Shown here one piece after another: positions 1-64,000 of a stretch of 64,000 bases of DNA. The notes under the pieces were generated by a model. The model did no database searches. It was given only the letters and a program-made list of their open reading frames with translations, and was not told the origin of the DNA. Every line of letters starts with the position of its first letter. Positions within the stretch are counted from its first letter, which is position 1. The DNA is from Pseudomonas phage PaBG. The stretch lies in the sequence record KF147891.1. One strand, given 5' to 3'. The translations under genes were made by a program, and so were the position numbers.

Positions 1-866
1 CGGCACCGGTGACGGTAGCGCTGACTTGCGCGGTATCGCCGATGGTCAGTGCAGCTTGACCGTTCGGGTAGTTCACCGAGATGGTGCTGATGGTCGGTAC
101 GGCCTGGTTCAGAGTGATGCTGTTGTCGGAGACTTTGACGGCACCGTCGGTACCCAGAGCGTTCTGTGCGGTGAGCGATACCGCTTGCGAGCCAGTACGG
201 TTCGCCACGACAAACGTGCCGCTGAAGGTCTTGAAGCCTGCGCCTGCGCTGTCATTCGCACCGAAGGTGGAAATGTTGCCGGAGGCAGCAGCACCCGAGT
301 TGGCGACGGCGATAGACACGGCACCGTTGGCCACGACGCCGGTGATCGGCATAACGTCGCCTGCTTTGGCTTCGGTCTGGCTGCCCGGGTAGGCGCCGAT
401 GGTCGCAGTGGAGATCACAGGACCTTCGGTAGCTACGGTCAGGGTCACCGTGTAGGTAGCACCAGTGTCGGACTCTACGGTGATGTCACCGCTCTCAGCC
501 ATCACGATGTCTGCCGTACCCTGGAACAGATCGTTACCGCCAGCTACGGCAGTGAAGTTGGCGATGGCCGTGCCGTTCACAGTCACGTTGGGTGCCAGGA
601 ACAACGCACCTTGAGCGAGTACAGTCACGCGGACGTTCTCGGTGTCGGATACGGCGCTGACCAGCAGCTTGTTGGCGGGAACCGTGGGTGCGTAGACTTT
701 CTGGGCAACAATGCCAGAACCCGACGGTACGATGTCTGCAACGAACGCGGGCTTCACAGGCGCGCGAGCGTCGAGGTCTTGAAGACGCACACCGTGACTC
801 GGGTCGCTAGGCGCCTTAGTCAAAGTGAGGTCACCAATGACCTTGGGATTGTGGATTTCAGGCATG
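1..866 (-). CDS. virion structural protein, fibre-like, partial (continues beyond left edge)
   Basis: The minus-strand ATG at 866 has an AGGAGAG Shine-Dalgarno, and the frame is open to position 1 with strong GC3 bias. Translation starts MPEIHNPKVIGDLTLTKAPSDP and is rich in T/V/G/A/N repeats with beta-strand character, typical of tail-fibre or decoration proteins. The plus ORF 26..910 is the antisense artefact. Confidence 0.6.
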
Positions 867-960
867 AAAAGCTCTCCTGTCGAGGTCGTAGTGGAATACT
901 ACACCAGTAAATTACGACAGGTAAAACAAAAAGACCCAGCCGAAGCCAGGTCTTTTGGTG

Positions 961-1326
961 TTAGCCTTTCAGCGTAACGACGATGCGGATGCCGGACTGC
1001 GTGAGCTCCGTCGGAACATCCGTCAGCAGCTTGTGCAGGCTTTCTTCGACTTCGGACATCTGATCAAACAGTCGTTGGCGCTCGATCTGGGTCGTTGCTC
1101 GTTCCAGGTCCTGCTTCAACCGAAGGTTCTTTTGCTCCAGATCACGCTGCTTGACATCGCGCTGCACGATGTAGTCACCCAGGAACTGCTTTGCTTCGGC
1201 ATGCGCCAGCAGCGCTTGGAGTTCCGGGCGAGTCAGGTGGATCGCTTTGACCGTGGAGCGGGAGTTCATGCAGCTTTGCAGCAACTGGCGAAACTCCTGG
1301 CTGATGTCATTGTAGACGATACGCAT
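961..1326 (-). CDS. hypothetical coiled-coil protein
   Basis: 121 aa with a GAGGTAG Shine-Dalgarno and heptad-like charged sequence. The overlapping plus ORF 955..1647 is L/R-rich antisense junk. Confidence 0.6.
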   Translation of the reverse strand: MRIVYNDISQEFRQLLQSCMNSRSTVKAIHLTRPELQALLAHAEAKQFLGDYIVQRDVKQRDLEQKNLRLKQDLERATTQIERQRLFDQMSEVEESLHKLLTDVPTELTQSGIRIVVTLKG

Positions 1327-1329
1327 TGG

Positions 1330-1512
1330 CTACCTCAGGTAAGTCGAAGGGTTTTCGGAGAGATACCGCGACTTCGGCTTACCGAGGAGCGGCTTGCGCT
1401 TGACGAACATGGAGTGGCGTTGTGCGTGTACCGTACCCAGAGGATCGGATTGCTTGACACCCCAAATCAAGTCGCCGGAAAGGAAACTACGAGAACTGAA
1501 CTCACTCGCCAT
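1330..1512 (-). CDS. small hypothetical protein
   Basis: 60 aa with a GGGAG Shine-Dalgarno, tightly packed between neighbouring minus-strand genes. Confidence 0.4.
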   Translation of the reverse strand: MASEFSSRSFLSGDLIWGVKQSDPLGTVHAQRHSMFVKRKPLLGKPKSRYLSENPSTYLR

Positions 1513-1822
1513 GATTTTGCTCCCAGGTTAGGCCAACTTTATCAGCCTTCTGTGTGTACACGGAACCCATGCACACGTAATCGTCTTCCACCGTGTGCGA
1601 GGAGTCGTTCCAGATTTCCTCGATCTGGAATTGCTGCAGGTCTTTAACGATGCGCAATGCCAAACCGATATGCTGCTGTTCTGGCTGCATCGTGTCAAAC
1701 ACAGCAGCGCGAATCTGTTCGTCTGTCGCTGGCCACTTATCAATCTGCCACAGACTCAGGCCTTTGCCGAGTTCGTAGTAGGTCTTCTTCGTGTGGTTAA
1801 TCGCGTAGTAGAGCACACCCAT
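1502..1822 (-). CDS. hypothetical protein
   Basis: 106 aa with an AAGAGG Shine-Dalgarno 6 nt upstream of the ATG. Confidence 0.6.
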   Translation of the reverse strand: MGVLYYAINHTKKTYYELGKGLSLWQIDKWPATDEQIRAAVFDTMQPEQQHIGLALRIVKDLQQFQIEEIWNDSSHTVEDDYVCMGSVYTQKADKVGLTWEQNHGE

Positions 1823-1831
1823 GATGACCTC

Positions 1832-2530
1832 TTAGTTGTGGCAGCCTCTGGCGCACTCGTCTCCAGTGAACACAGGTCTGCCCAAGCCTGTGCGCTGCTT
1901 TGGATCACGGGCATCACACCGAGCTATGTATCCGTGGATGGCGGCGTACACGTCCGTGAACGACTCGCCGTTCGGGATTCCATTGACTCCGTACCAGTAA
2001 ACGCAGTATTCACCGCGCTCGTAGCGAAGGAACACGTAGCCGTCGTCTTTGACGTGATCCATGCCCTTGGTAACAAGGCAATGCAGAACATCACGAATGT
2101 CGGGATCGTTGGATGTCCAGGGCGTTCGTGAGATAAAGGCGCGCGTCGCTTTACGCAGTTGCTCGCTCGTCGGAGGGATCGGGCGTACCCACTTCTTCCG
2201 CCGATAGTCATATCCAACGGCAGAGTAAAATTCCCAGATAGACGAATGCACGAACATTGGCAACTGGCGTCTCGGATTGACCTCTGGGGCATATACTCGA
2301 TCCCCGCCTTGCATATCGATTTCCCACTCACTCTCTGTACGAAGAGACACACGATAGCCTTGAATCCTACCGAGGAATGCCAGCTTGGCATTCCGCTCGC
2401 TGAATGCGTTGTAGCTGCCGATTGCCCGATAATGGCTTTGCTCAGGCGTGGGCTCCATGGTGAACTTGTGGACTTCTACTTCATCACCATGCAGCCAGAC
2501 GAGTGCGTAGTACCAACGTGGCTCTATCAT
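1832..2530 (-). CDS. hypothetical protein
   Basis: 232 aa with a GGTGAGGAC Shine-Dalgarno. Its ATG overlaps the upstream stop in an ATGA arrangement, indicating translational coupling. Confidence 0.65.
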   Translation of the reverse strand: MIEPRWYYALVWLHGDEVEVHKFTMEPTPEQSHYRAIGSYNAFSERNAKLAFLGRIQGYRVSLRTESEWEIDMQGGDRVYAPEVNPRRQLPMFVHSSIWEFYSAVGYDYRRKKWVRPIPPTSEQLRKATRAFISRTPWTSNDPDIRDVLHCLVTKGMDHVKDDGYVFLRYERGEYCVYWYGVNGIPNGESFTDVYAAIHGYIARCDARDPKQRTGLGRPVFTGDECARGCHN

Positions 2531-2928
2531 GGCTTGAAGTCCTCACCGTCTTTCAGGAAGCGCTTGCGTTTGATGTCGTAGCGAATGGCGTGGTAGAACT
2601 CAGCAAGGTTCGCGTGCTTGAACCGCGGCAGGTCTGCGAACATGAGCGGCAGCTCCATAGCGAACACTGCGTCGACCTCTGCCCAATTCGTGCGAACGCT
2701 CTTAAACGTCGCGGGCAACTGCCACCCATTGCCTGCCTTCTGCGACTTCGCCAACTGTGCAGAAAAGGCTCTGCGCATTCGCTGACGGAACGCACTGTAC
2801 GAGCGATAAGTGTTGTTGACACCATTGACTCGCCCAAACGGAGGCAGCTCAAAGAAATGGAGTTCCTTGTGCTTACCTCCTACGGAGACTATGGCGTAGA
2901 TGGTGTTCTCGGTGAACTGTTCTTCCAT
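2527..2928 (-). CDS. hypothetical protein
   Basis: Start moved to the internal ATG (MEEQFTENTIY) because it sits 6 nt after an AAGGAG and does not overlap the upstream gene; 133 aa. Confidence 0.55.
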   Translation of the reverse strand: MEEQFTENTIYAIVSVGGKHKELHFFELPPFGRVNGVNNTYRSYSAFRQRMRRAFSAQLAKSQKAGNGWQLPATFKSVRTNWAEVDAVFAMELPLMFADLPRFKHANLAEFYHAIRYDIKRKRFLKDGEDFKP

Positions 2929-2938
2929 GTTGGTCTCC

Positions 2939-3748
2939 TTAACCGTTGGTCTCGGAGCGCGCACATTCGATCCGATGAACTTGCGCAATTTTCTCGAAGC
3001 GGTTCTTGCCAACGACCAGCATATCGTTGCCGTTGATGACAGTCTTGCGGTTGCCCTCGACAAGCATCGTCTGGTCGCCAGTGACGTGGATGTGGCGGTT
3101 ACCAGCTTGTGCTGGACCGAGCAAACCAGTGAACTCGATTTCCTTGGCAGGCTTCGGCGACAGGCGGCTGAGCACCGTATCAGGTGCGTTCAGCAGATAG
3201 CCGGAAATCAAACCCTTGGTGTCGGAGACGACGAGCTGCTGGTTGCCGACGATGTACTGGTTAACGTCACCCAGGATCGTGATGTCCACGTCGCCTGGGT
3301 TGTTGAAGAAGATTTCGTTGGTCTTTGTATCGATGATGATGTACATGCCGTTGCTGAACTTCACAACGGCGCGGTCTGGGTAGTTCTTCTTGCGTTCAGG
3401 AAGAGCCACCTGCTCATCGACGGTGTACGGACCCCAGACACACCGATGCGGGTCAGCAGTTGGGAAGCGCAGACCTACCTTGTGCTTGTTCTTCGGTACC
3501 ATGAACGTACCGGCGCGATCCGTTGCATCGCCTCCCGGGTTGTATGCACCATCAGCGTGATGATACATAGGAACAGCCCAAGGCAGATGATCGTCAGGGA
3601 TGCCATCAAACACCCCGTCAATACGAGCCTGTATGCGACCGAGTTGTCGGGGATCGTTGTTATTAACCACATGTGCTTCATAGGTCATCTTTGGGTCAAG
3701 CCCCTGTTGGGACATGAACCGAGTAATGTTGAGTGGGCCACCAGCCAT
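2939..3748 (-). CDS. baseplate spike / central hub-like protein (gpV/gp5 family-like)
   Basis: 269 aa. Beta-helix-like repeats (ITILGDVNQYIVGNQQLVV, VTGDQTMLVEGNRKTVINGNDMLVVG) and its position in the morphogenesis block support the call. Family assignment is from memory, not a search. Confidence 0.4.
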   Translation of the reverse strand: MAGGPLNITRFMSQQGLDPKMTYEAHVVNNNDPRQLGRIQARIDGVFDGIPDDHLPWAVPMYHHADGAYNPGGDATDRAGTFMVPKNKHKVGLRFPTADPHRCVWGPYTVDEQVALPERKKNYPDRAVVKFSNGMYIIIDTKTNEIFFNNPGDVDITILGDVNQYIVGNQQLVVSDTKGLISGYLLNAPDTVLSRLSPKPAKEIEFTGLLGPAQAGNRHIHVTGDQTMLVEGNRKTVINGNDMLVVGKNRFEKIAQVHRIECARSETNG

Positions 3749-3960
3749 TATCGCACCATTTCGACAGTGGCGATCAAGTCGTCAATGTCGCCTTTAAGGA
3801 CGTACTCTTTCAGGTTGTTGAGCACGGCCTCATACAGCGTTTGGTCGGCACGGGCAGTCTCAACGAGTTTGGCAGTTGCCAGGGAGAACTGCCCTTCCTG
3901 TATCAGGTTCGACACTTGGCGGGTGAGTTCTAGTACGGCATTCGCAGATTCAGCAGTCAT
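3748..3960 (-). CDS. small hypothetical protein
   Basis: 70 aa; its stop overlaps the next start in a TAATG arrangement. Confidence 0.5.
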   Translation of the reverse strand: MTAESANAVLELTRQVSNLIQEGQFSLATAKLVETARADQTLYEAVLNNLKEYVLKGDIDDLIATVEMVR

Positions 3961-4592
3961 GATGCTTCCAATTCCATAGCGTCACAGGTGACAAAGGCTT
4001 TTCGCCGATGCCGGACGACGTTCACGATGCACACGTCGAAGCCGTGTGCCATGCCGATCGTGTGCAACACGCGCTCGAACGATGCTCTGATCGTTGGATG
4101 CGCCAGATTGTCTGGAGTGAACTTGGCGAGTTCGCCTGTACGAATCTTCGACCGATACACGCGGTCCAGTACGTCTTCGCCCGTATGGATGATCAACGGG
4201 TTTCGGCTGGACGGTAGTTGCAAGTAGTCGCTCATTGGCTCGGAGTTCGCAGGTGTAACAAACACGCTGCGCAAGCCCGGAAGGCGCACGTCAAAGTCTT
4301 CGTAGTTCTCGCTCACGGAACCCATATACAGGCGCAAGGCATGTTTCAGGATTCGTTTCTTGTTGTGCTTTCGTCGGCACGCCAAAAACATGACGGCCAG
4401 ATTCTCAGGCAACGCCAGGAAGGACACGTTCCTGGACTGCAAATAGTCCATGATGACCTTACGGCGATGCACCATGTCGTAAAAGATGGAAGCATAGACG
4501 TCGGTCGTGACGAATATCGGTACGACCAACACATCGGCCGCCTGGAAGAGGTCGGCCGGATTGATCGGCTCGTAAATGATCTTGACCTGCAT
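3957..4592 (-). CDS. hypothetical protein
   Basis: 211 aa with a GGGAGAAG Shine-Dalgarno. Confidence 0.6.
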   Translation of the reverse strand: MQVKIIYEPINPADLFQAADVLVVPIFVTTDVYASIFYDMVHRRKVIMDYLQSRNVSFLALPENLAVMFLACRRKHNKKRILKHALRLYMGSVSENYEDFDVRLPGLRSVFVTPANSEPMSDYLQLPSSRNPLIIHTGEDVLDRVYRSKIRTGELAKFTPDNLAHPTIRASFERVLHTIGMAHGFDVCIVNVVRHRRKAFVTCDAMELEAS

Positions 4593-4645
4593 AGTTCTTC
4601 TCCCACCGGTCCTACTGCGGAGAAATTACTTGCAGGTCAAGTAAT

Positions 4646-4984
4646 TCACGGTGCAAAGTCGGCGATTACGTTCCAGATGATGCGCCCGCGTAAGTCCAGC
4701 GGCGCGGTTGCGTAGTTCCAATAGAAGCGGTCGGACGTCTCGTCTGATCGGCACTCCTCATCGCTCAACCCTTTGTAGGTGATGATGGCGATGTCACTGT
4801 TCATGTACTTCACGTACAGGCGGCGCTGCTCCTCAGTGAGCTTCGCTTCACACCGCGCGATCAGGTTGAGGTCATACGGCGTAGGCGATTCGGTTGGCGA
4901 CAGATCGTGCAGGACGTTCGCCAGAAGCCAAGCTACCTTCTCCTCTGTGGAATATTCGTGCCACTGTGTAACTGTCGAGGTCAT
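4646..4984 (-). CDS. hypothetical protein
   Basis: 112 aa; ATGA overlap with the upstream gene. Confidence 0.55.
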   Translation of the reverse strand: MTSTVTQWHEYSTEEKVAWLLANVLHDLSPTESPTPYDLNLIARCEAKLTEEQRRLYVKYMNSDIAIITYKGLSDEECRSDETSDRFYWNYATAPLDLRGRIIWNVIADFAP

Positions 4985-5373
4985 TCTTCTGTCTCCCCGA
5001 TGTCGCCAGCCAGTACGGAGATGGCCTCTTTAAAGGCACCCCAGTCCATGAGACGTTGTGTGAATCGGCGAGCAACCTGCCCGACAGTAGCGTACACCAG
5101 CAAGGCGTCAAACTCGTTGGACACATGCGACAAGGGCGTGCGATGTTTGCCTTGTGAATCGCAGCGCACCATAGAAACTTCCATGGTGAACGCAGGCCCG
5201 TCTTCCACAAACGTCACACCCACTTTGAGGGTTTCGTTCGTGGTGTTGATCAGGAACGAACACTTGTGGCGAAGTTCATCCAGAGGGATTTTCGCCATGT
5301 CTTCGATGTGGAAGCTGTCCAACGCGGCACCCAGGGTGGTCACGTTAGTTTCTGTCTCGTTTGACTTCGGCAT
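4981..5373 (-). CDS. hypothetical protein
   Basis: 130 aa with an AGAGGAG Shine-Dalgarno. Confidence 0.55.
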   Translation of the reverse strand: MPKSNETETNVTTLGAALDSFHIEDMAKIPLDELRHKCSFLINTTNETLKVGVTFVEDGPAFTMEVSMVRCDSQGKHRTPLSHVSNEFDALLVYATVGQVARRFTQRLMDWGAFKEAISVLAGDIGETEE

Positions 5374-5896
5374 AGAAGTACAACTCCTCTTGTTTCACAT
5401 GTGCCATGCGATACTTGGTAATCGCAACGCCCGGTCCTTTCTCATCGTCACGGTGCTCCATGAGCAGCTTGCCGTGGATGTTCTTACCGTCACCGTTGCG
5501 GCCAGTACCAAAATAATCGTCCCAGGGCGCGTCTTCGATCAACTTGGCGTTGCCGGTTTCAGTCAACCAACGCTGGAGTAGCGGGTTCTGATGGAACTGA
5601 TAGCGGATCGCTTCGCGCATGATGTCCTTGCGCCGAGCATCGAAGCCTTCGACAATCGGACAGCCGGATTTGGCGCTGCCAAAGTATTTCGCACGGCTGC
5701 CTTCACTGGCGTTGATGATCAGGCTACGGAACGCCTTGTCCTTGGTCTTGTGTGCTTGGTAATAGTGTTCGCGCGAACGGAACAGCACCAGCTTCTTACC
5801 CAAGGGAGCAATGAAGGGTGCTTGGAAGAACGCGCTCAACCATGCGTATTCGTACACACGGCTGTTGAAGCGAATCTCTTTAACCTTCTTGGCCAT
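5345..5896 (-). CDS. NADAR-domain protein (YbiA-like; candidate ADP-ribosyl glycohydrolase / anti-defence)
   Basis: Start set at MAKKVKEIRF, which has a GAGGAG Shine-Dalgarno. Motifs REHYYQAHKT and AKLIEDAPWDDYFGTGRNGDGKNIHGKLLMEHR match the YbiA/NADAR family signatures E-x-Y-x-Q-x-x-K and the W-G-x-G-x-x-G-x-N-x-L-G block. Confidence 0.75.
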   Translation of the reverse strand: MAKKVKEIRFNSRVYEYAWLSAFFQAPFIAPLGKKLVLFRSREHYYQAHKTKDKAFRSLIINASEGSRAKYFGSAKSGCPIVEGFDARRKDIMREAIRYQFHQNPLLQRWLTETGNAKLIEDAPWDDYFGTGRNGDGKNIHGKLLMEHRDDEKGPGVAITKYRMAHVKQEELYFYAEVKRDRN

Positions 5897-6143
5897 CGAA
5901 CGGCTCCTCGTGCGCAACGGTGAGTTTGATTTGCACATGCTCCGCAGGCTTCAACACCTGAAGTTGCGTATTGGCTCCACGAAGTGCGCGTTCGCGGTTA
6001 AACGTGCCTCCGTTGCGGGTACAGCAGCCTTGGATAAAACCCACCAGCTTGGTTTGATCACCGCTCATTTCCGCATCTACGCGAAGGCGACGAATCTCTT
6101 CCAGATCGGCAGGAGTAACATAAACAACCATTGATTCGGACAT
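5880..6143 (-). CDS. hypothetical protein
   Basis: Start at MSESMVVYV, 7 nt after an AAGGAGG; 87 aa. An AAACTGTAAAA phage-promoter-like motif lies about 22 nt upstream. Confidence 0.5.
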   Translation of the reverse strand: MSESMVVYVTPADLEEIRRLRVDAEMSGDQTKLVGFIQGCCTRNGGTFNRERALRGANTQLQVLKPAEHVQIKLTVAHEEPFDGQEG

Positions 6144-6354
6144 GGGGAATCCTCCTTTGTGTAGTTTTACAGTTTCGGAGGCCAAAAAAAGGGCGACTAC
6201 CGTTAGGTAGCCACCCAAGTCGTAAGTCCCTCTCAGGACGAGCAGGCACGATCGGACGCGAAAGGAGTAACGCTCGCCGCCTTTCCGAAGCTCGCAGCAA
6301 CACCGGAAGTGGCGATTAACCGATCGTGCCTGCTCTTACTTCACGAAATTAGCA

Positions 6355-8232
6355 TCAGAACTCGATGTGACGAGCCTTGGTGCTGTGCGTAAGCGGAGTG
6401 CGTTGGTTGCGTGTGATGTCAGCCAACTGGCGTGCAATCTTGCGGTTGACACGCTCATTCGCCAGCTTCTGGTTTGGCAACCAGCGACGTTTGCCGTCGT
6501 GTGTCTCGCCAGCAACTTCCATTGCCTCGCCGAAATTGCGTTGAGCCAGTGCTTTCATGCGACCAGTACCTTCACTGAGCACGGAGCCACGAACGCCACG
6601 GTTGTAGTTCTCGTAGAACAGGTCAGTACGTGCCATTGCAGCAGCAAGTGCTTCGTCACCCCCGCCGGCAGAGTCACCTTCAGGCATGTACTCCTTCTTA
6701 ACGTCGGCGAGACGCTTCTGGTACTTGCCGATACGCTTGAGCAGCTCGAAGTCGTCTTCCTGGTCAGCGAGCAAGGCGTCGAGGTTGAACCCGCCGGCAG
6801 CAGCCATAGCGCGAAGAGGCACAGGAACGCCTTTCTCGGTCAGAGCTTGCAGCATATCGAGATACGCCTGATCGCCTTCAGGCTTGAGCTGCTTGGCCCA
6901 GTGCACCGACGGAATCAACAGGCGAGAACCGTCCTGCAGAATCTCATGGTTGGACATCGAATCAAACTTGTCCAGCATGTTGCCTTTGATGGACAGCTTG
7001 CCGCTACGGTTCACGGTGAATCCGTGCAGCGCCGACACCAGCGGGAAGATTTTGTTGTAGAACAGCTTCGTGGTGATCGTGTCACGATACGAACGCAGAG
7101 CTTCGATGAACACGGTCAGCGACGTGTCCGCGTTGGAGTACGTGGCCTCACCGCTCAGGAAGGACTCGGAGATACCCAGGGCGCGCAGCTTCATCGCCAT
7201 GGTTTGATCCCAGATGTCCGTTACCTTCCAGAAGTCACCACCTTGGCGAATCTCCTCAGTGCTAATACCCATACGGGTTGCGATAACCGCACCCAGTGGG
7301 TCAGCGTCAGCGTTCTGGAACAGCTCCATAGCCATCTGCATATCGGCCATGGTCGGTTCCCACTGGTCACCGTCACCCAAGGTGAGGTGCAGGATACCGC
7401 GCTGACGACGGGCCGACTCCACTAGCGTCCCGCGGAACAGGTTCTTTTCCAGCAGCCAGATTGGCAGGATGCGACGGAAGTACGACACACCAGTCGAATT
7501 GGTGAACGACTTGCGTGGGATGTAGATGGTCGACAGCGGGTCCAGCTCCAGTGCATCGTTACTGATCTGCTTGACGACTTCCGCACCAAGGTACTCGCGC
7601 AGCTTCTTGATCCGTGGACTGTCGCTGCCCATAACTGCCTTGTGGCTGTCAGGGAATGCCACAGTAATCAACGGGTCCTGCGAATAGAACGGCAGCGGAT
7701 CAACCTTGCAGTTCTCATACTGGTGACAGATGAGGTCTACGAAGGTGTTCTTCTGCGGGTTGTACAGCATGTTCGCAACGAACGCGCCAGTCACCTGGTG
7801 GTCAATGGACAACTCGGGCAGCAGCGTACGGATGTTCAGACGTTCGATCACTTCCTCGAACGCTGCACTCACCTTTGGGTTCTGAATGCCGCCGATGTTG
7901 AAGTCGGAGAACGGCAATGTGGACGTCAGGTCAACGCACGATCCACCGATCGGGTCGTTGTAGTAGATGTCCTTGTACAGGCGCATGATGAGCTTCTTTT
8001 GTTCAAGGTCTTCGGAGAAGACGATGTCCTTAAGAAGCGGATCAATGTCGATTTCCAGGGGGAGCGAGGACACGCTGGTGTTTTTCAGCGGAGTACCTGC
8101 GGTAGCCTCAAACCCTTTGCCGCCTTTGCCTCGACGACCTGTATCATGGACACCAATATCGCGTGACGAGGTTGTGCCTGTACTTTGCGGCGCACCCTGA
8201 TGGATGAAACTCTGTTTGGACTTGATGCGCAT
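6355..8232 (-). CDS. putative portal protein (large virion protein encoded downstream of terminase)
   Basis: 625 aa, real-looking coding sequence immediately following the terminase and a 184-aa gene. The size and position fit a portal, but no motif was verified. Confidence 0.35.
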   Translation of the reverse strand: MRIKSKQSFIHQGAPQSTGTTSSRDIGVHDTGRRGKGGKGFEATAGTPLKNTSVSSLPLEIDIDPLLKDIVFSEDLEQKKLIMRLYKDIYYNDPIGGSCVDLTSTLPFSDFNIGGIQNPKVSAAFEEVIERLNIRTLLPELSIDHQVTGAFVANMLYNPQKNTFVDLICHQYENCKVDPLPFYSQDPLITVAFPDSHKAVMGSDSPRIKKLREYLGAEVVKQISNDALELDPLSTIYIPRKSFTNSTGVSYFRRILPIWLLEKNLFRGTLVESARRQRGILHLTLGDGDQWEPTMADMQMAMELFQNADADPLGAVIATRMGISTEEIRQGGDFWKVTDIWDQTMAMKLRALGISESFLSGEATYSNADTSLTVFIEALRSYRDTITTKLFYNKIFPLVSALHGFTVNRSGKLSIKGNMLDKFDSMSNHEILQDGSRLLIPSVHWAKQLKPEGDQAYLDMLQALTEKGVPVPLRAMAAAGGFNLDALLADQEDDFELLKRIGKYQKRLADVKKEYMPEGDSAGGGDEALAAAMARTDLFYENYNRGVRGSVLSEGTGRMKALAQRNFGEAMEVAGETHDGKRRWLPNQKLANERVNRKIARQLADITRNQRTPLTHSTKARHIEF

Positions 8233-8239
8233 GATTACC

Positions 8240-8794
8240 TCAATCGCTGACCTTGTATTGCTTCTTCACTTCGCGGATGCGGTAGATGAAGAAACGACCT
8301 TGGCTCTCGGCGGCTTCGAGTTGCTTGGCGAGCTTCAAGGACACATCCTCGTAAACCCAGTGAACGTCGCTGTGGAAGACGACGTGTAGTTCCTTTGCCT
8401 TCTTGTCGAGCCAGGCGCGTGCCAGATTGGACGAGTCGATCTGTAGGACGTACAGGTTCGGATCGTTCTTGTCAGGCACATTGGAGGGCGTGCGCTTTCC
8501 CTTGCTGGATTTGACAGGAGCGTCAAGGCCACCCGTGCCCGCTTCAACAGGCACAGAACGAATCTTACCCTTCCAGCCTCTGGAGTTGTTGATAATGCGC
8601 TTGGCATCTTTTTCCTTGATCTTGAAGCGCACGTCGAGGTCGGAGCGCGCAACGACGTAGTGGTTGGCGCCGATCTTGCGATAGCCGAACTTGGCTTCTT
8701 TAACCAACTGGAGGTCGAACTCTGGATGATCAGTCACCAGCACCACATCGCGGCCCTGATACAGGAACCATTTATACCGTGAAATGTCGATCAT
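8240..8794 (-). CDS. hypothetical protein
   Basis: 184 aa with a TAGGTGAT Shine-Dalgarno. Confidence 0.55.
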   Translation of the reverse strand: MIDISRYKWFLYQGRDVVLVTDHPEFDLQLVKEAKFGYRKIGANHYVVARSDLDVRFKIKEKDAKRIINNSRGWKGKIRSVPVEAGTGGLDAPVKSSKGKRTPSNVPDKNDPNLYVLQIDSSNLARAWLDKKAKELHVVFHSDVHWVYEDVSLKLAKQLEAAESQGRFFIYRIREVKKQYKVSD

Positions 8795-8798
8795 GTTA

Positions 8799-10961
8799 TC
8801 ACCTACGTGCGCTGCCCATTATACCGAGGGTTCCGATGCCACCAGAGCCTCCGCCGATACCTCCACCGCCGCCAGAATATAGGCGAGACGCCGCGATTGC
8901 TACTGGGCGTGTGTTTGCTACAGCCTCGGGGGCAGCCATTAGAATGGCTTGATATTCCTCTTCCTGCAATCCACGAACTGCGAGCGACATGGCTCGGTAG
9001 GTATCGTCAGTGTACCCATCAGCTTTGTCCACCATGCGTGTGGTGTCTTTGACTGTAGCCATCTGCATCAGCAGGTGAGACACCGGCTGCCCATCGAAGC
9101 AGAGCGGGTAGTGCTCATCGTCAAACTCAATGCACTCGCGGAACGTCTGGCGCTCGGCCACAGGTAGTACCAACTCACCCTGTTGGAGAAGCGTCTTGAC
9201 TGCGAACATGTCCTTGTACTTCAAGGAATACTGCTCGGCGATTTCAAGTTCTTCCCGAAGAATCTTGGCGTCCTGCAACAACTTCACAGAGTTCCAGCGG
9301 TCGGCCAGCAGGATTCGCACGTTGCGCGCTTCCATGATGGGCATGATCACTTCGGTGAAGATGCGACTGTGGTTCAGCGGTGCGCCGCGCTCTGGGATGA
9401 TTTCAAACACGCACTCGATCTGGACCTTGTTGTAGTCGTCTAGTCGAGCACAAACACCTGCGAAAGAGTTGTTCGTGAGTCCGGCGTCCAGAGCAAGGAG
9501 TGATGGGTACTTGCTCTTTTTGAGCTTCTTGATTTCGGCCCATGTAAAGGACTCGCCTCGTTTCTTAGAGTGCTTAACACGGCGAACGAGACGGATCGTA
9601 TTTTTCTTGTCACCTTGAGCATCTTCAATCTCGGTGTGATTCTGCAGGAACGTGTTGGCCGCCAGTGGAGGCACGGCACCGTAGTCACGTTCCGCGTTAA
9701 GTGGGTCTGTGCGATACGCCTCGGAAATGACCTTGGAGTTTCGCGGCAGGGTTGGGTTCACTTCCCAAGTGGGGCGCACAACACCGTACATGATGTCCGA
9801 GTGCTCTGCACGACGTACCAGGGTCATGATCATATCGTTCCGACTCGCAGGCGACGACACGTTCATGGCGTACCCAGGGTAGACATCATCGTACCCAAGG
9901 TTGATCAGACGTTCAGCGGCACCACGAACAGTCAGCAATGAACGGTCGAGAGCGCCCGCCACTTCGTGGGCGTTGTCCTTTACCTTCTTGGTGTCACGGT
10001 TCGCATCGAAGTAGCCGATTTCGTCGATTGCGGTGAAGTAACGAGTACGACCACGGAGAACCCGCTTGTCCGGGCCAGCCGGATAGGCCATCAGACCACG
10101 GCTCGGGTAAGCCACGTAGGTATCGTTGAACTTCAGGAGCTTCTCGCCGTACTTTTCCTCGTAATGACGCAGCATGCCGTGATACTCGCGGAACCATTGC
10201 GATTCCGTGAGCGTGGCATAGAAGTTCTGCCACAAGGTGTCTTTCGCCTGCGCGTAGGTCAGCGCAACGAAGGTACAGTGAAGCATGGTGCCCGTCTTCA
10301 ACCCGTAGAATGCGTTCGGGTTTTGCAACTTGAGGAGGCGATGCGTATGGTAGGGTGCAAAGTAACCGGCGATGGACAGAGACTTACCAGAACGCTGGCC
10401 GGCACAGACCGCCAACTCCTGGATAAACTTCATCTTGCCTTTCTTGATGAGCTTCGACCGACCCCATCCGCAATGCGGGCAGACGCCGTGCTCAAGCATG
10501 GCTACCTTGCGCTCCAGTTTACGGTAGGTATCATCCACCTTGTGATCGACGTACAGATACTCTACGTCGGAACACCGTGGGCAATACTCGTTGAACGTGA
10601 TGATGCCCCAGGTCAACTGCTCGATGTACGGCTTCTCACCGTTGGTCATCGCAAAGCGGTCGTTGGTACACCATTCGTACACGTTCTTCGCTACCGGAAT
10701 GCCGGAGTCGTCAATCTTCATATCACGAGGTACGAGGATTTTGGAATCCACGACCTCGCGAATGGTGCGGGCAATGTCGATTTCCTGCTCGTCAAAATTG
10801 CCGGCAGTGATCGCGTGCGCCGCCTTGTTCATGTTCTCTGGATCGAAGTCTTGCGCGGCTACTTCACCGCCACGCAGACCACTCAAGAACTTGAACGGGT
10901 CAGCTAGGGCAACATCGTACGGATTTGCTCCTTTTAGATTCTTGCCCTTTTTGATCTTCAT
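8799..10961 (-). CDS. terminase large subunit (ATPase + RNaseH-like nuclease), with N-terminal zinc-ribbon insert
   Basis: ATG at 10961 with a GAGGAAG Shine-Dalgarno (the track start is GTG). The protein has a Walker A (VCAGQRSGKS), a Walker B (YFTAIDEIGYFD), and a downstream nuclease domain (LALDAGLTNN..., ILLADRWNS). It also carries CPRC...CPHC cysteine pairs and a Gly-rich C-terminus (SGGGGGIGGGSGGIG). Confidence 0.75.
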   Translation of the reverse strand: MKIKKGKNLKGANPYDVALADPFKFLSGLRGGEVAAQDFDPENMNKAAHAITAGNFDEQEIDIARTIREVVDSKILVPRDMKIDDSGIPVAKNVYEWCTNDRFAMTNGEKPYIEQLTWGIITFNEYCPRCSDVEYLYVDHKVDDTYRKLERKVAMLEHGVCPHCGWGRSKLIKKGKMKFIQELAVCAGQRSGKSLSIAGYFAPYHTHRLLKLQNPNAFYGLKTGTMLHCTFVALTYAQAKDTLWQNFYATLTESQWFREYHGMLRHYEEKYGEKLLKFNDTYVAYPSRGLMAYPAGPDKRVLRGRTRYFTAIDEIGYFDANRDTKKVKDNAHEVAGALDRSLLTVRGAAERLINLGYDDVYPGYAMNVSSPASRNDMIMTLVRRAEHSDIMYGVVRPTWEVNPTLPRNSKVISEAYRTDPLNAERDYGAVPPLAANTFLQNHTEIEDAQGDKKNTIRLVRRVKHSKKRGESFTWAEIKKLKKSKYPSLLALDAGLTNNSFAGVCARLDDYNKVQIECVFEIIPERGAPLNHSRIFTEVIMPIMEARNVRILLADRWNSVKLLQDAKILREELEIAEQYSLKYKDMFAVKTLLQQGELVLPVAERQTFRECIEFDDEHYPLCFDGQPVSHLLMQMATVKDTTRMVDKADGYTDDTYRAMSLAVRGLQEEEYQAILMAAPEAVANTRPVAIAASRLYSGGGGGIGGGSGGIGTLGIMGSARR

Positions 10962-10963
10962 GG

Positions 10964-11746
10964 TCACTTCCTCGATGCACGAACACCCACTGTGTTCTGC
11001 GGCATGTGCTCCATGTCAGGATCAACTCCTGACTTGGTAACAGTTGCCGCATAGTGTTTGGTCATTGCAGCGATGGCGTCTGGGATGCGCTTGCGGTTCA
11101 GAGCGAGAATCACCTCGTCGGCCGTCTTGATTGACAGGCGCATCAGCAGGGTATTCTTCATCTTCTCCGGGAGCGACATCTGGTTGACTATGGAGGTCAC
11201 TATGTTGAGGCGCGAGATTGGCACCAAAGCGTCAGGGATCGCTTCGTCCAACTCGATTTCCATGTCCAGACCATCACGCAATGCTGCTTCTACGAAATTA
11301 GAAGCATCGTGGTGTGCGAACAGAAGGGATGCCGACTCTAGCAGAGTGTTGCGCAGCACTTCCTCTTTGGCCTGTGTGCCCTCACGCACTTCGGCCAATA
11401 TGTGGTCTGGAACTTCGATTTCGTTCTCACCTTTGACCGGATACTCGGTTGGGCGATAGTTGATACCGTCGTGCATCTTGTTGTGTTGGTGCCCATCATC
11501 ATCTGGGAACTCAACTTCGATTTCCATTACCTCTGGGAAATCGTCATCGTCGTCTTGCGGAGGCACTGTGACGTATTCTGGCTCTGGAGCGACAGTCGGT
11601 TTTGGCTTAGAAACGACTGTGCCGAGAGTAGGCAGTTTCTTGGCCTTTTCTCGGCAGACAGTTGTTGGGATGGTAAGCTCAGGGTTATAACGAACCCCGT
11701 GGAAAGCCAAACTGGGGACATTGTCCCCAGTGTGGTTTTCGAGCAT
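10964..11746 (-). CDS. hypothetical protein (candidate terminase small subunit by position)
   Basis: The true start is probably the internal ATG (MLENHTGDNVP) just past the stop of the helicase gene. The track N-terminus is the K/R-rich alternate frame of the helicase tail. The protein has an acidic central region and a helical C-terminus. Confidence 0.35.
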   Translation of the reverse strand: MLENHTGDNVPSLAFHGVRYNPELTIPTTVCREKAKKLPTLGTVVSKPKPTVAPEPEYVTVPPQDDDDDFPEVMEIEVEFPDDDGHQHNKMHDGINYRPTEYPVKGENEIEVPDHILAEVREGTQAKEEVLRNTLLESASLLFAHHDASNFVEAALRDGLDMEIELDEAIPDALVPISRLNIVTSIVNQMSLPEKMKNTLLMRLSIKTADEVILALNRKRIPDAIAAMTKHYAATVTKSGVDPDMEHMPQNTVGVRASRK

Positions 11747-11762
11747 TCCGAAGAGAGCCGCA

Positions 11763-13229
11763 CTAAGCGAGAGCGTAGTCTCCTGCGACTTCTTCCTCTT
11801 CGTCTCCGCTTCGTTTCTTTTTCTTGGATTTCCGAGGCTCATCGTCAGACTCGCTTCGTTTTCCTTTCTTGCCTTTCTTGGACTTGTCGCCTTTCCGTTT
11901 CTTGGAAGGCGCATCTTCTTCGTCATCCTCTGATGAGTAGTCAACCTGCGCATCGGGCATGTTCTCAGCGGTCATGATGTCGTACCGCTCAGCCAGCTCG
12001 AAGTTAAACACCTCACCGTCACGGTCTTTCTCAACCCGAATCGGCAAGATGCGCAGTTCACGTTGCTCTTGCTTGGTGTAGTTCCACTGCCACATGGTGT
12101 CGGCGTGTTCTTTGATACCCTTCGAGTAGCGCAGCTTATCTGTGGTATCGTCCAACTGAGCAAGGATAACCACAAGGCACTTGCTGCCTTCACGACTGAA
12201 TCGCTTGGACACGGCCGCAACTTCGGAGAGCTTGAACCACTGAGACTCGTGGTCCATGCCAGCGAGAAGGCCGATGTAGTCGATCATCACGATCTGGTAG
12301 CTGAACGGCTTGATCATGCGGTACACGTCGTCAATCGACATGGCTCGCGTTGGGCTGATCGTGGTGTAGACGATGCCGTGCTTCTGCCCGTGCTCACTGA
12401 ACAGACGGAAGGCTTCCTTGATCTTGTGCTTGTCGCCGGAGGTGAGCTTGTTCTCCTTAAACTTGTTGAACGGAATCTTCGTCAGGTGCGACGCAAGCCT
12501 TCGTGTCTCTTGTTCCTCGTCCATTTCCAAACTGATCCGACACACGGACTTGTTGGACTTGCGGTAGAGGTAAACACTCAGGTTCATCGCAACGGTCGAT
12601 TTACCACCGGACGTAGTTGCCGAGATAATGAACACGCCATGTTCTGGCAGGCCGCCGTTTCGCTTGTCGTACTCAGCATAGCCAGTCTTGATTCGCGGCT
12701 CGACCGTTCGGTTGATGATGTTGTCCACGATTTGCGCGGACGAGTCATTCGTACCGAAGTTGAGGAAGAACTGGTCATCGGCAAGGCTGGCGTTGGCGCG
12801 GCTCACAGCTTCCGTTACGTCGGAGAGCAGAGAATCAACGTCGATGTCTGGCTTGTCGAGAGCCGCGAAGCTGTCTTGGGCAATCGCGTAAATCGCACGA
12901 ATCTTGCGGTACCGCTCAAGTACATCCAGCAGGTTGCCTATCTGCTTTTTGTTCTTGCACGGCTTGGCCTTTTTAATCTGGGACTTCAATGCGTCCCGCA
13001 GGTCTTCATCGATTACAGGATCGGCAGCCAGGCTGTTGAAGTCAACGATTTCAAATCGCTTCTTGGCCAGGGTGTCGATCCGCTTGAATGCTTCGAGCGT
13101 AGGAGCATTGTGGAAATGCTCCTTACTCAGCTTACCGAGAAGGGTGCTGCGGACGCCAGCAGGGATGGACTCGTCGGTCAGTGTCTTGATGCACCGAACT
13201 TCGGAGTCCTGATCATATAGCAGCGCCAT
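11763..13229 (-). CDS. replicative DNA helicase (DnaB / T4 gp41 family) with K/E-rich C-terminal tail
   Basis: The RecA-like C-terminal domain has a Walker A (ISATTSGGKSTVAMNL) and a Walker B (IVMIDYIGLL); the N-terminal domain is helical. The tail reads SKKRKGDKSKKGKKGKRSESDDEPRKSKKKKRSGDEEEE. Confidence 0.7.
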   Translation of the reverse strand: MALLYDQDSEVRCIKTLTDESIPAGVRSTLLGKLSKEHFHNAPTLEAFKRIDTLAKKRFEIVDFNSLAADPVIDEDLRDALKSQIKKAKPCKNKKQIGNLLDVLERYRKIRAIYAIAQDSFAALDKPDIDVDSLLSDVTEAVSRANASLADDQFFLNFGTNDSSAQIVDNIINRTVEPRIKTGYAEYDKRNGGLPEHGVFIISATTSGGKSTVAMNLSVYLYRKSNKSVCRISLEMDEEQETRRLASHLTKIPFNKFKENKLTSGDKHKIKEAFRLFSEHGQKHGIVYTTISPTRAMSIDDVYRMIKPFSYQIVMIDYIGLLAGMDHESQWFKLSEVAAVSKRFSREGSKCLVVILAQLDDTTDKLRYSKGIKEHADTMWQWNYTKQEQRELRILPIRVEKDRDGEVFNFELAERYDIMTAENMPDAQVDYSSEDDEEDAPSKKRKGDKSKKGKKGKRSESDDEPRKSKKKKRSGDEEEEVAGDYALA

Positions 13230-13236
13230 GTGTCAG

Positions 13237-13638
13237 TCACTCATCAACCCAGATGGAAAGCTCCGGATACTTCTCGGTAACGGCCTTCACCCAGACGTTC
13301 CAAGGCGCACAGTCCTCGACAACATTCAGGTGAACTACTTGCCGCGTGTTGTTCGACGTCGGATTCATATCCGAGGCCGAGACGCTGCGTCGCTTGTACT
13401 TGTTGATCTTGAGGCGCTTGAACGGCGTCTCAAGAGCACGAACGGCTGCCTCGAAGTCGGGACGGTTGACGACGATGCGGTCGCTAACAATACCGAAGGC
13501 ACGGTTCGTGGTGATGTTTTGATTCTCCTTGACCACTTTGCTGATGTGAAGGAACAGCAGTCGCTTGAAGCTGTCCTCTGTTACACCGCTGAAACAGGCG
13601 AATGCAGCCTTTTCCAGAATCCAAGCGTCGGTACTCAT
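13237..13638 (-). CDS. hypothetical protein
   Basis: 133 aa; ATGA coupling with the upstream gene and a CAGGAGCG Shine-Dalgarno. Confidence 0.55.
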   Translation of the reverse strand: MSTDAWILEKAAFACFSGVTEDSFKRLLFLHISKVVKENQNITTNRAFGIVSDRIVVNRPDFEAAVRALETPFKRLKINKYKRRSVSASDMNPTSNNTRQVVHLNVVEDCAPWNVWVKAVTEKYPELSIWVDE

Positions 13639-14768
13639 GCAACGCTCCTGTGCTTGATCAATTCAGTTCCAACCTTTCTCAGGAACTTAGTCAGTCTCTC
13701 TTTACACACTCCGAGGTGATCGGCGAGGTGAGGGACCACATTTTCGTGTTTGGTGCGGGAAACAAAATCCGCACAATCTTCATCCAGCTTGATGAACCCA
13801 CGCGCTCGCAGGTAGCGAGTAAAGCGCGAGTCGTCTTGGCCGCTAACGATCAGAATGGCACGACGCCGTACTCGGGACTTTCCAAGTGCGCTGACAACCC
13901 GCTCGAAGTTCAGGTCAGACAGCATCTTGCTGGAGTCGTTTTGGTTCGCCGCGTTAAGCGTACCCTCGTAACTGAAAAGCTCCTCTCCGTCGATCACGGC
14001 GAGTTGGTTCTCAGAAACACAGGTCAGGCTGAAACTCTGCCCGCCGAATCCGTCGCTCCCTGCATTGTTCATGCGACGGCGTTTGTCCGATGTCTTAGCG
14101 CTGATGATGTTGAGCGCGTGGTTGGTGCAGGTCGATCGCAGGTAGTTCAGGATGTGCGCCTGCGACTTATCGGACGGTACCATCATGTAATACGCCTTGA
14201 TGGCTTTGTACAGCAACTCGCCGTTGAAGTCCGAAAACTCCGCGTTCTCGGCGTTGACCAGGAACTTGAGCTTGCGGAAGGTCTTCTGGCGAACGTGCTT
14301 CATCAACTCAGGGTACATATCGTTGAAGTCGCGCTGCGCACGCTCTACGCTGCCTTCTTCGATGTCCTCTGGTTTCAAGGACTTGACCCTTGCGGATTTC
14401 CGCATTGACCTGCGGAACTTCGCATCCTCGAACGCACGGCGCAACAACACCGCGTCATTGCGGACAATCTCGAACGCATTGGCGAAGTGGTGGATGGTGT
14501 CCACGTTCACTGCCGACTTGCAGAGGTTGAGCGCCATGAACTTGACGTTCAAGGTGAAGTACGACTTTTCGATCAGGCTCAGGCGAAAATCTTTTGCGCT
14601 GATGTCCAGATCGCGGAAGCGTACATTGTCTTTCAGGAAATGCTGGTACGCATAAGCATCGCACACGCCACACAGGTAACGGAGCGTCTCCTGTGCAACA
14701 CGGATCGCACGCGGCTGATCCAAGTCCAACTTGAGGACGTGGCGAAGTGCAGAACACAAACTTTCCAT
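13635..14768 (-). CDS. hypothetical protein (possible transcription regulator)
   Basis: 377 aa with a GGGAGATTAACC Shine-Dalgarno and a C-terminal HTH-like helical region. Function not established. Confidence 0.5.
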   Translation of the reverse strand: MESLCSALRHVLKLDLDQPRAIRVAQETLRYLCGVCDAYAYQHFLKDNVRFRDLDISAKDFRLSLIEKSYFTLNVKFMALNLCKSAVNVDTIHHFANAFEIVRNDAVLLRRAFEDAKFRRSMRKSARVKSLKPEDIEEGSVERAQRDFNDMYPELMKHVRQKTFRKLKFLVNAENAEFSDFNGELLYKAIKAYYMMVPSDKSQAHILNYLRSTCTNHALNIISAKTSDKRRRMNNAGSDGFGGQSFSLTCVSENQLAVIDGEELFSYEGTLNAANQNDSSKMLSDLNFERVVSALGKSRVRRRAILIVSGQDDSRFTRYLRARGFIKLDEDCADFVSRTKHENVVPHLADHLGVCKERLTKFLRKVGTELIKHRSVA

Positions 14769-14773
14769 GTTGG

Positions 14774-15607
14774 TTAATCTCCCGATACGCTGATGATTAC
14801 GTCCCCACCGGAATCGTTGCGGCTCTTACGGGGCTTGTAGCCCTTGGCTTCACGTTCCATGTTGCGACCTTCCATCATGCCGTTCACGAGGTCAACCAGG
14901 TCAATGGTCTTCTTCTGCTTACGGCGCGGGAGTTTGTTCTCTTTGAACACCGTGTCGATGGTGGTGATCTGCCCACCTGCCGACTCGTTGGTCATGTTGA
15001 GGTCGTACTCTTCCTCACAACGCAGACGCTTGGTCAGCAACCGAGTCGTGTCAGGATCGACGAGGCGGCTCTTCGCAACCATCTTCTGGCGCAGCTCGTT
15101 GAACTCTTCCACGGTGAAAATGTGGTCTTCGTTCGTGGAGCGAGCGAAAGTGAGGTTGCACTTGCCGTCCTGAGAGGTGAGGCGGATGTACTCACTGCTC
15201 ACCGACATGATCCGCGCGATCATGAAGTTGGACAGGTAGTTGGCACCAGCAGCACCACGGTAGCGTACATAAACCTTCTGGCCGAAGTGGAACCCTGCTT
15301 TTCGAGTTTTCTTCTCGTTATACAAAAGCGAGGCCAACGCACGAAGGCCTTCTTCTGGGACCGCTTGGAATAGGGACACCAGACCGTCGAAAGCATCCCG
15401 CTTCATGAGCGGTTGTAGCGCTTTCGTGTCTGCGATGAAATGCGGGCAGGCTGCCGAGGTTGAAGTCTTGTCGATCTTCGAGCATACCTGCTTGTTATCT
15501 GCGATTAGCTTTTCACACTTGAAGCCAACGCATTCACCACAGCGGGGTTGGAGGCTTTTTAGACTTGCCTTTACCTGCTTGCGTGTGCGTGTTGTCATGT
15601 CCATCAT
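14774..15607 (-). CDS. hypothetical zinc-finger protein
   Basis: 277 aa. The N-terminus carries a C-x2-C...C...C...C-P-H cysteine cluster. Confidence 0.5.
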   Translation of the reverse strand: MMDMTTRTRKQVKASLKSLQPRCGECVGFKCEKLIADNKQVCSKIDKTSTSAACPHFIADTKALQPLMKRDAFDGLVSLFQAVPEEGLRALASLLYNEKKTRKAGFHFGQKVYVRYRGAAGANYLSNFMIARIMSVSSEYIRLTSQDGKCNLTFARSTNEDHIFTVEEFNELRQKMVAKSRLVDPDTTRLLTKRLRCEEEYDLNMTNESAGGQITTIDTVFKENKLPRRKQKKTIDLVDLVNGMMEGRNMEREAKGYKPRKSRNDSGGDVIISVSGD

Positions 15608-16064
15608 TCAAGTAACCCTTTTTCTTTAGTGTCTCAGCGAGACAGAGGAGCAGAGCTTGGTCCAGATTCCGAAGCCCTGAATCGATCTTGTACAGATGCA
15701 ATGCTTTATGCACCGCGTCTGGGATGCGCGAACTTACCATCCACTCCTTACCAGCAACCGAGTTATCGATGGCCGACAGGATGGAGTTCACGAGGATTTC
15801 CAGATAGGGTTTTGCGTTTAGTTCTTCATTTTCGTTCGCCCAGTAGCGGCGTTTGATGCTCCGTCCAGTTCTCGTCCTTGCCACAATAGCCTCAGCATGA
15901 GCATGAAGCTGGTTGTGGCACTGTGCGCACAGCGGAATCTGCAGGCTATCTTTTCCTCCCAGAGCCTGCGGAACCGTGTGGTGCCAATGGAGCAAGGTGA
16001 AATACTTCGTGCAAATGAAGCAGTTGCCCGAGTCGTACTTCACCAACTTGGCTGTGTTACTCAT
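15534..16064 (-). CDS. HNH homing-type endonuclease
   Basis: A C-x2-C ... HWHH ... C-x2-C-H HNH core (CFICTKY, LHWHHTVPQALGG, CAQCHNQLH). Its 3' end overlaps the start of the next gene by about 74 nt, as expected for an inserted free-standing endonuclease. Confidence 0.65.
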   Translation of the reverse strand: MSNTAKLVKYDSGNCFICTKYFTLLHWHHTVPQALGGKDSLQIPLCAQCHNQLHAHAEAIVARTRTGRSIKRRYWANENEELNAKPYLEILVNSILSAIDNSVAGKEWMVSSRIPDAVHKALHLYKIDSGLRNLDQALLLCLAETLKKKGYLNDGHDNTHTQAGKGKSKKPPTPLW

Positions 16065-17064
16065 CTTCGTTGAGGCTAAACGGCAGCCCCCAATCAACCT
16101 CGACCGTTCGCAGTGTCAGGTCGAGGGCTTTGCGCTGTCGCTCGTCCACGATCCACGCCAACCACAGATTTGGGTTGCGTGGGTTGGGGACAAACTTCGT
16201 GCTCGCCAGTGCGTACCGAGTGTGCGATCGGCTGTTCACCTGTTCCAACAACTCGATGATCTTGTCGTTGGCTTCGGTAGCCGCGATTTCGCGCTTCGGC
16301 CCCGAGCGTTTGGCGATCTTGAATCCGCCTTTGACCTTGCGAACGCCGGAGTCGATGCCCAGCTTCTTGTGGTCAAACGCGAAGATGTACTGTTGTTCCA
16401 ACACCAGGTAACCGTCGCCAACGCGAGTCACCTTGAAGCCTGCCCGTTCGAGCTTGGAGGGGTCGATCTGTGCGCCGAGGTCTTTGAACAGCGGCGTGAC
16501 CGGCATCTGGAATGCCAAGAACGGCAGACCCTTCGTCGAATTTGGGAGTTTGGTGTAGAACTTACCGTAGGAAGCCGCCAGGTTCGCAATCGCCTTATCG
16601 GCGTCTGCGTCGGTGCCCATCTTCTTGCTGGTGCGGTGAGAGCGCACTTGAGCGATGTGGGCGTCCAAAGCGGACTTGATGTCGTCGTACGGGAAAGAGT
16701 CCATATAGCTCTGGACAAGTTCGCGCGTAGAGAGCCGATCATCACGGTCAGCGAAGATGGTGTTGTTGGCCAACTCCGTGGTAACGCGCAAGGTGCGAGT
16801 CAGGAGCTTGTTGATGCCAACCGGCACCAGCTCACGGGTTTCTTCGTTTGCACGATAGCCCTTGAGTTGCTGCTCAGCATCTTGTACGTCGGTGATGATG
16901 GAAGTGAGAGCCAAACGTAGCTGGCTCATTTTGATGGTGTTGCCCTGCTTAGTACCTTCGATCAGGTTGTTCAGCAGTGTGGTGGATTTCCACAGATCAA
17001 CGAGTGACCGCGGTAGTTCCGGATTTTCATTGCGCTCCAACTCTGCAATGTAAGAGTCGATCAT
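16057..17064 (-). CDS. hypothetical protein
   Basis: 335 aa with a CAGGGGAC Shine-Dalgarno. It is preceded by a roughly 260-nt leader. Confidence 0.55.
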   Translation of the reverse strand: MIDSYIAELERNENPELPRSLVDLWKSTTLLNNLIEGTKQGNTIKMSQLRLALTSIITDVQDAEQQLKGYRANEETRELVPVGINKLLTRTLRVTTELANNTIFADRDDRLSTRELVQSYMDSFPYDDIKSALDAHIAQVRSHRTSKKMGTDADADKAIANLAASYGKFYTKLPNSTKGLPFLAFQMPVTPLFKDLGAQIDPSKLERAGFKVTRVGDGYLVLEQQYIFAFDHKKLGIDSGVRKVKGGFKIAKRSGPKREIAATEANDKIIELLEQVNSRSHTRYALASTKFVPNPRNPNLWLAWIVDERQRKALDLTLRTVEVDWGLPFSLNEDE

Positions 17065-17329
17065 GGCATGTCCCCTGTTGCCAGATGTGATAAGGACTTA
17101 AATTATCTAGGCCCTTATCAGGTTGCAGCGCGGGCTTGTCAGAATCCGTGTCCTGACTTCGCTAGACACGCTGGTTAATGCAGAACGCCGACCTGTAAAA
17201 GCATCGACGTTCTGGTATTGGCTAGGTGTGCAAACTTTTTGGTGATCTTCGTCACTGTGTTTACACACTTGCTAAACCTCAACTATCAGCGGCACCACTA
17301 TTGCAGACGCTCATCGCTGACGATGCGAC

Positions 17330-17359
17330 ATTGTAGCACGTCTACAATAGCAGAGTCAA
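17330..17359 (-). promoter_or_regulatory. sigma-70-type promoter (TTGACT-N18-TGcTACAAT), minus strand
   Basis: Read by eye on the reverse complement: -35 TTGACT at 17359..17354, an extended -10 TGcTACAAT at 17338..17330. It sits directly downstream of the hairpin AGCTGGTCAaaaattTGACCAGCT that follows the recombinase gene. Confidence 0.45.
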
Positions 17360-17388
17360 GCTGGTCAAAAATTGACCAGCTAGCCAAC

Positions 17389-18894
17389 TTACTCGTCGTC
17401 CGCTTCTTCGCTGATGTCATCGGCCTGACGGCCTTTGGTGTTCTCGGCCTTGATCGCCAACTTCAGGAGCTTGTAGCCTTCGCCGGAGCGAACTTGCTTA
17501 CGGCACCATTCGTACAGGCGGAACGGCTTGACCTTGAACTTGGTGCAGCCCTTCTTGATCAGATCGGGCGAACCATCGATCAGTGCCTTGAACTCGATCC
17601 ACGACACGGTCTTGCCTTCGAGCGGACCGGTGAGGAACTTGAGCTTCTTGCGATTGCCGCCGAGCTGCCCAGTGTTCTTGAGGTACTGATAGGCGTCCCA
17701 GACTCGGCAGAAGCCTTTCGCGTTACCATCGGCATCGCTCACGCAGATGCGCAGCGAAATCTCTGCGGCTTGCGGACCGCCGAGCTTGTTCTTGTGCACC
17801 TTGCATTTCAGGTAACGGTACTTGTCAACGCCTTCACCGGTGATGGTGTCTTCTTCCTCGAACTGGCCCTTGGCGTGGGGAACGCTGACCGAGGTCATCT
17901 TGAGGCGGCAGTCAGAGTAGAAACGCAGCGCCTTACCGCCAGGCTCTTGTTCGGTCGGGCCGTACATTGCCATGGGGATGTCACGCAACTGGTTGATGCC
18001 CAGTACGATGATCCGCTTGGAACGCATTGCACCCTTCACGCGCGGCAGGTTTGCAGCGTGCATACGAGCCTGGGCGCCGAGCGACTTGTCACCCTCGTCC
18101 TTATCGTCGGTCTGCTTCGGCACCATTGCCGGGTACGAGTCGACCAGCACGACGGCTTGGGGACTACCGTCGGGCATTTCGATTCGGAACTTGTTGGTCT
18201 TGCGGAAGTATTCCTTGTCGTACACACCGGCGAGTGCTTTCTGGTTCGCTTTGGTGTTCTCGTAGACGCAGTAGAACTTCCCGTTCTCCTGGATTTTGTC
18301 CGGGAGAATCTTTTCGAGCTTGGCGAGGTAGTTGTAGAAGTCCTCGCCGACCGACGGAGCGTAGTAACGAACGCGCGGTTGGATGACCCAGCCTTTGTCG
18401 TCCTTCACGCCGAACACGTTGTCAACGCTCAGACGCTTGCCGTGGTTCATGTAGCGGAAGATGTTCTCGGCGTAGTCGGCCTGGAACGAACCTTCGAAGT
18501 CGTGCAGCGACGCCTTGCCGTGGAACGTGCTGTCGGTTGCGATTGCACCCATGCACGTCGTGGCGAGCGTAGACTTACACGACTGCTCGCCGCCGAAGAA
18601 CGTGTACCAACCACCAGGCAGCAGGCCGCCAGCGAGTGCAACGTCGATGGAAAGCAGGCCAGTGGATAGGCGATCTTCCGATTCGCTAACCGCCATGGAG
18701 GTAAGGCCGAACTTCTTTTCCATGGAATCGATTTCGGCGTCGAGGTGAGCATACGGATCGAACGCAGCTACTGCCGTGTCGCCCTTCTTGCCTTTCTTCG
18801 CGGTACTCACGTCGATTTCGACATCACCGCCCTTGCCTTTGCCGCGCTTGCTCTTTGCGGGAGCGTCGGCTTCGGCCTTTTTCTTCTTTGCCAT
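17389..18894 (-). CDS. RecA/UvsX-family recombinase with Lys-rich N-terminal extension
   Basis: ATG at 18894 with a GGAGAT Shine-Dalgarno (the track start is GTG). LSTGLLSIDVALAGGLLPGGWYTFFGGEQSCKSTLA aligns with the RecA block [36 protein letters not shown]. The N-terminus reads MAKKKKAEADAPAKSKRGKGKGG. Confidence 0.75.
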   Translation of the reverse strand: MAKKKKAEADAPAKSKRGKGKGGDVEIDVSTAKKGKKGDTAVAAFDPYAHLDAEIDSMEKKFGLTSMAVSESEDRLSTGLLSIDVALAGGLLPGGWYTFFGGEQSCKSTLATTCMGAIATDSTFHGKASLHDFEGSFQADYAENIFRYMNHGKRLSVDNVFGVKDDKGWVIQPRVRYYAPSVGEDFYNYLAKLEKILPDKIQENGKFYCVYENTKANQKALAGVYDKEYFRKTNKFRIEMPDGSPQAVVLVDSYPAMVPKQTDDKDEGDKSLGAQARMHAANLPRVKGAMRSKRIIVLGINQLRDIPMAMYGPTEQEPGGKALRFYSDCRLKMTSVSVPHAKGQFEEEDTITGEGVDKYRYLKCKVHKNKLGGPQAAEISLRICVSDADGNAKGFCRVWDAYQYLKNTGQLGGNRKKLKFLTGPLEGKTVSWIEFKALIDGSPDLIKKGCTKFKVKPFRLYEWCRKQVRSGEGYKLLKLAIKAENTKGRQADDISEEADDE

Positions 18895-18946
18895 GTACGA
18901 ATCTCCGAAACGGGAACGGGTGGCCACATCGGCCACCCGCAGTCAC

Positions 18947-20158
18947 TTACTCGTCGTCATCATCCCAGGCAGATTTCTTGCCCTTGCCGGATTTCTTCGA
19001 CTTCTTGTCCTTGGTGGATTTGTCGGACTTGGACTTCTTGCCCTTGTCAGACTTCTTGGACTTCTTCGGAGCTTCGTCCTCGTCGTCATCAGACGATTTC
19101 TTGGACTTCTTGGCCTTCTTCTTGGGCTTGTCGTCCTCGTCATCATCGTCGTCCGACTTGGACTTGGACTTCTTGCCCTTCTTCTTGGGCTTGTCATCCT
19201 CGTCCTCGTCGTCATCATCGTCGCTGAACGCCGGCTTGGACTTTTTCTTCTTCTTGGGCTTGTCGTCTTCGTCGTCATCGTCATCGGAGAACGCTTTGGA
19301 CTTCTTCTTGCCCTTCTTGCCTTTCTTCGGCTCGTCATCGTCACCGAGACTGTAGCCGTCACCGTCGTCGTCATCGTCCGGAGTATCACCGCCGACGATT
19401 TCCATGCGCTTGAAGTCTTCCAGCGCTTGCTTGGCGTCCATGCGGCCGGTGACATCGAGCAGGGTTTCGTCGAGCTTCCAGACCAGATATGCCTTCTCGT
19501 CGTCGGTGAGCGGAGTGCGCTCGTCCTTGTCGATGGAATACTTGTCGGTACCCGGAGCCTTCGGCTTGAACTTGACACGAATGTCGCAGCCGTACTTCTC
19601 GTGCGTCACGTCGAACGCTTTCTTGGCGCCGGACTTCTTGTCCTTGGCGGTGTTGCCTTCGCCGATCTCTTGGATACGGCTCGCCATGGTGGAAGTGAAG
19701 CGGCAGACGCGCACCGGAGTCCAGGACTTCGAGCGGATGTCCTTGAAGCCGGACTTCTTCTCTTCCTTGGTGTGCTCTGCCTTCTTGCGCGGCTCATCTT
19801 CCTGCAGCTCGCGGATGATGGCGTTGCCCAGGTAGAAGAACTCGTAGCGAGCGCTGCCGTCCTTGCCGTGAGTCAGGTCGCAGTACGGGCACTTGACTTC
19901 TTTGCCCTTCGCGTCTTTGCGCGGCTCGCCTTCGTGGTTCGGGTCGAACGCGATGCAGTAGCGCGGGATGGTGATTTCTTTCTTTTCCTTACCAGCAAGG
20001 ATGCTGATCCAGTGACGCTTCACTGGCAGAATCTTGCCGGGCAGGCAACGAATCTGCGACCACTCGTCAGCCGGAAACTTGTGCAGTTCGATCACTTCAT
20101 CCAGCTTGACCGAATCCTTGTTACCGGTGCGTGGTTGGAGAGTTCCAAATCCACTCAT
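18947..20158 (-). CDS. gp32-like ssDNA-binding protein with long block-polyampholyte C-terminal tail
   Basis: The core reads IRCLPGK...RYCIAFDPNHEGEPRKDAKGKEVKCPYCDL, a C/H/C/C zinc motif with spacing like T4 gp32 (IRFLPSK...). The C-terminal roughly 170 aa alternate D5-8 blocks with K-rich blocks, for example DDDDDEDDKPKKKKKSKPAFSDDDDDEDEDDKPKKKGKK. Confidence 0.65.
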   Translation of the reverse strand: MSGFGTLQPRTGNKDSVKLDEVIELHKFPADEWSQIRCLPGKILPVKRHWISILAGKEKKEITIPRYCIAFDPNHEGEPRKDAKGKEVKCPYCDLTHGKDGSARYEFFYLGNAIIRELQEDEPRKKAEHTKEEKKSGFKDIRSKSWTPVRVCRFTSTMASRIQEIGEGNTAKDKKSGAKKAFDVTHEKYGCDIRVKFKPKAPGTDKYSIDKDERTPLTDDEKAYLVWKLDETLLDVTGRMDAKQALEDFKRMEIVGGDTPDDDDDGDGYSLGDDDEPKKGKKGKKKSKAFSDDDDDEDDKPKKKKKSKPAFSDDDDDEDEDDKPKKKGKKSKSKSDDDDDEDDKPKKKAKKSKKSSDDDEDEAPKKSKKSDKGKKSKSDKSTKDKKSKKSGKGKKSAWDDDDE

Positions 20159-20188
20159 GTTAGATAACTCCTGGGTTGAACACGTTAG

Positions 20189-21205
20189 TTATTGACAGTT
20201 TTCCTCTAGGGTGTGCTGGCGCATCAGTGCCAACTCGTCAGGAGTGAAGAACTCACCGATGTCAAGTGTGAGCCTAGCGACGCCTTCCCTATCTACTTCC
20301 TTGGCAAGCAACTGGACGAGCTGTTGCGACTCAAGCCGCTCGAAGTCCTCATCCATGACGTGACCGTCCGACAACGTAGAGTACAGCGTCCTCTCGTCAT
20401 CCTCGCCGGGCTTTTTCAGAGCGTCCAGAGAGACACTGAAATTAACCTCGGAGCTTTCGCCGACGGCTAGCTTACGCTTCTGCGATTGCGGCACGGTGTA
20501 CGCCACGCCGTATTCGTGATCTGCGCTGCAAGTTTGAGCATTGAGCACCCACCAGTTGATGTACGTGGTGAGCGCACCCTTGGACGAGTCGTACTTATCC
20601 AAGGCGACGACCATTGCTTTCAGGATCGATTGCTTTAGGTCGTGGAAGTCCAACTGTTGACCTTGGTTAGAGGTCATGTGGGACTTCGCTTGCGTGCTTG
20701 AGTGCCGCAAGTAGTTGTCTAGCGTCGCTGAACGGAACGCATAGAACTTTTCCAGGTAAGCCGATGCTTGAGTGACGATGCGGTACATGTCCGCACGCCG
20801 CGTAATGCCAGCACCGACATAAGCCATGTCGTCAACGGCCAGCTTGTTTTCATGGCTGGGGTCGACCATGAATCTTTGGTACGCCTGCAGAAAGCCTTGG
20901 TTGTCATCCAGAAAGCGCTTGATGAAACAATGGATGAACGAGCGTTCGATGCGGCAATCGCGGAACGTCCGAAACTTGAACGCACCGTCCGTGTGGGTGA
21001 GCACGGCGCACAGGTTCTCAACGAGTTCTTCGCGCGGGACCGACGACAGCTTGCGCTTGCGGTTCGTTGCGACGATTGTGAGGACGTGGGACACCTGTGA
21101 GTCAAACACGGAAGAGTACAGCATCAAAGGCTCAAGCGCCTTGTAGAGGAGCATGTCCATGACCTTCTGGATTTGTTCCCCAGTAAGGTTCTTGTCCATG
21201 CTCAT
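20189..21205 (-). CDS. phage sigma factor (sigma-70 family region 2-like)
   Basis: GALTTYINWWVLNAQ matches the sigma-70 region 2.2/2.3 signature (TYAxWWIRQ). 338 aa. Confidence 0.5.
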   Translation of the reverse strand: MSMDKNLTGEQIQKVMDMLLYKALEPLMLYSSVFDSQVSHVLTIVATNRKRKLSSVPREELVENLCAVLTHTDGAFKFRTFRDCRIERSFIHCFIKRFLDDNQGFLQAYQRFMVDPSHENKLAVDDMAYVGAGITRRADMYRIVTQASAYLEKFYAFRSATLDNYLRHSSTQAKSHMTSNQGQQLDFHDLKQSILKAMVVALDKYDSSKGALTTYINWWVLNAQTCSADHEYGVAYTVPQSQKRKLAVGESSEVNFSVSLDALKKPGEDDERTLYSTLSDGHVMDEDFERLESQQLVQLLAKEVDREGVARLTLDIGEFFTPDELALMRQHTLEENCQ

Positions 21206-21702
21206 TATCCAAGCAACTCCCGCAGTTCTTTCAACGACAGGTCGGCGTACAAGGTATCGTACAGCTTGATGTTCTGGTCAAGCGGAAGCGTTGGTTCGAT
21301 TCGTGGATCGTTACGTCGCTTCGGTGCGCCCTTTGGGGTTGGCAGGACAAACCCACCGCCGTTTCTAGTTTCAATCATCCTCGCGTAGTGATCGAAGTAG
21401 AGCATGACCCGATCGTGGCGTTCGCGCAACTGCACTTCTTCCTTGATCTTCTCGGCCAGCTTCTCTCGAAACTCCTCGACTTGTGCGCCCTTCTCCTGGT
21501 ACTGCCCGAGGAGCTTGATGTTGTTTGCGTTCACCTGTTCGAGGTTCGCGGCGACGCGCTGATTCTCGGCGATCAACGCTCGCGTCTGCTCGTTGGCTTC
21601 GGCCAGAGACGTAGCAATCCGCGCTTGACCCTCCTGCGCAATTTGCAGTTGAATCTGGAGCGCGGCAATCTTGATGTGCGGATTTTCTTGTGTGTCGCTC
21701 AT
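21205..21702 (-). CDS. hypothetical coiled-coil protein
   Basis: Start at MSDTQENPH, which is non-overlapping with the upstream gene. Q/E/A-rich heptads. Confidence 0.5.
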   Translation of the reverse strand: MSDTQENPHIKIAALQIQLQIAQEGQARIATSLAEANEQTRALIAENQRVAANLEQVNANNIKLLGQYQEKGAQVEEFREKLAEKIKEEVQLRERHDRVMLYFDHYARMIETRNGGGFVLPTPKGAPKRRNDPRIEPTLPLDQNIKLYDTLYADLSLKELRELLG

Positions 21703-21718
21703 GTTCGTGCATCCGTAG

Positions 21719-22375
21719 TTACAGGTTCTGCTCCAGAGCAATCTTGGCAAGCGCGATGATGTGCTTGCAGCAGCCTGGTGCCAGACGAGGGTTGGTGAAG
21801 TTGGGTGCTTCGCCGTTGGAGTAGATCAAGCGACTAGCACCGACCGATGCGTTGGCGTACTCGAAGACGTAGACGAAGTTTTCGCAGGTGCACTGTACCA
21901 GCACCTTGTTGTGTCGATTGACTGGTAGCTTGTCGTCGTCACCCATGCCGATGATGTACGTCTCGTGGACTCGGCGCACGCGATTCTGCCGCCAGACATC
22001 GTAGGTGACCATGTGGCCCATGATCACAGGACGATGCGTCTTGGTAAACTTGCGCTCAATCTTCTTGGCTTCAACGTCAACCGCATTGTTGATGAACAGA
22101 CGCGGAGTGGCACGAATCAGTTGACGCAGCGTCATGCCTTTCTTCGACGCAGCAGTCTCAGGCAGTTGTCGGACAGGCATTGCCTCCAAGCGCTTGAGCC
22201 TGTAAGGCATGCCGGACGCCAGACGTTCTTTCCCGGGCCGCTTCGATTTGAACACGACTGCCTTCTTCGACTTCATGCGCTCTTGCGTCTTCTCCGCGGT
22301 GCGCTTGGCATCGGACTTACGCCCTGAGGTGTTCTTGCGACTTTTGGCAAGCGGCTTGTACGGCTTCTTCGCCAT
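21719..22375 (-). CDS. SWIM-type zinc-finger protein with basic N-terminus
   Basis: A GGAGGTAGC Shine-Dalgarno. The C-terminus has CTCENF...GCCKHIIA, matching the SWIM pattern C-x-C-x(n)-C-x-H. Confidence 0.5.
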   Translation of the reverse strand: MAKKPYKPLAKSRKNTSGRKSDAKRTAEKTQERMKSKKAVVFKSKRPGKERLASGMPYRLKRLEAMPVRQLPETAASKKGMTLRQLIRATPRLFINNAVDVEAKKIERKFTKTHRPVIMGHMVTYDVWRQNRVRRVHETYIIGMGDDDKLPVNRHNKVLVQCTCENFVYVFEYANASVGASRLIYSNGEAPNFTNPRLAPGCCKHIIALAKIALEQNL

Positions 22376-22376
22376 G

Positions 22377-23102
22377 CTACCTCCGGCTCTTATGCTTGAA
22401 CTTCGTCTGGTTGAAGAACGACTCGGCCTTCTTGACCGTGGCTTGCAGCAGCAACTGGTTGCCGGTCAACAGGCGCGCACGCTTGAGAGTGTCGATAGTG
22501 GTGACCTCGCCGTTGGCTGCCATGAGCGGCGTTTCCAGTTCGGCGTCGAGCGTGCCTGCGTAACGAGTCTCGGCAAGTTCTTCAACCTCGTAAACCAAGC
22601 AGCAGGTGCTCAAGTCAACGATACCGACGCTCAACATCTGCGGACGAATGTCGGTGTAATCGACAGGACCTTCCCACGAGGTAAGGCCGAAGAAAGAGGT
22701 CTCGATCACCTCAGGTTCGCCTGTTTCTGCGCAGGTCGCCTGCTCACGGGTACTGAACGTGGCTTGCTTGTCGCGCAGAATGTCATGCAATACGGCATCT
22801 GGGAAGTAAGTCATCGACTCGAAGATGCGGCGCACCAAGGCACGGTCAGGCGGCGAGAACTTGCCGTCCATGAAAATGTGCAGGAGCTTCCCGTCGAAGT
22901 GCACCAGCTTTATGTAGCGATTGAAGATCGCGGTCAACGCCATGGTCGAATTGAGGTACGCACGCTCGTTGGTGCCCTCAATCAGGAATACGCTTTCGAG
23001 TCCGCGCTTTTGGCTTCTTTTCAGAGCCTCCTCGAACATGTGGTGCGGGAGGGCGAGTTCCCACAGAAGCGGCAGACAGGAAACGTTGGTATCGGCTTGC
23101 AT
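22377..23102 (-). CDS. hypothetical protein (start ambiguous)
   Basis: The ATG at 23102 has an AGGGA Shine-Dalgarno but would overlap the upstream gene by 125 nt. Alternative in-frame ATGs at 23039 and 22943 avoid most or all of the overlap but have no Shine-Dalgarno. Confidence 0.45.
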   Translation of the reverse strand: MQADTNVSCLPLLWELALPHHMFEEALKRSQKRGLESVFLIEGTNERAYLNSTMALTAIFNRYIKLVHFDGKLLHIFMDGKFSPPDRALVRRIFESMTYFPDAVLHDILRDKQATFSTREQATCAETGEPEVIETSFFGLTSWEGPVDYTDIRPQMLSVGIVDLSTCCLVYEVEELAETRYAGTLDAELETPLMAANGEVTTIDTLKRARLLTGNQLLLQATVKKAESFFNQTKFKHKSRR

Positions 23103-23775
23103 CTTCTACTATCCCTACGATCTTTGAATTTGGGCGTGCTCGCTGGACCGCGTCCAGAAATATGCACGAGGTGTCGAGTATGCGAGCATCTTCTGGAACG
23201 CCGAGCCCATCGAAAAATGGCTGCAGGTCCTTTACTCGCATACGCGGCAGCGATCCGGTATTCAACCCAACGACCGCTTTGTAGACGACCCCGTCATAGA
23301 CTTCCTCTCGGAATCGCAGGGGCTCATCCTTTATTTGCACTGGAGTGAATCGGTTGTGGGTTTCAAACCCGGCCAGCTTAGCCTGATACAACACGGTAGC
23401 CAGATCGACCACGTCAACAACAAACACTGCCTGACCGTCTGGCTTCAACAGCCGAAGCAAGTGCTGGAAAATCTCCATACGCTGCGTTCGCCAACCAAGA
23501 GGTGACAGTTGGTGAGACGTGGCGAATAGGTCGTACTCAGGATACGCGAACACGAGGTCCAGTGGACGCTTCAAGTGCTCAAGCACGTCGTACAGGTTAT
23601 GGTGAATCACCTTTAGCCGATCGCCGACGAGCAACTGTCTTGGGTTAGTAACTCGGAAGCTGGTACGAGAAACGACCCAGCCGTTGTGCTCACCGCAACG
23701 AGATATTACGGGAACGTCATCGCAGGTGTAGCATCCACAGCTATAGAAGTTGCGCATCGGCCATACGTCCATCAC
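22978..23775 (-). CDS. class-I methyltransferase-like protein with noncanonical motif IV
   Basis: DLVFAYPEY resembles the DNA MTase motif IV D-L-I-F-T-S-P-P-Y with PP replaced by PE, and LLRLLKPDGQAVFVV is a typical SAM-fold strand. The N-terminus has Cys pairs (CGCYTCDD...CGEH). Confidence 0.3.
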   Translation of the reverse strand: MMDVWPMRNFYSCGCYTCDDVPVISRCGEHNGWVVSRTSFRVTNPRQLLVGDRLKVIHHNLYDVLEHLKRPLDLVFAYPEYDLFATSHQLSPLGWRTQRMEIFQHLLRLLKPDGQAVFVVDVVDLATVLYQAKLAGFETHNRFTPVQIKDEPLRFREEVYDGVVYKAVVGLNTGSLPRMRVKDLQPFFDGLGVPEDARILDTSCIFLDAVQRARPNSKIVGIVEDASRYQRFLSAASVGTRPPAPHVRGGSEKKPKARTRKRIPD

Positions 23776-24179
23776 TTCAACTCAGCTTCCGGCGCATCGA
23801 GGTCATGGTCTGCCGTGATGCCGCCGTCAGTCGTCATCGCGTGCGCAGGCACAACATCCGGGTTTTCTGCAACCACGTTCTTTGCGAACGGGTGCTGTAT
23901 TTCGCCGCGAGAGTACGCCTGCATCTTGGCGACAAAATCTCCGAAGGCGGCAATCACGTCAGGCTTTACTTGCTGGATGGCTTTGATTTCGATGAAGTTT
24001 GCGTCGGCCAGTGTGTAGCCGTAGCCGAGAGAGTCCAGATCGAAGGCAGCCACGAAGCAGTACGTTGGACCGCTGGGGTCTTGGAAATGGACCACTGTGT
24101 ACGTGGCCGAGCGAAACTCCTCGACTTGTGCTTTCAACTCAAGAGCTTGGGCCACCATCTCCCGATGGGTTGGAATCAT
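23772..24179 (-). CDS. hypothetical protein
   Basis: Start at MIPTHREMVAQ with a GGAGGG Shine-Dalgarno; it overlaps the upstream gene by 41 nt. Confidence 0.45.
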   Translation of the reverse strand: MIPTHREMVAQALELKAQVEEFRSATYTVVHFQDPSGPTYCFVAAFDLDSLGYGYTLADANFIEIKAIQQVKPDVIAAFGDFVAKMQAYSRGEIQHPFAKNVVAENPDVVPAHAMTTDGGITADHDLDAPEAELK

Positions 24180-24900
24180 GTTTTCCCTCCAAGGCGTAGA
24201 GCCTGCGAGTAGAACTTTCGGAAGAGGCTGCAAACGTCACCAGATACTGCGACGTGACGGCAGCCGCTATTTGATCGTATGCGTTTACAGTTATTGCCAG
24301 ATGCTTGGCGTCGATGTTCAGCGCCTGTGCCATAGCACTGCAAAGGGCAGTGCGCGTGACGAGCTGTGGCTTTCCGTCCTGCGGCGCAAATCCAGCAACG
24401 ACATCCAGAATTTTCTCACCCTGCGGATGGGCAAAGATGTTGCGCATGATTGCAGAGTTGGACCCATCGTAGATGAGCGACCAAGCGTACTCGTAGGCGT
24501 ACTCCAGCGGTTGAACCAGCTGGTCACCTACAGCACGATCTGGGAACATGCGCAGGCCGAGGTCGTCGATATGGTTGATCAGGGATTCGATGAAGGAGAG
24601 TTCGACACGCGCCATGTCCAAGCACGGCTGTGCGATGATAAAGCGGGCGTCTGTTTCGAGAACAAAAGCCTCGGCCTGCAACTTGTTGGCCTGAGTGTCT
24701 TTGTTGTTCTGATAGTCGCGTATGGTCGCCTTGGCGTTAATCACCTTGGCCTGTGCGCGCTTCTGCTCAGCGAAGGCAGCGGCGATGGCGAACTGTCGGT
24801 CTTCTCGAAGTTCGTGGAGAATGCGATATGCTTCATCGATGATGAAGGCTTGGCCGAAAGACACGGCGTATATTTCGTACAGCGAGTGTTTCCAGTTCAT
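24139..24900 (-). CDS. hypothetical protein
   Basis: Start at MNWKHSLYEIY with a GGTGGG Shine-Dalgarno. The track start lies inside the terminator hairpin. Confidence 0.5.
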   Translation of the reverse strand: MNWKHSLYEIYAVSFGQAFIIDEAYRILHELREDRQFAIAAAFAEQKRAQAKVINAKATIRDYQNNKDTQANKLQAEAFVLETDARFIIAQPCLDMARVELSFIESLINHIDDLGLRMFPDRAVGDQLVQPLEYAYEYAWSLIYDGSNSAIMRNIFAHPQGEKILDVVAGFAPQDGKPQLVTRTALCSAMAQALNIDAKHLAITVNAYDQIAAAVTSQYLVTFAASSESSTRRLYALEGKHDSNPSGDGGPSS

Positions 24901-24923
24901 GCTTTGGTACCCACCATAAACAG

Positions 24924-24964
24924 AAAAAGCGCGCCTACTTACTTTCGTGTTGGGCGCGCTTTTT
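24924..24964. terminator. bidirectional rho-independent terminator
   Basis: AAAAAGCGCGCCtacttactttcgtgttGGGCGCGCTTTTT: a GC stem flanked by an A-run and a T-run. Confidence 0.55.
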
Positions 24965-24995
24965 CTATGCTTCAATCACCGGCGCACGCCGACGA

Positions 24996-25604
24996 TCAAT
25001 CCAGGTCGTCGAAGTCCTCGAAGTCGTCATCCGACTTCGACTTCTTGTCCGCCTTCTTGGACTTCTTGCCTTCGGCTTTTTCAGCCTTGGCCTTCTTGGC
25101 TTTCTTGTCCTTCTTGGACTCGGCCTTGGCCGACTTGTCGGACTTCTTGCCTTCGGCTTTCTCGGCCTTGGCTTTCTTGTCCTTCTTCACCGGCTTGTCG
25201 GCCTTCTCGGCTTTCTTGGACTTCTTGCTGTCGCCCTTGTCAGCCTTGGCTTTCTTGCCTTCGGCCTTCTCGGCCTTGGCCTTCTTGTCGGACTTCTTGC
25301 CTTCGCCCTTGGCCGGCTTGTCAGCCTTCTCGGCTTTCTTGGACTTCTTGCCCTCGGCTTTCTCGGCCTTGGCTTTCTTGTCCTTCTTGGCCGGCTTGTC
25401 AGCCTTGGCCTTCGCCGGAGCGGCGGCGCCGTCAGCAGTCAGCTTCTCGACGGCCTTGATCTGGGCTTGGGTGCCTTTCAGGCTTTCCTGCGCGGTCTTG
25501 AGCGCTTTCTCCAGGGCAGCAACGGTGCCCTTGGCAGCACGTTCTTCCTTACGCAGGCGGGAAACTTCCTGCTTCTTGTTGATGAGTACGTCGTTCTTGG
25601 CCAT
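24996..25604 (-). CDS. histone H1-like lysine-rich protein (coiled-coil N-terminus, KAEKAEGKKSKK repeats, acidic C-terminus)
   Basis: Start at MAKNDVLINKK. Roughly 150 aa carry repeated AKAEKAEGKKSKK units, and the protein ends DDDFEDFDDLD. Confidence 0.6.
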   Translation of the reverse strand: MAKNDVLINKKQEVSRLRKEERAAKGTVAALEKALKTAQESLKGTQAQIKAVEKLTADGAAAPAKAKADKPAKKDKKAKAEKAEGKKSKKAEKADKPAKGEGKKSDKKAKAEKAEGKKAKADKGDSKKSKKAEKADKPVKKDKKAKAEKAEGKKSDKSAKAESKKDKKAKKAKAEKAEGKKSKKADKKSKSDDDFEDFDDLD

Positions 25605-25793
25605 GTTCTTCGATTCCAGATTTGGAGGAGTAAAGGGAGCTGCTTCTATGAGCACCCGACTTGTTGAGCAACTATGAATTAGCGTGCTCAGATTTTACGA
25701 CCGAGACGCAAACTTTGTTTACGCCTCGGGTGACGCTTAGGAAGGTGCGGCCGCTCGCATGTTGCTAGGCCGCGCGCCTACCGGGCCGAGGTA

Positions 25794-26246
25794 TCAGTCG
25801 AAGTCTTCTTCGTCTTCTTCGTCTTCTTCCTCGTCGTCGTCTTCTTCTTCCTCGTCGTCCTCGTCCTCGTCCTCGTCGTCGTCCTCGTCGTCGTCATCTT
25901 CCTCGTCGTCGTCTTCTTCTTCCTCGTCGTCTTCCTCGTCGTCCTCGTCCTCGTCGTCTTCTTCCTCGTCGTCCTCGTCGTCGTCCTCGTCTTCTTCTTC
26001 CTCGTCGTCCTCGTCCTCGTCGTCTTCTTCCTCGTCGTCCTCGTCTTCTTCTTCCTCGTCGGACTCATCGTCCTCCTCGGTCACGTCGGGAGCCTGCTCG
26101 GCGACGAGTGCGATGGCCTCGTCGATGGTGTCGGCACCGGCTTCCTTCATCTGTTGCAGCAGCGAGAGCAGCGCGATGGCCAGGCCGGCGGTCAGGTCGA
26201 AGTTGATTTCTTTGGCTTTGGACTTGGTGGATTTCTTCTTGGCCAT
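25794..26246 (-). CDS. poly-acidic protein (about 100-residue Asp/Glu tract)
   Basis: Start at MAKKKSTKSKAKEINFD with a TGGAG Shine-Dalgarno. A short helical domain is followed by a continuous D/E tract encoded by a roughly 270-bp (GAN)n trinucleotide run. Confidence 0.6.
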   Translation of the reverse strand: MAKKKSTKSKAKEINFDLTAGLAIALLSLLQQMKEAGADTIDEAIALVAEQAPDVTEEDDESDEEEEDEDDEEEDDEDEDDEEEEDEDDDEDDEEEDDEDEDDEEDDEEEEDDDEEDDDDEDDDEDEDEDDEEEEDDDEEEDEEDEEDFD

Positions 26247-26348
26247 GATGGGCTCCAATTGAGTGAGTTGTTTCGAGTTTCACGTTCGAGCAGCCACAGC
26301 GCTCGTTGCAGTGGCTGTTTACACTTTTGTAAGACCGCAGATCAGGGC

Positions 26349-26933
26349 TTAGTCGTCCAGATCGTCGTCGTCTTCGTCGGCCTTTTTCTTCTTGCCCTTC
26401 TTGGACTTCTTGCCTTCGGCTTTCTCGGCCTTGGCTTTCTTGTCCTTCTTGGACTTCTTGCCTTCACCGCCGGCAGCGGCTTCGTCTTCGGCGCGAACTT
26501 CGATGCGAACATCGTCGCGTTGATACAGCTTCACAGTTTCACCGGAAGCGGTCTGGATGGTCATGATGCCACCCTTGTCTTCGACCAGGCGACCGACAAC
26601 TTCGCGGATGGCGACTTCGCGGAACACGGTCACAGCGGAGACTTCGCCGACGGCGCCGAACACTTCGACGACATCGCTACGGGAGAAGCGGCTGACCACA
26701 GTCTTCTGCGAAGCGCTGGTACGCTTGTGGCGCAGCATGACCGCGTCGGTGCCGTCTTGAACCAGGAAGCCACCGATTTCGACAGCTTGGCGAGCGAACA
26801 CGGTGAACGTGAACATCGCGGACTTGGCCTTGAAGCTGGTCTTGGCGCTGATGTTCTTCAGGCGCTTGGCGATCTTGTCGGTACGGGACAGGCGATTCGC
26901 GGTATTGCGCTTTTTCGTTTTGTCTTTTGCCAT
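26349..26933 (-). CDS. DNA-binding-like protein with tandem small beta-barrels and H1-like KAEKAEGKKSKK tail
   Basis: Start at MAKDKTKKRN with an AAGGTGAG Shine-Dalgarno. The C-terminus KKSKKDKKAKAEKAEGKKSKKGKKKKADEDDDDLDD is paralogous to the tail of 24996..25604. Confidence 0.6.
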   Translation of the reverse strand: MAKDKTKKRNTANRLSRTDKIAKRLKNISAKTSFKAKSAMFTFTVFARQAVEIGGFLVQDGTDAVMLRHKRTSASQKTVVSRFSRSDVVEVFGAVGEVSAVTVFREVAIREVVGRLVEDKGGIMTIQTASGETVKLYQRDDVRIEVRAEDEAAAGGEGKKSKKDKKAKAEKAEGKKSKKGKKKKADEDDDDLDD

Positions 26934-26941
26934 GGTGTGTA

Positions 26942-28012
26942 TCACTCACCTTCTTTTTCGAGAGAGAAAGCGACGAGGAAATCGCCGCCGTTAAACAGGG
27001 CATCAGCGTAGTCTTCACGCTCGAAGCCCGGGGCGCCTACGAACTCGCCACCTTCAACCGCGTTGCGGTAGCTGAGGATTTCGGCTTCCGGATCGTTGCT
27101 ACGAATCCAGTTGAACGCATCCAGCACCGATTGCTTCATCAGGTCCTGGCTGTAGAAGCCGACGTACACTGCGGACGGCATGCCCGCCTTGATGCCAGCC
27201 TGTTCGAGGTACTTGAAGTGGGTCTTCAAGGTCTTCTCGAACTTGTCCGACGCTTCACGCAGCAGCAGCGGGATGCGCAGGTGTACGATGAACTTCACAG
27301 TAACCGAAACGGTCTTGGTCTGCGCAGTCGGCTCGCCGGTCTGGTTGACCGACAGCAGCGGACGAACGCGGATGTACTCGTCCGCCGGCAGCATCACGGC
27401 ACCGTCTTCGCCAGCCAGTTCGATGTAGTGCTGACCGTCGGCGCTCGGGAAGTTCGCGTACAGGGTGCTCTGCGCAGCCTTCAGGTGTTCTTCGATCAGG
27501 TTCTCGACGACCAGGGCACCGGTGTCAGCAGTAACGACCAGACGTTCTTCGTTGGCCATCAGCTTGCTCAGCACGCCGACGAACTCGCGCAGCGGTTCAC
27601 GCAGGACGCCGATACGGCCGGAGCGTTCGTTGAGCTTGGAGAGCGACTGGATCAGGTTGAGCTTCTGGTCGTTGAACTCGAAGTTCGCGGTATCGATCAG
27701 CGCGTCCTGCACTTCGTCGTGGAACAGGTTGACCACGAAGTTCAGCTCGGGGTTGACGACCAGGCGCACGATGCCTTCGACACCTGCGGTTTCCTGCAGA
27801 ATCTGCGAGAAGCTGCGCGGCTGGTATTCGTCTTCGACGTCCACACCGTCGGCACCATCGACATCGGCCATTTCGACTTCTTCGATGTTGCGGGTCGGCT
27901 CGACCGCGATGCCGGCCGGGGCGCCACGTTCTTCTGCGGACGGTGCGGCTTCGCTGGCGAGTTGCTGGCTCTGACGCTCGGCATCGCCGATCAGGTTTTC
28001 TTGGTTACTCAT
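26942..28012 (-). CDS. hypothetical acidic protein
   Basis: 356 aa; ATGA coupling and an AAAGGAGAC Shine-Dalgarno. Confidence 0.55.
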   Translation of the reverse strand: MSNQENLIGDAERQSQQLASEAAPSAEERGAPAGIAVEPTRNIEEVEMADVDGADGVDVEDEYQPRSFSQILQETAGVEGIVRLVVNPELNFVVNLFHDEVQDALIDTANFEFNDQKLNLIQSLSKLNERSGRIGVLREPLREFVGVLSKLMANEERLVVTADTGALVVENLIEEHLKAAQSTLYANFPSADGQHYIELAGEDGAVMLPADEYIRVRPLLSVNQTGEPTAQTKTVSVTVKFIVHLRIPLLLREASDKFEKTLKTHFKYLEQAGIKAGMPSAVYVGFYSQDLMKQSVLDAFNWIRSNDPEAEILSYRNAVEGGEFVGAPGFEREDYADALFNGGDFLVAFSLEKEGE

Positions 28013-29388
28013 GGTTTGTCTCCTTTAGACTTCGTGTACGAGTAGCAACGCTTGATGTTCACACTTTCTGCGTATGGCCGAATGGTGAGTCCGGTCACGG
28101 TGTACTGATCATCGTAGGCTGCCTCGAACTTGGCAATGATATTATCGAGTGCAGATTTAGTAATCGCACCAGACGTATCTACCTCGTATCCGAGAATGTC
28201 AACCAACGGATGGCTCAGAGAGCGGAACCCAAGCGACTGCAAGTGAACCGCCGGCTTGATCCGCATCTGCGGACCCATGAGCTTGCCACGCTGGTACACA
28301 AACATACCGGTCGCAACAAACTGCAGGTAGTGCTCAGGCAGTGTCTTTACATACTCCGCCCGGGCCGCTTCGCGCTCTGCATTGCCGTTGGCGATTCGCG
28401 CCTCGAGCTTTGCTTTACGCTTTTCCAACTTACTGATCTTCTCGGCAAACTTTGGCTTCGCGCTGCGAGACGCATAAGATTCCAGCTTGCGAACTGTGGA
28501 TTGCAGCTCCTCCTTCATATCGGCGATAACAAAGGTGAAGTCATCGATACGGTTGCGGTCGACAGTAGCCATGTACTCGCGCAGCATATCGCTGACCGTT
28601 TTCGCATTCGGGAAGTGCTTGCGCAACTCCGAGCGCATTTTCTTCGGCACCGCCAAGGTGCCTTGAACCACGAACAGCTCGGCGCCGTGGCCGAATGGCG
28701 TGTAGTTCTGAATTACCTTGCGATAACCATTGTGCTGACCAAACTCCAGGGGAATGCCCAGGTGCCGTAGCTGGTCAAGCGTGTAGACAATCTTCTCGCC
28801 AATATGCAGGAAGGCCGCATACAGGTGAGCGTGCGTATTGCCTTCGACCTCGTATGCGCGATACACGAGGTTGATGCGAACACCGGAGAGCTTGGGTGTG
28901 ATGCACACGCCTTTTTCCAGCTTCTGGTCGGTGTACGCTTTCGGGCGGTTGCACTTGCGCAAAACTTCGTCGATGGTCTGTTCGATGGATTCCGGCCACA
29001 CCAAGCCGTCACGGGCACGCAACGCGCTTTCTCGGCGATCAGCCTTGAGTTGCTTGATCGCATCCTCGTAGGTCACGTTGTCGGCAGCATTCAAACCGGC
29101 AAACGCAGCCCATGCCTCGGCATGGGTTTGGCATTGCGGGAGACAGAAGCCAGAGTTGTACATCAGGCTTACGGTCGCCATGTCGGGCAAGTTGCCATTG
29201 ATGGCGCCCAGTACGATTTCGTCGAGCGCCTTAACGGTAAGGGCAGGCACTACGTCAATCTCCTCATCCGACAGGCGACCGTGCAGTACGAACCTGCAAT
29301 GGTAAAGCGTGTCGATGTTCGTGGAGCGTACCAGTCGATTGCGCTGGTACAGGTTGTTCAAAACTGCGTTCAGTGCGTCACTATTCAT
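28009..29388 (-). CDS. hypothetical protein; possible divergent ligase-like nucleotidyltransferase
   Basis: Start at MNSDALNAV with an AGGAGGTGG Shine-Dalgarno. TPKLSGVRINLVYRAYEVEG resembles the NAD-ligase motif I EPKLDGLAVSLRYENG, with Ser in place of the conserved Asp. Confidence 0.3.
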   Translation of the reverse strand: MNSDALNAVLNNLYQRNRLVRSTNIDTLYHCRFVLHGRLSDEEIDVVPALTVKALDEIVLGAINGNLPDMATVSLMYNSGFCLPQCQTHAEAWAAFAGLNAADNVTYEDAIKQLKADRRESALRARDGLVWPESIEQTIDEVLRKCNRPKAYTDQKLEKGVCITPKLSGVRINLVYRAYEVEGNTHAHLYAAFLHIGEKIVYTLDQLRHLGIPLEFGQHNGYRKVIQNYTPFGHGAELFVVQGTLAVPKKMRSELRKHFPNAKTVSDMLREYMATVDRNRIDDFTFVIADMKEELQSTVRKLESYASRSAKPKFAEKISKLEKRKAKLEARIANGNAEREAARAEYVKTLPEHYLQFVATGMFVYQRGKLMGPQMRIKPAVHLQSLGFRSLSHPLVDILGYEVDTSGAITKSALDNIIAKFEAAYDDQYTVTGLTIRPYAESVNIKRCYSYTKSKGDKP

Positions 29389-29408
29389 AACCACCTCCTG
29401 AGCGCAAT

Positions 29409-29753
29409 TCACACTTTATCCGGGTCTGGCAGAAGTTTGCTGACCGCGTCGGCGCCGTAGGCGTTGAGCACACTGGCGAGCGGGGAGCAGAACATACGCA
29501 CCAGCTCGATCTGGGTATCATCCAACTCGACATCGAGTTTGAGGATGAGCATGCCGTAAACTTCACTCAGCACGGACGGCACGACAACCAGATTGTCATT
29601 GGCCAGTACGGTATTTAGTTCGTGAATCTTGGCTACAACGTCCGGCTGAACAGCATGTTCGGGCGGAAACGGGTCGAGGCCAAGCATTTCGTGCGGAAGA
29701 ATGGCAAACGGCATTTCGTTATCTGCCATCACCATACGGATTTCTTCATTCAT
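29409..29753 (-). CDS. hypothetical protein
   Basis: 114 aa with a TAGAGG Shine-Dalgarno. Confidence 0.5.
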   Translation of the reverse strand: MNEEIRMVMADNEMPFAILPHEMLGLDPFPPEHAVQPDVVAKIHELNTVLANDNLVVVPSVLSEVYGMLILKLDVELDDTQIELVRMFCSPLASVLNAYGADAVSKLLPDPDKV

Positions 29754-30273
29754 CAGATAAGGCCTCTACGGATGCGTTTCGCATCGCAGCGAAAGTGGTA
29801 TGGTTGCCATTACTGACAGCCAGCACGAATTCCTTTACAGCATTCTGGTCGAACCCTCCGACCAGCGGAACGACGGCGTTCTTCTCCATCAAGAACCCAA
29901 ACCACAGGTCACGTTGGTAGGTTTCTTCGTGCTTGATCAGGAGTCCTAGCTCTTGATCGATCACTCGGTATAGCTGGTCAAGCTCGGCAGGGTCGCTTTT
30001 GACCAAGGTAGCGTGCCGAGTCCATTCGACCGTGTTGCCATTGTGCAGCAGCACGGACGCTTTGTTTGCATCGAGCGAATGGCGTAACAGCAACATGGTT
30101 TGCACCTGACCGCTGACAACAAAGCGGAGCAGTTCGATCTTGGCGCCATTGATAGTCACGGCAATCGACTCAACCGCACGATCCCACGTCGGATGTTCCG
30201 CTTCACGGTGCACCTTGATGCGGGTGTACGGCAGCTCGCTCAGTTCAAACAGACGTAGAATCTTGTCGTGCAT
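29746..30273 (-). CDS. hypothetical protein
   Basis: 175 aa with a GAGAGGTTG Shine-Dalgarno. Confidence 0.55.
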   Translation of the reverse strand: MHDKILRLFELSELPYTRIKVHREAEHPTWDRAVESIAVTINGAKIELLRFVVSGQVQTMLLLRHSLDANKASVLLHNGNTVEWTRHATLVKSDPAELDQLYRVIDQELGLLIKHEETYQRDLWFGFLMEKNAVVPLVGGFDQNAVKEFVLAVSNGNHTTFAAMRNASVEALSDE

Positions 30274-30327
30274 AACAACCTCTCGGGTGAGAGCAGGGTG
30301 AGCGAACTACGCCCACCCTGCTGCGGC

Positions 30328-31650
30328 TTACTCGGCCTCGACTTCTTCCATGCGGGCGACGTCGGCGATGGACTTGCTGCGGAACTTCAGGCTGTCCAGG
30401 TTGAGCAGCTTGACAGTTTCGTCGGCTTCGTCGTAACCAACCAGCAGGAACTCATGCTTATCTTCCTTGCCCTTGAGTACGGTCTGGCCGGGCACCATGT
30501 CGTCACCGAACTTGTCCTCGATTTCATCGCTGGCGAGATACGCCTCGACAAAACCGCGAACTTTGCCTTCGCTCAGGTTCGGAGCACGCTCGCGGATGGC
30601 GTTGACCATGTCTTCGACGCTGACGGCGTCTTCGGACTCATCTTCTTCCTCCTCGTCGTCCTCGTCCTCGTCTTCGGACTCATCGTCCTCGTCGTCTTCC
30701 AGCTCACCATCGTCATCGCCGACTTCATCTTCGTCCTCGTCGCCAGCCTCCAGTTCGACGCCAGCCTCATCTGCGGCTTCGCGGATGGCGTCATCGTCGT
30801 TGTCGTCGTCTTCGCGGATGAGGGCGATAACCGCCTCGGCGTCCATCGACTTCTTGGTGGTCAGGCCGAGCTTGCGCGCGATCTTCTTGAGGTCGGCCAC
30901 GTCGAGGTCGCCGAGAAGTTCGTCTTCCAGGCCTTCATCGTCCTCGTCGTCATCGTCCAGACCTTCATCGTCCAGGCTGTCGTCGTCCTCGTCGTCATCA
31001 GGTGCGACGTCGGTGGCTTCGCGGTGTTCGCGGATGTACGCCTTGATTTCCTTGTCGGACTTGCTGCCCGGCATCAGGGTGATGGTGACACGGAGCGCGT
31101 TCTCGTTGAACTGCGCACCTACAGCGACCGGTACCACGTCGTACACGCCGCTGGCCGACAGTGCATTGCCAAGCAGTGCAAACGCATCGTTGCTGATCGC
31201 TTCGGCGTTACGCTGATCGAACGCTTCGACCAGTTTCTTCTTGGCAGCCTTCGGCTTGGACTTCGGCGCTTCGGGCTCGTCTTTCTGCTTGGAGGTACGC
31301 GCACGCTTGCCAGCAGGTGCACCTTCTGCCTCGGCTGCTTCGCGCTTCAAGCGACGGCGACGCTGGCGTGCGGTTTCACCGGCGGGTGCATCGTCATCGT
31401 CTTTCACCTTACGGTTGCGGGCGCGAGCCGGCTTGGTCGGCTCTTCCTTGGCGGCTTTCTTGCCTTTCTTCGGAGTGTCGAAGAAGAAGCCGGGGCCGCG
31501 CTTGTAGATGCCGTCGATGTGGACGCGAGTGCCGTCCTCGGTGATAGCTTCGCCAGTCTTCACCACGATCTTCTCGACGCGGTGACGCTCACCGTCGATG
31601 GTGATGCGCTTGCCTTGCATGCCTTTCAGGTCGTCTTTAGTGATAGCCAT
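30328..31650 (-). CDS. charged low-complexity nucleic-acid-binding-like protein (KOW-like N-terminus, K/R block, SAP/Rho-N-like motif, long acidic region)
   Basis: Start at MAITKDDLKGMQGK with a TGAGGAC Shine-Dalgarno. It contains DLKKIARKLGLTTKK, which is SAP/Rho-N-like, and more than 150 residues of D/E-rich sequence. Confidence 0.5.
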   Translation of the reverse strand: MAITKDDLKGMQGKRITIDGERHRVEKIVVKTGEAITEDGTRVHIDGIYKRGPGFFFDTPKKGKKAAKEEPTKPARARNRKVKDDDDAPAGETARQRRRRLKREAAEAEGAPAGKRARTSKQKDEPEAPKSKPKAAKKKLVEAFDQRNAEAISNDAFALLGNALSASGVYDVVPVAVGAQFNENALRVTITLMPGSKSDKEIKAYIREHREATDVAPDDDEDDDSLDDEGLDDDDEDDEGLEDELLGDLDVADLKKIARKLGLTTKKSMDAEAVIALIREDDDNDDDAIREAADEAGVELEAGDEDEDEVGDDDGELEDDEDDESEDEDEDDEEEEDESEDAVSVEDMVNAIRERAPNLSEGKVRGFVEAYLASDEIEDKFGDDMVPGQTVLKGKEDKHEFLLVGYDEADETVKLLNLDSLKFRSKSIADVARMEEVEAE

Positions 31651-31723
31651 GTTCTGAGTCCTCATTAACCTAAACTAAGTTTGTAACCGTAATGCTGGAT
31701 GCAGCGTGTCGAACACGCAACCA

Positions 31724-32614
31724 TCATAGCATACGATCAGGGTTCGACGCAATGGCCACTTGCTCAAACAGCAGCGAGCTAAGCTCCGGTAGCGTCTTCT
31801 GGGTGTTGATGAGAGTGTGGGTGATTGCCTCAGCCACGTTCTTGGGCATTTTCGCGTTCTGGCCAGCGACGGTGTTAGCGTACTCGACGAATTTCTGCCA
31901 AAACTCGCCGACAACGGCCTGTACATTTCCTCGGGAAAGCGCGGCATTGGATTTCTGCACTTCCACCACAGGATGGCTGCTATGGCGAAACGGCTTCCGA
32001 ATATGGAGGGTCGTCTCGCCGCGCAACACATGCTCACGCACCTTGTCGAAAGTCTGCGCAGGCAGTTGAAGAATCGCACAACGCGGTTGATCCCCTGCCA
32101 AGTAGACGATCGGCATACCTACGGCAGCGTGCTTGTTGTCCTGTACGGACAACGCATCCTCAGCACTCCCATTTATCAGAATGGGAGGCAGGCGGAAGGC
32201 ACGACGCTCAATGCCGTGAAGCCAGATGGTATTTTTCAACACCACCGTATTTGCACCGAGGCCCAGAGCGAACAGCGGTGCAAATTGTTTGACATCGGAG
32301 TAGGCAGCCTTGTTGTCCGCGTAAAACGGCGGGTCACGCAGGAAGCTCGGGATCACATGATCCACTCCGTTGCCGATTGTTTGGATTGTGAAGTAACCGC
32401 GCTCGTCCAGAACGAGGTTCTTTGCCCGAGACATCAAGGCATACGCAAACACCAAGCTTCCGCTTATGCCTGCCATGATGTACAGAGCCTCGACTATGAT
32501 TGCCAACTCGCTGAACGTCAAACGGCGACGTTCCTCGAACGAATCGATCTGCTTGTTGGCGTAAACAATCGCCGGGGTTATTTCGTGGTCACGCTTTATG
32601 CGCTGGGCATTCAT
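31724..32614 (-). CDS. hypothetical membrane-associated protein
   Basis: 296 aa with a CAGGTGAATC Shine-Dalgarno and a hydrophobic segment (LAIIVEALYIMAGISGSLVFAYALM). Confidence 0.5.
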   Translation of the reverse strand: MNAQRIKRDHEITPAIVYANKQIDSFEERRRLTFSELAIIVEALYIMAGISGSLVFAYALMSRAKNLVLDERGYFTIQTIGNGVDHVIPSFLRDPPFYADNKAAYSDVKQFAPLFALGLGANTVVLKNTIWLHGIERRAFRLPPILINGSAEDALSVQDNKHAAVGMPIVYLAGDQPRCAILQLPAQTFDKVREHVLRGETTLHIRKPFRHSSHPVVEVQKSNAALSRGNVQAVVGEFWQKFVEYANTVAGQNAKMPKNVAEAITHTLINTQKTLPELSSLLFEQVAIASNPDRML

Positions 32615-32625
32615 AGATTCACCTG

Positions 32626-32997
32626 TTAGGTTTTTCGCCCTAACTCAGAAGGGTCCGTCCCCTCAGTTATCAGCATGTAAGGACCCTTGTTGTAAGCGGG
32701 CGCTAGCATTTTCCGTTTACGTTCCTTTTCCTTCTGCGCCAAGGCTTCGCGGCGCACCATTTCTGGATCGTCCAACTGGACGCATTTACTCGGTTTGGTT
32801 TTCCTGGCAGCTTGCGCCGACGGAATAGTTCGAGCTTTGACTGGGTCGTCGTACTCGTATGTTGGTATTTTGTTTACGGAGATTTCCTTGTCACTCGGCT
32901 TGTCGCGCTTACGCAGCGCTTTCGCCAGCTTCGCCTGTTCCTGCTCCTCACGGAGTCGTTTGGCTTTCGCTTGTGCTTTGGTCAGTCTCTTGGTCAT
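32626..32997 (-). CDS. hypothetical basic protein
   Basis: Start at MTKRLTKAQAKAK. K/R/E-rich. It overlaps the end of the secreted-protein gene by about 50 nt, so one of the two boundaries is uncertain. Confidence 0.35.
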   Translation of the reverse strand: MTKRLTKAQAKAKRLREEQEQAKLAKALRKRDKPSDKEISVNKIPTYEYDDPVKARTIPSAQAARKTKPSKCVQLDDPEMVRREALAQKEKERKRKMLAPAYNKGPYMLITEGTDPSELGRKT

Positions 32998-33310
32998 GCC
33001 CTGTCTCAGCCATGATGGTAGAAAAACACGACGGTGCAAAGCCGCCGCATTGTTTACGCAACGACTCCTTCTGCTTATGGCTAATAGCGATGATGTCGTG
33101 TGCGTGCTCCAGGTACGTCGCAACATTTGGCGAGTTGTCTGCGATGAAGCCCCAGAGCTTCCCGTGCTCTACTACAGCTTCCGCTGGAGCGGGAAGATCG
33201 TTGACCAGCACCAGTTTTGCCATGGTGTCGGTCGGAATGCTCAGGTAATACTGGTCGGCGAGAGCAGGCTGTGCTGAAACAATCGCCAGTGCAATAATCA
33301 GATTGCGCAT
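32948..33310 (-). CDS. secreted/periplasmic protein with cleavable signal peptide
   Basis: N-terminus MRNLIIALAIVSAQPALA followed by DQYY is a classic Sec signal peptide; 120 aa. Confidence 0.5.
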   Translation of the reverse strand: MRNLIIALAIVSAQPALADQYYLSIPTDTMAKLVLVNDLPAPAEAVVEHGKLWGFIADNSPNVATYLEHAHDIIAISHKQKESLRKQCGGFAPSCFSTIMAETGHDQETDQSTSESQTTP

Positions 33311-33375
33311 GTTCGAGTCCTTGAAACGATGAGTGGACCTCTCGGTCCACTCGGTTGAGCCTTTCGGCCGCTAAC

Positions 33376-33588
33376 TTAGCCCCACGTGGTGCGTCGTCCG
33401 GAACTGCCCAGTTGGGTCAGTTTGTCGTTCATGACGACGCGGTTCGCATTACGAGGTGCCTTCTTTACCTTGGACGAAGTACCTTGAGGTACCTGCCCGG
33501 TAGTTTGTCGAATGTGCCTCTCAAGGAGAAGAATCTCCCGTTGAAGTTCATCGAGCGTTGGGTCCGCCACAAACTCATCGGCACTCAT
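33376..33588 (-). CDS. small hypothetical protein
   Basis: 70 aa with a GGGGAGACG Shine-Dalgarno. Confidence 0.45.
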   Translation of the reverse strand: MSADEFVADPTLDELQREILLLERHIRQTTGQVPQGTSSKVKKAPRNANRVVMNDKLTQLGSSGRRTTWG

Positions 33589-33645
33589 ATCGTCTCCCCA
33601 TGACGGTTGTGGAGAGGCGAGCCTTAACCCGCCTCTCGTGGCGGA

Positions 33646-34071
33646 TTAGTTTGCAGCTTGCTTCGACGCGGCCTTGGCTGCCGGCTTGGCAGTTGGCTTG
33701 GTGGCTTTGGCCGGCAGCGGCTTGGCCACGGTCTTCTTGCCGACGCTCGGCTTGGCTGCCGGCTTGGTGGCTTTAGCCGGCAGCGGCTTGGCTACTTTCT
33801 TGGCTTCGGGCTTGGCAGCCGGCTTGACTGCCGGAACCTTCTTCACCGGCTTGGCAGCCACGGTGTTCGCGGCCTTGGTGGCAGCTTGTGCCTTGGTCAG
33901 CACGGCTTGCACGCCGTTGATGGCCTTGTCGAGTTCGTGCTGGGCGGCAACCAGTTTCTTCTCCAGTGCCGCCACGTTCTTCACGGCGCGAGTGTAGTTG
34001 CGACCGGCGGCGTCCAGTTCTTTGCGGACAGCTTTCGCGGAGGTCAGAGCTTGTTCGATTTTCTGAGTCAT
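33646..34071 (-). CDS. histone H1 / AlgP-like protein (coiled-coil + AKPxx repeats)
   Basis: Start at MTQKIEQALTSAKAV with an AAAGGAAC Shine-Dalgarno. The C-terminus has repeated KPAAKP / KPLPAKATKP units. Confidence 0.55.
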   Translation of the reverse strand: MTQKIEQALTSAKAVRKELDAAGRNYTRAVKNVAALEKKLVAAQHELDKAINGVQAVLTKAQAATKAANTVAAKPVKKVPAVKPAAKPEAKKVAKPLPAKATKPAAKPSVGKKTVAKPLPAKATKPTAKPAAKAASKQAAN

Positions 34072-34150
34072 GTTCGATGTTCCTTTATGTTGGTATTCAA
34101 ACTGTGCGCCACATGCACACATCGAGTGGCACCCGAAGATGCCACTGAAT

Positions 34151-34375
34151 CTATGCAGGCTGGGCAATCGTGTCCGCTGCGGCGAGAACCGCGTCTACAA
34201 ACTTTTTGCGTGCCCGTTGTTCAAGCAGGTTTCTCTTGGCGTGGGTGGTGTCCAACTTCTGGAGTTCCTCCAACTTCACCAGTTGTGCCCAAAGAAACGT
34301 GGCTTGTATAGGTCCGAGTTGGCATCGCACACTTCCGTTGGTGCTATCGAACGTCACTGTTACATGCTGCGTCAT
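34151..34375 (-). CDS. small hypothetical early protein
   Basis: Start at MTQHVTVTFD after the conserved leader GGTTACGGACTTAGTTGAGGTTAAG of repeat copy A. It lies directly downstream of the early promoter. Confidence 0.5.
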   Translation of the reverse strand: MTQHVTVTFDSTNGSVRCQLGPIQATFLWAQLVKLEELQKLDTTHAKRNLLEQRARKKFVDAVLAAADTIAQPA

Positions 34376-34500
34376 CTTAACCTCAACTAAGTCCGTAACC
34401 ACTATCGCTACAGCACATGCTGCTAACGTGATGTCATTATAGCATACCGGCGGTACCCACGTGAAGGCGTTTAGTGGTTATGTTTTTAGCTCAGGTATTT
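34376..34500 (-). repeat. early promoter cassette, copy A (sigma-70-like TTCACG-N18-TGcTATAAT plus conserved leader)
   Basis: -10 TATAAT at 34441..34436, -35 at 34465..34460. It shares conserved blocks with 38078..38200 and 44775..44910: TAACCTCANCTAAGTCCNTAACCA, ACCGGCGG and GGTTATGTTTNTAGCNCAGGTA. Confidence 0.55.
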
Positions 34501-35367
34501 GACGTACCGACTTACGGTGCTGCGAATCGCGTTGGCTTCTAATGCTTTACAGATGAAGTGGATCATCTTGGTATCTGGTTTCCCAGGCACCAGCTTCGAC
34601 AACTTGATCGGCATGATGTCTCGATGAATCGTAACCAGACGCCGGATGAGGCGGAACCGTTCGCGTGCTGCCTCGAAGTTTGCGCGTTGGGTCTTGTTGA
34701 GCACTGAGAGGTCAGCGTCCTCGATACGCTTCGACGTAGCCACGAGTTTGACGATAGCCGCAGGGCCGATTGCTTCGACGCCTGGAATGTTGTCCACCTT
34801 GTCACCTTGCATCATCAACATGCACGGGATGCGGCTTGGCTTAACCAGATAGTGCTCAGCGCAATTCTTGCGCGTGATTTCCAGGTAGTCTTTAGTGTCC
34901 TGCTGGTATTTCAGCAGAGTCACCTTGCCCTTGTCGAGAAGCTGGGCCATGTCCTTGTCGTTGCTGACAATCTCGACCTCCATGTCAGCTTCAACACCCA
35001 GGCGAGTCAACGTGCCGATGATGTCATCCGCCTCGACGCCAGCTTTGTGTACCACCTTGATCCCCATTGCGGTCAGCAGATCATACATGGGCTTGCGCTG
35101 CGGTATCAGGCGAGCTTGCTGCTCAGGGTCTTTCTCTCGATTGCCCTTGTATGCCTTGAATATCTTGTGGCGGTGCGTCGGTGCTTTGCGGTCCATGACG
35201 AACGCAATGTGCGTTGGTTGGCGAGCCAACACGACACTCACCACGATGTTGACGACGCCTTTGATTGCGTTGGTGTGGAACCCTTTCGAGGTCACCAGCT
35301 GAGGTACGGCAAAGAAGGCACGCATCAACACGTTCGAGCCGTCGAAGATCAGGAGCTTCTGTTTCAT
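34486..35367 (-). CDS. 5'-3' exonuclease / flap endonuclease (FEN, T4 RNase H / Pol I 5'-exo family)
   Basis: LLIFDGSNVLMRAFF, AFVMDRKAPTHRHKIFKAYKGNRE, GVEADDIIGTL and IVSNDKDMAQL match the FEN motifs. ATGA coupling with the upstream gene. Confidence 0.8.
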   Translation of the reverse strand: MKQKLLIFDGSNVLMRAFFAVPQLVTSKGFHTNAIKGVVNIVVSVVLARQPTHIAFVMDRKAPTHRHKIFKAYKGNREKDPEQQARLIPQRKPMYDLLTAMGIKVVHKAGVEADDIIGTLTRLGVEADMEVEIVSNDKDMAQLLDKGKVTLLKYQQDTKDYLEITRKNCAEHYLVKPSRIPCMLMMQGDKVDNIPGVEAIGPAAIVKLVATSKRIEDADLSVLNKTQRANFEAARERFRLIRRLVTIHRDIMPIKLSKLVPGKPDTKMIHFICKALEANAIRSTVSRYVKYLS

Positions 35368-35654
35368 TGGATGGTGTACCACTTTGGTATGTACATGCGC
35401 CGACGTGCGTTCGCCTCAATCAGGAAGAAGTCTCCGTCATCGGAGAGCACTTCTATCTCACCGAGAAAAGCTGGAACGCACCGTTGGGATAGGCGGATGT
35501 TGCGGATGGTGTTGTTGTCGCTCTCAGCGATTGCGCGTGCATACTCCACCCAATGCTCAGGTGTTTTGCACGCGAATCCCTCGACAGTGATCACCACTGG
35601 CTGCGGTGGTTGAATTACGACAACCATCAACAGCGCAACCAGAAAGAGTCTCAC
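35364..35654 (-). CDS. small membrane-anchored protein
   Basis: N-terminal transmembrane segment MRLFLVALLMVVVIQ; 96 aa. ATGA-coupled at both ends. Confidence 0.5.
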   Translation of the reverse strand: MRLFLVALLMVVVIQPPQPVVITVEGFACKTPEHWVEYARAIAESDNNTIRNIRLSQRCVPAFLGEIEVLSDDGDFFLIEANARRRMYIPKWYTIQ

Positions 35655-36064
35655 GGCTGAGCCTGCAAGGCACGCTCCCAGAGCAACGTCTGCGGGCCGG
35701 CCTTATCGAAATAGTTGGGAGAGCTGTACATGACCTTGGCGTCCTGTACGAACTCGATCACGAACAGCGTGCCGTTGAGGGTGCGAATAGGCGCATACCC
35801 GAGAACGTCGAGCGGGTGGGTGTTGTTCAGGAAGCGGCAGCGATTGGCCTTTCGGGCATCACGCACGAATTGCACAAACTCTGCGCTCTGGTTGTTGCCG
35901 GCGAGAGCAACGATGGCTTTGGCGTCCACAGAGGCATCACACACGATGGCATCGGGATTACCCGTGTCGGCAAAGGCAGGTATCGGCGTGAAAGACGAAT
36001 CGCCTTTGGGTTGAGTAGCGCAAGCAGCAAGCGCAATGGTAGCAAGCAAAGCCAACTTTTTCAT
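35651..36064 (-). CDS. lipoprotein
   Basis: Start at MKKLALLATIALAACATQ, a lipobox of LAAC followed by the lipidated Cys, with a GAGGAATAAC Shine-Dalgarno; 137 aa. Confidence 0.6.
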   Translation of the reverse strand: MKKLALLATIALAACATQPKGDSSFTPIPAFADTGNPDAIVCDASVDAKAIVALAGNNQSAEFVQFVRDARKANRCRFLNNTHPLDVLGYAPIRTLNGTLFVIEFVQDAKVMYSSPNYFDKAGPQTLLWERALQAQP

Positions 36065-36065
36065 G

Positions 36066-36287
36066 TTATTCCTCGTCCGAATGTTCTGCAATTGTTTGTG
36101 GCGTGATCATGGCCACCTGCACCCAATGAGCGATGACCAGAGTAACGACCAGAGCTGCGCACAGTGCGAGCCTTGGAACCGACGGGTCGGGCGTCTGTTC
36201 AAGCACGCCGAAGATAATCAGTAACGCCATCAGGTACATCATGGCGTAGTAGCGGTGTACGATAAACTTCAGGCTTGGTCGGTTCAT
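36066..36287 (-). CDS. small two-TM membrane protein (holin-like)
   Basis: 73 aa with two hydrophobic helices and a charged C-terminus (AEHSDEE). No clear Shine-Dalgarno. Confidence 0.4.
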   Translation of the reverse strand: MNRPSLKFIVHRYYAMMYLMALLIIFGVLEQTPDPSVPRLALCAALVVTLVIAHWVQVAMITPQTIAEHSDEE

Positions 36288-36300
36288 GTTCGTGTGATGC

Positions 36301-37110
36301 CTAGAGAATGTTCCATATACGATCGTGGATAGACCACAGGGCGAAAGCCTCGGGTTTGGCTTTCTTTCTGTGCCTGTTGATCACTGCTGGGATGTGAGGC
36401 ACGTTGCGTTTCGAGTGAGCGCGTCGCGCCTCTTTGTAGCTATTGTATTCACGGCTCGGCGGGTAGCCATCGAGTTCGATGGTGTACGTCGCCTTGTCCT
36501 TCTTGTCGAGCCGATCCTGTGCGTCGTCATGCAACGTCGTGAAGTAGTTGAGACGGTTGCGGTAGCGACCACGAGTTGCAGCCACGCGAGCCTCGTATTC
36601 CCGCTCCAGCGAATCGAGCTCCTCGATCATCTGCGCGTGCAGGTCAGCCTTCAGGTTGGTCAACGTCTTCGGATCGAGCGCTGCAATGTACTCAGCAAAC
36701 GCCAGATCAAGTTTGCGCTGGTTGGGCTTGCACCAGTGAGCCAGTGCATCAGAGAACGAGCCGACAAACAAGCCGCCTGCAAACTCACCAGACATTCGGA
36801 AGACCCCGACTGCCCACTGGGTGGCTGCGTTCTTGATCGGCAGGTCGAAGCCCTGTGGCGGGGCATTACCGCGGAACAGGGCGAACACCAGGTCGCTGTC
36901 GAACGGCCGCAGCTTGAACACTGGGCTCGGCTTACCGCGCTGCGCAAACACAGCATCTACGCACACGGAAAACGGCTCGTCTAAGCGAAGGTCTTCCCAG
37001 TAGTTGTTTGGCCAGTCAAGCGGAGTTCGCGCCTTGAGGAGAGCACTCTGGCCGAGCCTGTTCAACAGGGCGGAGTGCGTTTGCGCAACCGAGAGAGACT
37101 TGAGTTTCAT
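36301..37110 (-). CDS. hypothetical protein
   Basis: 269 aa with a GAGGGTTACGA Shine-Dalgarno. It is adjacent to the membrane-protein cluster, but no lysozyme motif was recognised. Confidence 0.5.
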   Translation of the reverse strand: MKLKSLSVAQTHSALLNRLGQSALLKARTPLDWPNNYWEDLRLDEPFSVCVDAVFAQRGKPSPVFKLRPFDSDLVFALFRGNAPPQGFDLPIKNAATQWAVGVFRMSGEFAGGLFVGSFSDALAHWCKPNQRKLDLAFAEYIAALDPKTLTNLKADLHAQMIEELDSLEREYEARVAATRGRYRNRLNYFTTLHDDAQDRLDKKDKATYTIELDGYPPSREYNSYKEARRAHSKRNVPHIPAVINRHRKKAKPEAFALWSIHDRIWNIL

Positions 37111-37153
37111 TCGTAACCCTCAAAAGGCGACCCGAAGGCCGCCCAAGCGTATG

Positions 37154-38077
37154 TTAGAAGAGGAGTGTCCAGACGCAGCGCTCGGCGTCATACGTGGCGT
37201 ACTTGTGCCAAACGCCAGCGCCGTCTACGTCTGTCTCTTTTACAGTCCACAAGATCGTGGCGTCGATCATGCCGTGCTCACGTTCGTGGCGAGCCATCAG
37301 GCCGCGCACGCTCTTGACCGCAGTTGTGCGCAGAGGCGTCTTGTCATTGTTCGATCCGAGCACCAGACCGTACACGCGCGTGGCGTCATTCTCTTCCTGC
37401 CACTGCGCCTCTTCCGCATGAATCAACTGCGCCTGTTGTGCGGCCCACTGTTCGATCAGCTTTTTCCGCTGGGTGCGCCACTCCTCATCCAGCTTCTGGA
37501 GTTTGTGGTCACGATGCACGGTCACCGACTTGTTCATCTTTGGTAGCAAGCCCGAAGTCTCTTCGGCCATTTGTTTGCGCACCAGCTTTATCAGGTCAGC
37601 GTGCGAGGCGTTGATGAACTCGTACAGGCAATGGTCCCAGTCGCCCATGAAAACGTGGGCTTGTTCGTTGTTGTTGCTTACGTCAACCACAACCCAGCCG
37701 TACTCATTCATGTTGGTACTGTTGGGATTGACACACATGGTGGGCGCCAATGCAGCGCGCTGGTGAAGTGAGTCACTCCACGGAAACACGGAAGCGGCAC
37801 CACGAAGTTCGCAGTTGCTCGGCATCAGGTAGCGAGTGTGCGACCAGAGCGAACGCCAGAAGGCGTGGACAATGTCGCCGTCGATGTTGTACCAGCGGTC
37901 CCGCGTTGGGAAGCCGATTGGGGTACGCAGGTCGAAAGCCGCCTGCTCTGGTGCTTTCGTACCGTGGTAGCCTGCACGAACCAGATTGCCGTCAGGCAGT
38001 GCGAACACTCCCATCAGCTCGCACAGGCTTTCCGGAGTTTCGTAACCGCTAGTGTCTACAGTCGCACGTTCAGTCAT
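37154..38077 (-). CDS. hypothetical early protein
   Basis: Start moved to the second in-frame ATG (MTERATVD), 6 nt after the GAGGTTAGAT of the conserved leader, to match copy A. The track start at 38089 lacks a Shine-Dalgarno. The gene is driven by promoter copy B. Confidence 0.5.
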   Translation of the reverse strand: MTERATVDTSGYETPESLCELMGVFALPDGNLVRAGYHGTKAPEQAAFDLRTPIGFPTRDRWYNIDGDIVHAFWRSLWSHTRYLMPSNCELRGAASVFPWSDSLHQRAALAPTMCVNPNSTNMNEYGWVVVDVSNNNEQAHVFMGDWDHCLYEFINASHADLIKLVRKQMAEETSGLLPKMNKSVTVHRDHKLQKLDEEWRTQRKKLIEQWAAQQAQLIHAEEAQWQEENDATRVYGLVLGSNNDKTPLRTTAVKSVRGLMARHEREHGMIDATILWTVKETDVDGAGVWHKYATYDAERCVWTLLF

Positions 38078-38200
38078 ATCTAACCTCATCTAAGTCCATA
38101 ACCAATATACAATACAAGCATGATGCTTGCCCGTGCTCAGTATAACACACCGGCGGATGAGTGTCGATGGAGATAGCGGTTATGTTTATAGCGCAGGTAA
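38078..38200 (-). repeat. early promoter cassette, copy B (TCGACA-N17-TGtTATACT plus conserved leader)
   Basis: -35 at 38165..38160 and -10 at 38142..38137, read on the reverse complement. See copy A for the shared blocks. Confidence 0.55.
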
Positions 38201-38230
38201 CGACAAACCCCGACACTAGGCCGGGGTTTG
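38201..38230. terminator. bidirectional terminator hairpin
   Basis: ACAAACCCCGacactaggCCGGGGTTTGTTT. A near-identical hairpin occurs at 44066..44100. Confidence 0.45.
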
Positions 38231-38233
38231 TTT

Positions 38234-38392
38234 GATCACAGTTCGCGCAGTTCGCGCTGGATTTCACGATCAGCAATGCGGCGCTCCGCTCTATGGCAGA
38301 GGGTCTTGAGTTCGCGCCCGTAGCCGATGCTACTGAACGGGCGACGACTCCAGAACTCGCCGGGTTGTTTGCTGCCGTGTTTGGTTCTGCTC
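38234..38392 (-). CDS. small Arg-rich protein (52 aa)
   Basis: Hand-translated: MSRTKHGSKQPGEFWSRRPFSSIGYGRELKTLCHRAERRIADREIQRELREL. A GGAGAG Shine-Dalgarno lies 7 nt upstream. It is not in the ORF track because it is under 60 aa. Confidence 0.4.
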
Positions 38393-38403
38393 ATGGTGGT
38401 TCT

Positions 38404-38431
38404 CCGAATATGACGGGAATGTCATATTCGG
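38404..38431 (-). promoter_or_regulatory. perfect 11-bp-arm inverted repeat overlapping the RBS of the 52-aa ORF, preceded by an 8-codon leader ORF
   Basis: CCGAATATGACgggaatGTCATATTCGG. The tiny ORF MTNRTIRI (38422..38448) has an AAGGAGGT Shine-Dalgarno, and its stop codon lies inside the 5' arm. Confidence 0.45.
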
Positions 38432-38465
38432 ATAGTACGGTTGGTCATAGCGGACCTCCTTGGTG

Positions 38466-38951
38466 TTATATCACGTTGCCGACATCGATGTTCTTCTGCG
38501 ACGCGAAGTCAGCAGGTCGCTTGTACTGTTCCTGCGGAATGTGACGGCCGTCTTCGTCGAGGTAACCCCACTCGTACTCTTTGGGCTTGCGTGGATGAAC
38601 GATGATCGTCCAGACGCCGCCCTTGGGGATACTGATGATGCGATGATAGCGCAGCCGTGCGATGTTGCACCAGCGGAACGCGGTGTGCAGCACCTCGCGA
38701 GTCACAGGCTTTTGACAATCGCAGTCGGGCACAGTGACGACCTGCTCCTCGACATACCAGCCTTTGACAACCATCGACTTGAACCCGTACGGGTGGTTGT
38801 GATGGATGCGAGTGTCGACCATCTTGATGTGGTGCAGCCGCACGCAAAACGGCAGATTCCACTCAGGCGGTACGATGTACCAGCGGTCCATGTAGCGACC
38901 GATGTTACGGTTGCGGTGCAGACCAATCAGTGCTTTGAATTTTTGCAACAT
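38466..38951 (-). CDS. hypothetical His-rich protein
   Basis: Start at MLQKFKALIG, 5 nt after the upstream stop. The track N-terminus would overlap the upstream gene by more than 200 nt. Confidence 0.45.
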   Translation of the reverse strand: MLQKFKALIGLHRNRNIGRYMDRWYIVPPEWNLPFCVRLHHIKMVDTRIHHNHPYGFKSMVVKGWYVEEQVVTVPDCDCQKPVTREVLHTAFRWCNIARLRYHRIISIPKGGVWTIIVHPRKPKEYEWGYLDEDGRHIPQEQYKRPADFASQKNIDVGNVI

Positions 38952-38956
38952 TCTGA

Positions 38957-39472
38957 TCACCCCAGGTAATGCGCTTTGCCGCAGTTGCACGGCTTTGGCG
39001 ACACGGCCTTCTTGACTTCGGTGAACAGCTTGTTGGTGGAAGACACGGAGAAATACGCATCGGTATTCACGCCGTTCTTCTCGCGGTAGCGGCGGTTCAC
39101 ATCCGCGCTGTTGAACATCGCGCCGTACGGCCACGATTGCTGATTCGCCTTTTCCCACATCGGGATGTCGAAGGCTTCCCGCTCGATTGCGCTCAGTTGG
39201 CTGGGTGCAACCTTCTGGTCGACCTTGGCACGGTTGGCTTTCAGCAAGCGGCCGTTGTCGGAGACCATCATCATTGCAGACATTTCGATCTTGCTATTGA
39301 TGATGGTGTACGAAACGCTGTCTCTCGACTCCTTGCGGATTGCAGGAACCTTGAACCAGGTGTCGCCGGTGAATTGGTGCTCAGGAATTTCCGGGCAGTA
39401 CCAGTTACGCATGAACACATACAGGACGGAGTTGAACTCCAAGCCCTGCGGATTGTCGTGTACATAGATCAT
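38957..39472 (-). CDS. hypothetical protein
   Basis: ATG at 39472 with a GAGGTAACG Shine-Dalgarno; 171 aa. Confidence 0.5.
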   Translation of the reverse strand: MIYVHDNPQGLEFNSVLYVFMRNWYCPEIPEHQFTGDTWFKVPAIRKESRDSVSYTIINSKIEMSAMMMVSDNGRLLKANRAKVDQKVAPSQLSAIEREAFDIPMWEKANQQSWPYGAMFNSADVNRRYREKNGVNTDAYFSVSSTNKLFTEVKKAVSPKPCNCGKAHYLG

Positions 39473-39981
39473 CACGTTACCTCAAATGGGAGGAAGACAG
39501 GCCGACGGCCAGCTCCGATAAAGAGCGCGCACGGGTCCATTGAATAGGAGTAGTGCGCGTAGTTCGTGATGCGTCTAACTTCAAGCACTTCCAAGTGGTC
39601 GTACTCTTTGACGCCGTTGTTGAAACGCAGGCCGTTGTACACCTGGCACGGCTGCACTTCGATCAGATGGTGAGAGTTCAGGCGGACGTGGCGTATCGAG
39701 GTCATGAACGACACGATCTGCCCATTCGACTCCCGCATCCGAAGCGCGTAGGCTTCACTGCCGAACGCGCCTATCTGGATACGCACAGCAATCTCGCCGT
39801 CTGGCCCAAGCACGCGATGGACGTGGTTGTTGGGTTTCGACATAGCGAGTTCGCTGACACGAATCGGTGTGCCATTCGGGCGGAGCACGAAGCATCCGCC
39901 GCAAATGGTGTTCTGACTCAGAGGCATCGGGCGCAGCGATTGCAGGTTTACGCCTTTGTTGAAGCCATTGGTGAGCGGCAT
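39472..39981 (-). CDS. hypothetical protein
   Basis: Start at MPLTNGFNKG, 4 nt after the stop of the topoisomerase gene; 169 aa. Confidence 0.45.
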   Translation of the reverse strand: MPLTNGFNKGVNLQSLRPMPLSQNTICGGCFVLRPNGTPIRVSELAMSKPNNHVHRVLGPDGEIAVRIQIGAFGSEAYALRMRESNGQIVSFMTSIRHVRLNSHHLIEVQPCQVYNGLRFNNGVKEYDHLEVLEVRRITNYAHYSYSMDPCALFIGAGRRPVFLPFEVT

Positions 39982-39985
39982 GATG

Positions 39986-41602
39986 TCAGGCAAACTCCAG
40001 GCCAGACTTGTTCTTGTCAGGGTTCTTGAGGTACGACTTGACGCGAGCTTCGGTGTCACGCGCTGCTCGGGCACCCGGGGCCTTGAGGTCTTTGGCGAGC
40101 TGCTTCAATTCGTCCTTGAGCTCCTTGATCTTCTCCTTGAGCGCGGCCGCTTCCAACTTGGCAAGCTGGCGAACTTTTCGGTCGAGGATGATGATCGCGT
40201 CTTCGACCGGAATCTTCAACGCCTTGGCGAGTGCTGCGTTCGGGTCGTTGCTCACCAAAACTTTCGGCAATGCCTTGAGCAGTTGCTCCATGTTCTCGAC
40301 GGCGAACAGGTAGACCTCGTTGATGTGCAGGTCACGCTCAGCGCGCTTGGTCAGATACTTGATCAGCCGCACTTCCAGCTTGGTGCGATAGTTGATCCAC
40401 TTGGTGAAGAAGTCCACGTAGTTCAGGTACTTGAACTCGTTCGCCTCTTCCGCCTTACGGATCGTGACACCCAGGCGGTAGTTCACGGAGCTGGTGGTTG
40501 CCTTCTCAACGGCTTCCACGATGTCAGCGAAGCGATCCTCGCCGACGTTGCGACCGCACTCGACGATGAACAGGGCGCCGTACGGACCAGAGCCCTTCGA
40601 CTTCTTGCCCTGCTTGGAAAAGGTCTTCTTCACGCCGTTGATGGCGCTCAACTTCTCCAGGGTCTTGTCGATGGTCTTGGTCGACGACAGGCCTGCGGGT
40701 ACGAACGAGCGAATCTGGATCGTGCGGGTTTTGAAGTCCGCATTCATCAGCGGTGCGTACACGATGTTGCCGCGGCCGGTCTTGAGCATTTCGGCGAACT
40801 GGCTGCCGGCAGTGATGTCCTCGCAACCGAACGGGTGCTGAATCTTCAACACCTTGGCGAGTTGCTTGGCGTTGAACTCCTTGCCGTTCAGCATATCGAT
40901 GACGACGCGCGCCACAGACTTGAACGAGAAGCTCGGGTTGCCAGCGCGCACGCCGTACGCAGGTGCAGGCACGTTGCCGTTAAACAGCACGTACGGGAGC
41001 AGCGCAGGCAGGAACAGCGGGATCACGTCGTCGCCGGAGAAGTTGGGGACTTTCGGCACGACTTCCAGGTACTTGGTGTCCAGCAGGAACATGTGCGAGA
41101 ACTTCGACATCCGCGCTTCGGTGTAACGCTGTGCGGCTGCCGGGTTGATCGGAGTACCCCAGTTACCCTGACCATCGACAGCAGGCGGCATGGTGTTCGC
41201 AATCGTCACCATCGCACCGTATGCTGCGGCGTCGCCGTGCGGGTGGTACTTACCGATGGTGTCACCGACAGTACGTGCCGACTTCTTGTAGCCGCTCGAC
41301 GGACGCAACGACAGACCAGCGAGCGACCAGAGCAGCGAACGGTGAACTGGCTTCAACCCGTCACGGATGTCAGGCACAGCACGGTCTTCAACCACGTAGC
41401 TGCCGTAGGTGAACATGGCTTCGGCAGTGTACTGATCGATGGTGGTGGTCTGCACGGTGTTTGCTTTCAACGGAAAGCGGTCTTCGGCATGCAGTACCTT
41501 GCCTTTGCCTTTCTTCACCTTCTTGTTGCTGACTTCAATCTGCACGTCAGCAGCAGCAGCGCCGCGGGTTTTTTCTTTCTTGGTTTTCTTGACCTTGGCC
41601 AT
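39986..41602 (-). CDS. type II DNA topoisomerase, DNA-cleavage subunit (GyrA/ParC N-terminal / T4 gp52-like)
   Basis: HRSLLWSL...KKSARTVGDTIGKYHPHGDAAAYGAMV matches the GyrA catalytic-tyrosine region KSARIVGDVIGKYHPHGD. Confidence 0.85.
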   Translation of the reverse strand: MAKVKKTKKEKTRGAAAADVQIEVSNKKVKKGKGKVLHAEDRFPLKANTVQTTTIDQYTAEAMFTYGSYVVEDRAVPDIRDGLKPVHRSLLWSLAGLSLRPSSGYKKSARTVGDTIGKYHPHGDAAAYGAMVTIANTMPPAVDGQGNWGTPINPAAAQRYTEARMSKFSHMFLLDTKYLEVVPKVPNFSGDDVIPLFLPALLPYVLFNGNVPAPAYGVRAGNPSFSFKSVARVVIDMLNGKEFNAKQLAKVLKIQHPFGCEDITAGSQFAEMLKTGRGNIVYAPLMNADFKTRTIQIRSFVPAGLSSTKTIDKTLEKLSAINGVKKTFSKQGKKSKGSGPYGALFIVECGRNVGEDRFADIVEAVEKATTSSVNYRLGVTIRKAEEANEFKYLNYVDFFTKWINYRTKLEVRLIKYLTKRAERDLHINEVYLFAVENMEQLLKALPKVLVSNDPNAALAKALKIPVEDAIIILDRKVRQLAKLEAAALKEKIKELKDELKQLAKDLKAPGARAARDTEARVKSYLKNPDKNKSGLEFA

Positions 41603-43618
41603 TTAGTCCTCCAGACCCAGCAGACGGCGACGGTATACAGCATCTTCTGCAACGACGCCACGGAACCAGAGTTCTTGCTCGTGGTTGGCGAACGGATTGA
41701 TGCGAATGAGATTGCGGTGTTCAGGCGAGAACGCGATCGGTTCTAGGAAAGTCTCATCGACCTCACCCCAGCCCTTGATGCGAACGATGTCCTTGTCCTT
41801 GACTGCCTTGGGTGCGGCTTTACGGCACTCATCGAAGGTCATGCCACCGTAGAGTTTGCCGTCATGGAGCACAGCATACAGCGGAGCCTTGACGCACCAG
41901 ACGCGGCCTTCTTTGAACAGGTCTGGCAGCAGTCGGTAGATCGCCGCTAGGAACAGTACGGCAATGTGCCCACCATCCGGGTCCGGATCGACCAGGAAGA
42001 TGATGTTGCCAGTACGCAGATTGTCGGTCGACAGACGCGGGTTCTCAGCTTTCGGATCGAGCGTCTTGATGTCGGCGCCCAGGCTGATGAGCATGTTCTG
42101 GATTTCTTCGTGACCCAGAATCTTCGCCAGGGTCGCTTTCAGTGCGTTCAGTGGCTTACCGCCAGCACCCAGCACTTCCTGATAGTTCGCGTCTCGGGCG
42201 TCGATTGCAGTACCTGCGGCCGAGTCACCCTCAACGATGAACAGCTCGCGCTCATGTGGCTTGGCCTTGTCGGCGACAGCAAGTGCGCTCGGCAGACTGG
42301 AGCCCTTGATCGACTTCTTCGCGTCAGCCATGGACTTGACGACAGCAGCGAGTTCTTCACGGCCCTTGTTCATCACCAGTGCGCGCTTGATGATGGTCTT
42401 CGCAACGCGCTGGTTGGCTTTGAAGTACTCCTCGAACACTGGCAGCATTGCCTCGTGAACTTCGCGGTCGACCTTCGAAGCCAGCTTGTCTTTCACCTGC
42501 GAGGTGTACTGGGCGCCGTGCATACGCCAGTCAAACATACCAACCAGACCGATCAGCAGGTCAGAACCAGAGAATCCATTGCCGCCTTTCTTCTTGCCCT
42601 TGGGCTGAGTCATGTACGGCTTGATCGCAGCCATCAGGGCGCTGGTAAATCCGGTGACGTGCCAGCCACCATCGACAGTCGGCGACGTGTTCACGAACGT
42701 CAGGAAGTGGTCGGCATCCGGATGGTCAGCCCACACGACAGAGCAACTGATGTTGTCGGTCTTGAACGTCATGGGCTTGCCGATCATGCCCAGTTCGCGT
42801 TCCTCACACATTGCCTTGGGTACCCAAGCCAAGTCCTTCTTGTTCAGGAAGGTAAACGCTTTGGTCTTGCCGCCCTTGATGACCTTGAAGCGAATCTCCA
42901 GACCTGGGTTCAGGTTCGCCATGTTCTTCAACCACATGGCAATCGGCTTGGCCTGGGGCGAGGCATGCACATAATCTTTCGGCAGGGCCTTACCACGACG
43001 GGCAGACTCAGACACGACGGTCTGGTCGAGCTTGCCCGCGATGATGGTGCCGTACTTGCTCTGCTTCATCGACAGGCGCGAGGCCACGTCCTTGTCGATG
43101 CTCTTGACCTTGATCGGGTCTTTACCCTTGGTTGTGATTTCGCCTTTCGAGAACGACTGGAAGGCGCACTTGCCGTTGTACATACTCCAGACACGCAACT
43201 CCTCGCACACGGCGTTCACCGCCGCAACACCAACGCCGTGAGTACCGGCCGAAGTCTTGTACGAATCGGAGTTGAACTTGCCACCTGCGTGGGCGCGAGA
43301 GAACGCGGCCGTCATGATGGTCTCTTTCGTCCCGTCTTTCAACTTCTTGTAGTCGGTCGGGATACCGCCAGCAGCGTCGGCGACGATGTGGAAGTCGGCG
43401 TCGTAGTCGAGGATGACCTCGATCAACTTGTTACGACCGGCGATGGCCTCGTCGTATGCGTTGTCTACCTCTTCCTTGATGACACGGTACGCCATGTCAT
43501 GACCGAGGTTACCCAAGTACATCGTGGGGTTTATACGGATGCCTTGGAGGCCCTCCGCGATGACGAAGCCCTCCTGAGAGGCAGACTTCTTCCCCTTCTT
43601 GATCTTTTCCTTAGCCAT
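41603..43618 (-). CDS. type II DNA topoisomerase, ATPase + Toprim subunit (GyrB / T4 gp39-like)
   Basis: N-terminal NAYDEAIAG and THGVGVAAVNAV are GHKL ATPase motifs; FIVEGDSAAG is the Toprim motif. The stop abuts the start of the partner subunit. Confidence 0.85.
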   Translation of the reverse strand: MAKEKIKKGKKSASQEGFVIAEGLQGIRINPTMYLGNLGHDMAYRVIKEEVDNAYDEAIAGRNKLIEVILDYDADFHIVADAAGGIPTDYKKLKDGTKETIMTAAFSRAHAGGKFNSDSYKTSAGTHGVGVAAVNAVCEELRVWSMYNGKCAFQSFSKGEITTKGKDPIKVKSIDKDVASRLSMKQSKYGTIIAGKLDQTVVSESARRGKALPKDYVHASPQAKPIAMWLKNMANLNPGLEIRFKVIKGGKTKAFTFLNKKDLAWVPKAMCEERELGMIGKPMTFKTDNISCSVVWADHPDADHFLTFVNTSPTVDGGWHVTGFTSALMAAIKPYMTQPKGKKKGGNGFSGSDLLIGLVGMFDWRMHGAQYTSQVKDKLASKVDREVHEAMLPVFEEYFKANQRVAKTIIKRALVMNKGREELAAVVKSMADAKKSIKGSSLPSALAVADKAKPHERELFIVEGDSAAGTAIDARDANYQEVLGAGGKPLNALKATLAKILGHEEIQNMLISLGADIKTLDPKAENPRLSTDNLRTGNIIFLVDPDPDGGHIAVLFLAAIYRLLPDLFKEGRVWCVKAPLYAVLHDGKLYGGMTFDECRKAAPKAVKDKDIVRIKGWGEVDETFLEPIAFSPEHRNLIRINPFANHEQELWFRGVVAEDAVYRRRLLGLED

Positions 43619-43708
43619 GTTCGATTGAACTCCGTTGGTTCGGTATGAGGACTAGAGCGAAAGTGTTGGACCTGATTGCAGGCCGTACGTAAGCTGTTTA
43701 CACTTACG

Positions 43709-44041
43709 TCATTTTCGAGTTGTGGTTTGTTTGGCCTTGTCGAGTTTTGCTTTTTCCTTCTTCGCCCAGGTGTAACCAGAGTCGCCGCCCCAAAGCAGCC
43801 ATGCGATATAGCCGTTGCTGGGGTTGGCTCGATTGCCAAAATTTGCCGCACGTTTGTCCACTTCATGGCGGGCGAAGAAGGAGACCATGCGACGTATCAC
43901 AGCATCGCTGACGGTGCGACCCTGCGACAACTGGCGGGCGCGTGCCCAGCCAACCTTCGTACCTCCCCTCTTAAACTCTTTGTGCAAAGTCAAGCCAAGA
44001 GCGGCAGCACGTCGAACGGATGCAGGTGCAGTGCGAGACAT
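43709..44041 (-). CDS. hypothetical basic protein
   Basis: Start at MSRTAPASVRR with an AAAGGAC Shine-Dalgarno; 110 aa. Confidence 0.45.
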   Translation of the reverse strand: MSRTAPASVRRAAALGLTLHKEFKRGGTKVGWARARQLSQGRTVSDAVIRRMVSFFARHEVDKRAANFGNRANPSNGYIAWLLWGGDSGYTWAKKEKAKLDKAKQTTTRK

Positions 44042-44085
44042 AGCGAGTAGTCCTTTGAGGTGAGAGAAAAACGACAAACCCAGCA

Positions 44086-44469
44086 CTAGGCTGGGTCGGT
44101 CTGTTGGCGTATGAATATTGGATCGATGTGGCCTTCGATGTACCAGCACACGTCATCTGGTCGGTGTGCGGGATCGTCGTTGTCGTAACTTCGCCACTCT
44201 GGGTCCGGCCGTAAGGTTGACTTGAACAGCGAAACGTCCACTTCAAGAACGACAGCATCAGGGCCTTTGAAGAAGGCGGCGTTCAACGTATCGTCGGTCA
44301 ACACGTCCGCATCGAGCGCGAGAAACACGCGCCCTGCAACTTCGCCGCCGTCTGTGGCGCGCGGCATGTTCGGCAGTAAGCCGTCACGCAGAATTGCGCT
44401 CACGTTGTCACGATGCGTAACGTGAACAAGCACGTCTGGGATATGGTCCATGAGAGTCTTCGCCGTCAC
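44086..44469 (-). CDS. hypothetical acidic protein
   Basis: 127 aa; ATGA coupling with 44466..44768. Confidence 0.5.
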   Translation of the reverse strand: MTAKTLMDHIPDVLVHVTHRDNVSAILRDGLLPNMPRATDGGEVAGRVFLALDADVLTDDTLNAAFFKGPDAVVLEVDVSLFKSTLRPDPEWRSYDNDDPAHRPDDVCWYIEGHIDPIFIRQQTDPA

Positions 44470-44768
44470 AGGTCTATGATGGCGCCGACAATCGGCATTT
44501 GGAGTTCGTCGTCTTCGTGGCAGCCCATGCTAGCCATCCAGTCGAGAACTTCTTCCTCGGTCAGGATGCCAGGCTCAGATGCGCCCGTTTCACGCAGCAG
44601 GTCAGGCAACACAGCCGCAGACAACGCCTCAGTTACATGCTTGCCATTCATGACTTCGGCATTGCCGTCAGCCAGTTCAGCCGTCAGGTGCAGAATCAAG
44701 CTGGACGGCAACAGGCCATCGACATCACCAGACTCCAGTGCCGCTTTGACGTGTTCGTAGTTGGACAT
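44466..44768 (-). CDS. small hypothetical early protein
   Basis: ATG at 44768 with a TAAGGAGT Shine-Dalgarno; the track start is TTG. Driven by promoter copy C. Confidence 0.5.
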   Translation of the reverse strand: MSNYEHVKAALESGDVDGLLPSSLILHLTAELADGNAEVMNGKHVTEALSAAVLPDLLRETGASEPGILTEEEVLDWMASMGCHEDDELQMPIVGAIIDL

Positions 44769-44774
44769 GTGCAA

Positions 44775-44910
44775 ACTCCTTAAACGTAACCTATGAGCGT
44801 AACCAATATAGTTGACACAATCTAGGTGTCACGCATCCAGTATATCACACCAGACACACGCAGACAAGCGCCTTAATGGTTACGCCCATAGTTGACGTAT
44901 CAGGACTGCT
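44775..44910 (-). repeat. early promoter cassette, copy C (TTGTCT-N17-TGaTATACT)
   Basis: -35 at 44867..44862 and -10 at 44844..44839, read on the reverse complement. It shares blocks with copies A and B: GTAACC...GTAACCAATATA, AGTATATCACACCAG, GGTTACGCCCATAG. Confidence 0.5.
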
Positions 44911-45778
44911 GGGCCACACCGTAAACGATGTCGTCGATCACGTCGCTGAGGTACTGGCCAGGTTGCAGTACCACATGCACGCAGCCCTGTTGCTTGGCAC
45001 ACGACTCCAGGAACTTGTCCCAGTTGGTGTACATCAAATCGAGGAAGGCTTTCGGGCTACCGCGGTTCAGATAGCGCAGCATGTAGTCATCCTTCTGATC
45101 TGCGGTCGGGTAGACCAGGATGAAGTCGAAGCCTTGTTCTTCCAGCTCGTCGCGCACCTCGAAATGGCTGGACACCAGAGTCACATCGTTCTTGGGTGCA
45201 ATCTCCCGAATGTGGGCAATGTAGTTGTTCGGGAAGTCATCCTTCGGGAACTGCGACGAATCACTGTCGGAACAGACCAGGCCCTTCAGGTGACACAGTG
45301 CAGACTTGCCAATGCCAGGAAAGCCGCTGATGATCACCGGGCCTTTTCCAGCAGCAGTAGCAGCCAGCCGGCGGATGCGACGCTTGCCAGAAGTGAGCTG
45401 ATTGCTGCGGCCGCCAGCACTTGCAGCAGCCTCTTCGGAGTCTTCGGAGTCTTCGTCCTCTTCTTCGCCTTCATCGGATTCGTCTCCGGAATCGGCGTCT
45501 TCGTCAGAGTCATCCTCTTCTTCCTCTTCCTCGCTGTCATCGCCGCCGCCGAGGTCTTCATCTTCCTCTTCGGCATCACCGTCGGCTTTGGGCTTCTCTT
45601 TTTCCTTGACCTTTTTCTTGGCCAGTTCGAGTTCCTCAGCCTTGCGGTTCTTTTCGATCTGCTCCAGTTCTTCGTCACTGGGTAGCAGTTGTTGGGCGCC
45701 ACGACCAGCAGTTTGATCGACAGTGCCGTACATGTTGGAATTGGCCTCGGCGGAACTGAGCGGTACGTTGATCTTCAT
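44900..45778 (-). CDS. P-loop kinase (NMP / polynucleotide-kinase-like) with K/acidic-rich N-terminus
   Basis: A TAGGAGTTCC Shine-Dalgarno. Walker A PVIISGFPGIGKSALCHL. The N-terminal region reads KKKVKEKEKPKADGDAEEEDEDLGGGDDSEEEEEEDDSDED. Confidence 0.5.
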   Translation of the reverse strand: MKINVPLSSAEANSNMYGTVDQTAGRGAQQLLPSDEELEQIEKNRKAEELELAKKKVKEKEKPKADGDAEEEDEDLGGGDDSEEEEEEDDSDEDADSGDESDEGEEEDEDSEDSEEAAASAGGRSNQLTSGKRRIRRLAATAAGKGPVIISGFPGIGKSALCHLKGLVCSDSDSSQFPKDDFPNNYIAHIREIAPKNDVTLVSSHFEVRDELEEQGFDFILVYPTADQKDDYMLRYLNRGSPKAFLDLMYTNWDKFLESCAKQQGCVHVVLQPGQYLSDVIDDIVYGVAQQS

Positions 45779-45786
45779 TGGAACTC

Positions 45787-46836
45787 CTACGCGCGTGCGA
45801 TGATTTCGGGTTTGACCTCATCAGGCATCCGCGCTATCAACTTGTCGCGGGCCTCGTCGGTGTATTTGATTTCCTTGAGCAGCTTCTTGAGTTCGATGTC
45901 CAGGCCAGGCTTGAAGCAGATGCCGAGCAGCGGGCATTCGTCGTAGAAGTTGATTTCGTCCTCGTACTGAGCCAAGCAACTGCACGGCTTGGCTTTGATC
46001 GCGGCTTTTGGATCACGGGAGAAGAACGACTGCACGCCAGCGCGGAATTTCTTCTTCTCGTCCTTGATGACCTGGGCGATGCGGCGATCCCAAGTTGGCG
46101 ACCAGTGCTCGGCGTACTCGAAGAACTCGAATGGGTTGTCGCGGCTCAGGTACAACAGGCTGAACCCTTTGACGTCCATCTTGTACTTCTTCTTGAGGAC
46201 ATAGCAGTACGTCGGAATCTGCTTAAGGTGAGCCTTGTGCGGCAGATGCCCTTTCTTGTTTATCTGGAACTTGGTTGTGGTCTTGTAGTCAGCCACCCAC
46301 CAGCCGCCGCCATCGAGTTTGACGATGGCATCGATGTGGCCCTTAAGGCCTTTGTACTTGATGCACTTCTCGACGTATTCCATCGGGTGAGAGCACTTCG
46401 GGCATTTGTTGTTCACCGTGTTCTTACGGGTCAACTTACCTTTGCGCCAGCACACGCCGTTTTCGTCGAACAGGTCCTGCGCGTCGTGCCGCTTCTGGCA
46501 GGTCGGGTTCTTGCACTTCCAGTCACCCCACACCTTGCCGCTTTGGCCGATGTAATACTGGATGTTCTCATGCGCGGCCGTCCCGACTGAGGTGAAGTAG
46601 CCGCCACTAGTGGACATACGCCCCTCGAAGTAACCCAGGTGAGCACCCTTCGCAAGACGGAGCATCGTGAGAATCGAGCAGGTCGGGAACGAACTGGGTC
46701 GATATTCCGGACCGCGCCCATAGCTAACAGTGACCGACTCATCCATTGTCTTCTGGTACAGACGGCCGAACATCGAGGCAATCGTACCCTTTGGCTGGAG
46801 GTCGAATGCCTTTTTAGGTTTTAGGTTTGCGAACAT
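45787..46836 (-). CDS. PD-(D/E)xK nuclease with zinc-ribbon and C-terminal Cys cluster (Cas4/RecB-like)
   Basis: Start at MFANLKPKK with an AAGGCAGAGG Shine-Dalgarno. GHIDAIVKLDGGGWWVADYKTTTK carries the D...D/E-x-K nuclease motif. It also has CQKRHD...CPKCSH...C and a C-terminal CSC...C...C cluster. Confidence 0.45.
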   Translation of the reverse strand: MFANLKPKKAFDLQPKGTIASMFGRLYQKTMDESVTVSYGRGPEYRPSSFPTCSILTMLRLAKGAHLGYFEGRMSTSGGYFTSVGTAAHENIQYYIGQSGKVWGDWKCKNPTCQKRHDAQDLFDENGVCWRKGKLTRKNTVNNKCPKCSHPMEYVEKCIKYKGLKGHIDAIVKLDGGGWWVADYKTTTKFQINKKGHLPHKAHLKQIPTYCYVLKKKYKMDVKGFSLLYLSRDNPFEFFEYAEHWSPTWDRRIAQVIKDEKKKFRAGVQSFFSRDPKAAIKAKPCSCLAQYEDEINFYDECPLLGICFKPGLDIELKKLLKEIKYTDEARDKLIARMPDEVKPEIIARA

Positions 46837-46892
46837 TTGCCTCTGCCTTATCTGTAAACAGAGAGAAATTAGACGAATTGCTGGCGATTCAC

Positions 46893-47954
46893 ATGGCAAA
46901 CAAATCAATCACGAAAGCGCGCAGCCCGCTTGCTACCAAAGGTGACAAGAACAAGGTCGTGGAAAAAGACCCGGGCATCATTGTCGATGACCTGACTCAC
47001 GTCCTTGAAGAGTTGCAGGAGTACGGAGGCCGCACGAAGCAGATGGGCTCTAACGTCCATGTGCTCTGTCCATTCCACGGCGAGAAGACGCCGTCATGTT
47101 CAATCAACCTGAGTCGCGAGGCTGACGTTCCGATCGGTGCGTTCTTCTGCTTCGGTTGCGGTGAGAAAGGCGCCTGGAACAAGTTTGCCAACCAGACTGG
47201 GTTGAAGAAGCTCAAGAAGTGGCAGCAGTTTGAATCAAACACCGACGGCGGAAAGCTGCGATTCTCGAAGCGGCAGATCGAGTTGATGGGCGCGAACAAC
47301 ATGTCCATCCAACGGTTGTTCGATGAGGTCGGTAACGCTGTAATCCCGTGGCCGCCTGAGCGTAAATGGCGTTCGTACTCAGGGAAGTTGATCAGCCGCA
47401 TCGGTGGGTATTGCTACAACGACGACCATCGCGATGAGCTGATGTTGGTGTTTCCTGTTTACACTAACGGCAGGTACCGTGGCGGTGTTCGGGCCTTCTT
47501 TGAGAAGCAAGACAATGGCTTGTCGTACCTGACGACCAAAGGCGACTGGGTAAAGTCGTACGGGCTGCTTGGGTACGACTACATGATGAAGAAGGACCTG
47601 TGGGGTTGCAAGAGCATCGTCCTTGTTGAAGGTCCGCGTGACTGGTTGCGCCTTGTGAAGAACAAGATTCCGTCTTGCGGTATTCTCGGTTCCAACATGT
47701 TTGACGCGAAGAAGTTGCAACTCCTCGTGGCGTTGGGAATCAAGAAAATCTTCGTCATGCCGGATAACGACAGAGCAGGCAAAAAGATGGCGAATCTGGT
47801 GAAAGGGTTCGCCAAGGAATTTGGCATAGACTGCGAGTATCTGAAACTGCCTCGTCCGATCAACGAGAAAGGCGAAGTGGTAAAACTCGACCCAGACAAC
47901 TGCGACCAGAAGATCATCGACAAGGTGAAAGAGCTGGTGTACGCGGTACGGTGA
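46893..47954 (+). CDS. DNA primase (DnaG/T4 gp61-like: CHC2 zinc finger + Toprim)
   Basis: Start at MANKSITKAR, downstream of a TCTGTAAACAG motif. The zinc finger reads CPFHGEKTPSCSIN...CFGCG, and the Toprim reads IVLVEGPRDWL...VMPDNDRAGKK. Confidence 0.8.
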   Translation: MANKSITKARSPLATKGDKNKVVEKDPGIIVDDLTHVLEELQEYGGRTKQMGSNVHVLCPFHGEKTPSCSINLSREADVPIGAFFCFGCGEKGAWNKFANQTGLKKLKKWQQFESNTDGGKLRFSKRQIELMGANNMSIQRLFDEVGNAVIPWPPERKWRSYSGKLISRIGGYCYNDDHRDELMLVFPVYTNGRYRGGVRAFFEKQDNGLSYLTTKGDWVKSYGLLGYDYMMKKDLWGCKSIVLVEGPRDWLRLVKNKIPSCGILGSNMFDAKKLQLLVALGIKKIFVMPDNDRAGKKMANLVKGFAKEFGIDCEYLKLPRPINEKGEVVKLDPDNCDQKIIDKVKELVYAVR

Positions 47955-48229
47955 CGAAAGTGATTGAGCTAGTAGGCGTAGAGCAGTTGCACATTGGAAA
48001 GTTGACACCTGCGGAGATTAAGCGTGACTACCACCGTTACCTGATCGAGGACGTGTCGTCGCTGTTCTACGAATACCGCAATCGCCAAGTCGCACGCGAC
48101 GAAGTGCAAGAGATTAGACGACGAGTGGAGTTTCTTGAGGAAGCGTACCACAGCATCAACGGCAGGACATTCGGAATCATGTTCAACACGCATGACGGAT
48201 ACTTGGATATGTTGCTGTACCCACTGTAA
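47951..48229 (+). CDS. hypothetical protein
   Basis: GTG start overlapping the primase stop (GTGA); 92 aa. It is followed by the terminator at 48235. Confidence 0.4.
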   Translation: MTKVIELVGVEQLHIGKLTPAEIKRDYHRYLIEDVSSLFYEYRNRQVARDEVQEIRRRVEFLEEAYHSINGRTFGIMFNTHDGYLDMLLYPL

Positions 48230-48234
48230 TACTG

Positions 48235-48257
48235 GGGAGTCTTCGGACTCCCTTTTT
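48235..48257 (+). terminator. rho-independent terminator GGGAGTCttcgGACTCCC-TTTTT
   Basis: Perfect 7-bp stem with a TTCG loop and a T5 run. An identical copy sits at 63718..63740. Confidence 0.6.
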
Positions 48258-48296
48258 ATGGCCTGCGGAAAGTCCACAAACTATTCGGTGGAGACC

Positions 48297-48328
48297 TAAA
48301 AAAGGGAGAGCACATGCTCTCCCTTTTT
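48297..48328. terminator. bidirectional terminator AAAAAGGGAGAGcacatgCTCTCCCTTTTT
   Basis: Palindromic hairpin flanked by A and T runs, between convergent genes. Confidence 0.6.
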
Positions 48329-48346
48329 GTTTGGCGCTGGATGGGA

Positions 48347-49018
48347 TTACTGGCCTTCGGGGCGAGTTTCTTCTTCCAGCTTCATTTCTTCCAGCTGCTC
48401 GGCAGCGTAGGTCTTGATTTCGGCATTGCCGGCGTGCTTGCTGATGTACTCCAGATCAGCCAGAGTCAGCGTGTGCAGCTTGCCGTCGATTTCGCTGATC
48501 AGGTCAGCGGCATCTTCATCGCCTTTCGAACGGCCGACGATGTTCTCGACGAACGGGTTCTCGCTGCCGGCGCCCAGCTTCTCGCTCAGGCTGCGAGCGT
48601 GCGAGTCGTCGATGTTGGCTTCGGCGCCCAGGATCGGATCGTTGCCTTCTTCGATGACCTCGTAGATACGCTTGGTCTCGGAGATACCGCGCGGATCGGT
48701 CTCGATGAACTTCTGGGCTTGATCCGGATCGACCAGCTTGAACAGACCCTTGGCCACCAGGCGGCGGAAGGTCGGGTCGCGCAGGACGGAGGTCTTCTCG
48801 GCGAAGTTGGCGAGGTCGACCGGTGCGCTGGTGACGGGCACAGTGATGACCTGGCGCTGACCGGCGCTGTCGGTGATGTTGAAGTTGACGTTGGCGCTCG
48901 GATTGCTGCGATTCAGCACGAACAGTCGGCTGTCTTCGGATACTTCGGCGTCACGGATGGAAATGAGAGTGAACTTAACCTTGGCCACGATGAGAGGTCC
49001 TCGTTTTGGTGAAAGCAT
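48347..49018 (-). CDS. hypothetical acidic protein
   Basis: Start at the ATG for MLSPKRGPL (alternatively a GTG at 48988 with a GAGGACC Shine-Dalgarno). It overlaps the upstream gene by 14-44 nt. Confidence 0.45.
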   Translation of the reverse strand: MLSPKRGPLIVAKVKFTLISIRDAEVSEDSRLFVLNRSNPSANVNFNITDSAGQRQVITVPVTSAPVDLANFAEKTSVLRDPTFRRLVAKGLFKLVDPDQAQKFIETDPRGISETKRIYEVIEEGNDPILGAEANIDDSHARSLSEKLGAGSENPFVENIVGRSKGDEDAADLISEIDGKLHTLTLADLEYISKHAGNAEIKTYAAEQLEEMKLEEETRPEGQ

Positions 49019-49532
49019 CGACCACTGTCTCCAACTCCTTTGGCGTCCACCTGAACAGCAGATGAATGGCGAAGCGATTGAAGTCTGGGACGATTCGGTT
49101 TGCGTACTCAGGGTTGAGCACAAATGGGAGCATCCAGACTTGAATGTCCAAATGCTTTATACGGAACAGCTTACTGCGGAAGGACTTCTTCAACAACTGC
49201 TTGGCTTCGCTCGGAAGCTGCCGCATCATGTGAGAGTTTAGTCCATGCTCAGGCCGCTCGTTATTCTGAACGTGCCGAACAACTTGGTTGAGCGCAAGCA
49301 CTGCCTGCACTCGACTTACTGCTCGCTTCCGTATGGAAGCGACTTCCCGTTGGCTGTGGTTCGGGAACTTAAAGATCACCAGCTCGGCGTCGCTCATGCT
49401 CTTGTCATTTGCGGCAAAGCTGGTGTCCATACTCAGGCAACGACTCGGTGTCTTCTCGTTGTACATCTTGCACGTGGCGATTCGACACTGGGTCTTGAAG
49501 CGGTATGCGTCGTGAAGTGGGCATTGTTTCAT
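48975..49532 (-). CDS. hypothetical Cys-rich protein
   Basis: 185 aa. N-terminal CPLH...C...C cluster. An AAACTGTAAAGG motif lies about 39 nt upstream of the ATG. Confidence 0.5.
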   Translation of the reverse strand: MKQCPLHDAYRFKTQCRIATCKMYNEKTPSRCLSMDTSFAANDKSMSDAELVIFKFPNHSQREVASIRKRAVSRVQAVLALNQVVRHVQNNERPEHGLNSHMMRQLPSEAKQLLKKSFRSKLFRIKHLDIQVWMLPFVLNPEYANRIVPDFNRFAIHLLFRWTPKELETVVDAFTKTRTSHRGQG

Positions 49533-49594
49533 GGCAAATCTCCATAGACACCTTGGTGTCCCTGGGATGCCTTTACAGTTTGCCTACAAACTCC

Positions 49595-50233
49595 TTAGGA
49601 CTTCCGCCGGCGCTTCTTGGTCTTTTTCTGCTTGGGTAAATGCGCAGGCAGAAAGTTGATCGGAGGTGCAGAGGACAATGCCTTGAGTAGTTTCGCCTCT
49701 TTCTCGCGTGTATCGATGAAGGAGAAAGGACGCACACCCAGCAGCTTGCAGCCGACGTAGATGCCGAGCAACATCGAATCCAGTTGGTGGATGGCGATCT
49801 TGGTCAGCTTCTCTTTACGCAGGTCAGCAAGGTCAAGGTACATTTCCTTCAGGTCGGCGTATCGATTGAACTCGTTCTTCCACACACCTGCCGTGATGAA
49901 GTCGGCGTTCTTGATGTGGTTAGACTGCTGAGCCATGCAGCCCAACATGCAGTTCACGGACTCAATCGTTGGACCTTTACCGCCACGAGCTTGGAAGCGC
50001 TCTGCTACAAACGCATCCAGATTCTCAACCTCGAACAACGGTTGGACGTAATCGCGGAACGTATTCAACGAACTCCGCATGGTCTTCATATCTTTCAGCA
50101 GACGCTGCGGATCAAGCATCGTCGTGCCTTCGCACTTGAACTGGAATCGGTTGTTTGCCCATCGCAAGCGCATGATCGACACTGCGAAATTGGATGTTCC
50201 TGGGTCCATTGCGAGAATGCGCAGATCAGTCAT
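49595..50233 (-). CDS. RuvC-like Holliday-junction resolvase with basic C-terminal tail
   Basis: Start at MTDLRILAMDPGTSNFAVSIM with a GAAGGAGTG Shine-Dalgarno; this N-terminus is the RuvC-family motif (IlGIDPG...G). The C-terminus reads KQKKTKKRRRKS. Confidence 0.55.
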   Translation of the reverse strand: MTDLRILAMDPGTSNFAVSIMRLRWANNRFQFKCEGTTMLDPQRLLKDMKTMRSSLNTFRDYVQPLFEVENLDAFVAERFQARGGKGPTIESVNCMLGCMAQQSNHIKNADFITAGVWKNEFNRYADLKEMYLDLADLRKEKLTKIAIHQLDSMLLGIYVGCKLLGVRPFSFIDTREKEAKLLKALSSAPPINFLPAHLPKQKKTKKRRRKS

Positions 50234-50324
50234 TGCATCACTCCTTCGAATATGAGGGCAAATAACTATCTCATGGTTCGCAGCTCGGTCGTGTAATTTA
50301 CTCACAGATTCGGAGGAACAACCA

Positions 50325-51446
50325 ATGGCAATCAAACGAGGCACGAACACGATCCGCCGCGAACACGCTCGGAACTACACGCACGTTCAGGCGCAAAAGA
50401 GGCTGGATGAGGCAGTGGCTCCGTTCAATCGGCAGGTCGAAAACTCGCTGGCTGTGGATGCAGTAGAAATCGACTACTACCACATTCAACAGAAGACAGG
50501 CATCCCGTGCACCTGCGAGAAGGTGGCACTTGAGCCGCTGATCGACGACCTGGAAGAAACCAACATCCCGCCGATCATCCCAACGGCAGACGATGACAAC
50601 ACAGGCATCAAGGTCAAGTTTCAGGACGACGAAATCTTCGGTGACAGCATCGCCGAGAAAATCTTCAACGACGGGCCTGATACCATTATCGATGTCACAG
50701 GAGACAGCGGCCGTTCGACGTTCCAAGAACTCAAGGCCATGGGTGAGGACAACTTCGCCGATGGGCTACTCGGCGGAGGAAGTGTCGATTGTGGCGTGTG
50801 TTACCGTACAGGCTTCCAACCGCCGTACAAAGCATACGGCAAGCAGCGTTTCATCTTCACCAATTATCAGATCGAAGGTGCTAGTGGGTACCGAGTAAAC
50901 ACCACAAAGCAACCTCACACAATCGAGCGGCATTCGCCGAGCACGCCAGGCTACGTCATGTTCAAGACGCTGGTGCCGAAGTATTTCGTGTCGTTGACCT
51001 ACAGCATCCGAGATAACCTCGTGTATCTGGTCAGCGACAAACTGTTCCGTACCGACGGCGAGCCGTTGCGTGCAGAAGACGTGCGGTCGTTTGCCGGACG
51101 TGAAATGGAGTTCTTGGTCAAGGCTGAGTGCTTCACGCACATTGTCCTTGAGTTTGAACTCGACGTACCAAAGCTGCTGGCGAATATCAGCGGGGAAGTT
51201 GCGGCCCTTGACTACGAGCGGCTGGTGACCATCGGAGACATCAACGTCATCCTACCGCCGTCACTCGCCGAAGTCGAGAACGGGGACATTCTCATAATCA
51301 AGAAACGCAACCTGGCATTGAAGGTGCGCGATAAGGACCGCAAGATCACGGCAGACAAACGTCGGCTGGAGTGGAGCGTTTCTACTCGCGTGCTGCAACC
51401 AACAGAGGCACTGCGCAACATTGCCGCAGGCTTCAAGCTCTACTGA
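50325..51446 (+). CDS. hypothetical protein
   Basis: A GGAGGAACAACCA Shine-Dalgarno; 373 aa. Divergent from the RuvC-like gene. Confidence 0.6.
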   Translation: MAIKRGTNTIRREHARNYTHVQAQKRLDEAVAPFNRQVENSLAVDAVEIDYYHIQQKTGIPCTCEKVALEPLIDDLEETNIPPIIPTADDDNTGIKVKFQDDEIFGDSIAEKIFNDGPDTIIDVTGDSGRSTFQELKAMGEDNFADGLLGGGSVDCGVCYRTGFQPPYKAYGKQRFIFTNYQIEGASGYRVNTTKQPHTIERHSPSTPGYVMFKTLVPKYFVSLTYSIRDNLVYLVSDKLFRTDGEPLRAEDVRSFAGREMEFLVKAECFTHIVLEFELDVPKLLANISGEVAALDYERLVTIGDINVILPPSLAEVENGDILIIKKRNLALKVRDKDRKITADKRRLEWSVSTRVLQPTEALRNIAAGFKLY

Positions 51447-51454
51447 GGTGATGT

Positions 51455-51706
51455 ATGGGAATCACAGTGATTGTAGTGCGGCAAGACGGACGTAGCGTCG
51501 CATCGTCTCTTGCGACCAACAACACGGTGGTTGTTGAAAATCTTGGAGGCCTGCGCCACGTTGTTCGAGGACGTAGCGTCTCCAAGGTCATACTGGTAGA
51601 CCTGAAACGCAGCGAGCTGAATGGCGAACTGGCAGATACGATTCAGGCCGGCACCAAAACACACGAACTCGAAACTGGGGCTCCTGTCCCGTACCTGGAG
51701 GTTTGA
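51455..51706 (+). CDS. small hypothetical protein
   Basis: A GAGGTGA Shine-Dalgarno 4 nt upstream; 83 aa. Confidence 0.5.
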   Translation: MGITVIVVRQDGRSVASSLATNNTVVVENLGGLRHVVRGRSVSKVILVDLKRSELNGELADTIQAGTKTHELETGAPVPYLEV

Positions 51707-51708
51707 CA

Positions 51709-52152
51709 ATGGACCAACGTGACATCAAAATCATGGGCAACATGGTTGCTCTCGCCCGTCGAGGCAAAGGCAAAGGTGCCGGGTCGAAGCGTAGCCTGAT
51801 GCTGCGCACCATTCTGCCGCACCTGTCGAAAGAAACTGGCGACCTGTTGGCGAACGCGATTCAGCAGGGCAACACAGCCAAGTTCAACAACATCTGGAAC
51901 AAGGTACGCGACGAAATCTCCACGAAGATTGCTCACCGTCACGCTGCGCACGCAGGCAACGAGGAGTACGAAGGCCTGGGTATCGCTTTGGCGGGCGAGT
52001 CTGGCTTCTTCAAAGTCTTCGGCGAAGAGTTCGGTCGCATGATGGACGAAATCAACGCCAAGCGTAACGAGGAAATCGCACAGGGCCGTATTCATCCGAA
52101 GGGCAGCCCGCTCTATCGAGCAGAGGATGACCCGATCGCTCACCTGCCGTAA
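51709..52152 (+). CDS. hypothetical protein
   Basis: ATG at 51709 with a GGAGG Shine-Dalgarno (the track start is TTG); 147 aa. It is followed by a terminator. Confidence 0.55.
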   Translation: MDQRDIKIMGNMVALARRGKGKGAGSKRSLMLRTILPHLSKETGDLLANAIQQGNTAKFNNIWNKVRDEISTKIAHRHAAHAGNEEYEGLGIALAGESGFFKVFGEEFGRMMDEINAKRNEEIAQGRIHPKGSPLYRAEDDPIAHLP

Positions 52153-52160
52153 TTCCTGCG

Positions 52161-52197
52161 AAAACCCGAGTAGTGCTCTGTGCCTGCTCGGGTTTTT
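52161..52197 (+). terminator. rho-independent terminator
   Basis: AAAACCCGAGtagtgctctgtgcctgCTCGGGTTTTT. Confidence 0.6.
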
Positions 52198-52199
52198 CA

Positions 52200-53629
52200 T
52201 TTTGGGCGTCATTGGCGATTTCTGGTACAAGACGCCATTAAGATAGCGCAGACCCAGTGATCTGCGGAAACGTCCTAGAGGATGCGATTCAAGGAAACGC
52301 GCCGCGATGACCCCGTACGCCTGACAAGGCATAACGTAGGTTCGTTTCTTCGCAAAGTGCCCTGCTTTTCCTGTGTCAGTCACACTCGTTCAAACGCCCG
52401 TTTGAAAATATTTTTCGTCGATTGATCACTTTTTGTACAGCATTTTTGTGACCACGGATTTGGTAAAATGGCAGGTCCTACGCAGCGGGGCGCCATCAGG
52501 TTACAACCTTCCGTACGTTTTTCGCAAAGGTGCAAGGTTTGACTACTGATTGCAGTAGCGGACGATTCCGCAAAACACGCATTCTATGCGAAGGACCTAG
52601 TGAAACTTGCGAAGGACCTGCCGTTCTGCGGAAACGCAAAAATCGGAGCACTCGTTTTGACTACTGATTGCAGTAACAGATTCGTGTGGGTAGCATGTGA
52701 CCGAAAAAGGACCCACCTAAAGTCGAGACCTTTTGCACATAGGATTACCACGGGGCGGTCCTACGGCATGGCATTTCCCGTGACCATCGACCTCGCTGGA
52801 GAGCGCGTAGAATCTAGCTTCCAGAGCGGTTGGTGAAAAAATGTCCAACCTGTCCAAAAAATAACCAAAAAGCAGGGAAATCGAAAAAATGGATAGTGTC
52901 AAGTACCACGAAGTTACTTCGCATCTTCTCCTTCCAGTCTCTTCCAGTCAAGCTGACAAGCTCGTCTCGTCCCTCGCCTCCCTCTCGTACAACTTCGTCG
53001 CTCACCAGTGTGGTTAACTCGCATCACAGGATTACTCCAAGCGGAGCGTTAGCGTAGCGCAGGAGAGAATTGAAGAAGGCTTTCGCCGCAGGCGAAACGC
53101 GCAGAGCGCCAGCGATGCGCCTTACGCCTCTGCAATTCCCTGTGCGCAATGGCGACGATTAAAGAGCGCGGATGCTTACTTTGCCTCATTTAGCAGTGAT
53201 GCAACGTAAGCGTCTTCGCTCAAGTATCTGGGTACAAGTCTGCTTCCTTACCTCACGGAGTGAGCAGGTCGCCTGCGAAACGACGTTTTCCGAAATTTTC
53301 TGGATGAACAGGACACACTGGATGGGAGCCTTGGGAGTCTGGGTCGTCGCACATAGACACTTAGGAGTTCGCTGGCGCTCACTCCTTGTGAGCTTCGCTC
53401 ACGGAATTTCTTTAGCCTACGGCAGGAGTCGCTGCGCTCCTCTGGTTCGCTGGCGCTCACGGGTGACGCTCATAGACTACCGGACGTTCAAACGGCGAAG
53501 CGAGCTGGCGCTCAAACGCCAAGAGCATATTCCGCCCCGCCCGCCGCCGGATTCCCGCCGGAAACTGTGAAAATAGTTTGCACGCCACAATAAACGCCGG
53601 GCGAAAGCCTCGCAATAAGGACATCGAAC
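52200..53629. promoter_or_regulatory. 1.4-kb non-coding, lower-GC region with several direct-repeat families, palindromes and an AT-rich core (origin-like / regulatory hub)
   Basis: No convincing ORF on either strand. TTGACTACTGATTGCAGTA occurs twice (about 52540 and 52651) and contains the palindrome TACTGattgCAGTA. TGCGAAGGACCT occurs twice in tandem (52593, 52609). CTGCGGAAACG occurs twice, and TTCGCAAAG occurs twice. GTTCGCTGGCGCTCA occurs three times (53380, 53449, 53507). An AT-rich stretch lies at 52390-52470. Confidence 0.5.
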
Positions 53630-54436
53630 ATGGGAATCTACCTTCGCGTCACCGATCAGGCGCTGATCGACGCTGTTTCAAACATGAGAGGGAACACCAC
53701 CCTCGTTCAGGACAAGACTCTGCTGGAGCTGTGCAAGGCTGCCAGCCATGTGCATTACGAGAATGGCGAGCCAGTGGGTTTGCTGGTCGATCACACCATG
53801 CGAAAATCGGAGCTGACTGCGCACAGCCTGGAAGGGCTTGTGTTGCGACGTGACGACGTTCCGTGTTTCGGCCGTTTGTGCTCGCTGTACGTTCCGAATC
53901 GCAGGACGATCATCGGAAAAGAGATTGCGTCTATCATGGATGCAATCTCCCAGTCGTCTCGCGTTGCGCGCTACGCTGTTGACTTGGTTGCGCCCAGGAT
54001 CAAATCCAAAATCGCCATCGATGACTTCCAGTTCGACTACCGCGCCCAGGCCCGCGTTCACTTCATCGCCGGCAACCTGTACATCGGCATGGCGGGTGTC
54101 AGCATCGTTAAGCATGTGTATGACGTTGGGCATGGTGTGGAGTTGATCGAACGTGCCGAGTATCGCGCCGCAGTGAAGCAACATCAGGTATCCGCACACA
54201 ACCATCTGTTCAACGAGAACGACAGTCTGGTGCACCGTGCGAAAGCCGCGCTCGACCCATTCCTGCCGCTTGATTTGGCTGTGGTTAGTTCGCTGCTGAC
54301 CGACATCTATCAACGGGTGATCGTCAAACCAAAGGACATCGCCCATTACATTCCGCATGTGTTGCTGGAGCGCGAGCTGATGTATGTCTACGCCTCGCTC
54401 GTTGCGATACTGCATGCCTTCTACGGGGTGGAGTGA
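53630..54436 (+). CDS. hypothetical protein (first gene of a 4-gene coupled operon)
   Basis: An AAGGAC Shine-Dalgarno; 268 aa. A CTGTGAAAAT motif lies about 60 nt upstream. Confidence 0.55.
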   Translation: MGIYLRVTDQALIDAVSNMRGNTTLVQDKTLLELCKAASHVHYENGEPVGLLVDHTMRKSELTAHSLEGLVLRRDDVPCFGRLCSLYVPNRRTIIGKEIASIMDAISQSSRVARYAVDLVAPRIKSKIAIDDFQFDYRAQARVHFIAGNLYIGMAGVSIVKHVYDVGHGVELIERAEYRAAVKQHQVSAHNHLFNENDSLVHRAKAALDPFLPLDLAVVSSLLTDIYQRVIVKPKDIAHYIPHVLLERELMYVYASLVAILHAFYGVE

Positions 54437-54777
54437 TGAACACCGTACTGCTTCTGGGCTTGGCAGTTTTCCTGTTCTTCTGGCTGACCGTCATCTGGAG
54501 CCGCTTCGTCACTGACGTGTATCTGAATGTGGCGCAAGCGGCAATCGATGCCTCTCGGTGCTGCATGTTGTTCGACCAGATCACTGCCGGCGATTGGGAT
54601 TTCTCTACGGTCTGCAACTCCTGCGAGTTTGACCTTCCATTCGTTGACTTTGCCTCGCAGCCTATCTCTTGGTGGCCTGCTGTCTGGGTGTGGGATTTCA
54701 TCGGACGGCAGATCGTCATGGAGCACAGCGCCAGCAACATGGAGCTCGATTGGGCTGGCGTGGAGTTCTCGGTATGA
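54436..54777 (+). CDS. small membrane protein with Cys cluster
   Basis: ATG at 54436 (TGATG overlap). N-terminal transmembrane segment LLLGLAVFLFFWLTVIW, plus CC...C..C in the soluble part. Confidence 0.5.
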   Translation: MNTVLLLGLAVFLFFWLTVIWSRFVTDVYLNVAQAAIDASRCCMLFDQITAGDWDFSTVCNSCEFDLPFVDFASQPISWWPAVWVWDFIGRQIVMEHSASNMELDWAGVEFSV

Positions 54778-55451
54778 CTGAGCATCAGGTATTGCCTGAG
54801 GAAATCGCCAATAACCAACGGCTGCTGCGCATCCACATTTCGCTGACGTCCGAAGAACTGCGTGAGTATTTTGCCATGCGCTCTGCGTGCCGAGAGCTTC
54901 CAGCAGGATCGGAAGCCCAACGTGCTCTCGTTGGCAATTTCACCCAACGCTTCTCTGATTTCGTGGCTGACTGGAAGACGTTTGGTGTTACGCAGTACCC
55001 GACGCCGCTGCTTCCGTCGCTGCCGTACAACTACTTCGCCACGATCGACCGTGAGCACGCATCTGGTGCCGTGCTCTTTCTGCTAGCGAACCCGTCGCCG
55101 CAGAGTCGCGCAATCTACGCCCATTGGGCGACGTGGAGAGCAATGCTGGCTGCGGTTGGTTTAGGTTCGTTGCATGACGATCTGTGCCAGTGGAGTTCGT
55201 ACTTGCAAGTCATGCGCAAGGTCTGCTCGCAGAAGACGTTCCCGCGTCAAACCCTCTGGGCTGAACTGATTCCGCAACTGGTGATGCGCCGCGACTTGGT
55301 AGACGGCCGCGTAACTGGCGTCGTTGCTTATGTTGCCCGCTGCATCCGAGACTGCCTTGGGTTGGATCGTAATTCCGATCGTCTGATAATCAGCGACACC
55401 GGTCTGGTAGTTGACGGACCTGCCCTTACCATTGAACGGAGACTCCCATGA
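54774..55451 (+). CDS. hypothetical protein
   Basis: Start at MTEHQVLPEE (ATGA coupling); 225 aa. Confidence 0.5.
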   Translation: MTEHQVLPEEIANNQRLLRIHISLTSEELREYFAMRSACRELPAGSEAQRALVGNFTQRFSDFVADWKTFGVTQYPTPLLPSLPYNYFATIDREHASGAVLFLLANPSPQSRAIYAHWATWRAMLAAVGLGSLHDDLCQWSSYLQVMRKVCSQKTFPRQTLWAELIPQLVMRRDLVDGRVTGVVAYVARCIRDCLGLDRNSDRLIISDTGLVVDGPALTIERRLP

Positions 55452-56098
55452 TGGAAAACTTCCTCACGCACGACGACATCGTAACCTTCTTCTCGGACAT
55501 GGATGTCAGCGTGCAAATCCTGCAGCAACACCAGGGTTCGCAGTACACCGACATCAACGGCCAGCAGGCTGTCGCTGCGTTCGCAGAGTTCAGCGGTCAC
55601 ATTCCTTTCCCGAACACTGACGGTGATCTGCGCGAAGCGGCCGCAGCGCTCAAGCGCAAACTGCGCGAAGCTCGTGGCGACGCCAACACCGTACTGGTTC
55701 GTTCCATGGTCGCCACCTCGGCACCCACAGGCGTGTCCTTGTTCGCACACTGCGCCTTCGTCAAGGCCTTCGTCGAAGTCGATCCGCGCACTGAGCGCGT
55801 TCGTCGTTTGGTTGAGCGCGGCGAGTGCTGCAACGTCGGCGATGTGGCTCACGCTCTGATCCTCGGCTATCGCTGCGCCCGACCTACGTGGGAGAACGAT
55901 GCGTTCATCTACCTGCAGAACGCGAGCGAGTTCAAGGTCAATCGCGCACCTCTGCTCGGTATTTTCCCCGAGGGCACCAACATCAAGTTCGAGGCGCACA
56001 TCGATCAGTACCAAGACGACGGCAGTGTTCGCGTCTGGTCGCCGAGTGTTGCCGACATCCTGGCCACCGACTGGATCATCCTGGCTCACGAAGTGTGA
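55448..56098 (+). CDS. hypothetical protein
   Basis: ATGA coupling and a GGAGAC Shine-Dalgarno; 216 aa. Confidence 0.55.
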   Translation: MMENFLTHDDIVTFFSDMDVSVQILQQHQGSQYTDINGQQAVAAFAEFSGHIPFPNTDGDLREAAAALKRKLREARGDANTVLVRSMVATSAPTGVSLFAHCAFVKAFVEVDPRTERVRRLVERGECCNVGDVAHALILGYRCARPTWENDAFIYLQNASEFKVNRAPLLGIFPEGTNIKFEAHIDQYQDDGSVRVWSPSVADILATDWIILAHEV

Positions 56099-56227
56099 CA
56101 GCCGAAGTCGAAAATGCTAATTGACTAAGCACTGAAAAGTGTAAACAAAGTTCACTGGTCACTGCGAGTGCGTCGGAAGTCCCCCGACATTCAACCGATG
56201 CCCACACTCCTCGCAGTGATCCTTTTT

Positions 56228-56303
<76 letters not shown>

Positions 56304-56325
56304 TATTCTCTGGAGATACACGAAC

Positions 56326-56799
56326 ATGCCGCAAGTTTCTGCGCCAGAAGGCGATGCGCTACTCGACCTCGCCAACATGCCTGATCCTGCCATCGACGAT
56401 GCGTTCGATCTTCACCTGATCGAGGCGAATGACGGCGTATGTCGTGCGGTCGCGCCGATCTTCAAGTCCCTGCAACTGGCGCTGTCCGATATGAGTTACA
56501 CGGACAACGGTGCGCAGTACAAGGAAGAAACTGGACATCGCGGTGCGCTGACGCTGGAGTTCTTCAACAACGTCGGTGGTCAGCAGTGGATCGACGGTTG
56601 CGACGCGCTCATCGCCGAACTCGATGCCGTTGTATTCCACGTGTACCATGCCAACGGCGAGCTGTACAGCGAACTCCGCTTCTCTGGCTTGACCGAGCCG
56701 GAGTTCACCCGCGAGTTCTCGCACAGCGATCCGACAGTGCAGGTCCTGCAGTACGTCTGGCTGTTTGCCGACGTCAAGGAAACTGTGAAAGAGCAGTAA
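56326..56799 (+). CDS. hypothetical acidic protein
   Basis: A GGAGAT Shine-Dalgarno; 157 aa. Confidence 0.55.
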   Translation: MPQVSAPEGDALLDLANMPDPAIDDAFDLHLIEANDGVCRAVAPIFKSLQLALSDMSYTDNGAQYKEETGHRGALTLEFFNNVGGQQWIDGCDALIAELDAVVFHVYHANGELYSELRFSGLTEPEFTREFSHSDPTVQVLQYVWLFADVKETVKEQ

Positions 56800-57111
56800 A
56801 GAACATCCGACCGCCGATTGCGTGCTCGTCCCACGTGATCGACGGTTTTGGCAGCGACTCCGCTAAGCTGCCGACCAGATGGGTGTGCGGAAGGGTTCGG
56901 CGGAGGTAGCAACTTCGCCGTCGATTGGCCAGTGCAGCGCGTCCTCAGCGTACTCGTCCTACGCAGTCCTCAGCGCTGTACCGCCGTTAGCGTTTACCAA
57001 GCGCCTGCCGAATGCCTGCTCGTCCCAGGATTGGCTGGCCAAAAGACGCAAAGCCCTGCTCGACTTTCCGGTGGAGTAGTAACCGGCTCGATTACTTGAA
57101 GGAGAACAGGC

Positions 57112-57348
57112 ATGTTCCTTTCGCTTTGCCTTGGGCTTGCTCTGGTGTGCGTTGAGCCGACTGCTCCGCCTACACGACCAGATGTCGTGTACTACCAGAC
57201 AGAGACCCGCATGGTTGCTGTTCGGGAATACACCGAACCAAAAGAAGTCGCCGCACTTCCGGAACAGAGTGGCGGTGCGCCCTATCCACGATCAGCGCCT
57301 AACGACCGCGGTCGTGAAGGCCACCGATGTACCATCGGGGTTGCCTAG
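57112..57348 (+). CDS. small secreted/lipoprotein-like protein
   Basis: An AAGGAGAAC Shine-Dalgarno 6 nt upstream. N-terminus MFLSLCLGLALVC; 78 aa. Confidence 0.35.
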   Translation: MFLSLCLGLALVCVEPTAPPTRPDVVYYQTETRMVAVREYTEPKEVAALPEQSGGAPYPRSAPNDRGREGHRCTIGVA

Positions 57349-58105
57349 CTGTCCGGAGCTTCCGCGATCCCGCCCCAAACCGAAACACCACATCGCTAGG
57401 CTTAACGGCCAACAAAATCGCTGAGAGCGAATGAAGTGCGCGAGAAATCGTAGGCACTAAGAAAGGGCAAGGCGGCACGTTAGAGAACAAGGCAAGAGGC
57501 TGACTCGCTGGATTTAGCGACCAGATGCGCCGGGAAACAAACCTCTGCCGCCTGCCAACCTAAAGCGGACTGATGAGTGGTTCAAGTCCACATGGCGAAA
57601 GCCTCGGGTGAAAGGCCCACGAAACTCAAACGAGTATCCGCATGAACGCCGCTCCTGGATGAGCGGTGGGTTCAAGTACACCGACCCACTAATCGGGTCG
57701 TTTCTCGGAGCTGCTTCTGCTGAGATTTCTGTGCGTAGTGAGAAGCCATAGGAGCCTTCGGATACCTGGTCGGCTCATGCCGATAGCGCTTTTTCATCGG
57801 CGCTATCGTACAGGGTTATGGTGGTCATGTGAAACACAAGCACATGCACGCTGCACTCGTTCCCGCCCGCGAGTTCCACCATGCCTGCGGTGAAAGCCAC
57901 AGGTGCAGCCTATTTATGCCATCACGCTCGGCAACGTGCTGAGAAGAAAGAAACGATAAGGCGAGTCTACATACGCCGATCGGCCGCATAGCAGCCCATT
58001 GTGGCAGCCGCATAGTGCCGATTGCCGTTGCGACCAAGCACTTGGACACAAACGCTTCTTGAGTCGTCGAGCGTGATGGCACCCTATTGAACAGAGGTAA
58101 CACGT

Positions 58106-58288
58106 ATGTGTATTTGCCGCCGTGCATGGTTCCTGATTGTCGTCAGCGCATTGTACCTGTTGGGTTGCGTTGTCGCATGGTCCATGGGTTGTCTGAATGT
58201 TTACGTCAACCCGGCACAGCTGGTATACGTTGCCGTTCTCTCTGTTCCGCTGTGGTGCAAGTCAGTAGGACGTTTGCTTCACATGTGA
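58106..58288 (+). CDS. small hydrophobic membrane protein
   Basis: A GAGGTAACACGT Shine-Dalgarno; 60 aa with two hydrophobic helices. Preferred over the overlapping-frame ORF 58087..58296. Confidence 0.35.
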   Translation: MCICRRAWFLIVVSALYLLGCVVAWSMGCLNVYVNPAQLVYVAVLSVPLWCKSVGRLLHM

Positions 58289-58294
58289 GTCTGT

Positions 58295-58388
58295 GACCCA
58301 GTAGCTCAGTTGGTAGAGCGCGTGAACGCCTGCGCCGATAGCGGGAGTAACGTCATAGAGGTCGAGAGTTCAAATCTCTCCTGGGTCT
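58295..58388 (+). tRNA. aberrant tRNA-like gene (94 nt, extra roughly 20 nt between D-arm and T-arm; identity unresolved)
   Basis: Perfect 7-bp acceptor (GACCCAG/CTGGGTC), canonical D-arm GCTCAGTTGGTAGAGC and T-arm GAGAG-TTCAAAT-CTCTC. The 43-nt middle does not fold into a standard anticodon arm plus variable loop; a possible CCTGC-GCCGATA-GCGGG arm would need 8-9 extra nt. Confidence 0.4.
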
Positions 58389-58605
58389 GCCTATTTCTGT
58401 AAAGGATGTACACGATGTTGCCGTCAATGCACTTTCCACTAAAGCGTCCTGTGCTTACTCCAGAAGAAGCCAGTGCGTCGCGTGCCAGAACCCTTGAGGC
58501 TATTCGCAAATGCCGCGAAGCCCAAGCTGAACTGGAGCGAGTTTGCCGTGAGAAAGGCATTGAGATTCCGGTGATGGTCTGTCGTTCTAGTTTCCGAGTT
58601 CGTTC

Positions 58606-58681
58606 GGGTCGTTAGCTCAGTTGGTAGAGCATGGCGCTTTTAACGCCGTGGTCGTTGGTTCGAGTCCAACACGACCCACCA
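58606..58681 (+). tRNA. tRNA-Lys (anticodon UUU)
   Basis: Acceptor GGGTCGT/ACGACCC, anticodon stem TGGCG/CGCCG with loop CTTTTAA, T-arm GTTGG-TTCGAGT-CCAAC, and an encoded CCA. Confidence 0.65.
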
Positions 58682-58689
58682 GTTTCATA

Positions 58690-58765
58690 GGCCCCATAGT
58701 CGAGCGGTTAAGACGCTTGCCTGTCACGCAAGAAATCGCGGGTTCGATTCCCGCTGGGGTCGCCA
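58690..58765 (+). tRNA. tRNA-Asp (anticodon GUC)
   Basis: Acceptor GGCCCCA/TGGGGTC (one G-U pair), anticodon stem CTTGC/GCAAG with loop CTGTCAC, T-arm CGCGG-GTTCGAT-TCCCG, and CCA. Confidence 0.65.
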
Positions 58766-58766
58766 T

Positions 58767-58843
58767 AGGACGTTAGCTCAGTTGGTTAGAGCATCTGACT
58801 TTTAATCAGAGGGTCCTGGGTTCGAGTCCCAGACGTCCTACCA
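58767..58843 (+). tRNA. second tRNA with UUU anticodon (Lys)
   Basis: Acceptor AGGACGT/ACGTCCT, anticodon stem TCTGA/TCAGA with loop CTTTTAA, T-arm CTGGG-TTCGAGT-CCCAG, and CCA. It differs in sequence from the first Lys tRNA. Confidence 0.6.
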
Positions 58844-59128
58844 TATAAATGCCGCCGCCCACATTCTAGCTTGGTCGCCTGATTAGGCGGAGGCAACGCA
58901 GCAGCTTGTTCAGTTTCGTCACGGCTTCTGAACTACCTTGCAGCCAAGAGCGGGAAGAGCGCTCACCTATCCTGGCCTGTAGTCCGGAACACTCGGGCTC
59001 GACGGTGCACTCCTCGACAAGTGCGCTGTGACTGTGATTAGACTGACCGGTGTCGAGAGGATCGCCAGTGGCCGGTATATCTTCAGGGAGTGGAAGGAAA
59101 AACTCCCTTAGCCTTTTTGGAGATTGTG

Positions 59129-59326
59129 ATGCTTGCCCAATTGTTGAAGACGGCACGTAGAAAGTGGTACGACTTCTGGGATTACCAGATCGTTCGCGTT
59201 TGGCACCAAGACAGCCCTGGTGTTCGTGTGTACGTCAGTCGAAATTGGTTGCAGCGCATGATCTACAGCAAGGAGTTCTCTCACGTTGGTGAGAGGCACC
59301 TTGAACAGAATCAACCTGCCAGTTGA
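59129..59326 (+). CDS. small hypothetical protein
   Basis: Start at MLAQLLKTARRKWYDF with a GGAGATTGTG Shine-Dalgarno; 65 aa. Confidence 0.4.
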   Translation: MLAQLLKTARRKWYDFWDYQIVRVWHQDSPGVRVYVSRNWLQRMIYSKEFSHVGERHLEQNQPAS

Positions 59327-59375
59327 TGCCTGCTTTGTTGCATAGCCCAAGTCTACGGAAAGACATCTACCTCAG

Positions 59376-59400
59376 CGGCGGCCTTCGGGTCGCCGTTTTT
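59376..59400 (+). terminator. rho-independent terminator GCGGCCttcgGGTCGCC-GTTTTT
   Basis: GC stem with a TTCG loop and a T-run. A paralogous hairpin lies at 59886..59908. Confidence 0.55.
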
Positions 59401-59427
59401 GTTTGGTTCAACCCAAGGAGATACCCA

Positions 59428-59880
59428 ATGGCGTCTAACGTCTTTTCCAACTTCGACACGCGCCAGCTGGAGCGTCGTCTGTACATGCTGCTGGATGAGT
59501 TCTCCGCAGTCGATCCTGTGTTCGGCAAGATCACCGCGGCGAAACACTTCCTGACCAACTACGCCTCCATCGACATCTTCCACAACATCTGGCTGTTCGT
59601 GTTCTACGCGCTGCTCGCCGACTACGGTGACAAGTCCGCCACGATCCACGACTGGCTGTACTCCGGATATGGCATCACGCAGGCTGACGGTAGCATCTAC
59701 TACCCGACGCGCAAGGAATGCGACCAGATCATGTATCGGCTACTTCGTGCTGAGGGTGTCGCCCGATGGCGAGCGTGGATGTTCTACGCAGGTGTCCGTA
59801 TTGGCGGCAATAGCCACTACACGCAATTCGCAGATCGCGCCATGATCGAAGTGCGCGCTGCTGACTATATCGACGCATGA
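59428..59880 (+). CDS. hypothetical protein
   Basis: Start at MASNVFSNFD with an AAGGAGATACCCA Shine-Dalgarno; 150 aa. Confidence 0.6.
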   Translation: MASNVFSNFDTRQLERRLYMLLDEFSAVDPVFGKITAAKHFLTNYASIDIFHNIWLFVFYALLADYGDKSATIHDWLYSGYGITQADGSIYYPTRKECDQIMYRLLRAEGVARWRAWMFYAGVRIGGNSHYTQFADRAMIEVRAADYIDA

Positions 59881-59885
59881 ATCTA

Positions 59886-59908
59886 GGCGGCCTCCGGGTC
59901 GCCTTTTT
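59886..59908 (+). terminator. rho-independent terminator GGCGGCCtccGGGTCGCC-TTTTT
   Basis: As described; it is followed immediately by a TTCTGTAAATG promoter-like motif. Confidence 0.55.
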
Positions 59909-59948
59909 CATTTCTGTAAATGAAGCGCAACAACATGGAGGCTTCGCA

Positions 59949-60419
59949 ATGAAGTGCAACATCAAGATTATGTGGCAGGACATCTTCGCCCGCGATACTT
60001 TGTTTGAGGCGCTGACGCCGCATACGAAGAAATTCAGCGTCTCCACGGAAGTGGATGATGGAGTTTACTGGCTTGGTGCCGATGCGGTGCAAGAGCGGAT
60101 CAGCGTGAACGTGTACGCAGCCTCTTTGGGCCGAGACAACGATGCCGTGGCCGACCGCATTGTCGAACTCTACCGAACTCGCAACGTGCGTTACGTGGCG
60201 CTCGACACTCGACACGTCAACCAAGACGTGTACCACGCCTGGCTGGAGAAACTGCAGGCGCGACTGCCCGATCCGATATACGTCTTCGACCCGTCAGTCG
60301 GCGGGCCTTACTTCGATCAACTCATTCAGGACATGAACGATGGTGTCACACGAATCCCAGAAAGAGCACTTCCAGACGCTTCGGCAACTGGCCGCGACAA
60401 TGGGGAAGAACATTGGTGA
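59949..60419 (+). CDS. hypothetical protein
   Basis: Start at MKCNIKIMWQD with a GGAGGCTTCGCA Shine-Dalgarno; 156 aa. Confidence 0.6.
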   Translation: MKCNIKIMWQDIFARDTLFEALTPHTKKFSVSTEVDDGVYWLGADAVQERISVNVYAASLGRDNDAVADRIVELYRTRNVRYVALDTRHVNQDVYHAWLEKLQARLPDPIYVFDPSVGGPYFDQLIQDMNDGVTRIPERALPDASATGRDNGEEHW

Positions 60420-60621
60420 GTTCGTCAACAGCGGCAACGTCTTCCATCGGCCGTGTGCTGATTATCAAGGTAAAGGCGCAACGCTGACGATTACTGCCCG
60501 CGGGACCATACGCGCAAGTGTCCACACGCCAACACCCACAGGCATCGAGACTTTCTGGGGATGGACCTACATGGACGATCAACCCGGACTCAAGCGCCTG
60601 ATCAAGCGCATCGCACTCTAG
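60340..60621 (+). CDS. possible small overlapping ORF
   Basis: 93 aa in another frame, overlapping the previous gene by 80 nt; no good Shine-Dalgarno. Confidence 0.2.
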   Translation: MVSHESQKEHFQTLRQLAATMGKNIGEFVNSGNVFHRPCADYQGKGATLTITARGTIRASVHTPTPTGIETFWGWTYMDDQPGLKRLIKRIAL

Positions 60622-60688
60622 GGAGCCAATGGCTCCCTTTTCCTTTGGCCGTGGTAATTTCTCCGAATCGAACATGAGGAGATTTGCC

Positions 60689-61192
60689 ATGCTTGGATTA
60701 TTCGGCAACGTGACTGTGAAGAAAGGCAAGCGGAAACGCAAATTCAAGAAGTACCGCCAGTACGAATACGATTTCTACGGGCGCAAGCTGGTGCTGCAAG
60801 GCTACGAAGCACAAGCGCTTGAGTACCTTGTCGAAGTCGGCGGGTTCGATCCTGCGGACATCAAGACCGAGTGCGAGTTCGGCGACGCCCTGAACATCCG
60901 TTACAAGTATTCGGGCAAATGGCGTTCCTACATGCCTGACATTTTCATCCGCAACCACAACATCATCGTCGAAGTGAAGTCGAAATCCACGATGGGCTTG
61001 TTGAACAACAAGAAGCGTGGTTGGTCGATGAACCAAGCCAAGGCGAAGGCGTGCCATGCCCGCGGTTTCAAGTTCTGCGTGCTTCTGATGACCGACTCAG
61101 GCAAGCGCATTCCGCTGCCGAAGAACTGGCCGCTGATGAAGAAGGCGGAGTGCCTGCGCATCATGCGTGAGGAGCTTGGAGTTCGCATCTAA
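60689..61192 (+). CDS. PD-(D/E)xK endonuclease, T7 endonuclease I / TnsA-N-like (candidate junction-resolving or homing nuclease)
   Basis: Start at MLGLFGN after an ATGAGGAGATTTGCC Shine-Dalgarno. YMPDIFIRNHNIIVEVKSKS carries the D-x9-E-V-K core. Confidence 0.5.
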   Translation: MLGLFGNVTVKKGKRKRKFKKYRQYEYDFYGRKLVLQGYEAQALEYLVEVGGFDPADIKTECEFGDALNIRYKYSGKWRSYMPDIFIRNHNIIVEVKSKSTMGLLNNKKRGWSMNQAKAKACHARGFKFCVLLMTDSGKRIPLPKNWPLMKKAECLRIMREELGVRI

Positions 61193-61231
61193 ACTGTAAA
61201 CTCCAGCTATACCAACACAGAGCACACGGAC

Positions 61232-61879
61232 ATGAGCATTACCTACAAGTACGGAAACGGCAAGTTGATCGGCTACCGTTCCGTAGACAAGTTTCATGGT
61301 GGCCTGTCGTTCAAGTTTCATCCAGACGGCGGAGACTCGTTCGATCGGTTCATCGACAAGGGTTTGATTCTCGAAATCAAAACTCAGTACGGTGAGCAAA
61401 CGATCGCGCTGAAACGGAACGACTACCGCGTAGTTCCCGAGCTGTGGAACTGCACCACGCTGATTTTCCAGAGTAACGAGTTGGCGCGCTCGCTCCACCT
61501 TGCTCTCGACGTTGAAGGCTTCCTGCACGTTTCGACACACAGCACGGCGACCCTTGCCGCTGAGTTGGCGAGCACCATCACGCACCAGCTGGCAACACCG
61601 TTCATGAAGCGCAAGCAGATTGACGTGCATCTGCGTAGTGAGCCCAGCGTCATCGCGCATTCCATTCTTCGGTGCATCGGGCTCAACCGATTCGCACCCG
61701 GCATGGACGTCAAGACGTTCTACCAACAGCATACGCCAGAAGCAGCCTACTCTGCGCTGTGTGCGTGGCTGAGCAACAAAGACCTTCGCGTGAACTTCCT
61801 GCCGCATGATGGCACGAAGCGCGCCGCATTCGTTTCTCGCATTGGCGAGAATGTTTTGGAGTTCGCCGAACAGGCGTAA
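61232..61879 (+). CDS. hypothetical protein
   Basis: 215 aa. An AAACTGTAAACTCC motif lies 31 nt upstream. Confidence 0.55.
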   Translation: MSITYKYGNGKLIGYRSVDKFHGGLSFKFHPDGGDSFDRFIDKGLILEIKTQYGEQTIALKRNDYRVVPELWNCTTLIFQSNELARSLHLALDVEGFLHVSTHSTATLAAELASTITHQLATPFMKRKQIDVHLRSEPSVIAHSILRCIGLNRFAPGMDVKTFYQQHTPEAAYSALCAWLSNKDLRVNFLPHDGTKRAAFVSRIGENVLEFAEQA

Positions 61880-61896
61880 GCAAATAGGACCCATCA

Positions 61897-62693
61897 TGGC
61901 AGCCGTACGTAAACTATCCGACCTGAAAGAAGCTGGCTACAACCCGCGCGTCATCAGCAGCAAGCGCCTCAGCAACCTGCACAAGTCCATGACGACCTAC
62001 GGCGACCTGAGCGGCGTCGTGTTCAACGTCAAGACCAAGACCCTGATTTCCGGCCACCAGCGCCTCAAGCCGCTGCGTGATGCTGGCATCAAAGTCGAAA
62101 TCAAGACCAAGCCCATCACCGACAAGTTCGGCACTGTAGCCGAAGGCTACGTCGTCGCCAAGACCAGCGCCGGCGAGCTGCGCATCCCGTACCGCGAAGT
62201 ATCCTGGAGCGACAAGAAAGCCGAGTACGCTGCCAACATCGCTGCAAACGCTCACGGCGGTGACTTCGACCGCACCAAGCTCGGTACCCTGCTGGCTGCT
62301 CTGGAGAAGGGCAAGTCGTTCGACATCGACGTTCTGGGTCTCGATCCGTTGAGCGTGCGCAGCCTGATGCCGAAGATGCCGAACGTCGAAGGTAGCGGTG
62401 ACGATGACGGTGAATCGTTCCAAGAGTACGGCGAGGACAGCTTCGAGTTCGATCATCAGTGCCCGAAGTGCAAGTTCCAGTTCAACTCCAGCTCTGCAAG
62501 CAAGCCCAAGAAGGACAAGCCGCAACCCAAGGCGCCGAAGCTCGACGTGAAGAAGGCCAAAGCCGAAGTCAAAGCCAAGAAGATCAAGGCTGAGAAGAAG
62601 ACCGACAGCAAGGCCAAGTCCAGCGCCGCAAAAGAATCGCTGAAAAAAGCGAAGTCCAGTAAGCTCAAGGCCAAGATCAAGAAGGCCAAGTAA
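61897..62693 (+). CDS. ParB-like nuclease-domain protein with zinc ribbon and histone-like Lys-rich tail
   Basis: Start at MAAVRKLSDLKEAGYNPR. ISGHQRLKPLRDAGI matches the ParB/Srx signature GxRRxxA. CPKCKFQF is a zinc ribbon. The tail reads KPKKDKPQPKAPKLDVKKAKAEVKAKKIKAEKK... Confidence 0.6.
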
Positions 62694-62704
62694 GTAGGTC
62701 AGCC

Positions 62705-63712
62705 ATGGAAAAGAAAATCGTCAAGATACCTTCGATGAAGAAGATCAACGCTCTTCCGAAGGCATTCAAAGGCATCAGTTCGTTCTCCGGTTGTGGCGGG
62801 AGCTCCACTGGTGTGAAGATGGCTGGCGTCCAAGTGCTGCTCGCAACCGAGTTCATCAAGCCAGCCATCGAAACCTACGAGAAGAACCACAAAGGCACCA
62901 TCGTCATCGGTGAAGACATTCGCAAGGTCGACTGGGAGTCGTGGCGCAAGGAGCTCAAGCTCAAGCGCGGCCAGCTGGACTTCTCCGAAGGCAGTCCGCC
63001 GTGCAAGTCCTTCTCGACCTCTGGCACTGGCAGTGACGACTGGGGCAAGGAGAAACTCTACTCTGAGAACGTCTACCAGCGCACCGATGACCTCTTCTAC
63101 GAGGAAATGCGCAAGCTGGAAGCGTTCATGCCCAAGGTCTTCGTCTGCGAGAACGTCAAGGGCATGGTTGAGGGTGACGCCAAGGGTTACTTCATCGAAA
63201 TCCTGCGTGACCTTAAAGCAATCGGGTATAGCGTGAAGGCGCAGGTGTTGAACGCTGCCCGTCTCGACGTACCCCAAGCCCGCGAGCGCGTGATCTTCGT
63301 TGGTGTGCGTAACGACTTGGTGAAGAAAGGCTTTGAGCCTGTGTTCCCCAAAGCGAAGCCGTACGAGGTGAACGTCAACGACGTCCTACCTCACATTGCG
63401 TACCTCAAGTCGAAGTACCGAGGCGACATCAAGTACGTCCCAGCTTCGATCCCGAGTCCTACGATCGTGGCGAGCGATGGTACCAACAGTGAGACTGCCG
63501 GCTTCTCGTCTGGCGGCTTCATTGAGACTGTCGATGGCGAGCGCCGCAAGTACACCATCGACGAGTTGAAGAAGATTTTCACCTTCCCGGATGACTTCAT
63601 CTTCACTGGTACCTACAAGCAGCAGTTCGAGCGTCTCGGCCGCTCAGTTCCGCCACTCATGATGTATCGCGTAGTCGCGGAGCTTCGCCGCCAGATTCTG
63701 GAGAAGCTGTAA
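62705..63712 (+). CDS. DNA C5-cytosine methyltransferase-family enzyme with Arg in place of the conserved motif-X Asn
   Basis: Motif I FSGCGGSSTG, motif IV GSPPCKSFS (the PC catalytic Cys), motif VI ENVKG, motif VIII QARERVIFVG. The C-terminus reads RLGRSVPPLM where the canonical motif is G-N-(S/A)-V. Confidence 0.75.
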   Translation: MEKKIVKIPSMKKINALPKAFKGISSFSGCGGSSTGVKMAGVQVLLATEFIKPAIETYEKNHKGTIVIGEDIRKVDWESWRKELKLKRGQLDFSEGSPPCKSFSTSGTGSDDWGKEKLYSENVYQRTDDLFYEEMRKLEAFMPKVFVCENVKGMVEGDAKGYFIEILRDLKAIGYSVKAQVLNAARLDVPQARERVIFVGVRNDLVKKGFEPVFPKAKPYEVNVNDVLPHIAYLKSKYRGDIKYVPASIPSPTIVASDGTNSETAGFSSGGFIETVDGERRKYTIDELKKIFTFPDDFIFTGTYKQQFERLGRSVPPLMMYRVVAELRRQILEKL

Positions 63713-63717
63713 CCCAA

Positions 63718-63740
63718 GGGAGTCTTCGGACTCCCTTTTT
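63718..63740 (+). terminator. rho-independent terminator GGGAGTCttcgGACTCCC-TTTTT (identical to 48235)
   Basis: Exact repeat of the terminator following the primase-operon gene. Confidence 0.6.
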
Positions 63741-63793
63741 ATGGCCTCCGAAACTGTAAATCCACAGTATAATCCATTGGTTGGAGCCTAAAC

Positions 63794-64000
63794 ATGAGCC
63801 AAGAACCTGTAGTAGACAACCACGTCCCAGGCGAACGCTGGGAGTTCAACGAGGACGTAGCCAAGCAGTTCGACCTGATGCTGGAGAAGTCGATCCCCGG
63901 CTACGGACAGATGCGTGATCTGGTGTATCGCATCGGCAAGCGTTTCGTTCAGTCGCCGTCGAACGTCATCGATCTGGGTGCTAGCCGTGGTGAAGCCGTG
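63794..64000 (+). CDS. CmoA-like carboxy-S-adenosylmethionine synthase-family protein, partial (continues beyond right edge)
   Basis: GERWEFNEDVAKQFDLMLEKSIPGYGQMRDLVYRIGKRFVQSPSNVIDLGASRGEA aligns closely with the remembered E. coli CmoA N-terminus [55 protein letters not shown]. A TGGAG Shine-Dalgarno precedes it, and an AAACTGTAAATCC motif lies 33 nt upstream. Confidence 0.55.
   Translation, partial: MSQEPVVDNHVPGERWEFNEDVAKQFDLMLEKSIPGYGQMRDLVYRIGKRFVQSPSNVIDLGASRGEAV

Follow-up and report, generated by a model that had tools for sequence, protein, structure and literature searches.

Promoter-early stem-loops (PeSLs) of T4-type phages have been described with respect to both their layout and their recombination (PMC2839356, PMC4122927). 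The repeated element analysed here resembles them as an intergenic unit of ~100 bp in which an upstream stop codon within an A/T-rich stretch is followed by sigma-70-like -35 and -10 elements, with small stem-loops in or beside the promoter and a 3' end that carries the Shine-Dalgarno sequence (SD) and the start codon. It also occurs in many copies, each heading small unknown genes, and inter-copy recombination results in the gain or loss of gene modules. However, it belongs to another lineage, the Lu11-related jumbo phages, and is unrelated in sequence. The defining stem-loop of a PeSL is a G/C-rich terminator or attenuator, whereas terminators are separate from the cassette and accompany only 7 of 19 copies; a rigidly spaced, long-range inverted repeat around the promoter has not been described for PeSLs.

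In the T4 genes e, soc, 49 and I-TevI, the hairpin masking the ribosome-binding site contains the gene's own promoter (PMC3014915). The promoter thus lies between the hairpin strands; upstream transcripts hold both strands and their SD is masked, while initiation at the internal promoter leaves the 5' strand out, and a counterpart of this is predicted for the cassette. The T4 promoter is late (gp55) and its hairpin short and local to one gene, as compared to a host sigma-70-type promoter and a 64-67-nt loop in a repeated unit, of which around half of the copies have their real SD beyond the arms. Correia (CREE) and ERIC elements are ~100-150-bp intergenic repeats with inverted ends (PMC2649163, PMC2229807), which can likewise provide promoters and whose transcripts can form hairpins that RNase III binds or cuts. 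The cassette differs in being phage-borne, absent from the bacterial genomes searched, free of target-site duplication and singly oriented, with its promoter central rather than made at an end. The morons of lambdoid phages, discussed in PMC2839356, have no conserved flanking sequence; one cassette (C) with its small genes resembles such a unit, since it has a terminator at its end and sits as an insertion between a gene and that gene's terminator, so that it looks like a self-contained transcription unit, but what is conserved and recombines here is the promoter cassette.

Three repeats (A, B and C) in the window, i.e. the whole 64,000-nt stretch of DNA analysed, are true copies of one ~117-bp control cassette (Table 1). 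All are on the minus strand at the places given by the original prediction, and the genes downstream encode 74, 307 and 100 aa, as it had claimed. A and B both contain the exact leader GGTTAYGGACTTAGWTGAGGTTA (no match in 100 shuffles), which provides their SD. Three quoted shared blocks are found letter for letter in A and B, but C shares the core only, namely CGTAACCA / TGGTTACG, the TG-extended -10 and the spacing, while its outer sequence differs. The 74-aa protein is 45% identical to its equivalent in a relative; none of the downstream proteins, the 74- and 307-aa ones included, has a Pfam match, and the host-takeover functions proposed for them are putative. What had been missed is that the cassettes have an inverted-repeat design with rigid spacing, that a small hairpin lies at the predicted transcript start, that there is a copy D, and that the family is shared within an uncultivated jumbo-phage clade.

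Table 1. Cassette features in the window (SD, Shine-Dalgarno sequence).
Feature	Position	Strand	Remark
Cassette A, full	34380..34496	-	model R1, 94.6 bits
A 5' arm	34472-34496	-	includes TAA stop (34486-34488) of 5'-3' exonuclease gene
A -35 TTCACG	34460-34465	-	
A TG	34443-34444	-	
A -10 TATAAT	34436-34441	-	
A small hairpin	~34406-34428	-	
A 3' arm	34380-34404	-	
A SD GAGG	34381-34384	-	
74-aa gene of A	34151..34375	-	starts 5 nt past 3' arm
Cassette B, full	38083..38198	-	89.9 bits
Intrinsic-terminator-like hairpin near B	38203..38231	-	10-bp perfect stem, then TTTGTCGTT; stops 4 nt ahead of B 5' arm
B 5' arm	38174-38198	-	
B -35 TCGACA	38162-38167	-	
B TG	38146-38147	-	
B -10 TATACT	38139-38144	-	
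B hairpin CAAGCAtcaTGCTTG	within 38114-38134	-	
B 3' arm	38083-38107	-	
B SD GAGG	38084-38087	-	
307-aa gene of B	37154..38077	-	starts 6 nt past 3' arm
Cassette C, full, longer arms	44777..44905	-	model match 44784-44898, 91.1 bits
C arms	44874-44905 and 44777-44808	-	32 nt, 81% complementary
C -35 TTGTCT	44862-44867	-	
C TG	44846-44847	-	
C -10 TATACT	44839-44844	-	
C hairpin TGACACctagattGTGTCA	44813-44831	-	
C SD AAGGAG	44776-44781	-	within extended 3' arm
C AGTTTGCA box	44770-44777	-	
100-aa gene after C	44466-44768	-	
127-aa gene after C	44086-44469	-	
Terminator-like hairpin closing C gene block	44077-44097		
110-aa gene past C-block terminator	43709-44041		
Copy D, decayed	31668..31790	-	leader-search match with 3 mismatches
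D 5'-arm relic	31766-31790	-	within codons LPELSSLLF of upstream 296-aa ORF
D -35 TTGCGT	31747-31752	-	
D TGcTATGAT	31723-31731	-	overlaps TGA stop of 296-aa ORF
D hairpin GCGTGTtcgACACGC	31704-31718	-	
D 3' arm GGTTACAAACTTAGTTTAGGT	31668-31688	-	
D SD GAGGA	31659-31663	-	downstream of 3' arm
D start codon	31648-31650	-	downstream of 3' arm
Copy E, decayed	17276..17381	-	11.1 bits; no 5' arm; span includes terminator-like hairpin
E terminator-like hairpin	17359-17381	-	
E -35 TTGACT	17354-17359	-	
E TGcTACAAT	17330-17338	-	
E small hairpin CATCGtcagCGATG		-	
E 3'-arm relic GGTGCCGCTGATAGTTGAGGT	17276-17296	-	
E AGTTTGCA box	17229-17236	-	farther downstream

Pattern scans and a covariance model revealed ~21 distinct copies, 114-117 nt long, in related uncultivated jumbo-phage contigs whose portal is ~55% identical to that of Pseudomonas phage Lu11; the final alignment comprises 19 copies from several phages. 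Searches of GenBank phages, Rfam, 90 kb of Lu11 and 185,579 bacterial and archaeal genomes gave no copy; the cassette was found only in a clade of uncultivated, Lu11-related jumbo phages. A single-arm motif, GGTTA-N6-TAG-N3-AGGT, gave 10 matches within 2 mismatches against 1.6 expected, and 8 of the 10 are cassette arms. The window also holds two decayed members, D and E. The ortholog of D (L054b) is a full copy. The fourth promoter of the original prediction, TTGACT-N18-TGcTACAAT at 17330-17359, is indeed present and turns out to be copy E (17276-17359), which retains ATAGTGGT...ATAGTTGAGGT.

Conservation is highest in the core of the cassette, a sigma-70-type promoter that has an extended -10 and reads TTGnAC-N17/18-TGnTATA(A/C)T. 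The strings predicted for A, B and C (TTCACG-N18-TGcTATAAT, TCGACA-N17-TGtTATACT and TTGTCT-N17-TGaTATACT) are exact, and TGNTATAMTGR occurs 3 times in the 64 kb as against 0.11 expected. The columns invariant in all 19 copies (T32, T53, G54, T56, A57, T58, A59 and T61) are exactly the -35 T, the TG, the TATA and the final T, which bears out the prediction of repeated cassettes around a near-consensus promoter. We infer promoter activity and timing: the promoter would serve the host's main RNA polymerase, with the TG extension freeing it largely from the -35.

The first block (TAACCTCAnCTAAGTCCnTAACCA) and the third (GGTTATGTTTnTAGCnCAGGTA) are inverted repeats of each other. They form two arms of 25 nt bracketing the promoter, with the consensus ACCT-N3-CTA-N7-AACC ... 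GGTT-N7-TAG-N3-AGGT, an inter-arm distance of 64-67 nt and a dyad axis (column 59) inside the -10 hexamer. The arms of A are 76% complementary over 25 nt; those of B are 83% complementary over the 12 nt delimited by the repeat finder, and 17/25 when counted across 25 nt. Pairing in register occupies 74.6-79% of cells as compared to 21-41% after shifting the partner by 1-3 columns, and extends to 14-22 of 25 positions in 18/19 copies; the exception, L013b, has lost 1 nt from its 5' arm and therefore forms only 10 pairs in a gapless register. The variable arm columns (5, 7, 11-16 and 23) are the unpaired ones, and column 22 toggles between A and G opposite an invariant U. In C (wC) and L017a, 22/25 positions pair, including perfect runs of 15-19 bp that differ in sequence (GGGCG/CGCTC and GGCCG/CGGCC, respectively). 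The SD of C is displaced 13 nt outward and the complementarity extends over it (TCCT/AGGA), so that it faces TCCT in the last codons of the upstream gene.

As RNA, the end-to-end hairpin is thermodynamically plausible: with outer ACCU/AGGU pairs, it is the minimum-energy structure of the 117-nt sequence in nearly all 19 copies (mean z ~ -2.3; z < -2.3 in 11/19; -5.15 for C). The duplex energy of own arms (-19.0 kcal/mol) is also more favourable than that of cross pairings (-16.1; permutation p = 0.001, 15 copies), with p = 0.19 when restricted to variable positions. Covariation is not significant among the 19 copies (9 two-sided pair changes vs 7.2 in shuffles, 32/500; score matched by 69/500 shuffles). 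G.U and A.C cells number 24 and 37 overall, giving no strand signal, and 10 and 2 at helical positions, but 7 of those 10 are in a single column.

These observations suggest, tentatively and a little short of even probability, that the cassette is a PeSL-like promoter unit in which the arms pair as a hairpin in read-through RNA alone. A transcript initiated at the cassette would begin within the inter-arm segment, in most cases open with a short 5' hairpin, and include the 3' arm but not the 5' arm. Such a hairpin at the predicted start is found in wA, wB, wC, wD, wE, rA, rB and L014/L017b, and orthologs place it alike with different stems (GCGTGT/ACACGC in D, GCTGC/GCAGC in a close relative, TGCGTC/GACGCA in L054b). 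In A and B, whose SD is in the 3' arm (that of C being in the arm's extension), the arm of such transcripts would be the ribosome-binding region, with GAGG and a start codon 5-6 nt beyond. Read-through RNA from the upstream gene would hold both arms and fold into a ~115-nt hairpin burying the 3' arm, with the outer block ACCT/AGGT as an anti-SD/SD pair, so that the same gene would be presented differently from its own mRNA. Acting thus as RNA, the arms could mask translation, offer a double-stranded stem to RNase III, or both. A same-strand ORF ends 0-118 nt upstream of, or inside, the 5' arm in 19/19 copies, with a TAA stop at arm column 9 in A-type copies. The predicted probability of an unpaired SD rises from read-through to own-promoter RNA in wA (0.19 to 0.47), wB (0.37 to 0.58), wC (0.39 to 0.57) and rB (0.24 to 0.56).

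Several observations count against this RNA reading. Roughly half of the copies (L011a/b, L013a/b, L015, L017a, L041a/b, L054b, L060 and wD) have the real SD 16-47 nt past the 3' arm, where its predicted exposure hardly changes (0.64/0.62 in L013a, 0.85/0.76 in L015). A strong intrinsic terminator precedes the 5' arm by a few nt in 7/19 copies, which would stop most upstream RNA short of the arm; the long stem is lost from long-context folds of rA, rB, L016a and L013b; and the D-type copies of three lineages retain a 3' arm although their 5' arm is decaying. The spacing from arm to -10 (25-27 nt on one side, 30-31 nt on the other) is rigid in 19 copies, for which an RNA hairpin has no need.

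GalR binding at OE and OI of the gal operon, and AraC at distant half-sites, offer the comparison for the main rival, which we consider less probable. Here the arms would act as DNA, as a mirror-oriented operator pair for a phage-encoded or host regulator sitting at ~ -66 to -42 and ~ +27 to +51 of each promoter and switching the whole promoter class on or off through looping or as an obstacle to the polymerase. As in those systems, two conserved sites flank the start site at a fixed distance. The rigid spacing is maintained despite only ~50% identity among the copies in the inter-arm sequence outside the promoter, with the dyad in the -10; the arms consist mostly of fixed blocks of equal information (33.8 and 34.8 bits, which again counts against RNA) with freely varying positions between them. 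The 5' arm is retained even right after strong terminators, the lone 3' arm of D and E fits a single roadblock site, and every match of an arms-only scan also had the promoter, with none in the 185,579 genomes. Non-significant covariation, and wobble without a strand-specific signal, also favour operators; as covariation is not significant, the two readings are not separated here. However, gal operators are each palindromic whereas these arms are each asymmetric and mirror one another; they have no known binding protein or candidate, the block centres (2.5, 9, 19.5, 24.5) are off a simple 10.5-bp repeat, and a loop of ~90 bp, centre to centre, is costly in energy. Operators also leave unexplained the differing perfect runs of C and L017a, the complementarity over the displaced SD of C, the column 22 toggle and the SD/anti-SD nature of the outer block.

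It is improbable that the unit is a plain promoter-plus-leader repeat whose inverted repeat is a functionless relic of the first cassette's origin, the 5' arm being kept because it also supplies an A-rich upstream promoter element and a stop-codon region, and the 3' arm because it supplies the leader and ribosome-binding region. The A/T-rich 5' arm does lie at the UP-element position with upstream stop codons, as in the PeSL layout (PMC2839356), many copies have the SD in the 3' arm, D and E lack a 5' arm yet function, or at least persist, and covariation is not significant; but two independent constraints would not hold three exact reverse-complement blocks mirrored in ~21 copies, nor do they predict the new complementary runs of C and L017a.

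A miniature inverted-repeat element of Correia or ERIC type, carrying the promoter by chance and spreading by transposition, is disfavoured as very improbable. No target-site duplication exists at any boundary offset, all copies are co-oriented with flanking genes, orthologous positions are stable between phages only 72% identical, no copy was found in the bacterial and archaeal genomes searched, and the sole rearrangement seen is homologous recombination within the cassette, not at its ends. These outweigh the terminal inverted repeats, the uniform length of 114-117 bp, the several copies per genome and the precedent of Correia elements giving promoters and RNase III-sensitive hairpins (PMC2649163). 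An invertible switch, in which a recombinase flips the 64-67-bp inter-arm segment, is scarcely credible: inverted repeats flanking a promoter are the defining inverton layout and occur here, but they are imperfect (~75%), synapsis would involve a very short segment, promoter direction relative to flanking genes is constant in ~21 distinct assembled copies, and the promoter, once flipped, would direct transcription into the upstream gene's end.

The suggestion that cassettes promote recombination and mosaicism is borne out by L041, which has one chimeric cassette where L013 has two (in the order cassette b, ORF102 encoding 102 aa, cassette a, ORF315). The 5' half and upstream flank of the L041 cassette match b and its 3' half and downstream flank match a; it is a product of cassette-by-cassette recombination, and its crossover point, located downstream of the -10 and upstream of the 3' arm, fits that of PeSLs between the -10 and the SD region. 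Cassette C and its 100-, 127- and 110-aa genes are further missing from a 72%-identical syntenic relative, as an insertion/deletion difference. Cassette A does not mark a module boundary, since the small genes that follow still show 43-54% identity to those of the relative. Cassettes, which would start blocks of small unknown genes, act as recombination points for gene gain and loss; because ~117 bp is common to the copies, they would serve as homology, and recombination at them may insert, delete or swap the gene blocks that follow, as happens with the PeSLs of T4-type phages.

Upstream of the genes starting at 34375, 38077 and 44768, the minus-strand sequences can be aligned over ~125 nt, and the three promoter strings quoted for them in the original prediction (cassette copies A, B and C) are exact. 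In a consensus scan, these promoters are among the four best-matching promoter-like sites at 30-50 kb, and they alone among the scan sites of that interval carry TG before the -10. The motif TGNTATAMTGR occurs 3 times in 64 kb as compared to 0.11 expected. The leader described as conserved between A and B is also present, with none of 100 shuffles matching it, and the downstream genes encode 74, 307 and 100 aa as predicted; these three proteins have no Pfam match. The predicted feature is real, and more structured than had been described.

All 19 aligned copies contain TGnTATA(A/C)T, whose columns are invariant; variants of the -10 occur in the decayed window copies D (TGcTATGAT) and E (TGcTACAAT), and the metagenomic copy L061 is one base short. 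The -35 has the family consensus TTGnAC at a spacing of 17-18 nt, and is weak in the window copies (3-4 of 6 letters matching) and likewise in rA, a copy from a syntenic relative (only 3/6). The predicted assignment of the cassette promoter to the sigma-70 type with an extended -10 is well supported by consensus and conservation. A short hairpin differing in sequence from copy to copy lies 4-13 nt past each -10 of A, B and C, and a small hairpin of varying sequence starts 1-3 nt past the predicted transcription start in 9 copies, which would speak indirectly for a host-polymerase start ~7 nt past the -10. Small palindromes also occupy the -35/-10 spacer (ACTGnnnnCAGT; TACCGcCGGTA in copy A).

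The fourth sigma-70-like promoter of the original prediction is present, and goes beyond what had been noted in being a decayed cassette, copy E. Copy D has an exact 3' arm (GGTTACAAACTTAGTTTAGGT) and a 5' arm degraded within coding sequence. The single-arm motif occurs 10 times in the window against 1.6 expected, 8 of the 10 being cassette arms. A separate inverted repeat of 12 bp (ATCTTGACCTGCA / TGCAGGTCAAG, ~40 nt between arms) gives a weak match to the cassette model (15.9 bits, E = 0.23), its sequence being unrelated to the cassette.

Positions and properties of the cassette copies and of other features (window coordinates unless a contig is named)
Feature	Position	Strand	Description
Copy A	34380-34496	minus	arms 25 nt, 76% complementary
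Copy B	38083-38198	minus	arms 12 nt, 83% complementary by repeat finder; 17/25 counted over 25 nt
Copy C	44784-44898	minus	arms 32 nt, 81% complementary
Copy D	31668-31790	minus	TTGCGT-N18-TGcTATGAT overlapping stop codon of upstream ORF; 6-bp hairpin
Copy E (promoter)	17330-17359	minus	retains hairpin and ATAGTGGT...ATAGTTGAGGT; no 5' arm
12-bp inverted repeat	4570-4651		
Box AGTTTGCA(C/G)(A/G)	44770-44777, 17229-17236	minus	
GTGTAAAC / CTGTAAAC motif	17259-17266, 26317-26324, 43696-43703, 47457-47464	minus	
GTGTAAAC / CTGTAAAC motif	56139-56146	plus	
GTGTAAAC / CTGTAAAC motif, contig L008	~6590		
GTGTAAAC / CTGTAAAC motif, contig L004	~2645		
110-aa gene	43709-44041	minus	
Region of CTG codon, contig L015	2332-2345		
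Low-complexity coding repeats	~18950-19400, 25000-26480, 30570-31000, 45430-45570	minus	within ORFs
Back-to-back terminator-like hairpins	48232-48253	plus	
Back-to-back terminator-like hairpins	48304-48323		

The first and third conserved blocks of the original prediction are mutual reverse complements, and each promoter is bracketed by two arms, which read ACCTgAGCTAAaaaCATAACCACTA ... TAGTGGTTAcGgaCTTAGTTgAGGT on the transcribed strand at an arm-to-arm distance of 64-67 nt. The anatomy was taken from the alignment of 19 copies. Between the arms, the only invariant columns are those of the promoter (-35 T, TG, TATA and the final T), within the family consensus TTGnAC-N17/18-TGnTATA(A/C)T. In the arms, the blocks ACCT, CTA, (T)AACC and TA and their complements are fixed, the positions between them (5, 7, 11-16 and 23) vary freely, and the information content of the two arms is equal (33.8 and 34.8 bits). 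The spacing is rigid, 25-27 nt separating the 5' arm from the TG and 30-31 nt separating the -10 from the 3' arm; outside the promoter, the inter-arm sequence shares only ~50% identity. The -10 hexamer contains the dyad axis. As the promoter lies between the two hairpin strands, its own transcript is predicted to lack the 5' strand, a geometry found in all full copies. In A and B, the Shine-Dalgarno (SD) sequence GAGG forms the outer end of the 3' arm, opposite ACCT. In C, the SD is displaced 13 nt outward, and the complementarity reaches it, AGGA facing TCCT in the last codons of the upstream gene. Directly before ACCT, L013a/b, L041a, L060, L011a, L015 and L017c have a conserved GGTCTnnCAGAT or a variant of it, and the shared sequence is thus ~12 nt longer than the 5' arm on the upstream side in many copies.

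The window encodes a portal, large terminase, DnaB, 5'-3' exonuclease and both topoisomerase II subunits. By portal, terminase and topoisomerase, the nearest GenBank phages are the jumbo phages Lu11, HRDY3 and the Erwinia Y3-like and Dickeya JA-like groups, with identities of 55.8% to Pseudomonas phage Lu11 for the portal and up to 70% to the Y3-like and JA-like groups for topoisomerase II. No nucleotide-level relative was found among GenBank phages by megablast with 34-46 kb of the window. By one of its proteins, the same phage occurs in the Logan assemblies SRR26421926/7, as short contigs only; another window protein gave no record. Scanning IMG/VR and JGI metagenomes for DNA patterns gave access to relatives and recovered the cassette in several lineages, two single-protein searches giving nothing usable. 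The syntenic relative thus obtained is ~72% identical in nucleotide sequence and includes a 266-kb contig; more distant cassette-bearing contigs are 31-278 kb long. With a covariance model derived from 13 copies, true copies scored 58-113 bits and were separated from chance pattern matches, so that L009, L010 and most of L019-L056 were rejected. The model also found further copies, bringing the total to ~21 distinct ones.

When the arms alone were scanned with the promoter left unspecified, every copy returned also had the promoter, and there was no match in 185,579 bacterial and archaeal genomes. No cassette was found in GenBank phages, T4-type phages included (blastn-distant, with only a chance 24-nt match), no model match in 90 kb of Lu11, and no relevant Rfam 15 match at 30000-46000 with E up to 1. 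Copies of A type follow the exonuclease gene in three lineages, its TAA stop falling at arm column 9. Those of D type follow one same ORF, whose last codons (LPELSSLLF) are the 5' arm in L054b.

A same-strand ORF lies upstream of the cassette in 19/19 copies, and a strong intrinsic terminator stands a few nt before the 5' arm in seven of the 19, such terminator-like hairpins being outside the cassette unit. The intergenic layout of ~100 bp comprises an upstream stop codon in an A/T-rich stretch, the sigma-70-like promoter and, 3' of it, the SD and ATG; the latter stand directly at the 3' end in wA, wB (window copies A and B), rA, rB, L014, L017b and L018. Two classes of copy can be distinguished. 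In class 1, the start codon is 5-8 nt past the 3' arm and the SD comes from the arm; in class 2, a separate SD belonging to the gene stands 16-47 nt further downstream, often after a box AGTTTGCA. The SD and/or start is within the 3' strand in the seven copies named and in wC, with its extended arm; in the remaining copies the SD is 16-47 nt beyond the arm.

The box, AGTTTGCA(C/G)(A/G), follows many cassettes, at many loci 6-45 nt past the 3' arm, and directly precedes the real SD in copies with a distant start codon. In rB, L015 and wB, the box letters (related ones in wB) encode the N-terminus M(S/T)E(K/R)(F/A)A, so that the box may descend from an ancestral 5' coding end or may be a signal in its own right. 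L015 has CTG where the orthologous gene of the close relative has ATG (M-S-E-K-F-A-Q), and an in-frame TAA four codons before it; the gene may have a non-canonical start, or may be dead.

Other signals were also recorded in the window. The GTGTAAAC / CTGTAAAC motif is similar to a 16-nt sequence of Lu11 annotated as "putative middle/late promoter" (aaCTGTAAAT) and lies 78 nt before the topoisomerase II start in window and relative alike; with 5 occurrences in the window and 4 expected, it is no more frequent there than by chance. In the D-type copy of the relative, this motif occupies the -35/-10 spacer, at the site of TGcTATGAT in the window. The direct-repeat scan is dominated by very long low-complexity repeats, acidic (Asp/Glu) and lysine-rich, in the coding sequence of several proteins, and back-to-back terminator-like hairpins lie near the start of the long minus-strand gene run.

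The arms pair in register in 75-79% of cells, as compared to 21-41% with the partner slid. The isolated 117-nt RNA is predicted to fold end-to-end in nearly all copies (mean z ~-2.3), most strongly in wC (z -5.2) and L017a (z -6.7), which have long perfect complementary runs of differing sequence. The 25-nt arms form 17-22 pairs, with a 6x6 internal loop in most copies, and the predicted fold is stable in most. An RNase III site of the T7 intercistronic type comprises about two turns of mostly double-stranded RNA, in which internal loops are allowed. Variation is concentrated at unpaired arm positions, column 22 toggles between A and G opposite an invariant U, and duplexes between a copy's own arms are more stable than those formed across copies (p = 0.001, 15 copies). 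These observations together suggest, at slightly less than even confidence, that the bracketing repeat is an RNA hairpin formed in read-through transcripts. RNA structure is not claimed as proven, because the covariation obtained with 13 copies (13/500 and 19/500 shuffles) faded with 19 copies, where it was not significant (69/500 shuffles), and at the variable positions only (p = 0.19).

Alternatively, the repeat could be a pair of mirror-oriented protein-binding sites on DNA, which appears rather unlikely. Sites on DNA would agree with the rigid spacing, which a hairpin does not need, with the faded covariation, with the counts of G.U versus A.C, which gave no overall signal as a test of strand, and with the D-type copies, which retain the 3' arm only. 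However, such sites would not explain the perfect runs of differing sequence in wC and L017a, the A/G toggle at column 22, or the complementarity of wC, which follows the displaced SD. As evidence stands on both sides, the data fit an RNA hairpin and DNA sites alike. Against a hairpin, the stem is lost from several copies in long-context predicted folds, and predicted SD exposure shifts only in class 1 (0.19 vs 0.47 in wA, 0.24 vs 0.56 in rB); in L013a it is 0.64 vs 0.62. Masking of the SD as a universal function was rejected, since about half of the copies have the SD outside the arms.

The original prediction also held that the cassettes can promote recombination and mosaicism, and asked whether they mark module boundaries in related phages. 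One clear case shows the cassette taking part in gene shuffling. Contig L013 has the order cassette b, 102-aa gene, cassette a, 315-aa gene, and L041 has a single cassette before the 315-aa gene. The L041 cassette is chimeric: its upstream flank and 5' half match L013b, its 3' half and downstream flank match L013a, and the switch point lies between the -10 and the 3' arm. In the window, C with a 100-aa and a 127-aa gene lies between the stop of a 292-aa gene and a terminator, which in the relative directly follows the homologue of the 292-aa gene; C with its genes is an insertion/deletion difference between the two. Both cases agree with the prediction of mosaicism and with cassettes as module boundaries; A does not, as it is no mosaic junction and protein synteny continues across it. 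At A, nucleotide similarity to the relative ends at the 3' arm, and the small proteins behind are still 43-54% identical. The 110-aa gene, flanked by the terminator and the topoisomerase II promoter motif and absent from the relative, is a second, separate insertion/deletion difference adjoining C.

The cassette might be a self-contained, portable "transcript-origin discriminator", a host-type promoter nested in a conserved hairpin that also supplies homology for gene exchange among jumbo phages; this proposal is a tentative and, on balance, doubtful one. A gene behind the cassette would be expressed from its own start, and the same gene, when merely read through from the neighbouring operon, would be masked or cut away; cassette homology would allow such genes to be exchanged between jumbo phages.

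Among known systems, the cassette resembles the promoter-early stem-loop (PeSL) elements of T4-type phages in the stop codon in an A/T-rich stretch, the sigma-70-like promoter, the small stem-loops, the SD and ATG at the end, the many copies before small genes of unknown function, and the recombination between copies. Crossovers in PeSL mini-circles fall in the same zone as the L041 switch (PMC2839356). The PeSL elements belong to T4-type phages and are unrelated in sequence, whereas the PaBG cassette belongs to the Lu11/HRDY3/Y3-like jumbo group. The PeSL stem-loop (terminator/attenuator) is inside the unit, unlike the external terminator-like hairpins of the PaBG family, and the bracketing inverted repeat is a feature of the PaBG-family cassette and not of PeSL. 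The nearest mechanistic precedent is provided by the T4 genes e, soc, 49 and I-TevI, where a promoter lies inside an SD-masking hairpin (PMC3014915).

Correia and ERIC elements are similar in their inverted ends and promoters, and form RNase III-sensitive hairpins (PMC2649163); the cassette differs from them in having no target duplications and one orientation only. Transposition as a miniature inverted-repeat element was rejected, as a search for direct repeats of 2-8 nt at offsets 0-3 gave none that was consistent, and all copies are co-oriented with both flanking genes, where insertion in either orientation would be expected. The ATAGTGGTTAC of the arm resembles the Correia terminus, TATAGTGGATTAAC, a likeness judged coincidental since it is at the inner end of the arm. 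An integron attC-like site (AAC...GTT boxes, variable centre) does not fit, with the boxes at the inner instead of the outer ends, a central crossover and no integrase in view. A single-stranded promoter of the F-plasmid Frpo or N4 type is rejected because the -35 and -10 are in the loop and not the stem, and an inverton because all ~21 distinct assembled copies have one orientation only.

As a phage regulatory cassette, the element is of a known kind, in a variant confined so far to an uncultivated jumbo-phage clade, and its bracketing inverted repeat is a new feature. To our knowledge, no transcription programme has been described for the Lu11/Y3-group jumbo phages, and a conserved, easily recognised cassette marking predicted host-polymerase starts provides a direct handle on the putative early genes of the group, as well as a ready set of ~117-bp parts. 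The chimeric cassette indicates that the PeSL principle, shared promoter cassettes as gene-shuffling linkers, is not limited to T4-type phages, and is relevant to the movement of accessory genes among giant phages. If the repeat acts as DNA, it points to a putative regulator of a whole promoter class; if it acts as RNA, promoter-in-hairpin control would be generalised to a modular element. Should the cassette indeed discriminate transcripts by their origin, a device known to date only from a few individual T4 genes would be in modular use across the genomes of these phages.

Follow-up and report, generated by a model that had tools for sequence, protein, structure and literature searches.

What does a jumbo phage keep in 1.4 kb of DNA that holds no gene? 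The question is raised by a 64,000-nucleotide stretch of Pseudomonas phage PaBG (KF147891.1; the window in what follows), in which a gap runs from the stop of a 149-aa gene (52152) to the next ATG at 53630 and thus covers 52153-53629. An earlier note on this DNA had proposed a replication origin or master regulatory region, with operator arrays or genes for small RNAs as alternatives. Our analysis favors, with a probability of roughly 0.65, a conserved composite noncoding locus of PaBG-group jumbo Pseudomonas phages, in which control DNA bearing a PsrA operator on the left is joined to the gene of a large structured noncoding RNA on the right.

Location and conservation of the gap

The order of the 149-aa gene, the gap, and the gene for a 268-aa protein (PaBG gp160) is retained in 11 relatives, located through alignment of a 373-aa protein and DNA motifs. 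The place of the gap and its length (1436 to 1477 nt in 11 of 12 phages) are kept as well among phages whose flanking proteins are merely 52 to 60% identical, and conservation is higher in the noncoding blocks than in these proteins. Megablast and blastn comparisons of the gap with the phage collection gave no match, searching IMG/VR with both flanking proteins turned up no close relative, and the PaBG paper does not mention the region. The downstream operon, which starts with the 268-aa gene, includes a Tad2-like anti-defence gene and tRNAs.

The earlier note described part of this setting correctly. There is no credible gene between 52153 and 53629, and the AT-rich core and A-rich runs that it reported (52401-52460 and 52836-52895; 32% GC) are the two most AT-rich 40- to 60-nt stretches of the whole window. 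Its lower GC content applies to the left half (49.5%), whereas the right half (55.1%) does not differ from the window mean of 55%. The terminator at the left edge is present, with equivalent hairpins of different sequence at the same place in relatives, and it could act in both directions because an A-run precedes it and a T-run follows. However, the strand switch, which the note put right after the region, is upstream of it at about 50.3 kb, and three plus-strand genes lie between switch and gap. Nor does the tRNA cluster follow directly, since it begins at 56228, 2.6 kb downstream and beyond four intervening genes. The features discussed below are collected in Table 1.

Table 1. Sequence features in and beside the gap, in window coordinates
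Positions	Strand	Feature	Basis
52161-52196	+	Intrinsic terminator of upstream operon, stem AAAACCCGAG.../...CTCGGGTTTT	Inverted repeat
52336-52359		Conserved block GTAGGTTCGTTTCTTCGCAAAGTG, with first TTCGCAAAG copy	Kept in 10 of 12 relatives
52389-52406		PsrA-type operator TTCAAACGCCCGTTTGAA (TTCAAAC-N4-GTTTGAA)	Pattern match and conservation
52401-52460		Most AT-rich stretch	32% GC, 4 SD under window mean; conservation 0.7-0.9
52409-52414	+	-10-like hexamer TATTTT of a putative rightward host-RNAP promoter	Two bases after operator
52539-52557	+	Operator-like site TTGACTACTGATTGCAGTA (core palindrome TACTG-ATTG-CAGTA), universal copy	0 expected by chance
52587-52619		Direct repeat TGCGAAGGACCT, two copies (52587, 52608)	Group specific; complementary to 52467-52484
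52657-52675	+	Second TTGACTACTGATTGCAGTA copy	Starts 118 nt after first
52796-52826		Invariant inverted repeat CTGGA-N21-TCCAG, UAS-like	Upstream of RNA promoter
52836-52903	+	A-tract block (CTGTCCAAAAAA at 52850-52861, AAAAA, AAAAAA) and promoter-like GGATAGTGTCAAG (52891-52903)	Conserved in all 12 phages
52907-52928	+	Invariant 22-mer CACGAAGTTACTTCGCATCTTC, likely RNA 5' end	Identical in 10 of 12 phages
53041-53120	+	5' module with "X" loop motifs: hairpin presenting GAGCGTTAGCGTAG; TTTCGCC-GCA-GGCGAAA (53081-53097); GCGCA[GAGCGCCAGCGA]TGCGC (53099-53120)	
53170-53215	+	18-bp interrupted hairpin GGAUGCUUAC...GUAAGCGUCU	7 sequences, 95% paired
53246-53268	+	Hairpin CCUU-ACC-UCAC-GGA-GUGA-G-CAGG, preceded by conserved AAGUCUGCUUCC	12 sequences, 98% paired
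53364-53423	+	Three hairpins: GGAGU[UCGCUGGCGCUC]ACUCC; GUGAGC-UUC-GCUCAC, then U-rich tract; GCC-UAC-GGC	12 sequences, 95.9% paired
53425-53520	+	"Y" motif elements GGAG[UCGCUGCG]CUCC, GGUUCGCUGGCGCUCACGG, GCGAGCUGGCGCUCAAACGCC	Conserved motif positions
53560-53583	+	Downstream-operon promoter GGAAACTGTGAAAATAGTTTGCAC, C-rich tract before	1 mismatch to AAACTGTAAA; ACTGTGAAAAGTTTG in relatives

Coding potential

That one or more protein-coding genes were missed here is very improbable. Candidates exist in a 132-aa open reading frame (53172-53570), the sole long one in the gap, and a 42-aa frame (52889-53017); relatives share short peptide similarities, and two small frames are annotated in the syntenic stretch of phage Lu11. 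Yet the loss of one nucleotide shifts the longer frame in a 97%-identical strain, and the shorter one has no ATG in three relatives (L020, L006, and L033) and varies in length and C terminus. The conserved DNA yields peptide "hits" equally in two plus frames and one minus frame, and in 10 of 12 highly diverged phages a run of seven codons is free of synonymous change; where the remaining two phages do differ, the few substitutions fall outside third positions. A search for a conserved frame in the gaps of the relatives found none, no gene is called there consistently, and neither a kept frame, start, and length nor a synonymous bias was seen.

Proposed control elements in the left half

The palindrome TTCAAACGCCCGTTTGAA has the pattern of the PsrA site footprinted at rpoS of P. 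putida, the extended form TTCAAAC-N4-GTTTGAA, and falls within the PsrA consensus C/GAAAC-N2-4-GTTTG/C (PMC13104628). In 11 of 12 relatives the two arms do not vary at all, and changes are confined to the two central bases; each phage has one such site at a fixed position, and the pattern occurs once in the window and nowhere in the other 460 kb of loci. Bacterial instances of the 18-mer pattern lie upstream of genes for TetR_N/TetR_C_30 regulators, FadB, thiolase, acyl-CoA dehydrogenase, ETF-QO, and thioesterase, and all seven flanking proteins scanned belonged to these kinds (TetR_N plus TetR_C_30 in two cases). This survey, which covered 12 of more than 120 loci and had no Pseudomonas among the matches listed, supports the operator class and not a specific host. 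The phage site shares its 18-bp pattern with the operators of the Pseudomonas rpoS, psrA, and fadBA5 promoters but is set in a lytic jumbo phage, has no adjoining protein-coding gene, and is known here by its sequence. To our knowledge, conservation of a perfect host PsrA operator in a lytic jumbo phage has not been described before.

We infer that host PsrA binds this site, and the promoter it controls may be the one suggested by the hexamer directly following. In relatives the hexamer reads TATAAT, TATATT, or TATAGT, so that TATNNT recurs at fixed spacing in the 10 aligned relatives; a duplication is present here in L033. The promoter remains putative because TATNNT has no convincing -35 match and a scan of the gap for sigma-70 consensus sequences and terminators returned no promoter. 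The AT-rich stretch alongside includes the near-invariant TTGATCA (52422-52428) and TTTTTGTACAGC (52430-52441). A sigma-54 promoter considered at 52470 was discarded, as it is not conserved in L022, and inspection by eye for IHF, Anr, and DnaA boxes revealed none.

A second palindrome, ACTGATTGCAGT, is almost limited to the gap, with 23 matches in 17 kb of gaps versus 2 in 169 kb outside, and all but one of the 23 copies have the same orientation. In 11 of 12 relatives a copy is found between +390 and +431 of the gap, while the only copy of L006 is at +222 and inverted; another occupies the PaBG place in group A, L020, and L033 and the gap start in group B. Each phage has one to four copies at irregular spacings of 18 to 405 nt. 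This ACTGAT..CAGT palindrome is presumably the site of a dimeric DNA-binding protein. LexA consensus arms are separated by a 10-nt spacer, and a LexA box was rejected for TACTG...CAGTA, where the spacer is 4 nt.

Several repeats had been listed before. The 19-mer TTGACTACTGATTGCAGTA with its embedded palindrome does occur exactly twice, and no chance match is expected even with 3 mismatches; the copies are not 111 bp apart, as had been stated, since their starts differ by 118 nt and 99 nt lie between them. The tandem pair (TGCGAAGGACCT at 52587 and 52608) and the two-copy repeats CTGCGGAAACG (52262, 52626) and TTCGCAAAG (52349, 52521) are likewise there. Two occurrences of a 9-mer in 1.4 kb are no more than chance would give, and other groups have different repeats at the equivalent of 52587-52619, for example, a 43-nt repeat in L007. 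The inverted repeat CTGGA-N21-TCCAG is probably a DNA-level element, to judge from its zero covariation and the loss of pairing wherever the sequence varies; invariant elements of the left half lack covariation, unlike the hairpins of the right half.

With at most one mismatch, the phage promoter motif AAACTGTAAA occurs 12 times where 2.4 occurrences are expected, each time in the direction of the neighboring genes; one of these sites is at 53562 and another precedes tRNA-Thr. The proposed promoter of the PaBG RNA, ATAGTGTCAA, has 3 mismatches to this motif, and the promoter-like element reads GGATACTGTCAAC or GAAACTGTCAAT in relatives.

A probable structured RNA in the right half

The right half, from about 52905 to 53410-53530, is probably the plus-strand gene of a structured noncoding RNA of some 0.5 to 0.65 kb, as judged from covariation. 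It contains a chain of at least seven hairpins. Four helix sets are 95 to 98% paired according to RNAalifold and explicit pair counts, with compensatory double changes in 4, 9, and 8 pairs (53246-53268; 53364-53423, where these are 9 of 13 pairs; and 53170-53215). None of 500 shuffles matched the observed covariation or was as good at 53170-53215, and controls slid along the alignments were 29 to 48% paired (33 to 44%, 30 to 48%, and 29 to 44% for the three sets in the same order). The alignments hold 7 to 12 sequences in three clades, and independent covariation events are therefore fewer than the cell counts suggest. G-U pairs are frequent in the helices, many of them at 53170-53215, and A-C pairs are rare, which argues that the plus strand is the RNA. 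GNRA and UUCG tetraloops and GAA and GCA triloops recur. Several covarying helices thus coincide with absent coding potential, the combination that marks a large structured noncoding RNA.

The 22-mer at the likely 5' end differs at one base in L027 and at four in L006 and shows no wobble at third codon positions; the ATG that overlaps it is absent from L020, L006, and L033. Within the 5' module the CGCC/GGCG stem has compensatory changes, and the hairpin at 53099-53120 has five covarying pairs and no broken cell in group A; the model R1 matches this module on the opposite strand. The model R2 detects the 53246-53268 hairpin in every PaBG-group locus searched. Toward the 3' end, a terminator-like scan matches 53386-53404, but the hairpin at 53388-53402 makes a poor terminator because the U-tract after it is interrupted. 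In group B, a GACCC-UUCG-GGGUC tetraloop hairpin replaces the last "Y" element. In PaBG, a C-rich tract lies at 53530-53550. Sliding RNAalifold on subgroup alignments gave 84, 127, and 97 covarying pairs on the plus strand against 60, 66, and 75 on the minus strand, a noisy measure that we used for this comparison and for a few clean helices only. Folded by itself, the PaBG sequence gives weak folding-energy z-scores that differ little between the strands (-1.8 plus, -1.55 minus), and these were not used as evidence.

The suggestions of regulatory DNA and of small RNA genes can thus be divided between the halves. The former describes the left half, with its PsrA-type operator, gap-specific palindrome, inverted repeat, and promoter motifs; the latter describes the right half in all but size, the predicted RNA being large.

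Known RNA families and related loci

The RNA matches no described RNA family. The 4227 models of Rfam 15 (including GOLLD, ROOL, HEARO, 6S, tmRNA, RNase P, and introns) gave no match at gathering score in the window, only chance-level matches in the gap at E values up to 10, and none in the Lu11, HRDY3, and L007 gaps, and ARAGORN found no tmRNA. Few large structured RNAs of phages have been found; GOLLD and ROOL are examples, and their functions have yet to be established. These two are phage RNAs of more than 0.5 kb with many covarying hairpins, encoded near a tRNA cluster and having loops able to kiss (PMC12286853). The PaBG RNA, known from its sequence, resembles them in all of this, its kissing loops being potential ones, but it fits no Rfam model, belongs to jumbo phages of Pseudomonas, and is separated from the tRNAs by 2.6 kb and four genes.

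A stretch at the syntenic place in Lu11 and HRDY3 (Lu11 gp130, gp131, and a "middle/late promoter") may be a distant counterpart. It too follows a homologue of the 149-aa gene, has the promoter type AAAACTGTAAA, which is invariant in the Lu11 group and annotated as a promoter in Lu11, and continues into some 450 to 500 nt of hairpin-rich noncoding sequence that contains GAGCG-N-AGCGA motifs and has a tail rich in C at its 3' end. It differs in spanning only 610 to 750 nt and in having X motifs only, without the PsrA box, AT-rich block, ACTGAT palindromes, or Y-type loops. The case for homology of the stretches in the PaBG and Lu11 groups is one of synteny and shared motifs, since sequence profiles give no significant link: nhmmer comparison of the two groups produced weak syntenic matches for L008 (E = 1e-3) and L014 (4e-3) and none in the Lu11 group proper.

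Promoters of the rsmZ type in Pseudomonas reportedly combine a UAS, a bent linker, and auxiliary PsrA. The PaBG gap is similar in placing a UAS-like inverted repeat, A-tract (bent) DNA, and a PsrA site upstream of a noncoding RNA gene, but it has no GacA box. A sponge for Rsm/Csr proteins was considered and rejected, as GGA motifs are not conserved across the family; they are enriched in PaBG itself (W), L022, and L027 only (z = 2.7 to 3.1), with z = 1.8 in L024 and -1.1 to 1.5 in the other eight, so that the enrichment is confined to the PaBG subgroup and such a role is unsupported.

Alternative explanations

The gap is probably not a replication origin, although its left half could conceivably serve as one, and we give little credence to a design in which the AT-rich core serves as a DNA unwinding element and a phage initiator binds the palindromes and direct repeats, perhaps primed by a transcript as in T7 or at T4 oriF/oriG. 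Promoter-plus-AT-rich origins do exist in T4 and T7, and the locus has the AT-rich stretches that unwinding would call for, is single copy and conserved, lies 2 to 3 kb from a divergent strand switch, and adjoins genes for primase, RuvC-like, nuclease, and topoisomerase proteins; each phage group also has its own left-half direct repeats, as coevolving iterons would. It resembles iteron-type origins (lambda ori, plasmid oriV) and the T4/T7 arrangement in its AT-rich stretch flanked by repeats and palindromes near replication genes. What it does not have is an array of at least three to four phased direct repeats of about 17 to 22 bp, a clear skew signal in the 64 kb covered, or a neighbor recognizable as an initiator. 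The supposed three copies of GTTCGCTGGCGCTCA are exact only twice (53367, 53445), the third being GAGCTGGCGCTCA at 53502 with 3 mismatches, a level at which the window has 6 matches against 3.4 expected. These "iterons" at 53367-53514 (one is the loop of the GGAGU...ACUCC hairpin) are better read as RNA structure than as repeated protein-binding DNA, because they form the loops of hairpins, and the stems of these hairpins covary in 12 phages. The palindrome, in one to four irregular copies, forms no array, and the strongest invariant element is the operator of a host transcription factor. Cumulative GC skew, which carries little information over 64 kb of a 258-kb genome, peaks weakly at 52710 where an origin would be expected to give a minimum, and the Lu11 group keeps the RNA part only, without the AT-rich, palindrome-bearing left half.

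Somewhat less doubtful, if still unlikely, is that the structured stretch forms an exceptionally long 5' leader that controls in cis, by attenuation, antitermination, or stability, the operon running from the 268-aa gene to the Tad2-like gene and the tRNAs. It is on the same strand as, and directly upstream of, this operon in all relatives; the 53388-53402 hairpin and U-rich tract resemble an attenuator, no strong terminator ends the RNA, and the Lu11 group shows no separate promoter before the next gene, so that the RNA could be a leader there. In the PaBG group, however, the well-conserved promoter motif at 53562 intervenes between the structured part and the gene, a length of 500 to 650 nt with at least seven hairpins is far above known bacterial and phage leader sizes, and no Rfam cis-regulatory family matches. 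Folded single-stranded DNA, in the form of cruciforms or of signals for primosome assembly or single-strand initiation, would also be compatible with covariation and G-T wobble, and the minus strand reads as GCGAAGC-type mini-hairpins, which are very stable in DNA. We consider this highly improbable, given the conserved promoter motif directly upstream in both phage groups, the RNA-typical UUCG and GNRA tetraloops, and the size of known ssi signals (about 100 to 150 nt, against 600 nt here).

Proposed function and significance

If the composite reading of control DNA and RNA gene is right, the left part (about 52200-52900) would control transcription through the operator of PsrA, the TetR-family fatty-acid regulator of the host, with TATNNT directly after it, and through one to four gap-specific palindromes, the invariant inverted repeat, and phased A-tracts. 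The RNA would be transcribed from the phage-type CTGT(C/A)AA promoter and possibly also by read-through from the PsrA-gated promoter, and the separate promoter at 53562 would start the downstream operon with its Tad2-like anti-defence gene and tRNAs. Several hairpins of the 5' half have purine-rich GAGCG-N-AGCGA loops, to which the UCGCU-N-CGCUC loops of the 3' half are complementary, and the two kinds may pair mutually or bind a partner; this putative loop-loop pairing is imperfect in several relatives. The existence, ends, abundance, and function of the transcript are likewise predictions from sequence, and our best guess for its function is a stable infection-time RNA whose level is tied to the fatty-acid or stationary-phase state of the host. 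A fuller version is speculative: an undescribed "ornate" RNA of about 0.6 kb whose 5' and 3' loops kiss within or between molecules as in ROOL and GOLLD assemblies, with synthesis gated by a captured PsrA operator, so that the phage would read the host's fatty-acid or stationary-phase state to set the output of the RNA and possibly of the anti-defence and tRNA operon.

The result would remove a false origin candidate, and the small frames annotated in the syntenic Lu11 stretch are likely misannotated. If the proposal holds, it would add a further family of large phage RNAs, unrelated to GOLLD and ROOL; the Pseudomonas jumbo phages that carry it, PaBG and probably also Lu11 and HRDY3, can be grown in culture and offer a tractable system for genetics and structure. 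It would also present a virulent phage that wires a metabolic sensor of its host, responsive to long-chain fatty acids and part of the RpoS network, into its own program.

Gene context and lack of coding sequence

Immediately to the right of the gap lies the gene for a 268-aa protein with the same sequence as gp160 of Pseudomonas phage PaBG, a jumbo phage of 258 kb; a 373-aa neighbor shares 46% identity with proteins of phages Lu11 and HRDY3. A function could be recognized among the neighboring proteins only for a Tad2-like anti-defense protein, three genes downstream of the gap. Minus-strand genes give way to plus-strand genes between the RuvC-like resolvase gene and the 373-aa gene, after which two more plus-strand genes precede the gap. 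The earlier note had placed the strand switch and the start of the tRNA cluster right after the gap; the switch instead lies upstream, at ~50.3 kb, with three plus-strand genes between, and the cluster starts at 56228, 2.6 kb downstream.

What had been observed within the gap was largely right. The gap is real, the terminator hairpin is present, the 12-mer and 11-mer repeats were found again, and the 19-mer occurs exactly twice (zero copies expected by chance, even with 3 mismatches allowed). The AT-rich core and the A-rich stretch are the two most AT-rich 40- to 60-nt segments of the window (mean GC, 55.4 ± 5.4%), but low GC, described for the whole region, is limited to the left half (~52200-52900). 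Two of three reported copies of GTTCGCTGGCGCTCA are exact, while the third (53502) has three mismatches, a level at which the window holds 6 matches versus 3.4 by chance, i.e., near chance.

Three near-identical contigs (99.5%, 99.0%, and 97.4% identity) were available, and anchoring on flanking proteins and conserved DNA motifs yielded 11 further phage contigs. In all 11, the 149-aa gene precedes the gap and the 268-aa gene follows it, with 268-aa proteins 52 to 86% identical to that of PaBG; the gap measures 1,436 to 1,477 nt in all but one of the 12 phages, the exception being 1,085 nt long. That it holds no credible ORF was borne out: the only long one (53172-53570) is frameshifted by a 1-nt deletion in the 97.4% variant, and no ORF in the gap keeps its start, frame, or length among the 12 relatives, within whose gaps gene callers found nothing consistent. 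A 42-aa ORF at 52889 lacks its ATG in three relatives. Short peptide similarities were rejected as a coding signal, since one and the same conserved DNA yields them in three frames, two plus and one minus. In a MAFFT alignment of the gaps, sharp peaks of conservation alternate with variable stretches. The 22-mer CACGAAGTTACTTCGCATCTTC has the same sequence in 10 of 12 phages, even at third codon positions, with 1 base changed in L027 and 4 in L006, both PaBG-group phages.

Several observations concern the surroundings. Between the Tad2-like gene and tRNA-Thr, a 97%-identical strain (L005, 3098-3373) has ~270 additional bases, which include a 94-aa ORF, relative to 56100-56107, an indel hotspot adjoining the anti-defense gene. 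That gene has a dense substitution patch common to two strains otherwise 99 to 99.5% identical, which suggests recombination or diversifying selection. The tRNA-Ala (94 nt, anticodon at position 37) scores 48.9 bits in Rfam versus ~70 to 76 for the other four tRNAs and may contain an insertion, an intron, or an odd structure. AT skew is extreme, well beyond the values elsewhere in the window, in 19001-20000 (-0.43) and 25001-26000 (-0.60, with a GC skew of -0.14).

Positions of features in the window, with covariation statistics for helices
Feature	Position	Strand	Properties
RuvC-like resolvase gene	49595-50350	minus	
373-aa gene	50325-51446	plus	
Gap	52153-53629		
Terminator hairpin	52161-52196		
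Putative PsrA-type operator	52389-52406		
AT-rich core	52401-52460		32% GC
TTTTTGTACAG	52430-52440		11-nt inverted pair with CTGTCCAAAAA
CTGGA-N21-TCCAG	52796-52826		inverted repeat
A-rich stretch	52836-52895		32% GC
CTGTCCAAAAA	52850-52860		11-nt inverted pair with TTTTTGTACAG
GGATAGTGTCAAG	52891-52903		
X motifs	53041-53120		
Hairpin	53081-53097		covaries
Hairpin	53099-53120		5 covarying pairs, zero broken cells (PaBG subgroup)
18-bp hairpin	53170-53215		7 sequences; 95.2% paired; 8 pairs changed on both sides; 0/500 shuffles as good; slid partners, 29-44%
Helix	53246-53268		12 sequences; 98% paired; 4 pairs changed on both sides; 0/500 shuffles as good; slid partners, 33-44%
Three helices	53364-53423		12 sequences; 95.9% paired; 9/13 pairs changed on both sides; 0/500 shuffles as good; slid partners, 30-48%
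AAACTGTAAA site	53562		precedes 268-aa gene
Dense substitution patch inside Tad2-like gene	55543-56065		
AAACTGTAAA site	56136		precedes tRNA-Thr
tRNA-Ala	58295-58388		

A candidate structured RNA in the right half

Many conserved blocks of the right half (~52900-53530) are hairpins whose stems vary between phages while pairing is maintained. Helices were predicted independently by RNAalifold, and pairs were counted explicitly, with shuffles (500) and slid-partner controls. The folded strand is the plus strand, because G-U and U-G pairs are frequent and A-C pairs scarce, and because each of the three subgroups has more covarying pairs on the plus strand than on the minus strand. Tetraloops of the GNRA (GAAA) and UUCG types recur, as do GAA/GCA triloops. 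The repeat GTTCGCTGGCGCTCA is the loop of a hairpin, GGAGU[UCGCUGGCGCUC]ACUCC, whose stem in relatives is GGUAU/AUACC, GGCAG/CUGCC, or GGUGA/UCACC and whose loop retains UCGCU-N-CGCUC. This comparative evidence indicates that the right half is likely the gene of a large structured RNA on the plus strand.

Two classes of loop motif recur in the predicted RNA. The purine-rich X motifs, GAGCG-N1-2-AGCGA, always lie in its 5' part; the Y motifs, UCGCU-N1-2-CGCUC, are complementary to them and lie 250 to 450 nt downstream. In PaBG, L020, L033, L006, and Lu11, a covariance model of the Y module matches the opposite strand of the X module. One X loop of PaBG is perfectly complementary to two Y loops over 12 nt, with unrelated stems; the center of the complementarity is CC:GG or A:U, depending on the lineage. 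Loop-loop pairing of X with Y is put forward as a hypothesis only, because the match is interrupted in other phages and phages of the Lu11 group have X motifs only. Gaps of 1.2 to 1.4 kb in two more distant relatives (L008, 11912-13148; L014, 7786-9201) contain both motifs, give weak profile matches to the PaBG RNA, lack the PsrA box, and may be intermediate forms of the locus.

The syntenic gap of the Lu11 group (610 to 750 nt) is made up of a terminator, an invariant AAAACTGTAAA, and a conserved, hairpin-rich stretch of ~450 to 500 nt that contains covarying stems and X motifs. The annotated Lu11 ORFs gp131 (65 aa) and gp130 (43 aa), within that stretch (L001, 12000-12548), are probably not genes. 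The PaBG-group counterpart of AAAACTGTAAA is GGATACTGTCAAC (GGATAGTGTCAAG in PaBG), with conserved phased A-tracts upstream and the near-invariant 22-mer downstream. This arrangement of syntenic promoter motif, A-tracts, and 22-mer supports a plus-strand transcript that would begin near 52905-52915. Its 3' end is uncertain: a hairpin at 53388-53402 is followed by an interrupted U-tract, and conserved hairpins extend to ~53520.

Putative control elements in the left half

The left half appears to consist of elements acting as DNA: its symmetric elements show no covariation, and the inverted repeat CTGGA-N21-TCCAG is invariant, and any variation at a flanking position breaks the pairing. Gaps totaling 17 kb contain 23 copies of the palindromic site ACTGAT..CAG(T), versus 2 in 169 kb of flanking sequence; the copies share one orientation save for the single inverted copy of L006, and a universal copy lies at +390 to +431 in 11 of 12 phages. 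A LexA site was considered and rejected; the arms resemble LexA half-sites, but the spacing is wrong. The pair TTTTTGTACAG and CTGTCCAAAAA flanks a ~410-bp palindrome-bearing segment in most relatives; each, read outward, resembles a CTGT-A-rich promoter motif, and they could be divergent promoters.

The most conserved element, TTCAAACG-NN-CGTTTGAA, is single copy in the window. Eleven of 12 relatives have one copy each, at a fixed place, and the 460 kb of loci contain no other. The element fits both the PsrA site DNase-footprinted in the Pseudomonas putida rpoS promoter, TTCAAAC-N4-GTTTGAA, and the PsrA consensus, C/GAAAC-N2-4-GTTTG/C (PMC13104628). As an independent check, bacterial genomes were scanned for the same 18-mer pattern, which gave at least 120 loci; among the matches listed, 12 were inspected and 7 showed a clear neighboring gene no more than 270 nt away. 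The seven products among these matches (two TetR_N/TetR_C_30 regulators, FadB, a thiolase, an acyl-CoA dehydrogenase, an ETF-ubiquinone oxidoreductase, and a thioesterase) all belong to the regulon through which PsrA-type repressors control fatty-acid degradation. The same palindrome lies at 2376-2393 of an unrelated viral contig of 11 kb (L034), in a promoter-like intergenic spot, followed at ~2500-2600 by tandem GCACGATGAGCGAGGATCGA repeats; use of this host operator may extend to other phages.

In the phages, TATNNT (TATAAT, TATATT, TATAGT, or TATTTT) stands exactly two bases after the box and could plausibly serve host RNA polymerase as a -10 element, the operator then covering the -35/spacer region; the box has no convincing -35 nearby, and a consensus promoter scan was negative. 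No plus-strand terminator was detected in a scan between this candidate promoter and 53386, so that transcription could read through into the structured RNA.

Interpretation of the locus

The first reading offered for the gap in the earlier note was an iteron-type replication origin, with operator arrays or small-RNA genes as alternatives. An origin, which could lie only in the left half, is improbable. The gap does contain the AT-rich extremes of the window, the locus is conserved as a single copy, replication/recombination genes and the strand switch are nearby, and the left half has group-specific direct repeats. The supposed iterons are, however, RNA loops, a repeat array is absent, the best-conserved element is a transcription-factor operator, and the Lu11 group keeps only the RNA part. 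Cumulative GC skew, computed over the 64-kb window of the 258-kb genome, has a shallow maximum here, not a minimum.

Rfam returned no family matches, and the published account of the PaBG genome is silent on the region. GOLLD and ROOL are large, covariation-supported phage RNAs without known function that often lie close to tRNA islands and in which kissing loops hold the assembly together (PMC12286853); the PaBG-group RNA is nearest to them in kind, being large and covariation supported, but is a member of neither. A role as an Rsm sponge was tested and rejected.

The motif AAACTGTAAA (≤1 mismatch) has 12 sites in the window versus 2.4 expected, all 12 on the strand of the local genes, and was annotated as a middle/late promoter by the depositors of Lu11; it is useful for annotating PaBG transcription units. 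Judged from its sequence and that of its relatives, the locus is best read as a conserved composite in which control DNA, holding a putative captured host PsrA operator and a candidate palindromic operator, adjoins what appears to be a new gene for a large structured RNA.

Follow-up and report, generated by a model that had tools for sequence, protein, structure and literature searches.

A putative CmoA/CmoX/CmoY-type DNA hypermodification module in Pseudomonas phage PaBG

Gene content and layout of the locus

The window, the whole 64,000-nucleotide (64-kb) stretch of Pseudomonas phage PaBG DNA analysed here (KF147891.1), carries at its 3' end a module of plus-strand genes comprising (i) a ParB-like protein, (ii) a C5-cytosine methyltransferase (MTase), and (iii) a truncated cmoA. 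The three ORFs at 61896-62693, 62705-63712 and 63794-64000 agree with an earlier note on this DNA, which had described three consecutive plus-strand genes; its start of the module at 61897 is off by one base, the ATG of the ParB-like gene being at 61896. The features of the locus are as follows.

61191-61200, plus strand: AAACTGTAAA promoter-like motif (putative promoter), sharing bases with the preceding gene's stop codon and followed 32 nt later by the ATG at 61232
61232-61879, plus strand: 215-aa ORF, leading an apparent operon that continues with the ParB-like and MTase genes
61896-62693, plus strand: ParB-like protein gene, 265 aa
62705-63712, plus strand: C5-MTase (CmoX-type) gene, 335 aa
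63716-63742, plus strand: intrinsic-terminator-like hairpin (putative terminator) with a 9-bp stem and a UUCG loop, followed by a T-run, 3' of the MTase gene
63751-63773, plus strand: second AAACTGTAAA motif (63751-63760), then TATAAT (63768-63773), upstream of cmoA
63794-64000, plus strand: 5' part of cmoA, exactly 69 codons, the window ending inside the gene

The 215-aa ORF has no match in Pfam or PHROG, is found at the corresponding place in L001 and L092-L097, which are PaBG-like loci, and has a homologue in L011. The motif AAACTGTAAA, allowing at most one mismatch, yields 12 matches against 2.4 expected; each of its four exact copies precedes an ATG by about 25-45 nt and has the orientation of the gene that follows, and the extended form ggcctccgAAACTGTAAA is common to the copy at 63751 and to the one at 6166 (minus strand). 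No exact copy was found directly before the ParB-like or MTase genes, and since they lack a copy of their own, these two genes look co-transcribed with the 215-aa ORF. The earlier proposal that all three genes stand under promoters of this type thus applies to cmoA, with its copy at 63751, but not to the ParB-like and MTase genes, whose nearest upstream copy (61191) precedes the 215-aa ORF. The cmoA gene starts 82 nt 3' of the MTase stop codon, and the terminator-like hairpin stands between the MTase gene and the promoter-like site of cmoA. Folded directly, this hairpin gives -15.2 kcal/mol, with a z of only -1.9, and it is absent from the output of the consensus terminator scan.

The genes past the window end were read from near-identical metagenomic contigs (89-97% DNA identity), including L093, 97% identical to the last 5.4 kb of the window, and L001, 89% identical. 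The gene order in L001 and L093 comprises the ParB-like protein, CmoX, CmoA, a 150-aa protein and a ligase. The MTase encoded in the window shows 100% identity to that of PaBG, and the window contains five tRNA genes, as reported for the PaBG genome. The 150-aa gene, located directly 3' of cmoA and conserved in PaBG-like loci, encodes a protein 100% identical to PaBG gp307. A chorismate mutase supplying prephenate was considered for this protein and rejected, there being no Pfam match and the model being rich in β-strands.

MTase, CmoA and ligase homologues

A natural pathway of DNA carboxymethylation has been described in the Synechococcus phage S-B43 (Yang et al., Nat Commun, December 2025), in which (i) CmoA makes carboxy-SAM (Cx-SAM), (ii) SpCmoX writes 5-carboxymethylcytosine (5cxmC), with Arg350 replacing the motif-X Asn and contacting the carboxylate (PDB code, 8YF3), and (iii) the ligase SpCmoY amidates 5cxmC with glycine (PMC12783734). 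SpCmoX uses Cx-SAM as its sole cofactor and does not use SAM, the R350N mutant is dead, and candidate CmoX enzymes are defined by SPPC and R350 (PMC12783734). The earlier note was aware of no described natural system of this kind; with this publication the concept is no longer novel (PMC12783734).

The Dcm-family search proposed in the earlier note gave a match of the MTase to PF00145 at 1e-51, and TIGR00675 (dcm) is matched at 1.2e-44. The best match in the PDB is SpCmoX (8YF3) at 5.4e-56, followed by HaeIII at 3.4e-22, and the identity to SpCmoX amounts to 35% over the full length (3e-66). Two codons of the gene mark the active site.

63002-63004, plus strand: codon of the catalytic Cys100, inside G-S-P-P-C-K-S-F-S
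63641-63643, plus strand: codon of Arg313, the motif-X residue that ordinary C5-MTases have as Asn; equivalent of SpCmoX Arg350

Motif X, read previously as G-R-S-V instead of G-N-(S/A)-V, is indeed G312-R313-S314-V315, with R313 aligned both with the Asn of the HaeIII 'GNAVP' and with SpCmoX Arg350 (8YF3), and Arg is invariant at this position in 34 family members. The SPPC motif (S97-P98-P99-C100) aligns with SpCmoX S95-C98, so that both features by which Yang et al. define candidate CmoX enzymes, SPPC and an Arg at the R350 position, are found in the MTase. On the other hand, the hallmarks of ordinary Dcm-type enzymes, Gly-Asn in motif X and Pro-Cys-Gln in motif IV, are replaced by GR and PCK, Lys101 taking the place of the canonical Gln. 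All six residues named for 8YF3 (F25, E47, F48, D69, C98 and R350) are kept, as F27, E49, F50, D71, C100 and R313, and the family alignment displays invariant FxGxGG, SPPC, ENV, QxRxR and GR motifs, with motifs I, II, III, IV, VI and VIII invariant. No alignment with SpCmoX is obtained over the target-recognition region (about residues 210-267), and GC specificity therefore cannot be assumed for the PaBG enzyme. In the related contigs L092, L094 and L097, an intein splits the MTase gene at the Cys100 point.

The third gene had been read as CmoA-like over its first 69 residues, and this fragment matches TIGR00740 at 1.2e-11 (44.7 bits) and E. coli CmoA at 7e-10; judged from the sequence, the similarity is far beyond chance, the fragment alone being insufficient to indicate a whole enzyme. 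All 69 residues are identical to full-length 258-aa proteins of L093 and L001, on which the end-to-end homology was assessed, the window itself contributing 69 aa. The L001 protein matches TIGR00740 at 4.5e-39 over profile positions 14-239 of 239 with 134.5 bits, a score below the NCBIfam equivalog cut-off of 193.3 bits, and the next family, BioC, follows at 0.009. The full-length homologue finds YecO (1IM8) and CmoA (4GEK) as its best PDB matches, phrog_4752 at 1.2e-74, E. coli CmoA at 3e-28 (phmmer), and SpCmoA at 4e-31 with 28% identity, and of the 67 residues that E. coli CmoA and SpCmoA share at identical positions, it keeps 42. In the contigs with 89-97% identity to the window, the downstream ORF thus encodes a CmoA homologue of full length. 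The biochemically active SpCmoA is still more divergent from E. coli CmoA. R199 of E. coli CmoA was discarded as a criterion of activity: it is kept in the PaBG-like protein and absent from the active SpCmoA. A CmoB homologue was found neither in the window nor in the PaBG-like loci.

The last gene of the module lies two genes downstream of cmoA and outside the window.

L001:12333-13160 and L093:6464-7288: CmoY-like ligase

This protein is 33% identical to SpCmoY (6e-36), with homology over 89% of its length, matches PF00733 (Asn_synthase) at 2.8e-6, its 27.7 bits exceeding the cut-off of 21, and contains SSGVDS, a PP-loop-like motif. All PaBG-like loci carry the gene of the CmoY-like ligase 3' of both cmoA and the 150-aa gene and in their orientation.

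The linkage between the motif-X residue and CmoA was surveyed in 168 related loci, viral and bacterial, in which CmoA was sought within 8 kb of the MTase. CmoA adjoins a motif-X Arg MTase in 101/106 loci and a motif-X Asn MTase in 0/45 (combined Fisher p = 3e-33, the counts not being phylogenetically independent). The same pattern is displayed by the viral loci (Arg, 74/78; Asn, 0/9) and by the bacterial genome loci (Arg, 27/28; Asn, 0/36), and a ligase match within 8 kb was obtained at 27 of the 88 viral loci only. The objection foreseen in the earlier note, that a motif-X Arg might be common among ordinary Dcm-like enzymes, fails on these counts.

The ParB-like protein

Three regions are distinguished along the 265 residues.

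Residues about 1-150: ParB N-terminal-like domain
Residues 161-200: acidic linker with an invariant CPxC
Residues 201-265: lysine-rich tail

The protein matches phrog_620, 'ParB-like partition protein', at 2.9e-38, and has no match in Pfam at E <= 1, PF02195 included, nor in NCBIfam; among its family members, 7 of 39 reach PF02195, the best at 3.7e-4. The family comprises 266 members with invariant NPR, DLSG, GHQR and AN..GG.FD motifs. The profile search against the PDB gave a weak match to ParB (4UMK, E 0.023), and the top Foldseek match of the AF2 model is PadC (probability 0.99, with a weak E of 7e-3 and TM of 0.27/0.49), Spo0J ranking lower. Sequence and predicted fold are consistent with a ParB-like assignment, the structural side being weak, and the earlier reading as a ParB-nuclease-domain protein agrees with phrog_620 and, weakly, with the PadC fold match, whereas the protein itself does not match the PF02195 model. 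The term histone-like is apt as a description of the tail, which is 42% Lys with a pI of 10.5.

Compared to PF02195 proteins and ParB-MTase fusions (phrog_620, phrog_498), the protein preserves NPR and GHQR at the positions of the ParB conserved boxes and shows a match to the N-terminal portion of phrog_498, an MTase family, but it is encoded by a separate gene and displays a β-hairpin insertion, the invariant CPxC and the lysine-rich tail; compared to proteins with a ParB N-terminal domain, it is too divergent for Pfam detection. ParB-domain neighbours were noted by Yang et al. in 1660 contigs (PMC12783734). At L032, L071 and L088 a homologue of the ParB-like protein also stands before an Asn-type MTase from this clade, so the partner tracks the MTase clade rather than carboxymethylation itself.

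Proposed pathway, alternatives and related systems

In PaBG, the module likely represents a version of the CmoA/CmoX/CmoY pathway of DNA hypermodification described in phage. The observations comprise sequence homology, motif conservation, gene order and genomic co-occurrence, and all of the chemistry is drawn by analogy with the S-B43 enzymes. In the proposed pathway (i) the phage CmoA homologue would convert SAM and host prephenate into Cx-SAM; (ii) the CmoX homologue would flip out a cytosine, with Cys100 attacking C6; (iii) Arg313 would hold the Cx-SAM carboxylate, and CmoX would move the carboxymethyl group to C5, yielding 5cxmC at a short motif in phage DNA; (iv) the CmoY-like PP-loop amide ligase would most likely adenylate the 5cxmC carboxylate and couple an amine, glycine or another; and (v) the modified DNA would thereby be shielded from host restriction. 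The ParB-like protein would most likely act as a DNA-binding accessory of the MTase. With an identity to SpCmoY of only 33%, the ligase does not allow the amine to be transferred by homology. The logic put forward in the earlier note, a Cx-SAM supply of the phage's own combined with a pre-adapted C5-MTase, gains from the Arg at motif X, SPPC, 8YF3 as the closest structure and the full CmoA in relatives. Its choice of 5cxmC as the final mark does not hold up as well: it is probably an intermediate on the way to an amide, because a CmoY-like amide ligase is encoded two genes downstream of cmoA.

If 5cxmC were itself the final mark in virion DNA, the Asn-synthase-like gene would be unrelated or inactive; CmoX and CmoA alone do suffice to make 5cxmC, which blocks HhaI (PMC12783734), and many related loci comprise CmoA with no CmoY detected within 8 kb. 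This outcome nevertheless appears rather unlikely given the ligase found in every PaBG-like locus, its homology to SpCmoY over most of its length, and the S-B43 virion DNA, which had the glycine amide and no free 5cxmdC (PMC12783734). A role in RNA, in which the phage CmoA would mainly or additionally provide Cx-SAM to the host CmoB for cmo5U34 on phage tRNAs, the MTase being a separate matter, seems less likely again. The modification of tRNA is the classical function of CmoA, and the Thr(UGU) and Ala(UGC) isoacceptor types carry cmo5U34 in Gram-negative bacteria; tRNA-Thr(UGU) and tRNA-Ala(UGC) are encoded in the window. Against it stand the failure to find CmoB in the window or its relatives, the near-universal position of cmoA beside Arg-type rather than Asn-type MTases, and the inability of SpCmoX to use SAM (PMC12783734), which argues that an Arg-type MTase needs Cx-SAM; a dual role of CmoA is conceivable.

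A third reading takes CmoA chiefly as an anti-defence sink that depletes host SAM as phage SAM lyases do, with DNA carboxymethylation secondary, a question posed as open by Yang et al., who report SpCmoA to be about 10-fold faster than E. coli CmoA (PMC12783734); it leaves the dedicated Arg-type MTase and the ligase alongside unexplained and is very improbable. Least probable of all is an ordinary SAM-dependent 5mC enzyme, of the Dcm or orphan type, with a neutral Arg and a CmoA neighbour by coincidence. The MTase is a solid member of PF00145 and TIGR00675 with all catalytic motifs, and M.CviPI variants engineered to carry Lys or Arg retain the use of SAM in vitro (PMC13288465), but the Arg is invariant in the clade and tied to a neighbouring CmoA, which the Asn-type relatives lack, the nearest solved structure is that of a Cx-SAM-specific enzyme, and the canonical PCQ is changed as well. 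Compared to M.HaeIII, M.HhaI and Dcm, the fold family (PF00145) and the catalytic motifs I, IV, VI and VIII are common, whereas the PaBG MTase displays GRSV instead of GN(A/S)V and PCK instead of PCQ, and its gene is linked to that of a Cx-SAM synthase.

The carboxymethylation step of the pathway that we favour finds a parallel in the engineered enzymes of the Kohli laboratory, M.MpeI N374K and M.CviPI Y205K/R, in which the structurally equivalent position of the active site bears a cationic residue (PMC13288465). In M.MpeI N374K the cationic side chain allows the use of Cx-SAM through a salt bridge (PMC13288465). As the earlier note had supposed, the engineered position is the motif-X Asn, the N374K site being equated with HhaI Asn304 and SpCmoX Arg350 (PMC12783734). 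These enzymes are engineered single mutants that write 5cxmC and keep SAM activity (PMC13288465), unlike the natural SpCmoX, which uses Cx-SAM only; the PaBG MTase, in turn, is a member of a natural clade and additionally bears the PCQ-to-PCK change.

Compared to S-B43, the PaBG-type module comprises the same three enzyme families (CmoX 35%, CmoA 28% and CmoY 33% identical) but differs in (i) the gene order, cmoA-cmoY-cmoX in S-B43 and 215-aa ORF, ParB-like, cmoX, terminator, cmoA, 150-aa gene and cmoY in PaBG-like loci; (ii) the residue after the catalytic Cys, Lys instead of the Ser of SpCmoX; (iii) the extra conserved 150-aa protein; and (iv) the biological setting, a 258-kb jumbo phage with a Pseudomonas host instead of Synechococcus. 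The text and supplements of Yang et al. make no mention of PaBG or Pseudomonas (PMC12783734), and the PaBG genome paper mentions neither a methyltransferase nor modified DNA. Tentatively, and with more doubt than confidence, the PaBG type may be regarded as a distinct, larger variant, in which the ParB-like partner with its lysine-rich tail, a second cationic residue of CmoX (Lys101) beside the catalytic Cys, the 150-aa protein and the divergent ligase would lead to an adduct other than 5gcxmC and/or to ParB-guided targeting to phage DNA. The module leaves the published concept unchanged, but it would place a 5cxmC pathway in a jumbo phage that can be cultivated on Pseudomonas aeruginosa, a host genetically easier than marine Synechococcus, and its differing gene set (ParB-like protein, 150-aa protein and divergent ligase) could reveal accessory roles and the amide on DNA. 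The DNA of PaBG-like phages may be refractory to restriction enzymes and give anomalous results when analysed by bisulfite, enzymatic-deamination or nanopore methods.

With respect to the bacterial CmoA/CmoB pathway of tRNA cmo5U34 formation (E. coli b1870/b1871), the CmoA homology extends from end to end and the cofactor chemistry is presumably the same, whereas the phage module is without CmoB and the acceptor enzyme is a DNA C5-MTase homologue. Relative to both E. coli CmoA and SpCmoA, the PaBG-like CmoA displays an insertion of about 15-20 residues around positions 110-140.

The PaBG gene module and its published counterpart

The module at the end of the window is an uncharacterised member of a system type already published in December 2025 for Synechococcus phage S-B43 (PMC12783734), so the view in the earlier note that a natural system of this sort was not known to be described no longer holds. 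The S-B43 pathway comprises (i) SpCmoA, which makes carboxy-SAM, (ii) SpCmoX, a C5-cytosine methyltransferase (MTase) homologue that uses carboxy-SAM only and writes 5-carboxymethylcytosine at GC sites, and (iii) SpCmoY, which joins glycine to the carboxylate, the glycine amide being found in virion DNA (PMC12783734). The 1.9 Å structure of SpCmoX (PDB code, 8YF3) places Arg350, where HhaI has Asn304, in contact with the carboxylate, and the R350N mutant displays no activity (PMC12783734). The S-B43 authors liken this arginine to the engineered M.MpeI N374K, which bears out the motif-X Asn as the engineered position, as supposed in the earlier note (PMC12783734, PMC13288465). Their survey of phage data discloses 5,615 candidate CmoX, 4,257 CmoA, 2,251 ligases and 1,660 ParB-domain neighbours; PaBG is not named in that paper, and neither a methyltransferase nor DNA modification is taken up in the PaBG genome paper. 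Compared to S-B43, the PaBG-type module displays variant features, including a ParB-like partner, Lys101 in the MTase, a 150-aa protein and a divergent ligase.

Four plus-strand genes occupy 61232-64000 of the window, listed here with the neighbouring elements and the tRNA genes.

Features of the window
6166 and 49572, minus strand: exact copies of AAACTGTAAA (motif scan of the window)
56228-58843, plus strand: five tRNA genes, Thr(UGU), Ala(UGC), Lys(UUU) twice and Asp(GUC)
61191, plus strand: exact copy of AAACTGTAAA, preceding the 215-aa ORF
61232-61879, plus strand: 215-aa ORF
61896-62693, plus strand: ParB-like protein, 265 aa (phrog_620)
62705-63712, plus strand: C5-MTase, 335 aa (PF00145, TIGR00675)
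63716-63742: hairpin with T-run between the MTase gene and cmoA (direct folding)
63751, plus strand: exact copy of AAACTGTAAA, preceding cmoA
63794 (start), plus strand: CmoA-like ORF, first 69 codons, ended by the window edge (TIGR00740)

All four exact AAACTGTAAA copies precede an ATG by about 25-45 nt and share the strand of the gene that follows. Copies with at most one mismatch are all on the minus strand up to 49.6 kb and all on the plus strand from 53.6 kb, a switch consistent with the published division of PaBG genes into divergent blocks; the element is likely a phage promoter. The proposed cluster of ParB-like, C5-MTase and CmoA-like genes is present, but the motif scan finds no exact copy directly before the ParB-like or the MTase gene, where such promoters had been claimed. 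The hairpin lies between the two apparent transcription units.

Five is also the tRNA gene count given for the PaBG genome. The tRNA-Ala(UGC) call is unusual, with 94 nt and the anticodon at position 37, and may reflect an insertion or a miscall. Across the window (1-64000), the dinucleotide TA is strongly depleted (observed/expected 0.53), GG (0.78) and CC (0.73) are low, and GC (1.11) and CG (1.16) are slightly high.

The CmoX-type methyltransferase and its motif-X arginine

Profile searches assign the MTase to PF00145 (1e-51) and TIGR00675 (1.2e-44), with the catalytic loop G-S-P-P-C-K-S-F-S and, in agreement with the earlier note, motif X G-R-S-V. Its top PDB match is 8YF3 (5.4e-56), with HaeIII far behind (3.4e-22), and it shares 35% identity with SpCmoX over the full length. 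Both CmoX search criteria of PMC12783734, SPPC and the motif-X Arg, are present, and all six residues named in that work are preserved (F27, E49, F50, D71, C100 and R313). No alignment with SpCmoX is obtained for the target-recognition region.

The comparison of relatives covered 88 viral and 80 bacterial-genome loci, with the motif-X residue read from an HMM alignment and CmoA sought in the 8-kb flanks of each locus. A CmoA neighbour accompanies 74 of the 78 viral and 27 of the 28 bacterial-genome loci with Arg at motif X (Arg-type), versus 0/9 viral and 0/36 genome loci with Asn (Asn-type; 0/45); Fisher's test on both sets combined gives p = 3e-33, which is not a true probability since the loci are akin to each other. 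The motif-X Arg is therefore not ordinary variation among Dcm-like enzymes, the circumstance that the earlier note had named as damaging to its proposal, and the reading of the enzyme as an ordinary 5-methylcytosine methyltransferase is contradicted by both the motif and the co-occurrence data. In an isolate-phage collection, close CmoX homologues occur in 57 records and CmoA homologues in 80, the two sets largely coinciding by organism; records in both comprise Erwinia (48), Dickeya (2), Streptomyces (2) and Yersinia (1), with Synechococcus contributing 3 CmoX versus 6 CmoA records.

In nearly all Arg-type MTases (loci L004-L177), the Gln that canonically follows the catalytic Cys (PCQ) is replaced by Ser, Ala, Lys, Cys or Val, whereas most Asn-type relatives keep Gln. 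Lys characterizes the PaBG-like phages (Lys101, codon 63005-63007), and it is possible that it provides a second contact for the carboxylate of carboxy-SAM.

Three PaBG-like metagenomic contigs (L092, L094 and L097) carry an intein (PF14890) within a 710-aa CmoX gene at 3006-5138, their homology to the window stopping at about the Cys100 codon (63002-63004). The tblastn match to the Erwinia jumbo phage CmoX spans residues 100-332 only and phrog_36001 comprises 715 positions, which suggests that these phages share the insertion site.

Pairs of Arg-type CmoX and CmoA without CmoB are also encoded on chromosomes and plasmids of bacteria and in MAGs (L098-L161), including Verrucomicrobiota, Nonomuraea, Verrucosispora, Hymenobacter, Azospirillum and a Scytonema plasmid.

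The CmoA homologue, the CmoY-like ligase and the predicted end product

The 69-residue CmoA-like fragment matches TIGR00740, the CmoA equivalog (1.2e-11), and E. coli CmoA (7e-10), in line with the CmoA-like N-terminus proposed in the earlier note. Metagenomic contigs that share 89-97% identity with the window's final 5.4 kb preserve all 69/69 CmoA residues and encode, after cmoA, a 150-aa protein 100% identical to PaBG gp307; on these grounds, L093 and L001 served as proxies beyond base 64000. All PaBG-like loci share the order 215-aa ORF, ParB-like protein, MTase, CmoA (258 aa), 150-aa protein and a 274/275-aa asparagine-synthetase-like protein. The proxy CmoA displays CmoA homology from end to end, covering TIGR00740 positions 14-239 of 239 (4.5e-39) with a score of 134.5 bits, below the curated cut-off of 193.3 bits; among solved structures it is closest to H. 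influenzae YecO and E. coli CmoA, and it shares 28% identity with SpCmoA. The asparagine-synthetase-like protein shows a PF00733 match, a PP-loop-like SSGVDS motif and 33% identity to SpCmoY. The 150-aa protein yields a confident structure model, yet no informative structural neighbour.

Arg199 of E. coli CmoA aligns with Arg214 in PaBG-like CmoA, but with Glu in the biochemically active SpCmoA. Relative to both of these enzymes, about 15-20 extra residues are inserted near residues 110-140 of the PaBG-like CmoAs.

By analogy with S-B43, which provides all the chemistry, and on the observed homology, motifs, gene order and co-occurrence, CmoA would use SAM and host prephenate to supply carboxy-SAM, CmoX would add a carboxymethyl group to cytosine C5 by a Cys100 covalent mechanism with Arg313 holding the carboxylate, a CmoY-like ligase would amidate the product, and the modified DNA would withstand restriction. 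The earlier version, with 5-carboxymethylcytosine as the final mark, is possible but less likely, the conserved ligase counting against it. A CmoA directed at tRNA is a less likely alternative, though it may serve tRNA alongside DNA: it is suggested by the tRNA-Thr(UGU) and tRNA-Ala(UGC) that the phage encodes, Thr-UGU and Ala-UGC being isoacceptor types that bear cmo5U34 in Gram-negative bacteria, while against it stand the requirement of the Arg-type MTase for the cofactor and the lack of CmoB adjoining the bacterial-genome loci, in the window and in the PaBG-like loci. More speculatively, CmoA might act as a SAM sink, an idea raised in the discussion of PMC12783734.

The ParB-like protein

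The Pfam search with the 265-aa protein returns no ParB or other match; phrog_620, 'ParB-like partition protein', is matched at 2.9e-38, and residues 201-265 are 42% lysine, in line with the ParB-like protein with a histone-like tail proposed in the earlier note. The family comprises 266 proteins with invariant NPR, DLSG, GHQR, AN..GG.FD and CPxC, and PF02195 is reached by 7/39 members. The AF2 model shows pLDDT >80 over the N-terminal 150 residues, with the ParB-like PadC as top, weak, Foldseek match. Family members lie directly upstream of the MTase at 18/88 viral loci; since in three of these 18 (L032, L071 and L088) the MTase is Asn-type (GNAVPP, PCV) with no CmoA nearby, the ParB-like protein looks like a partner of the MTase clade rather than of carboxymethylation itself.
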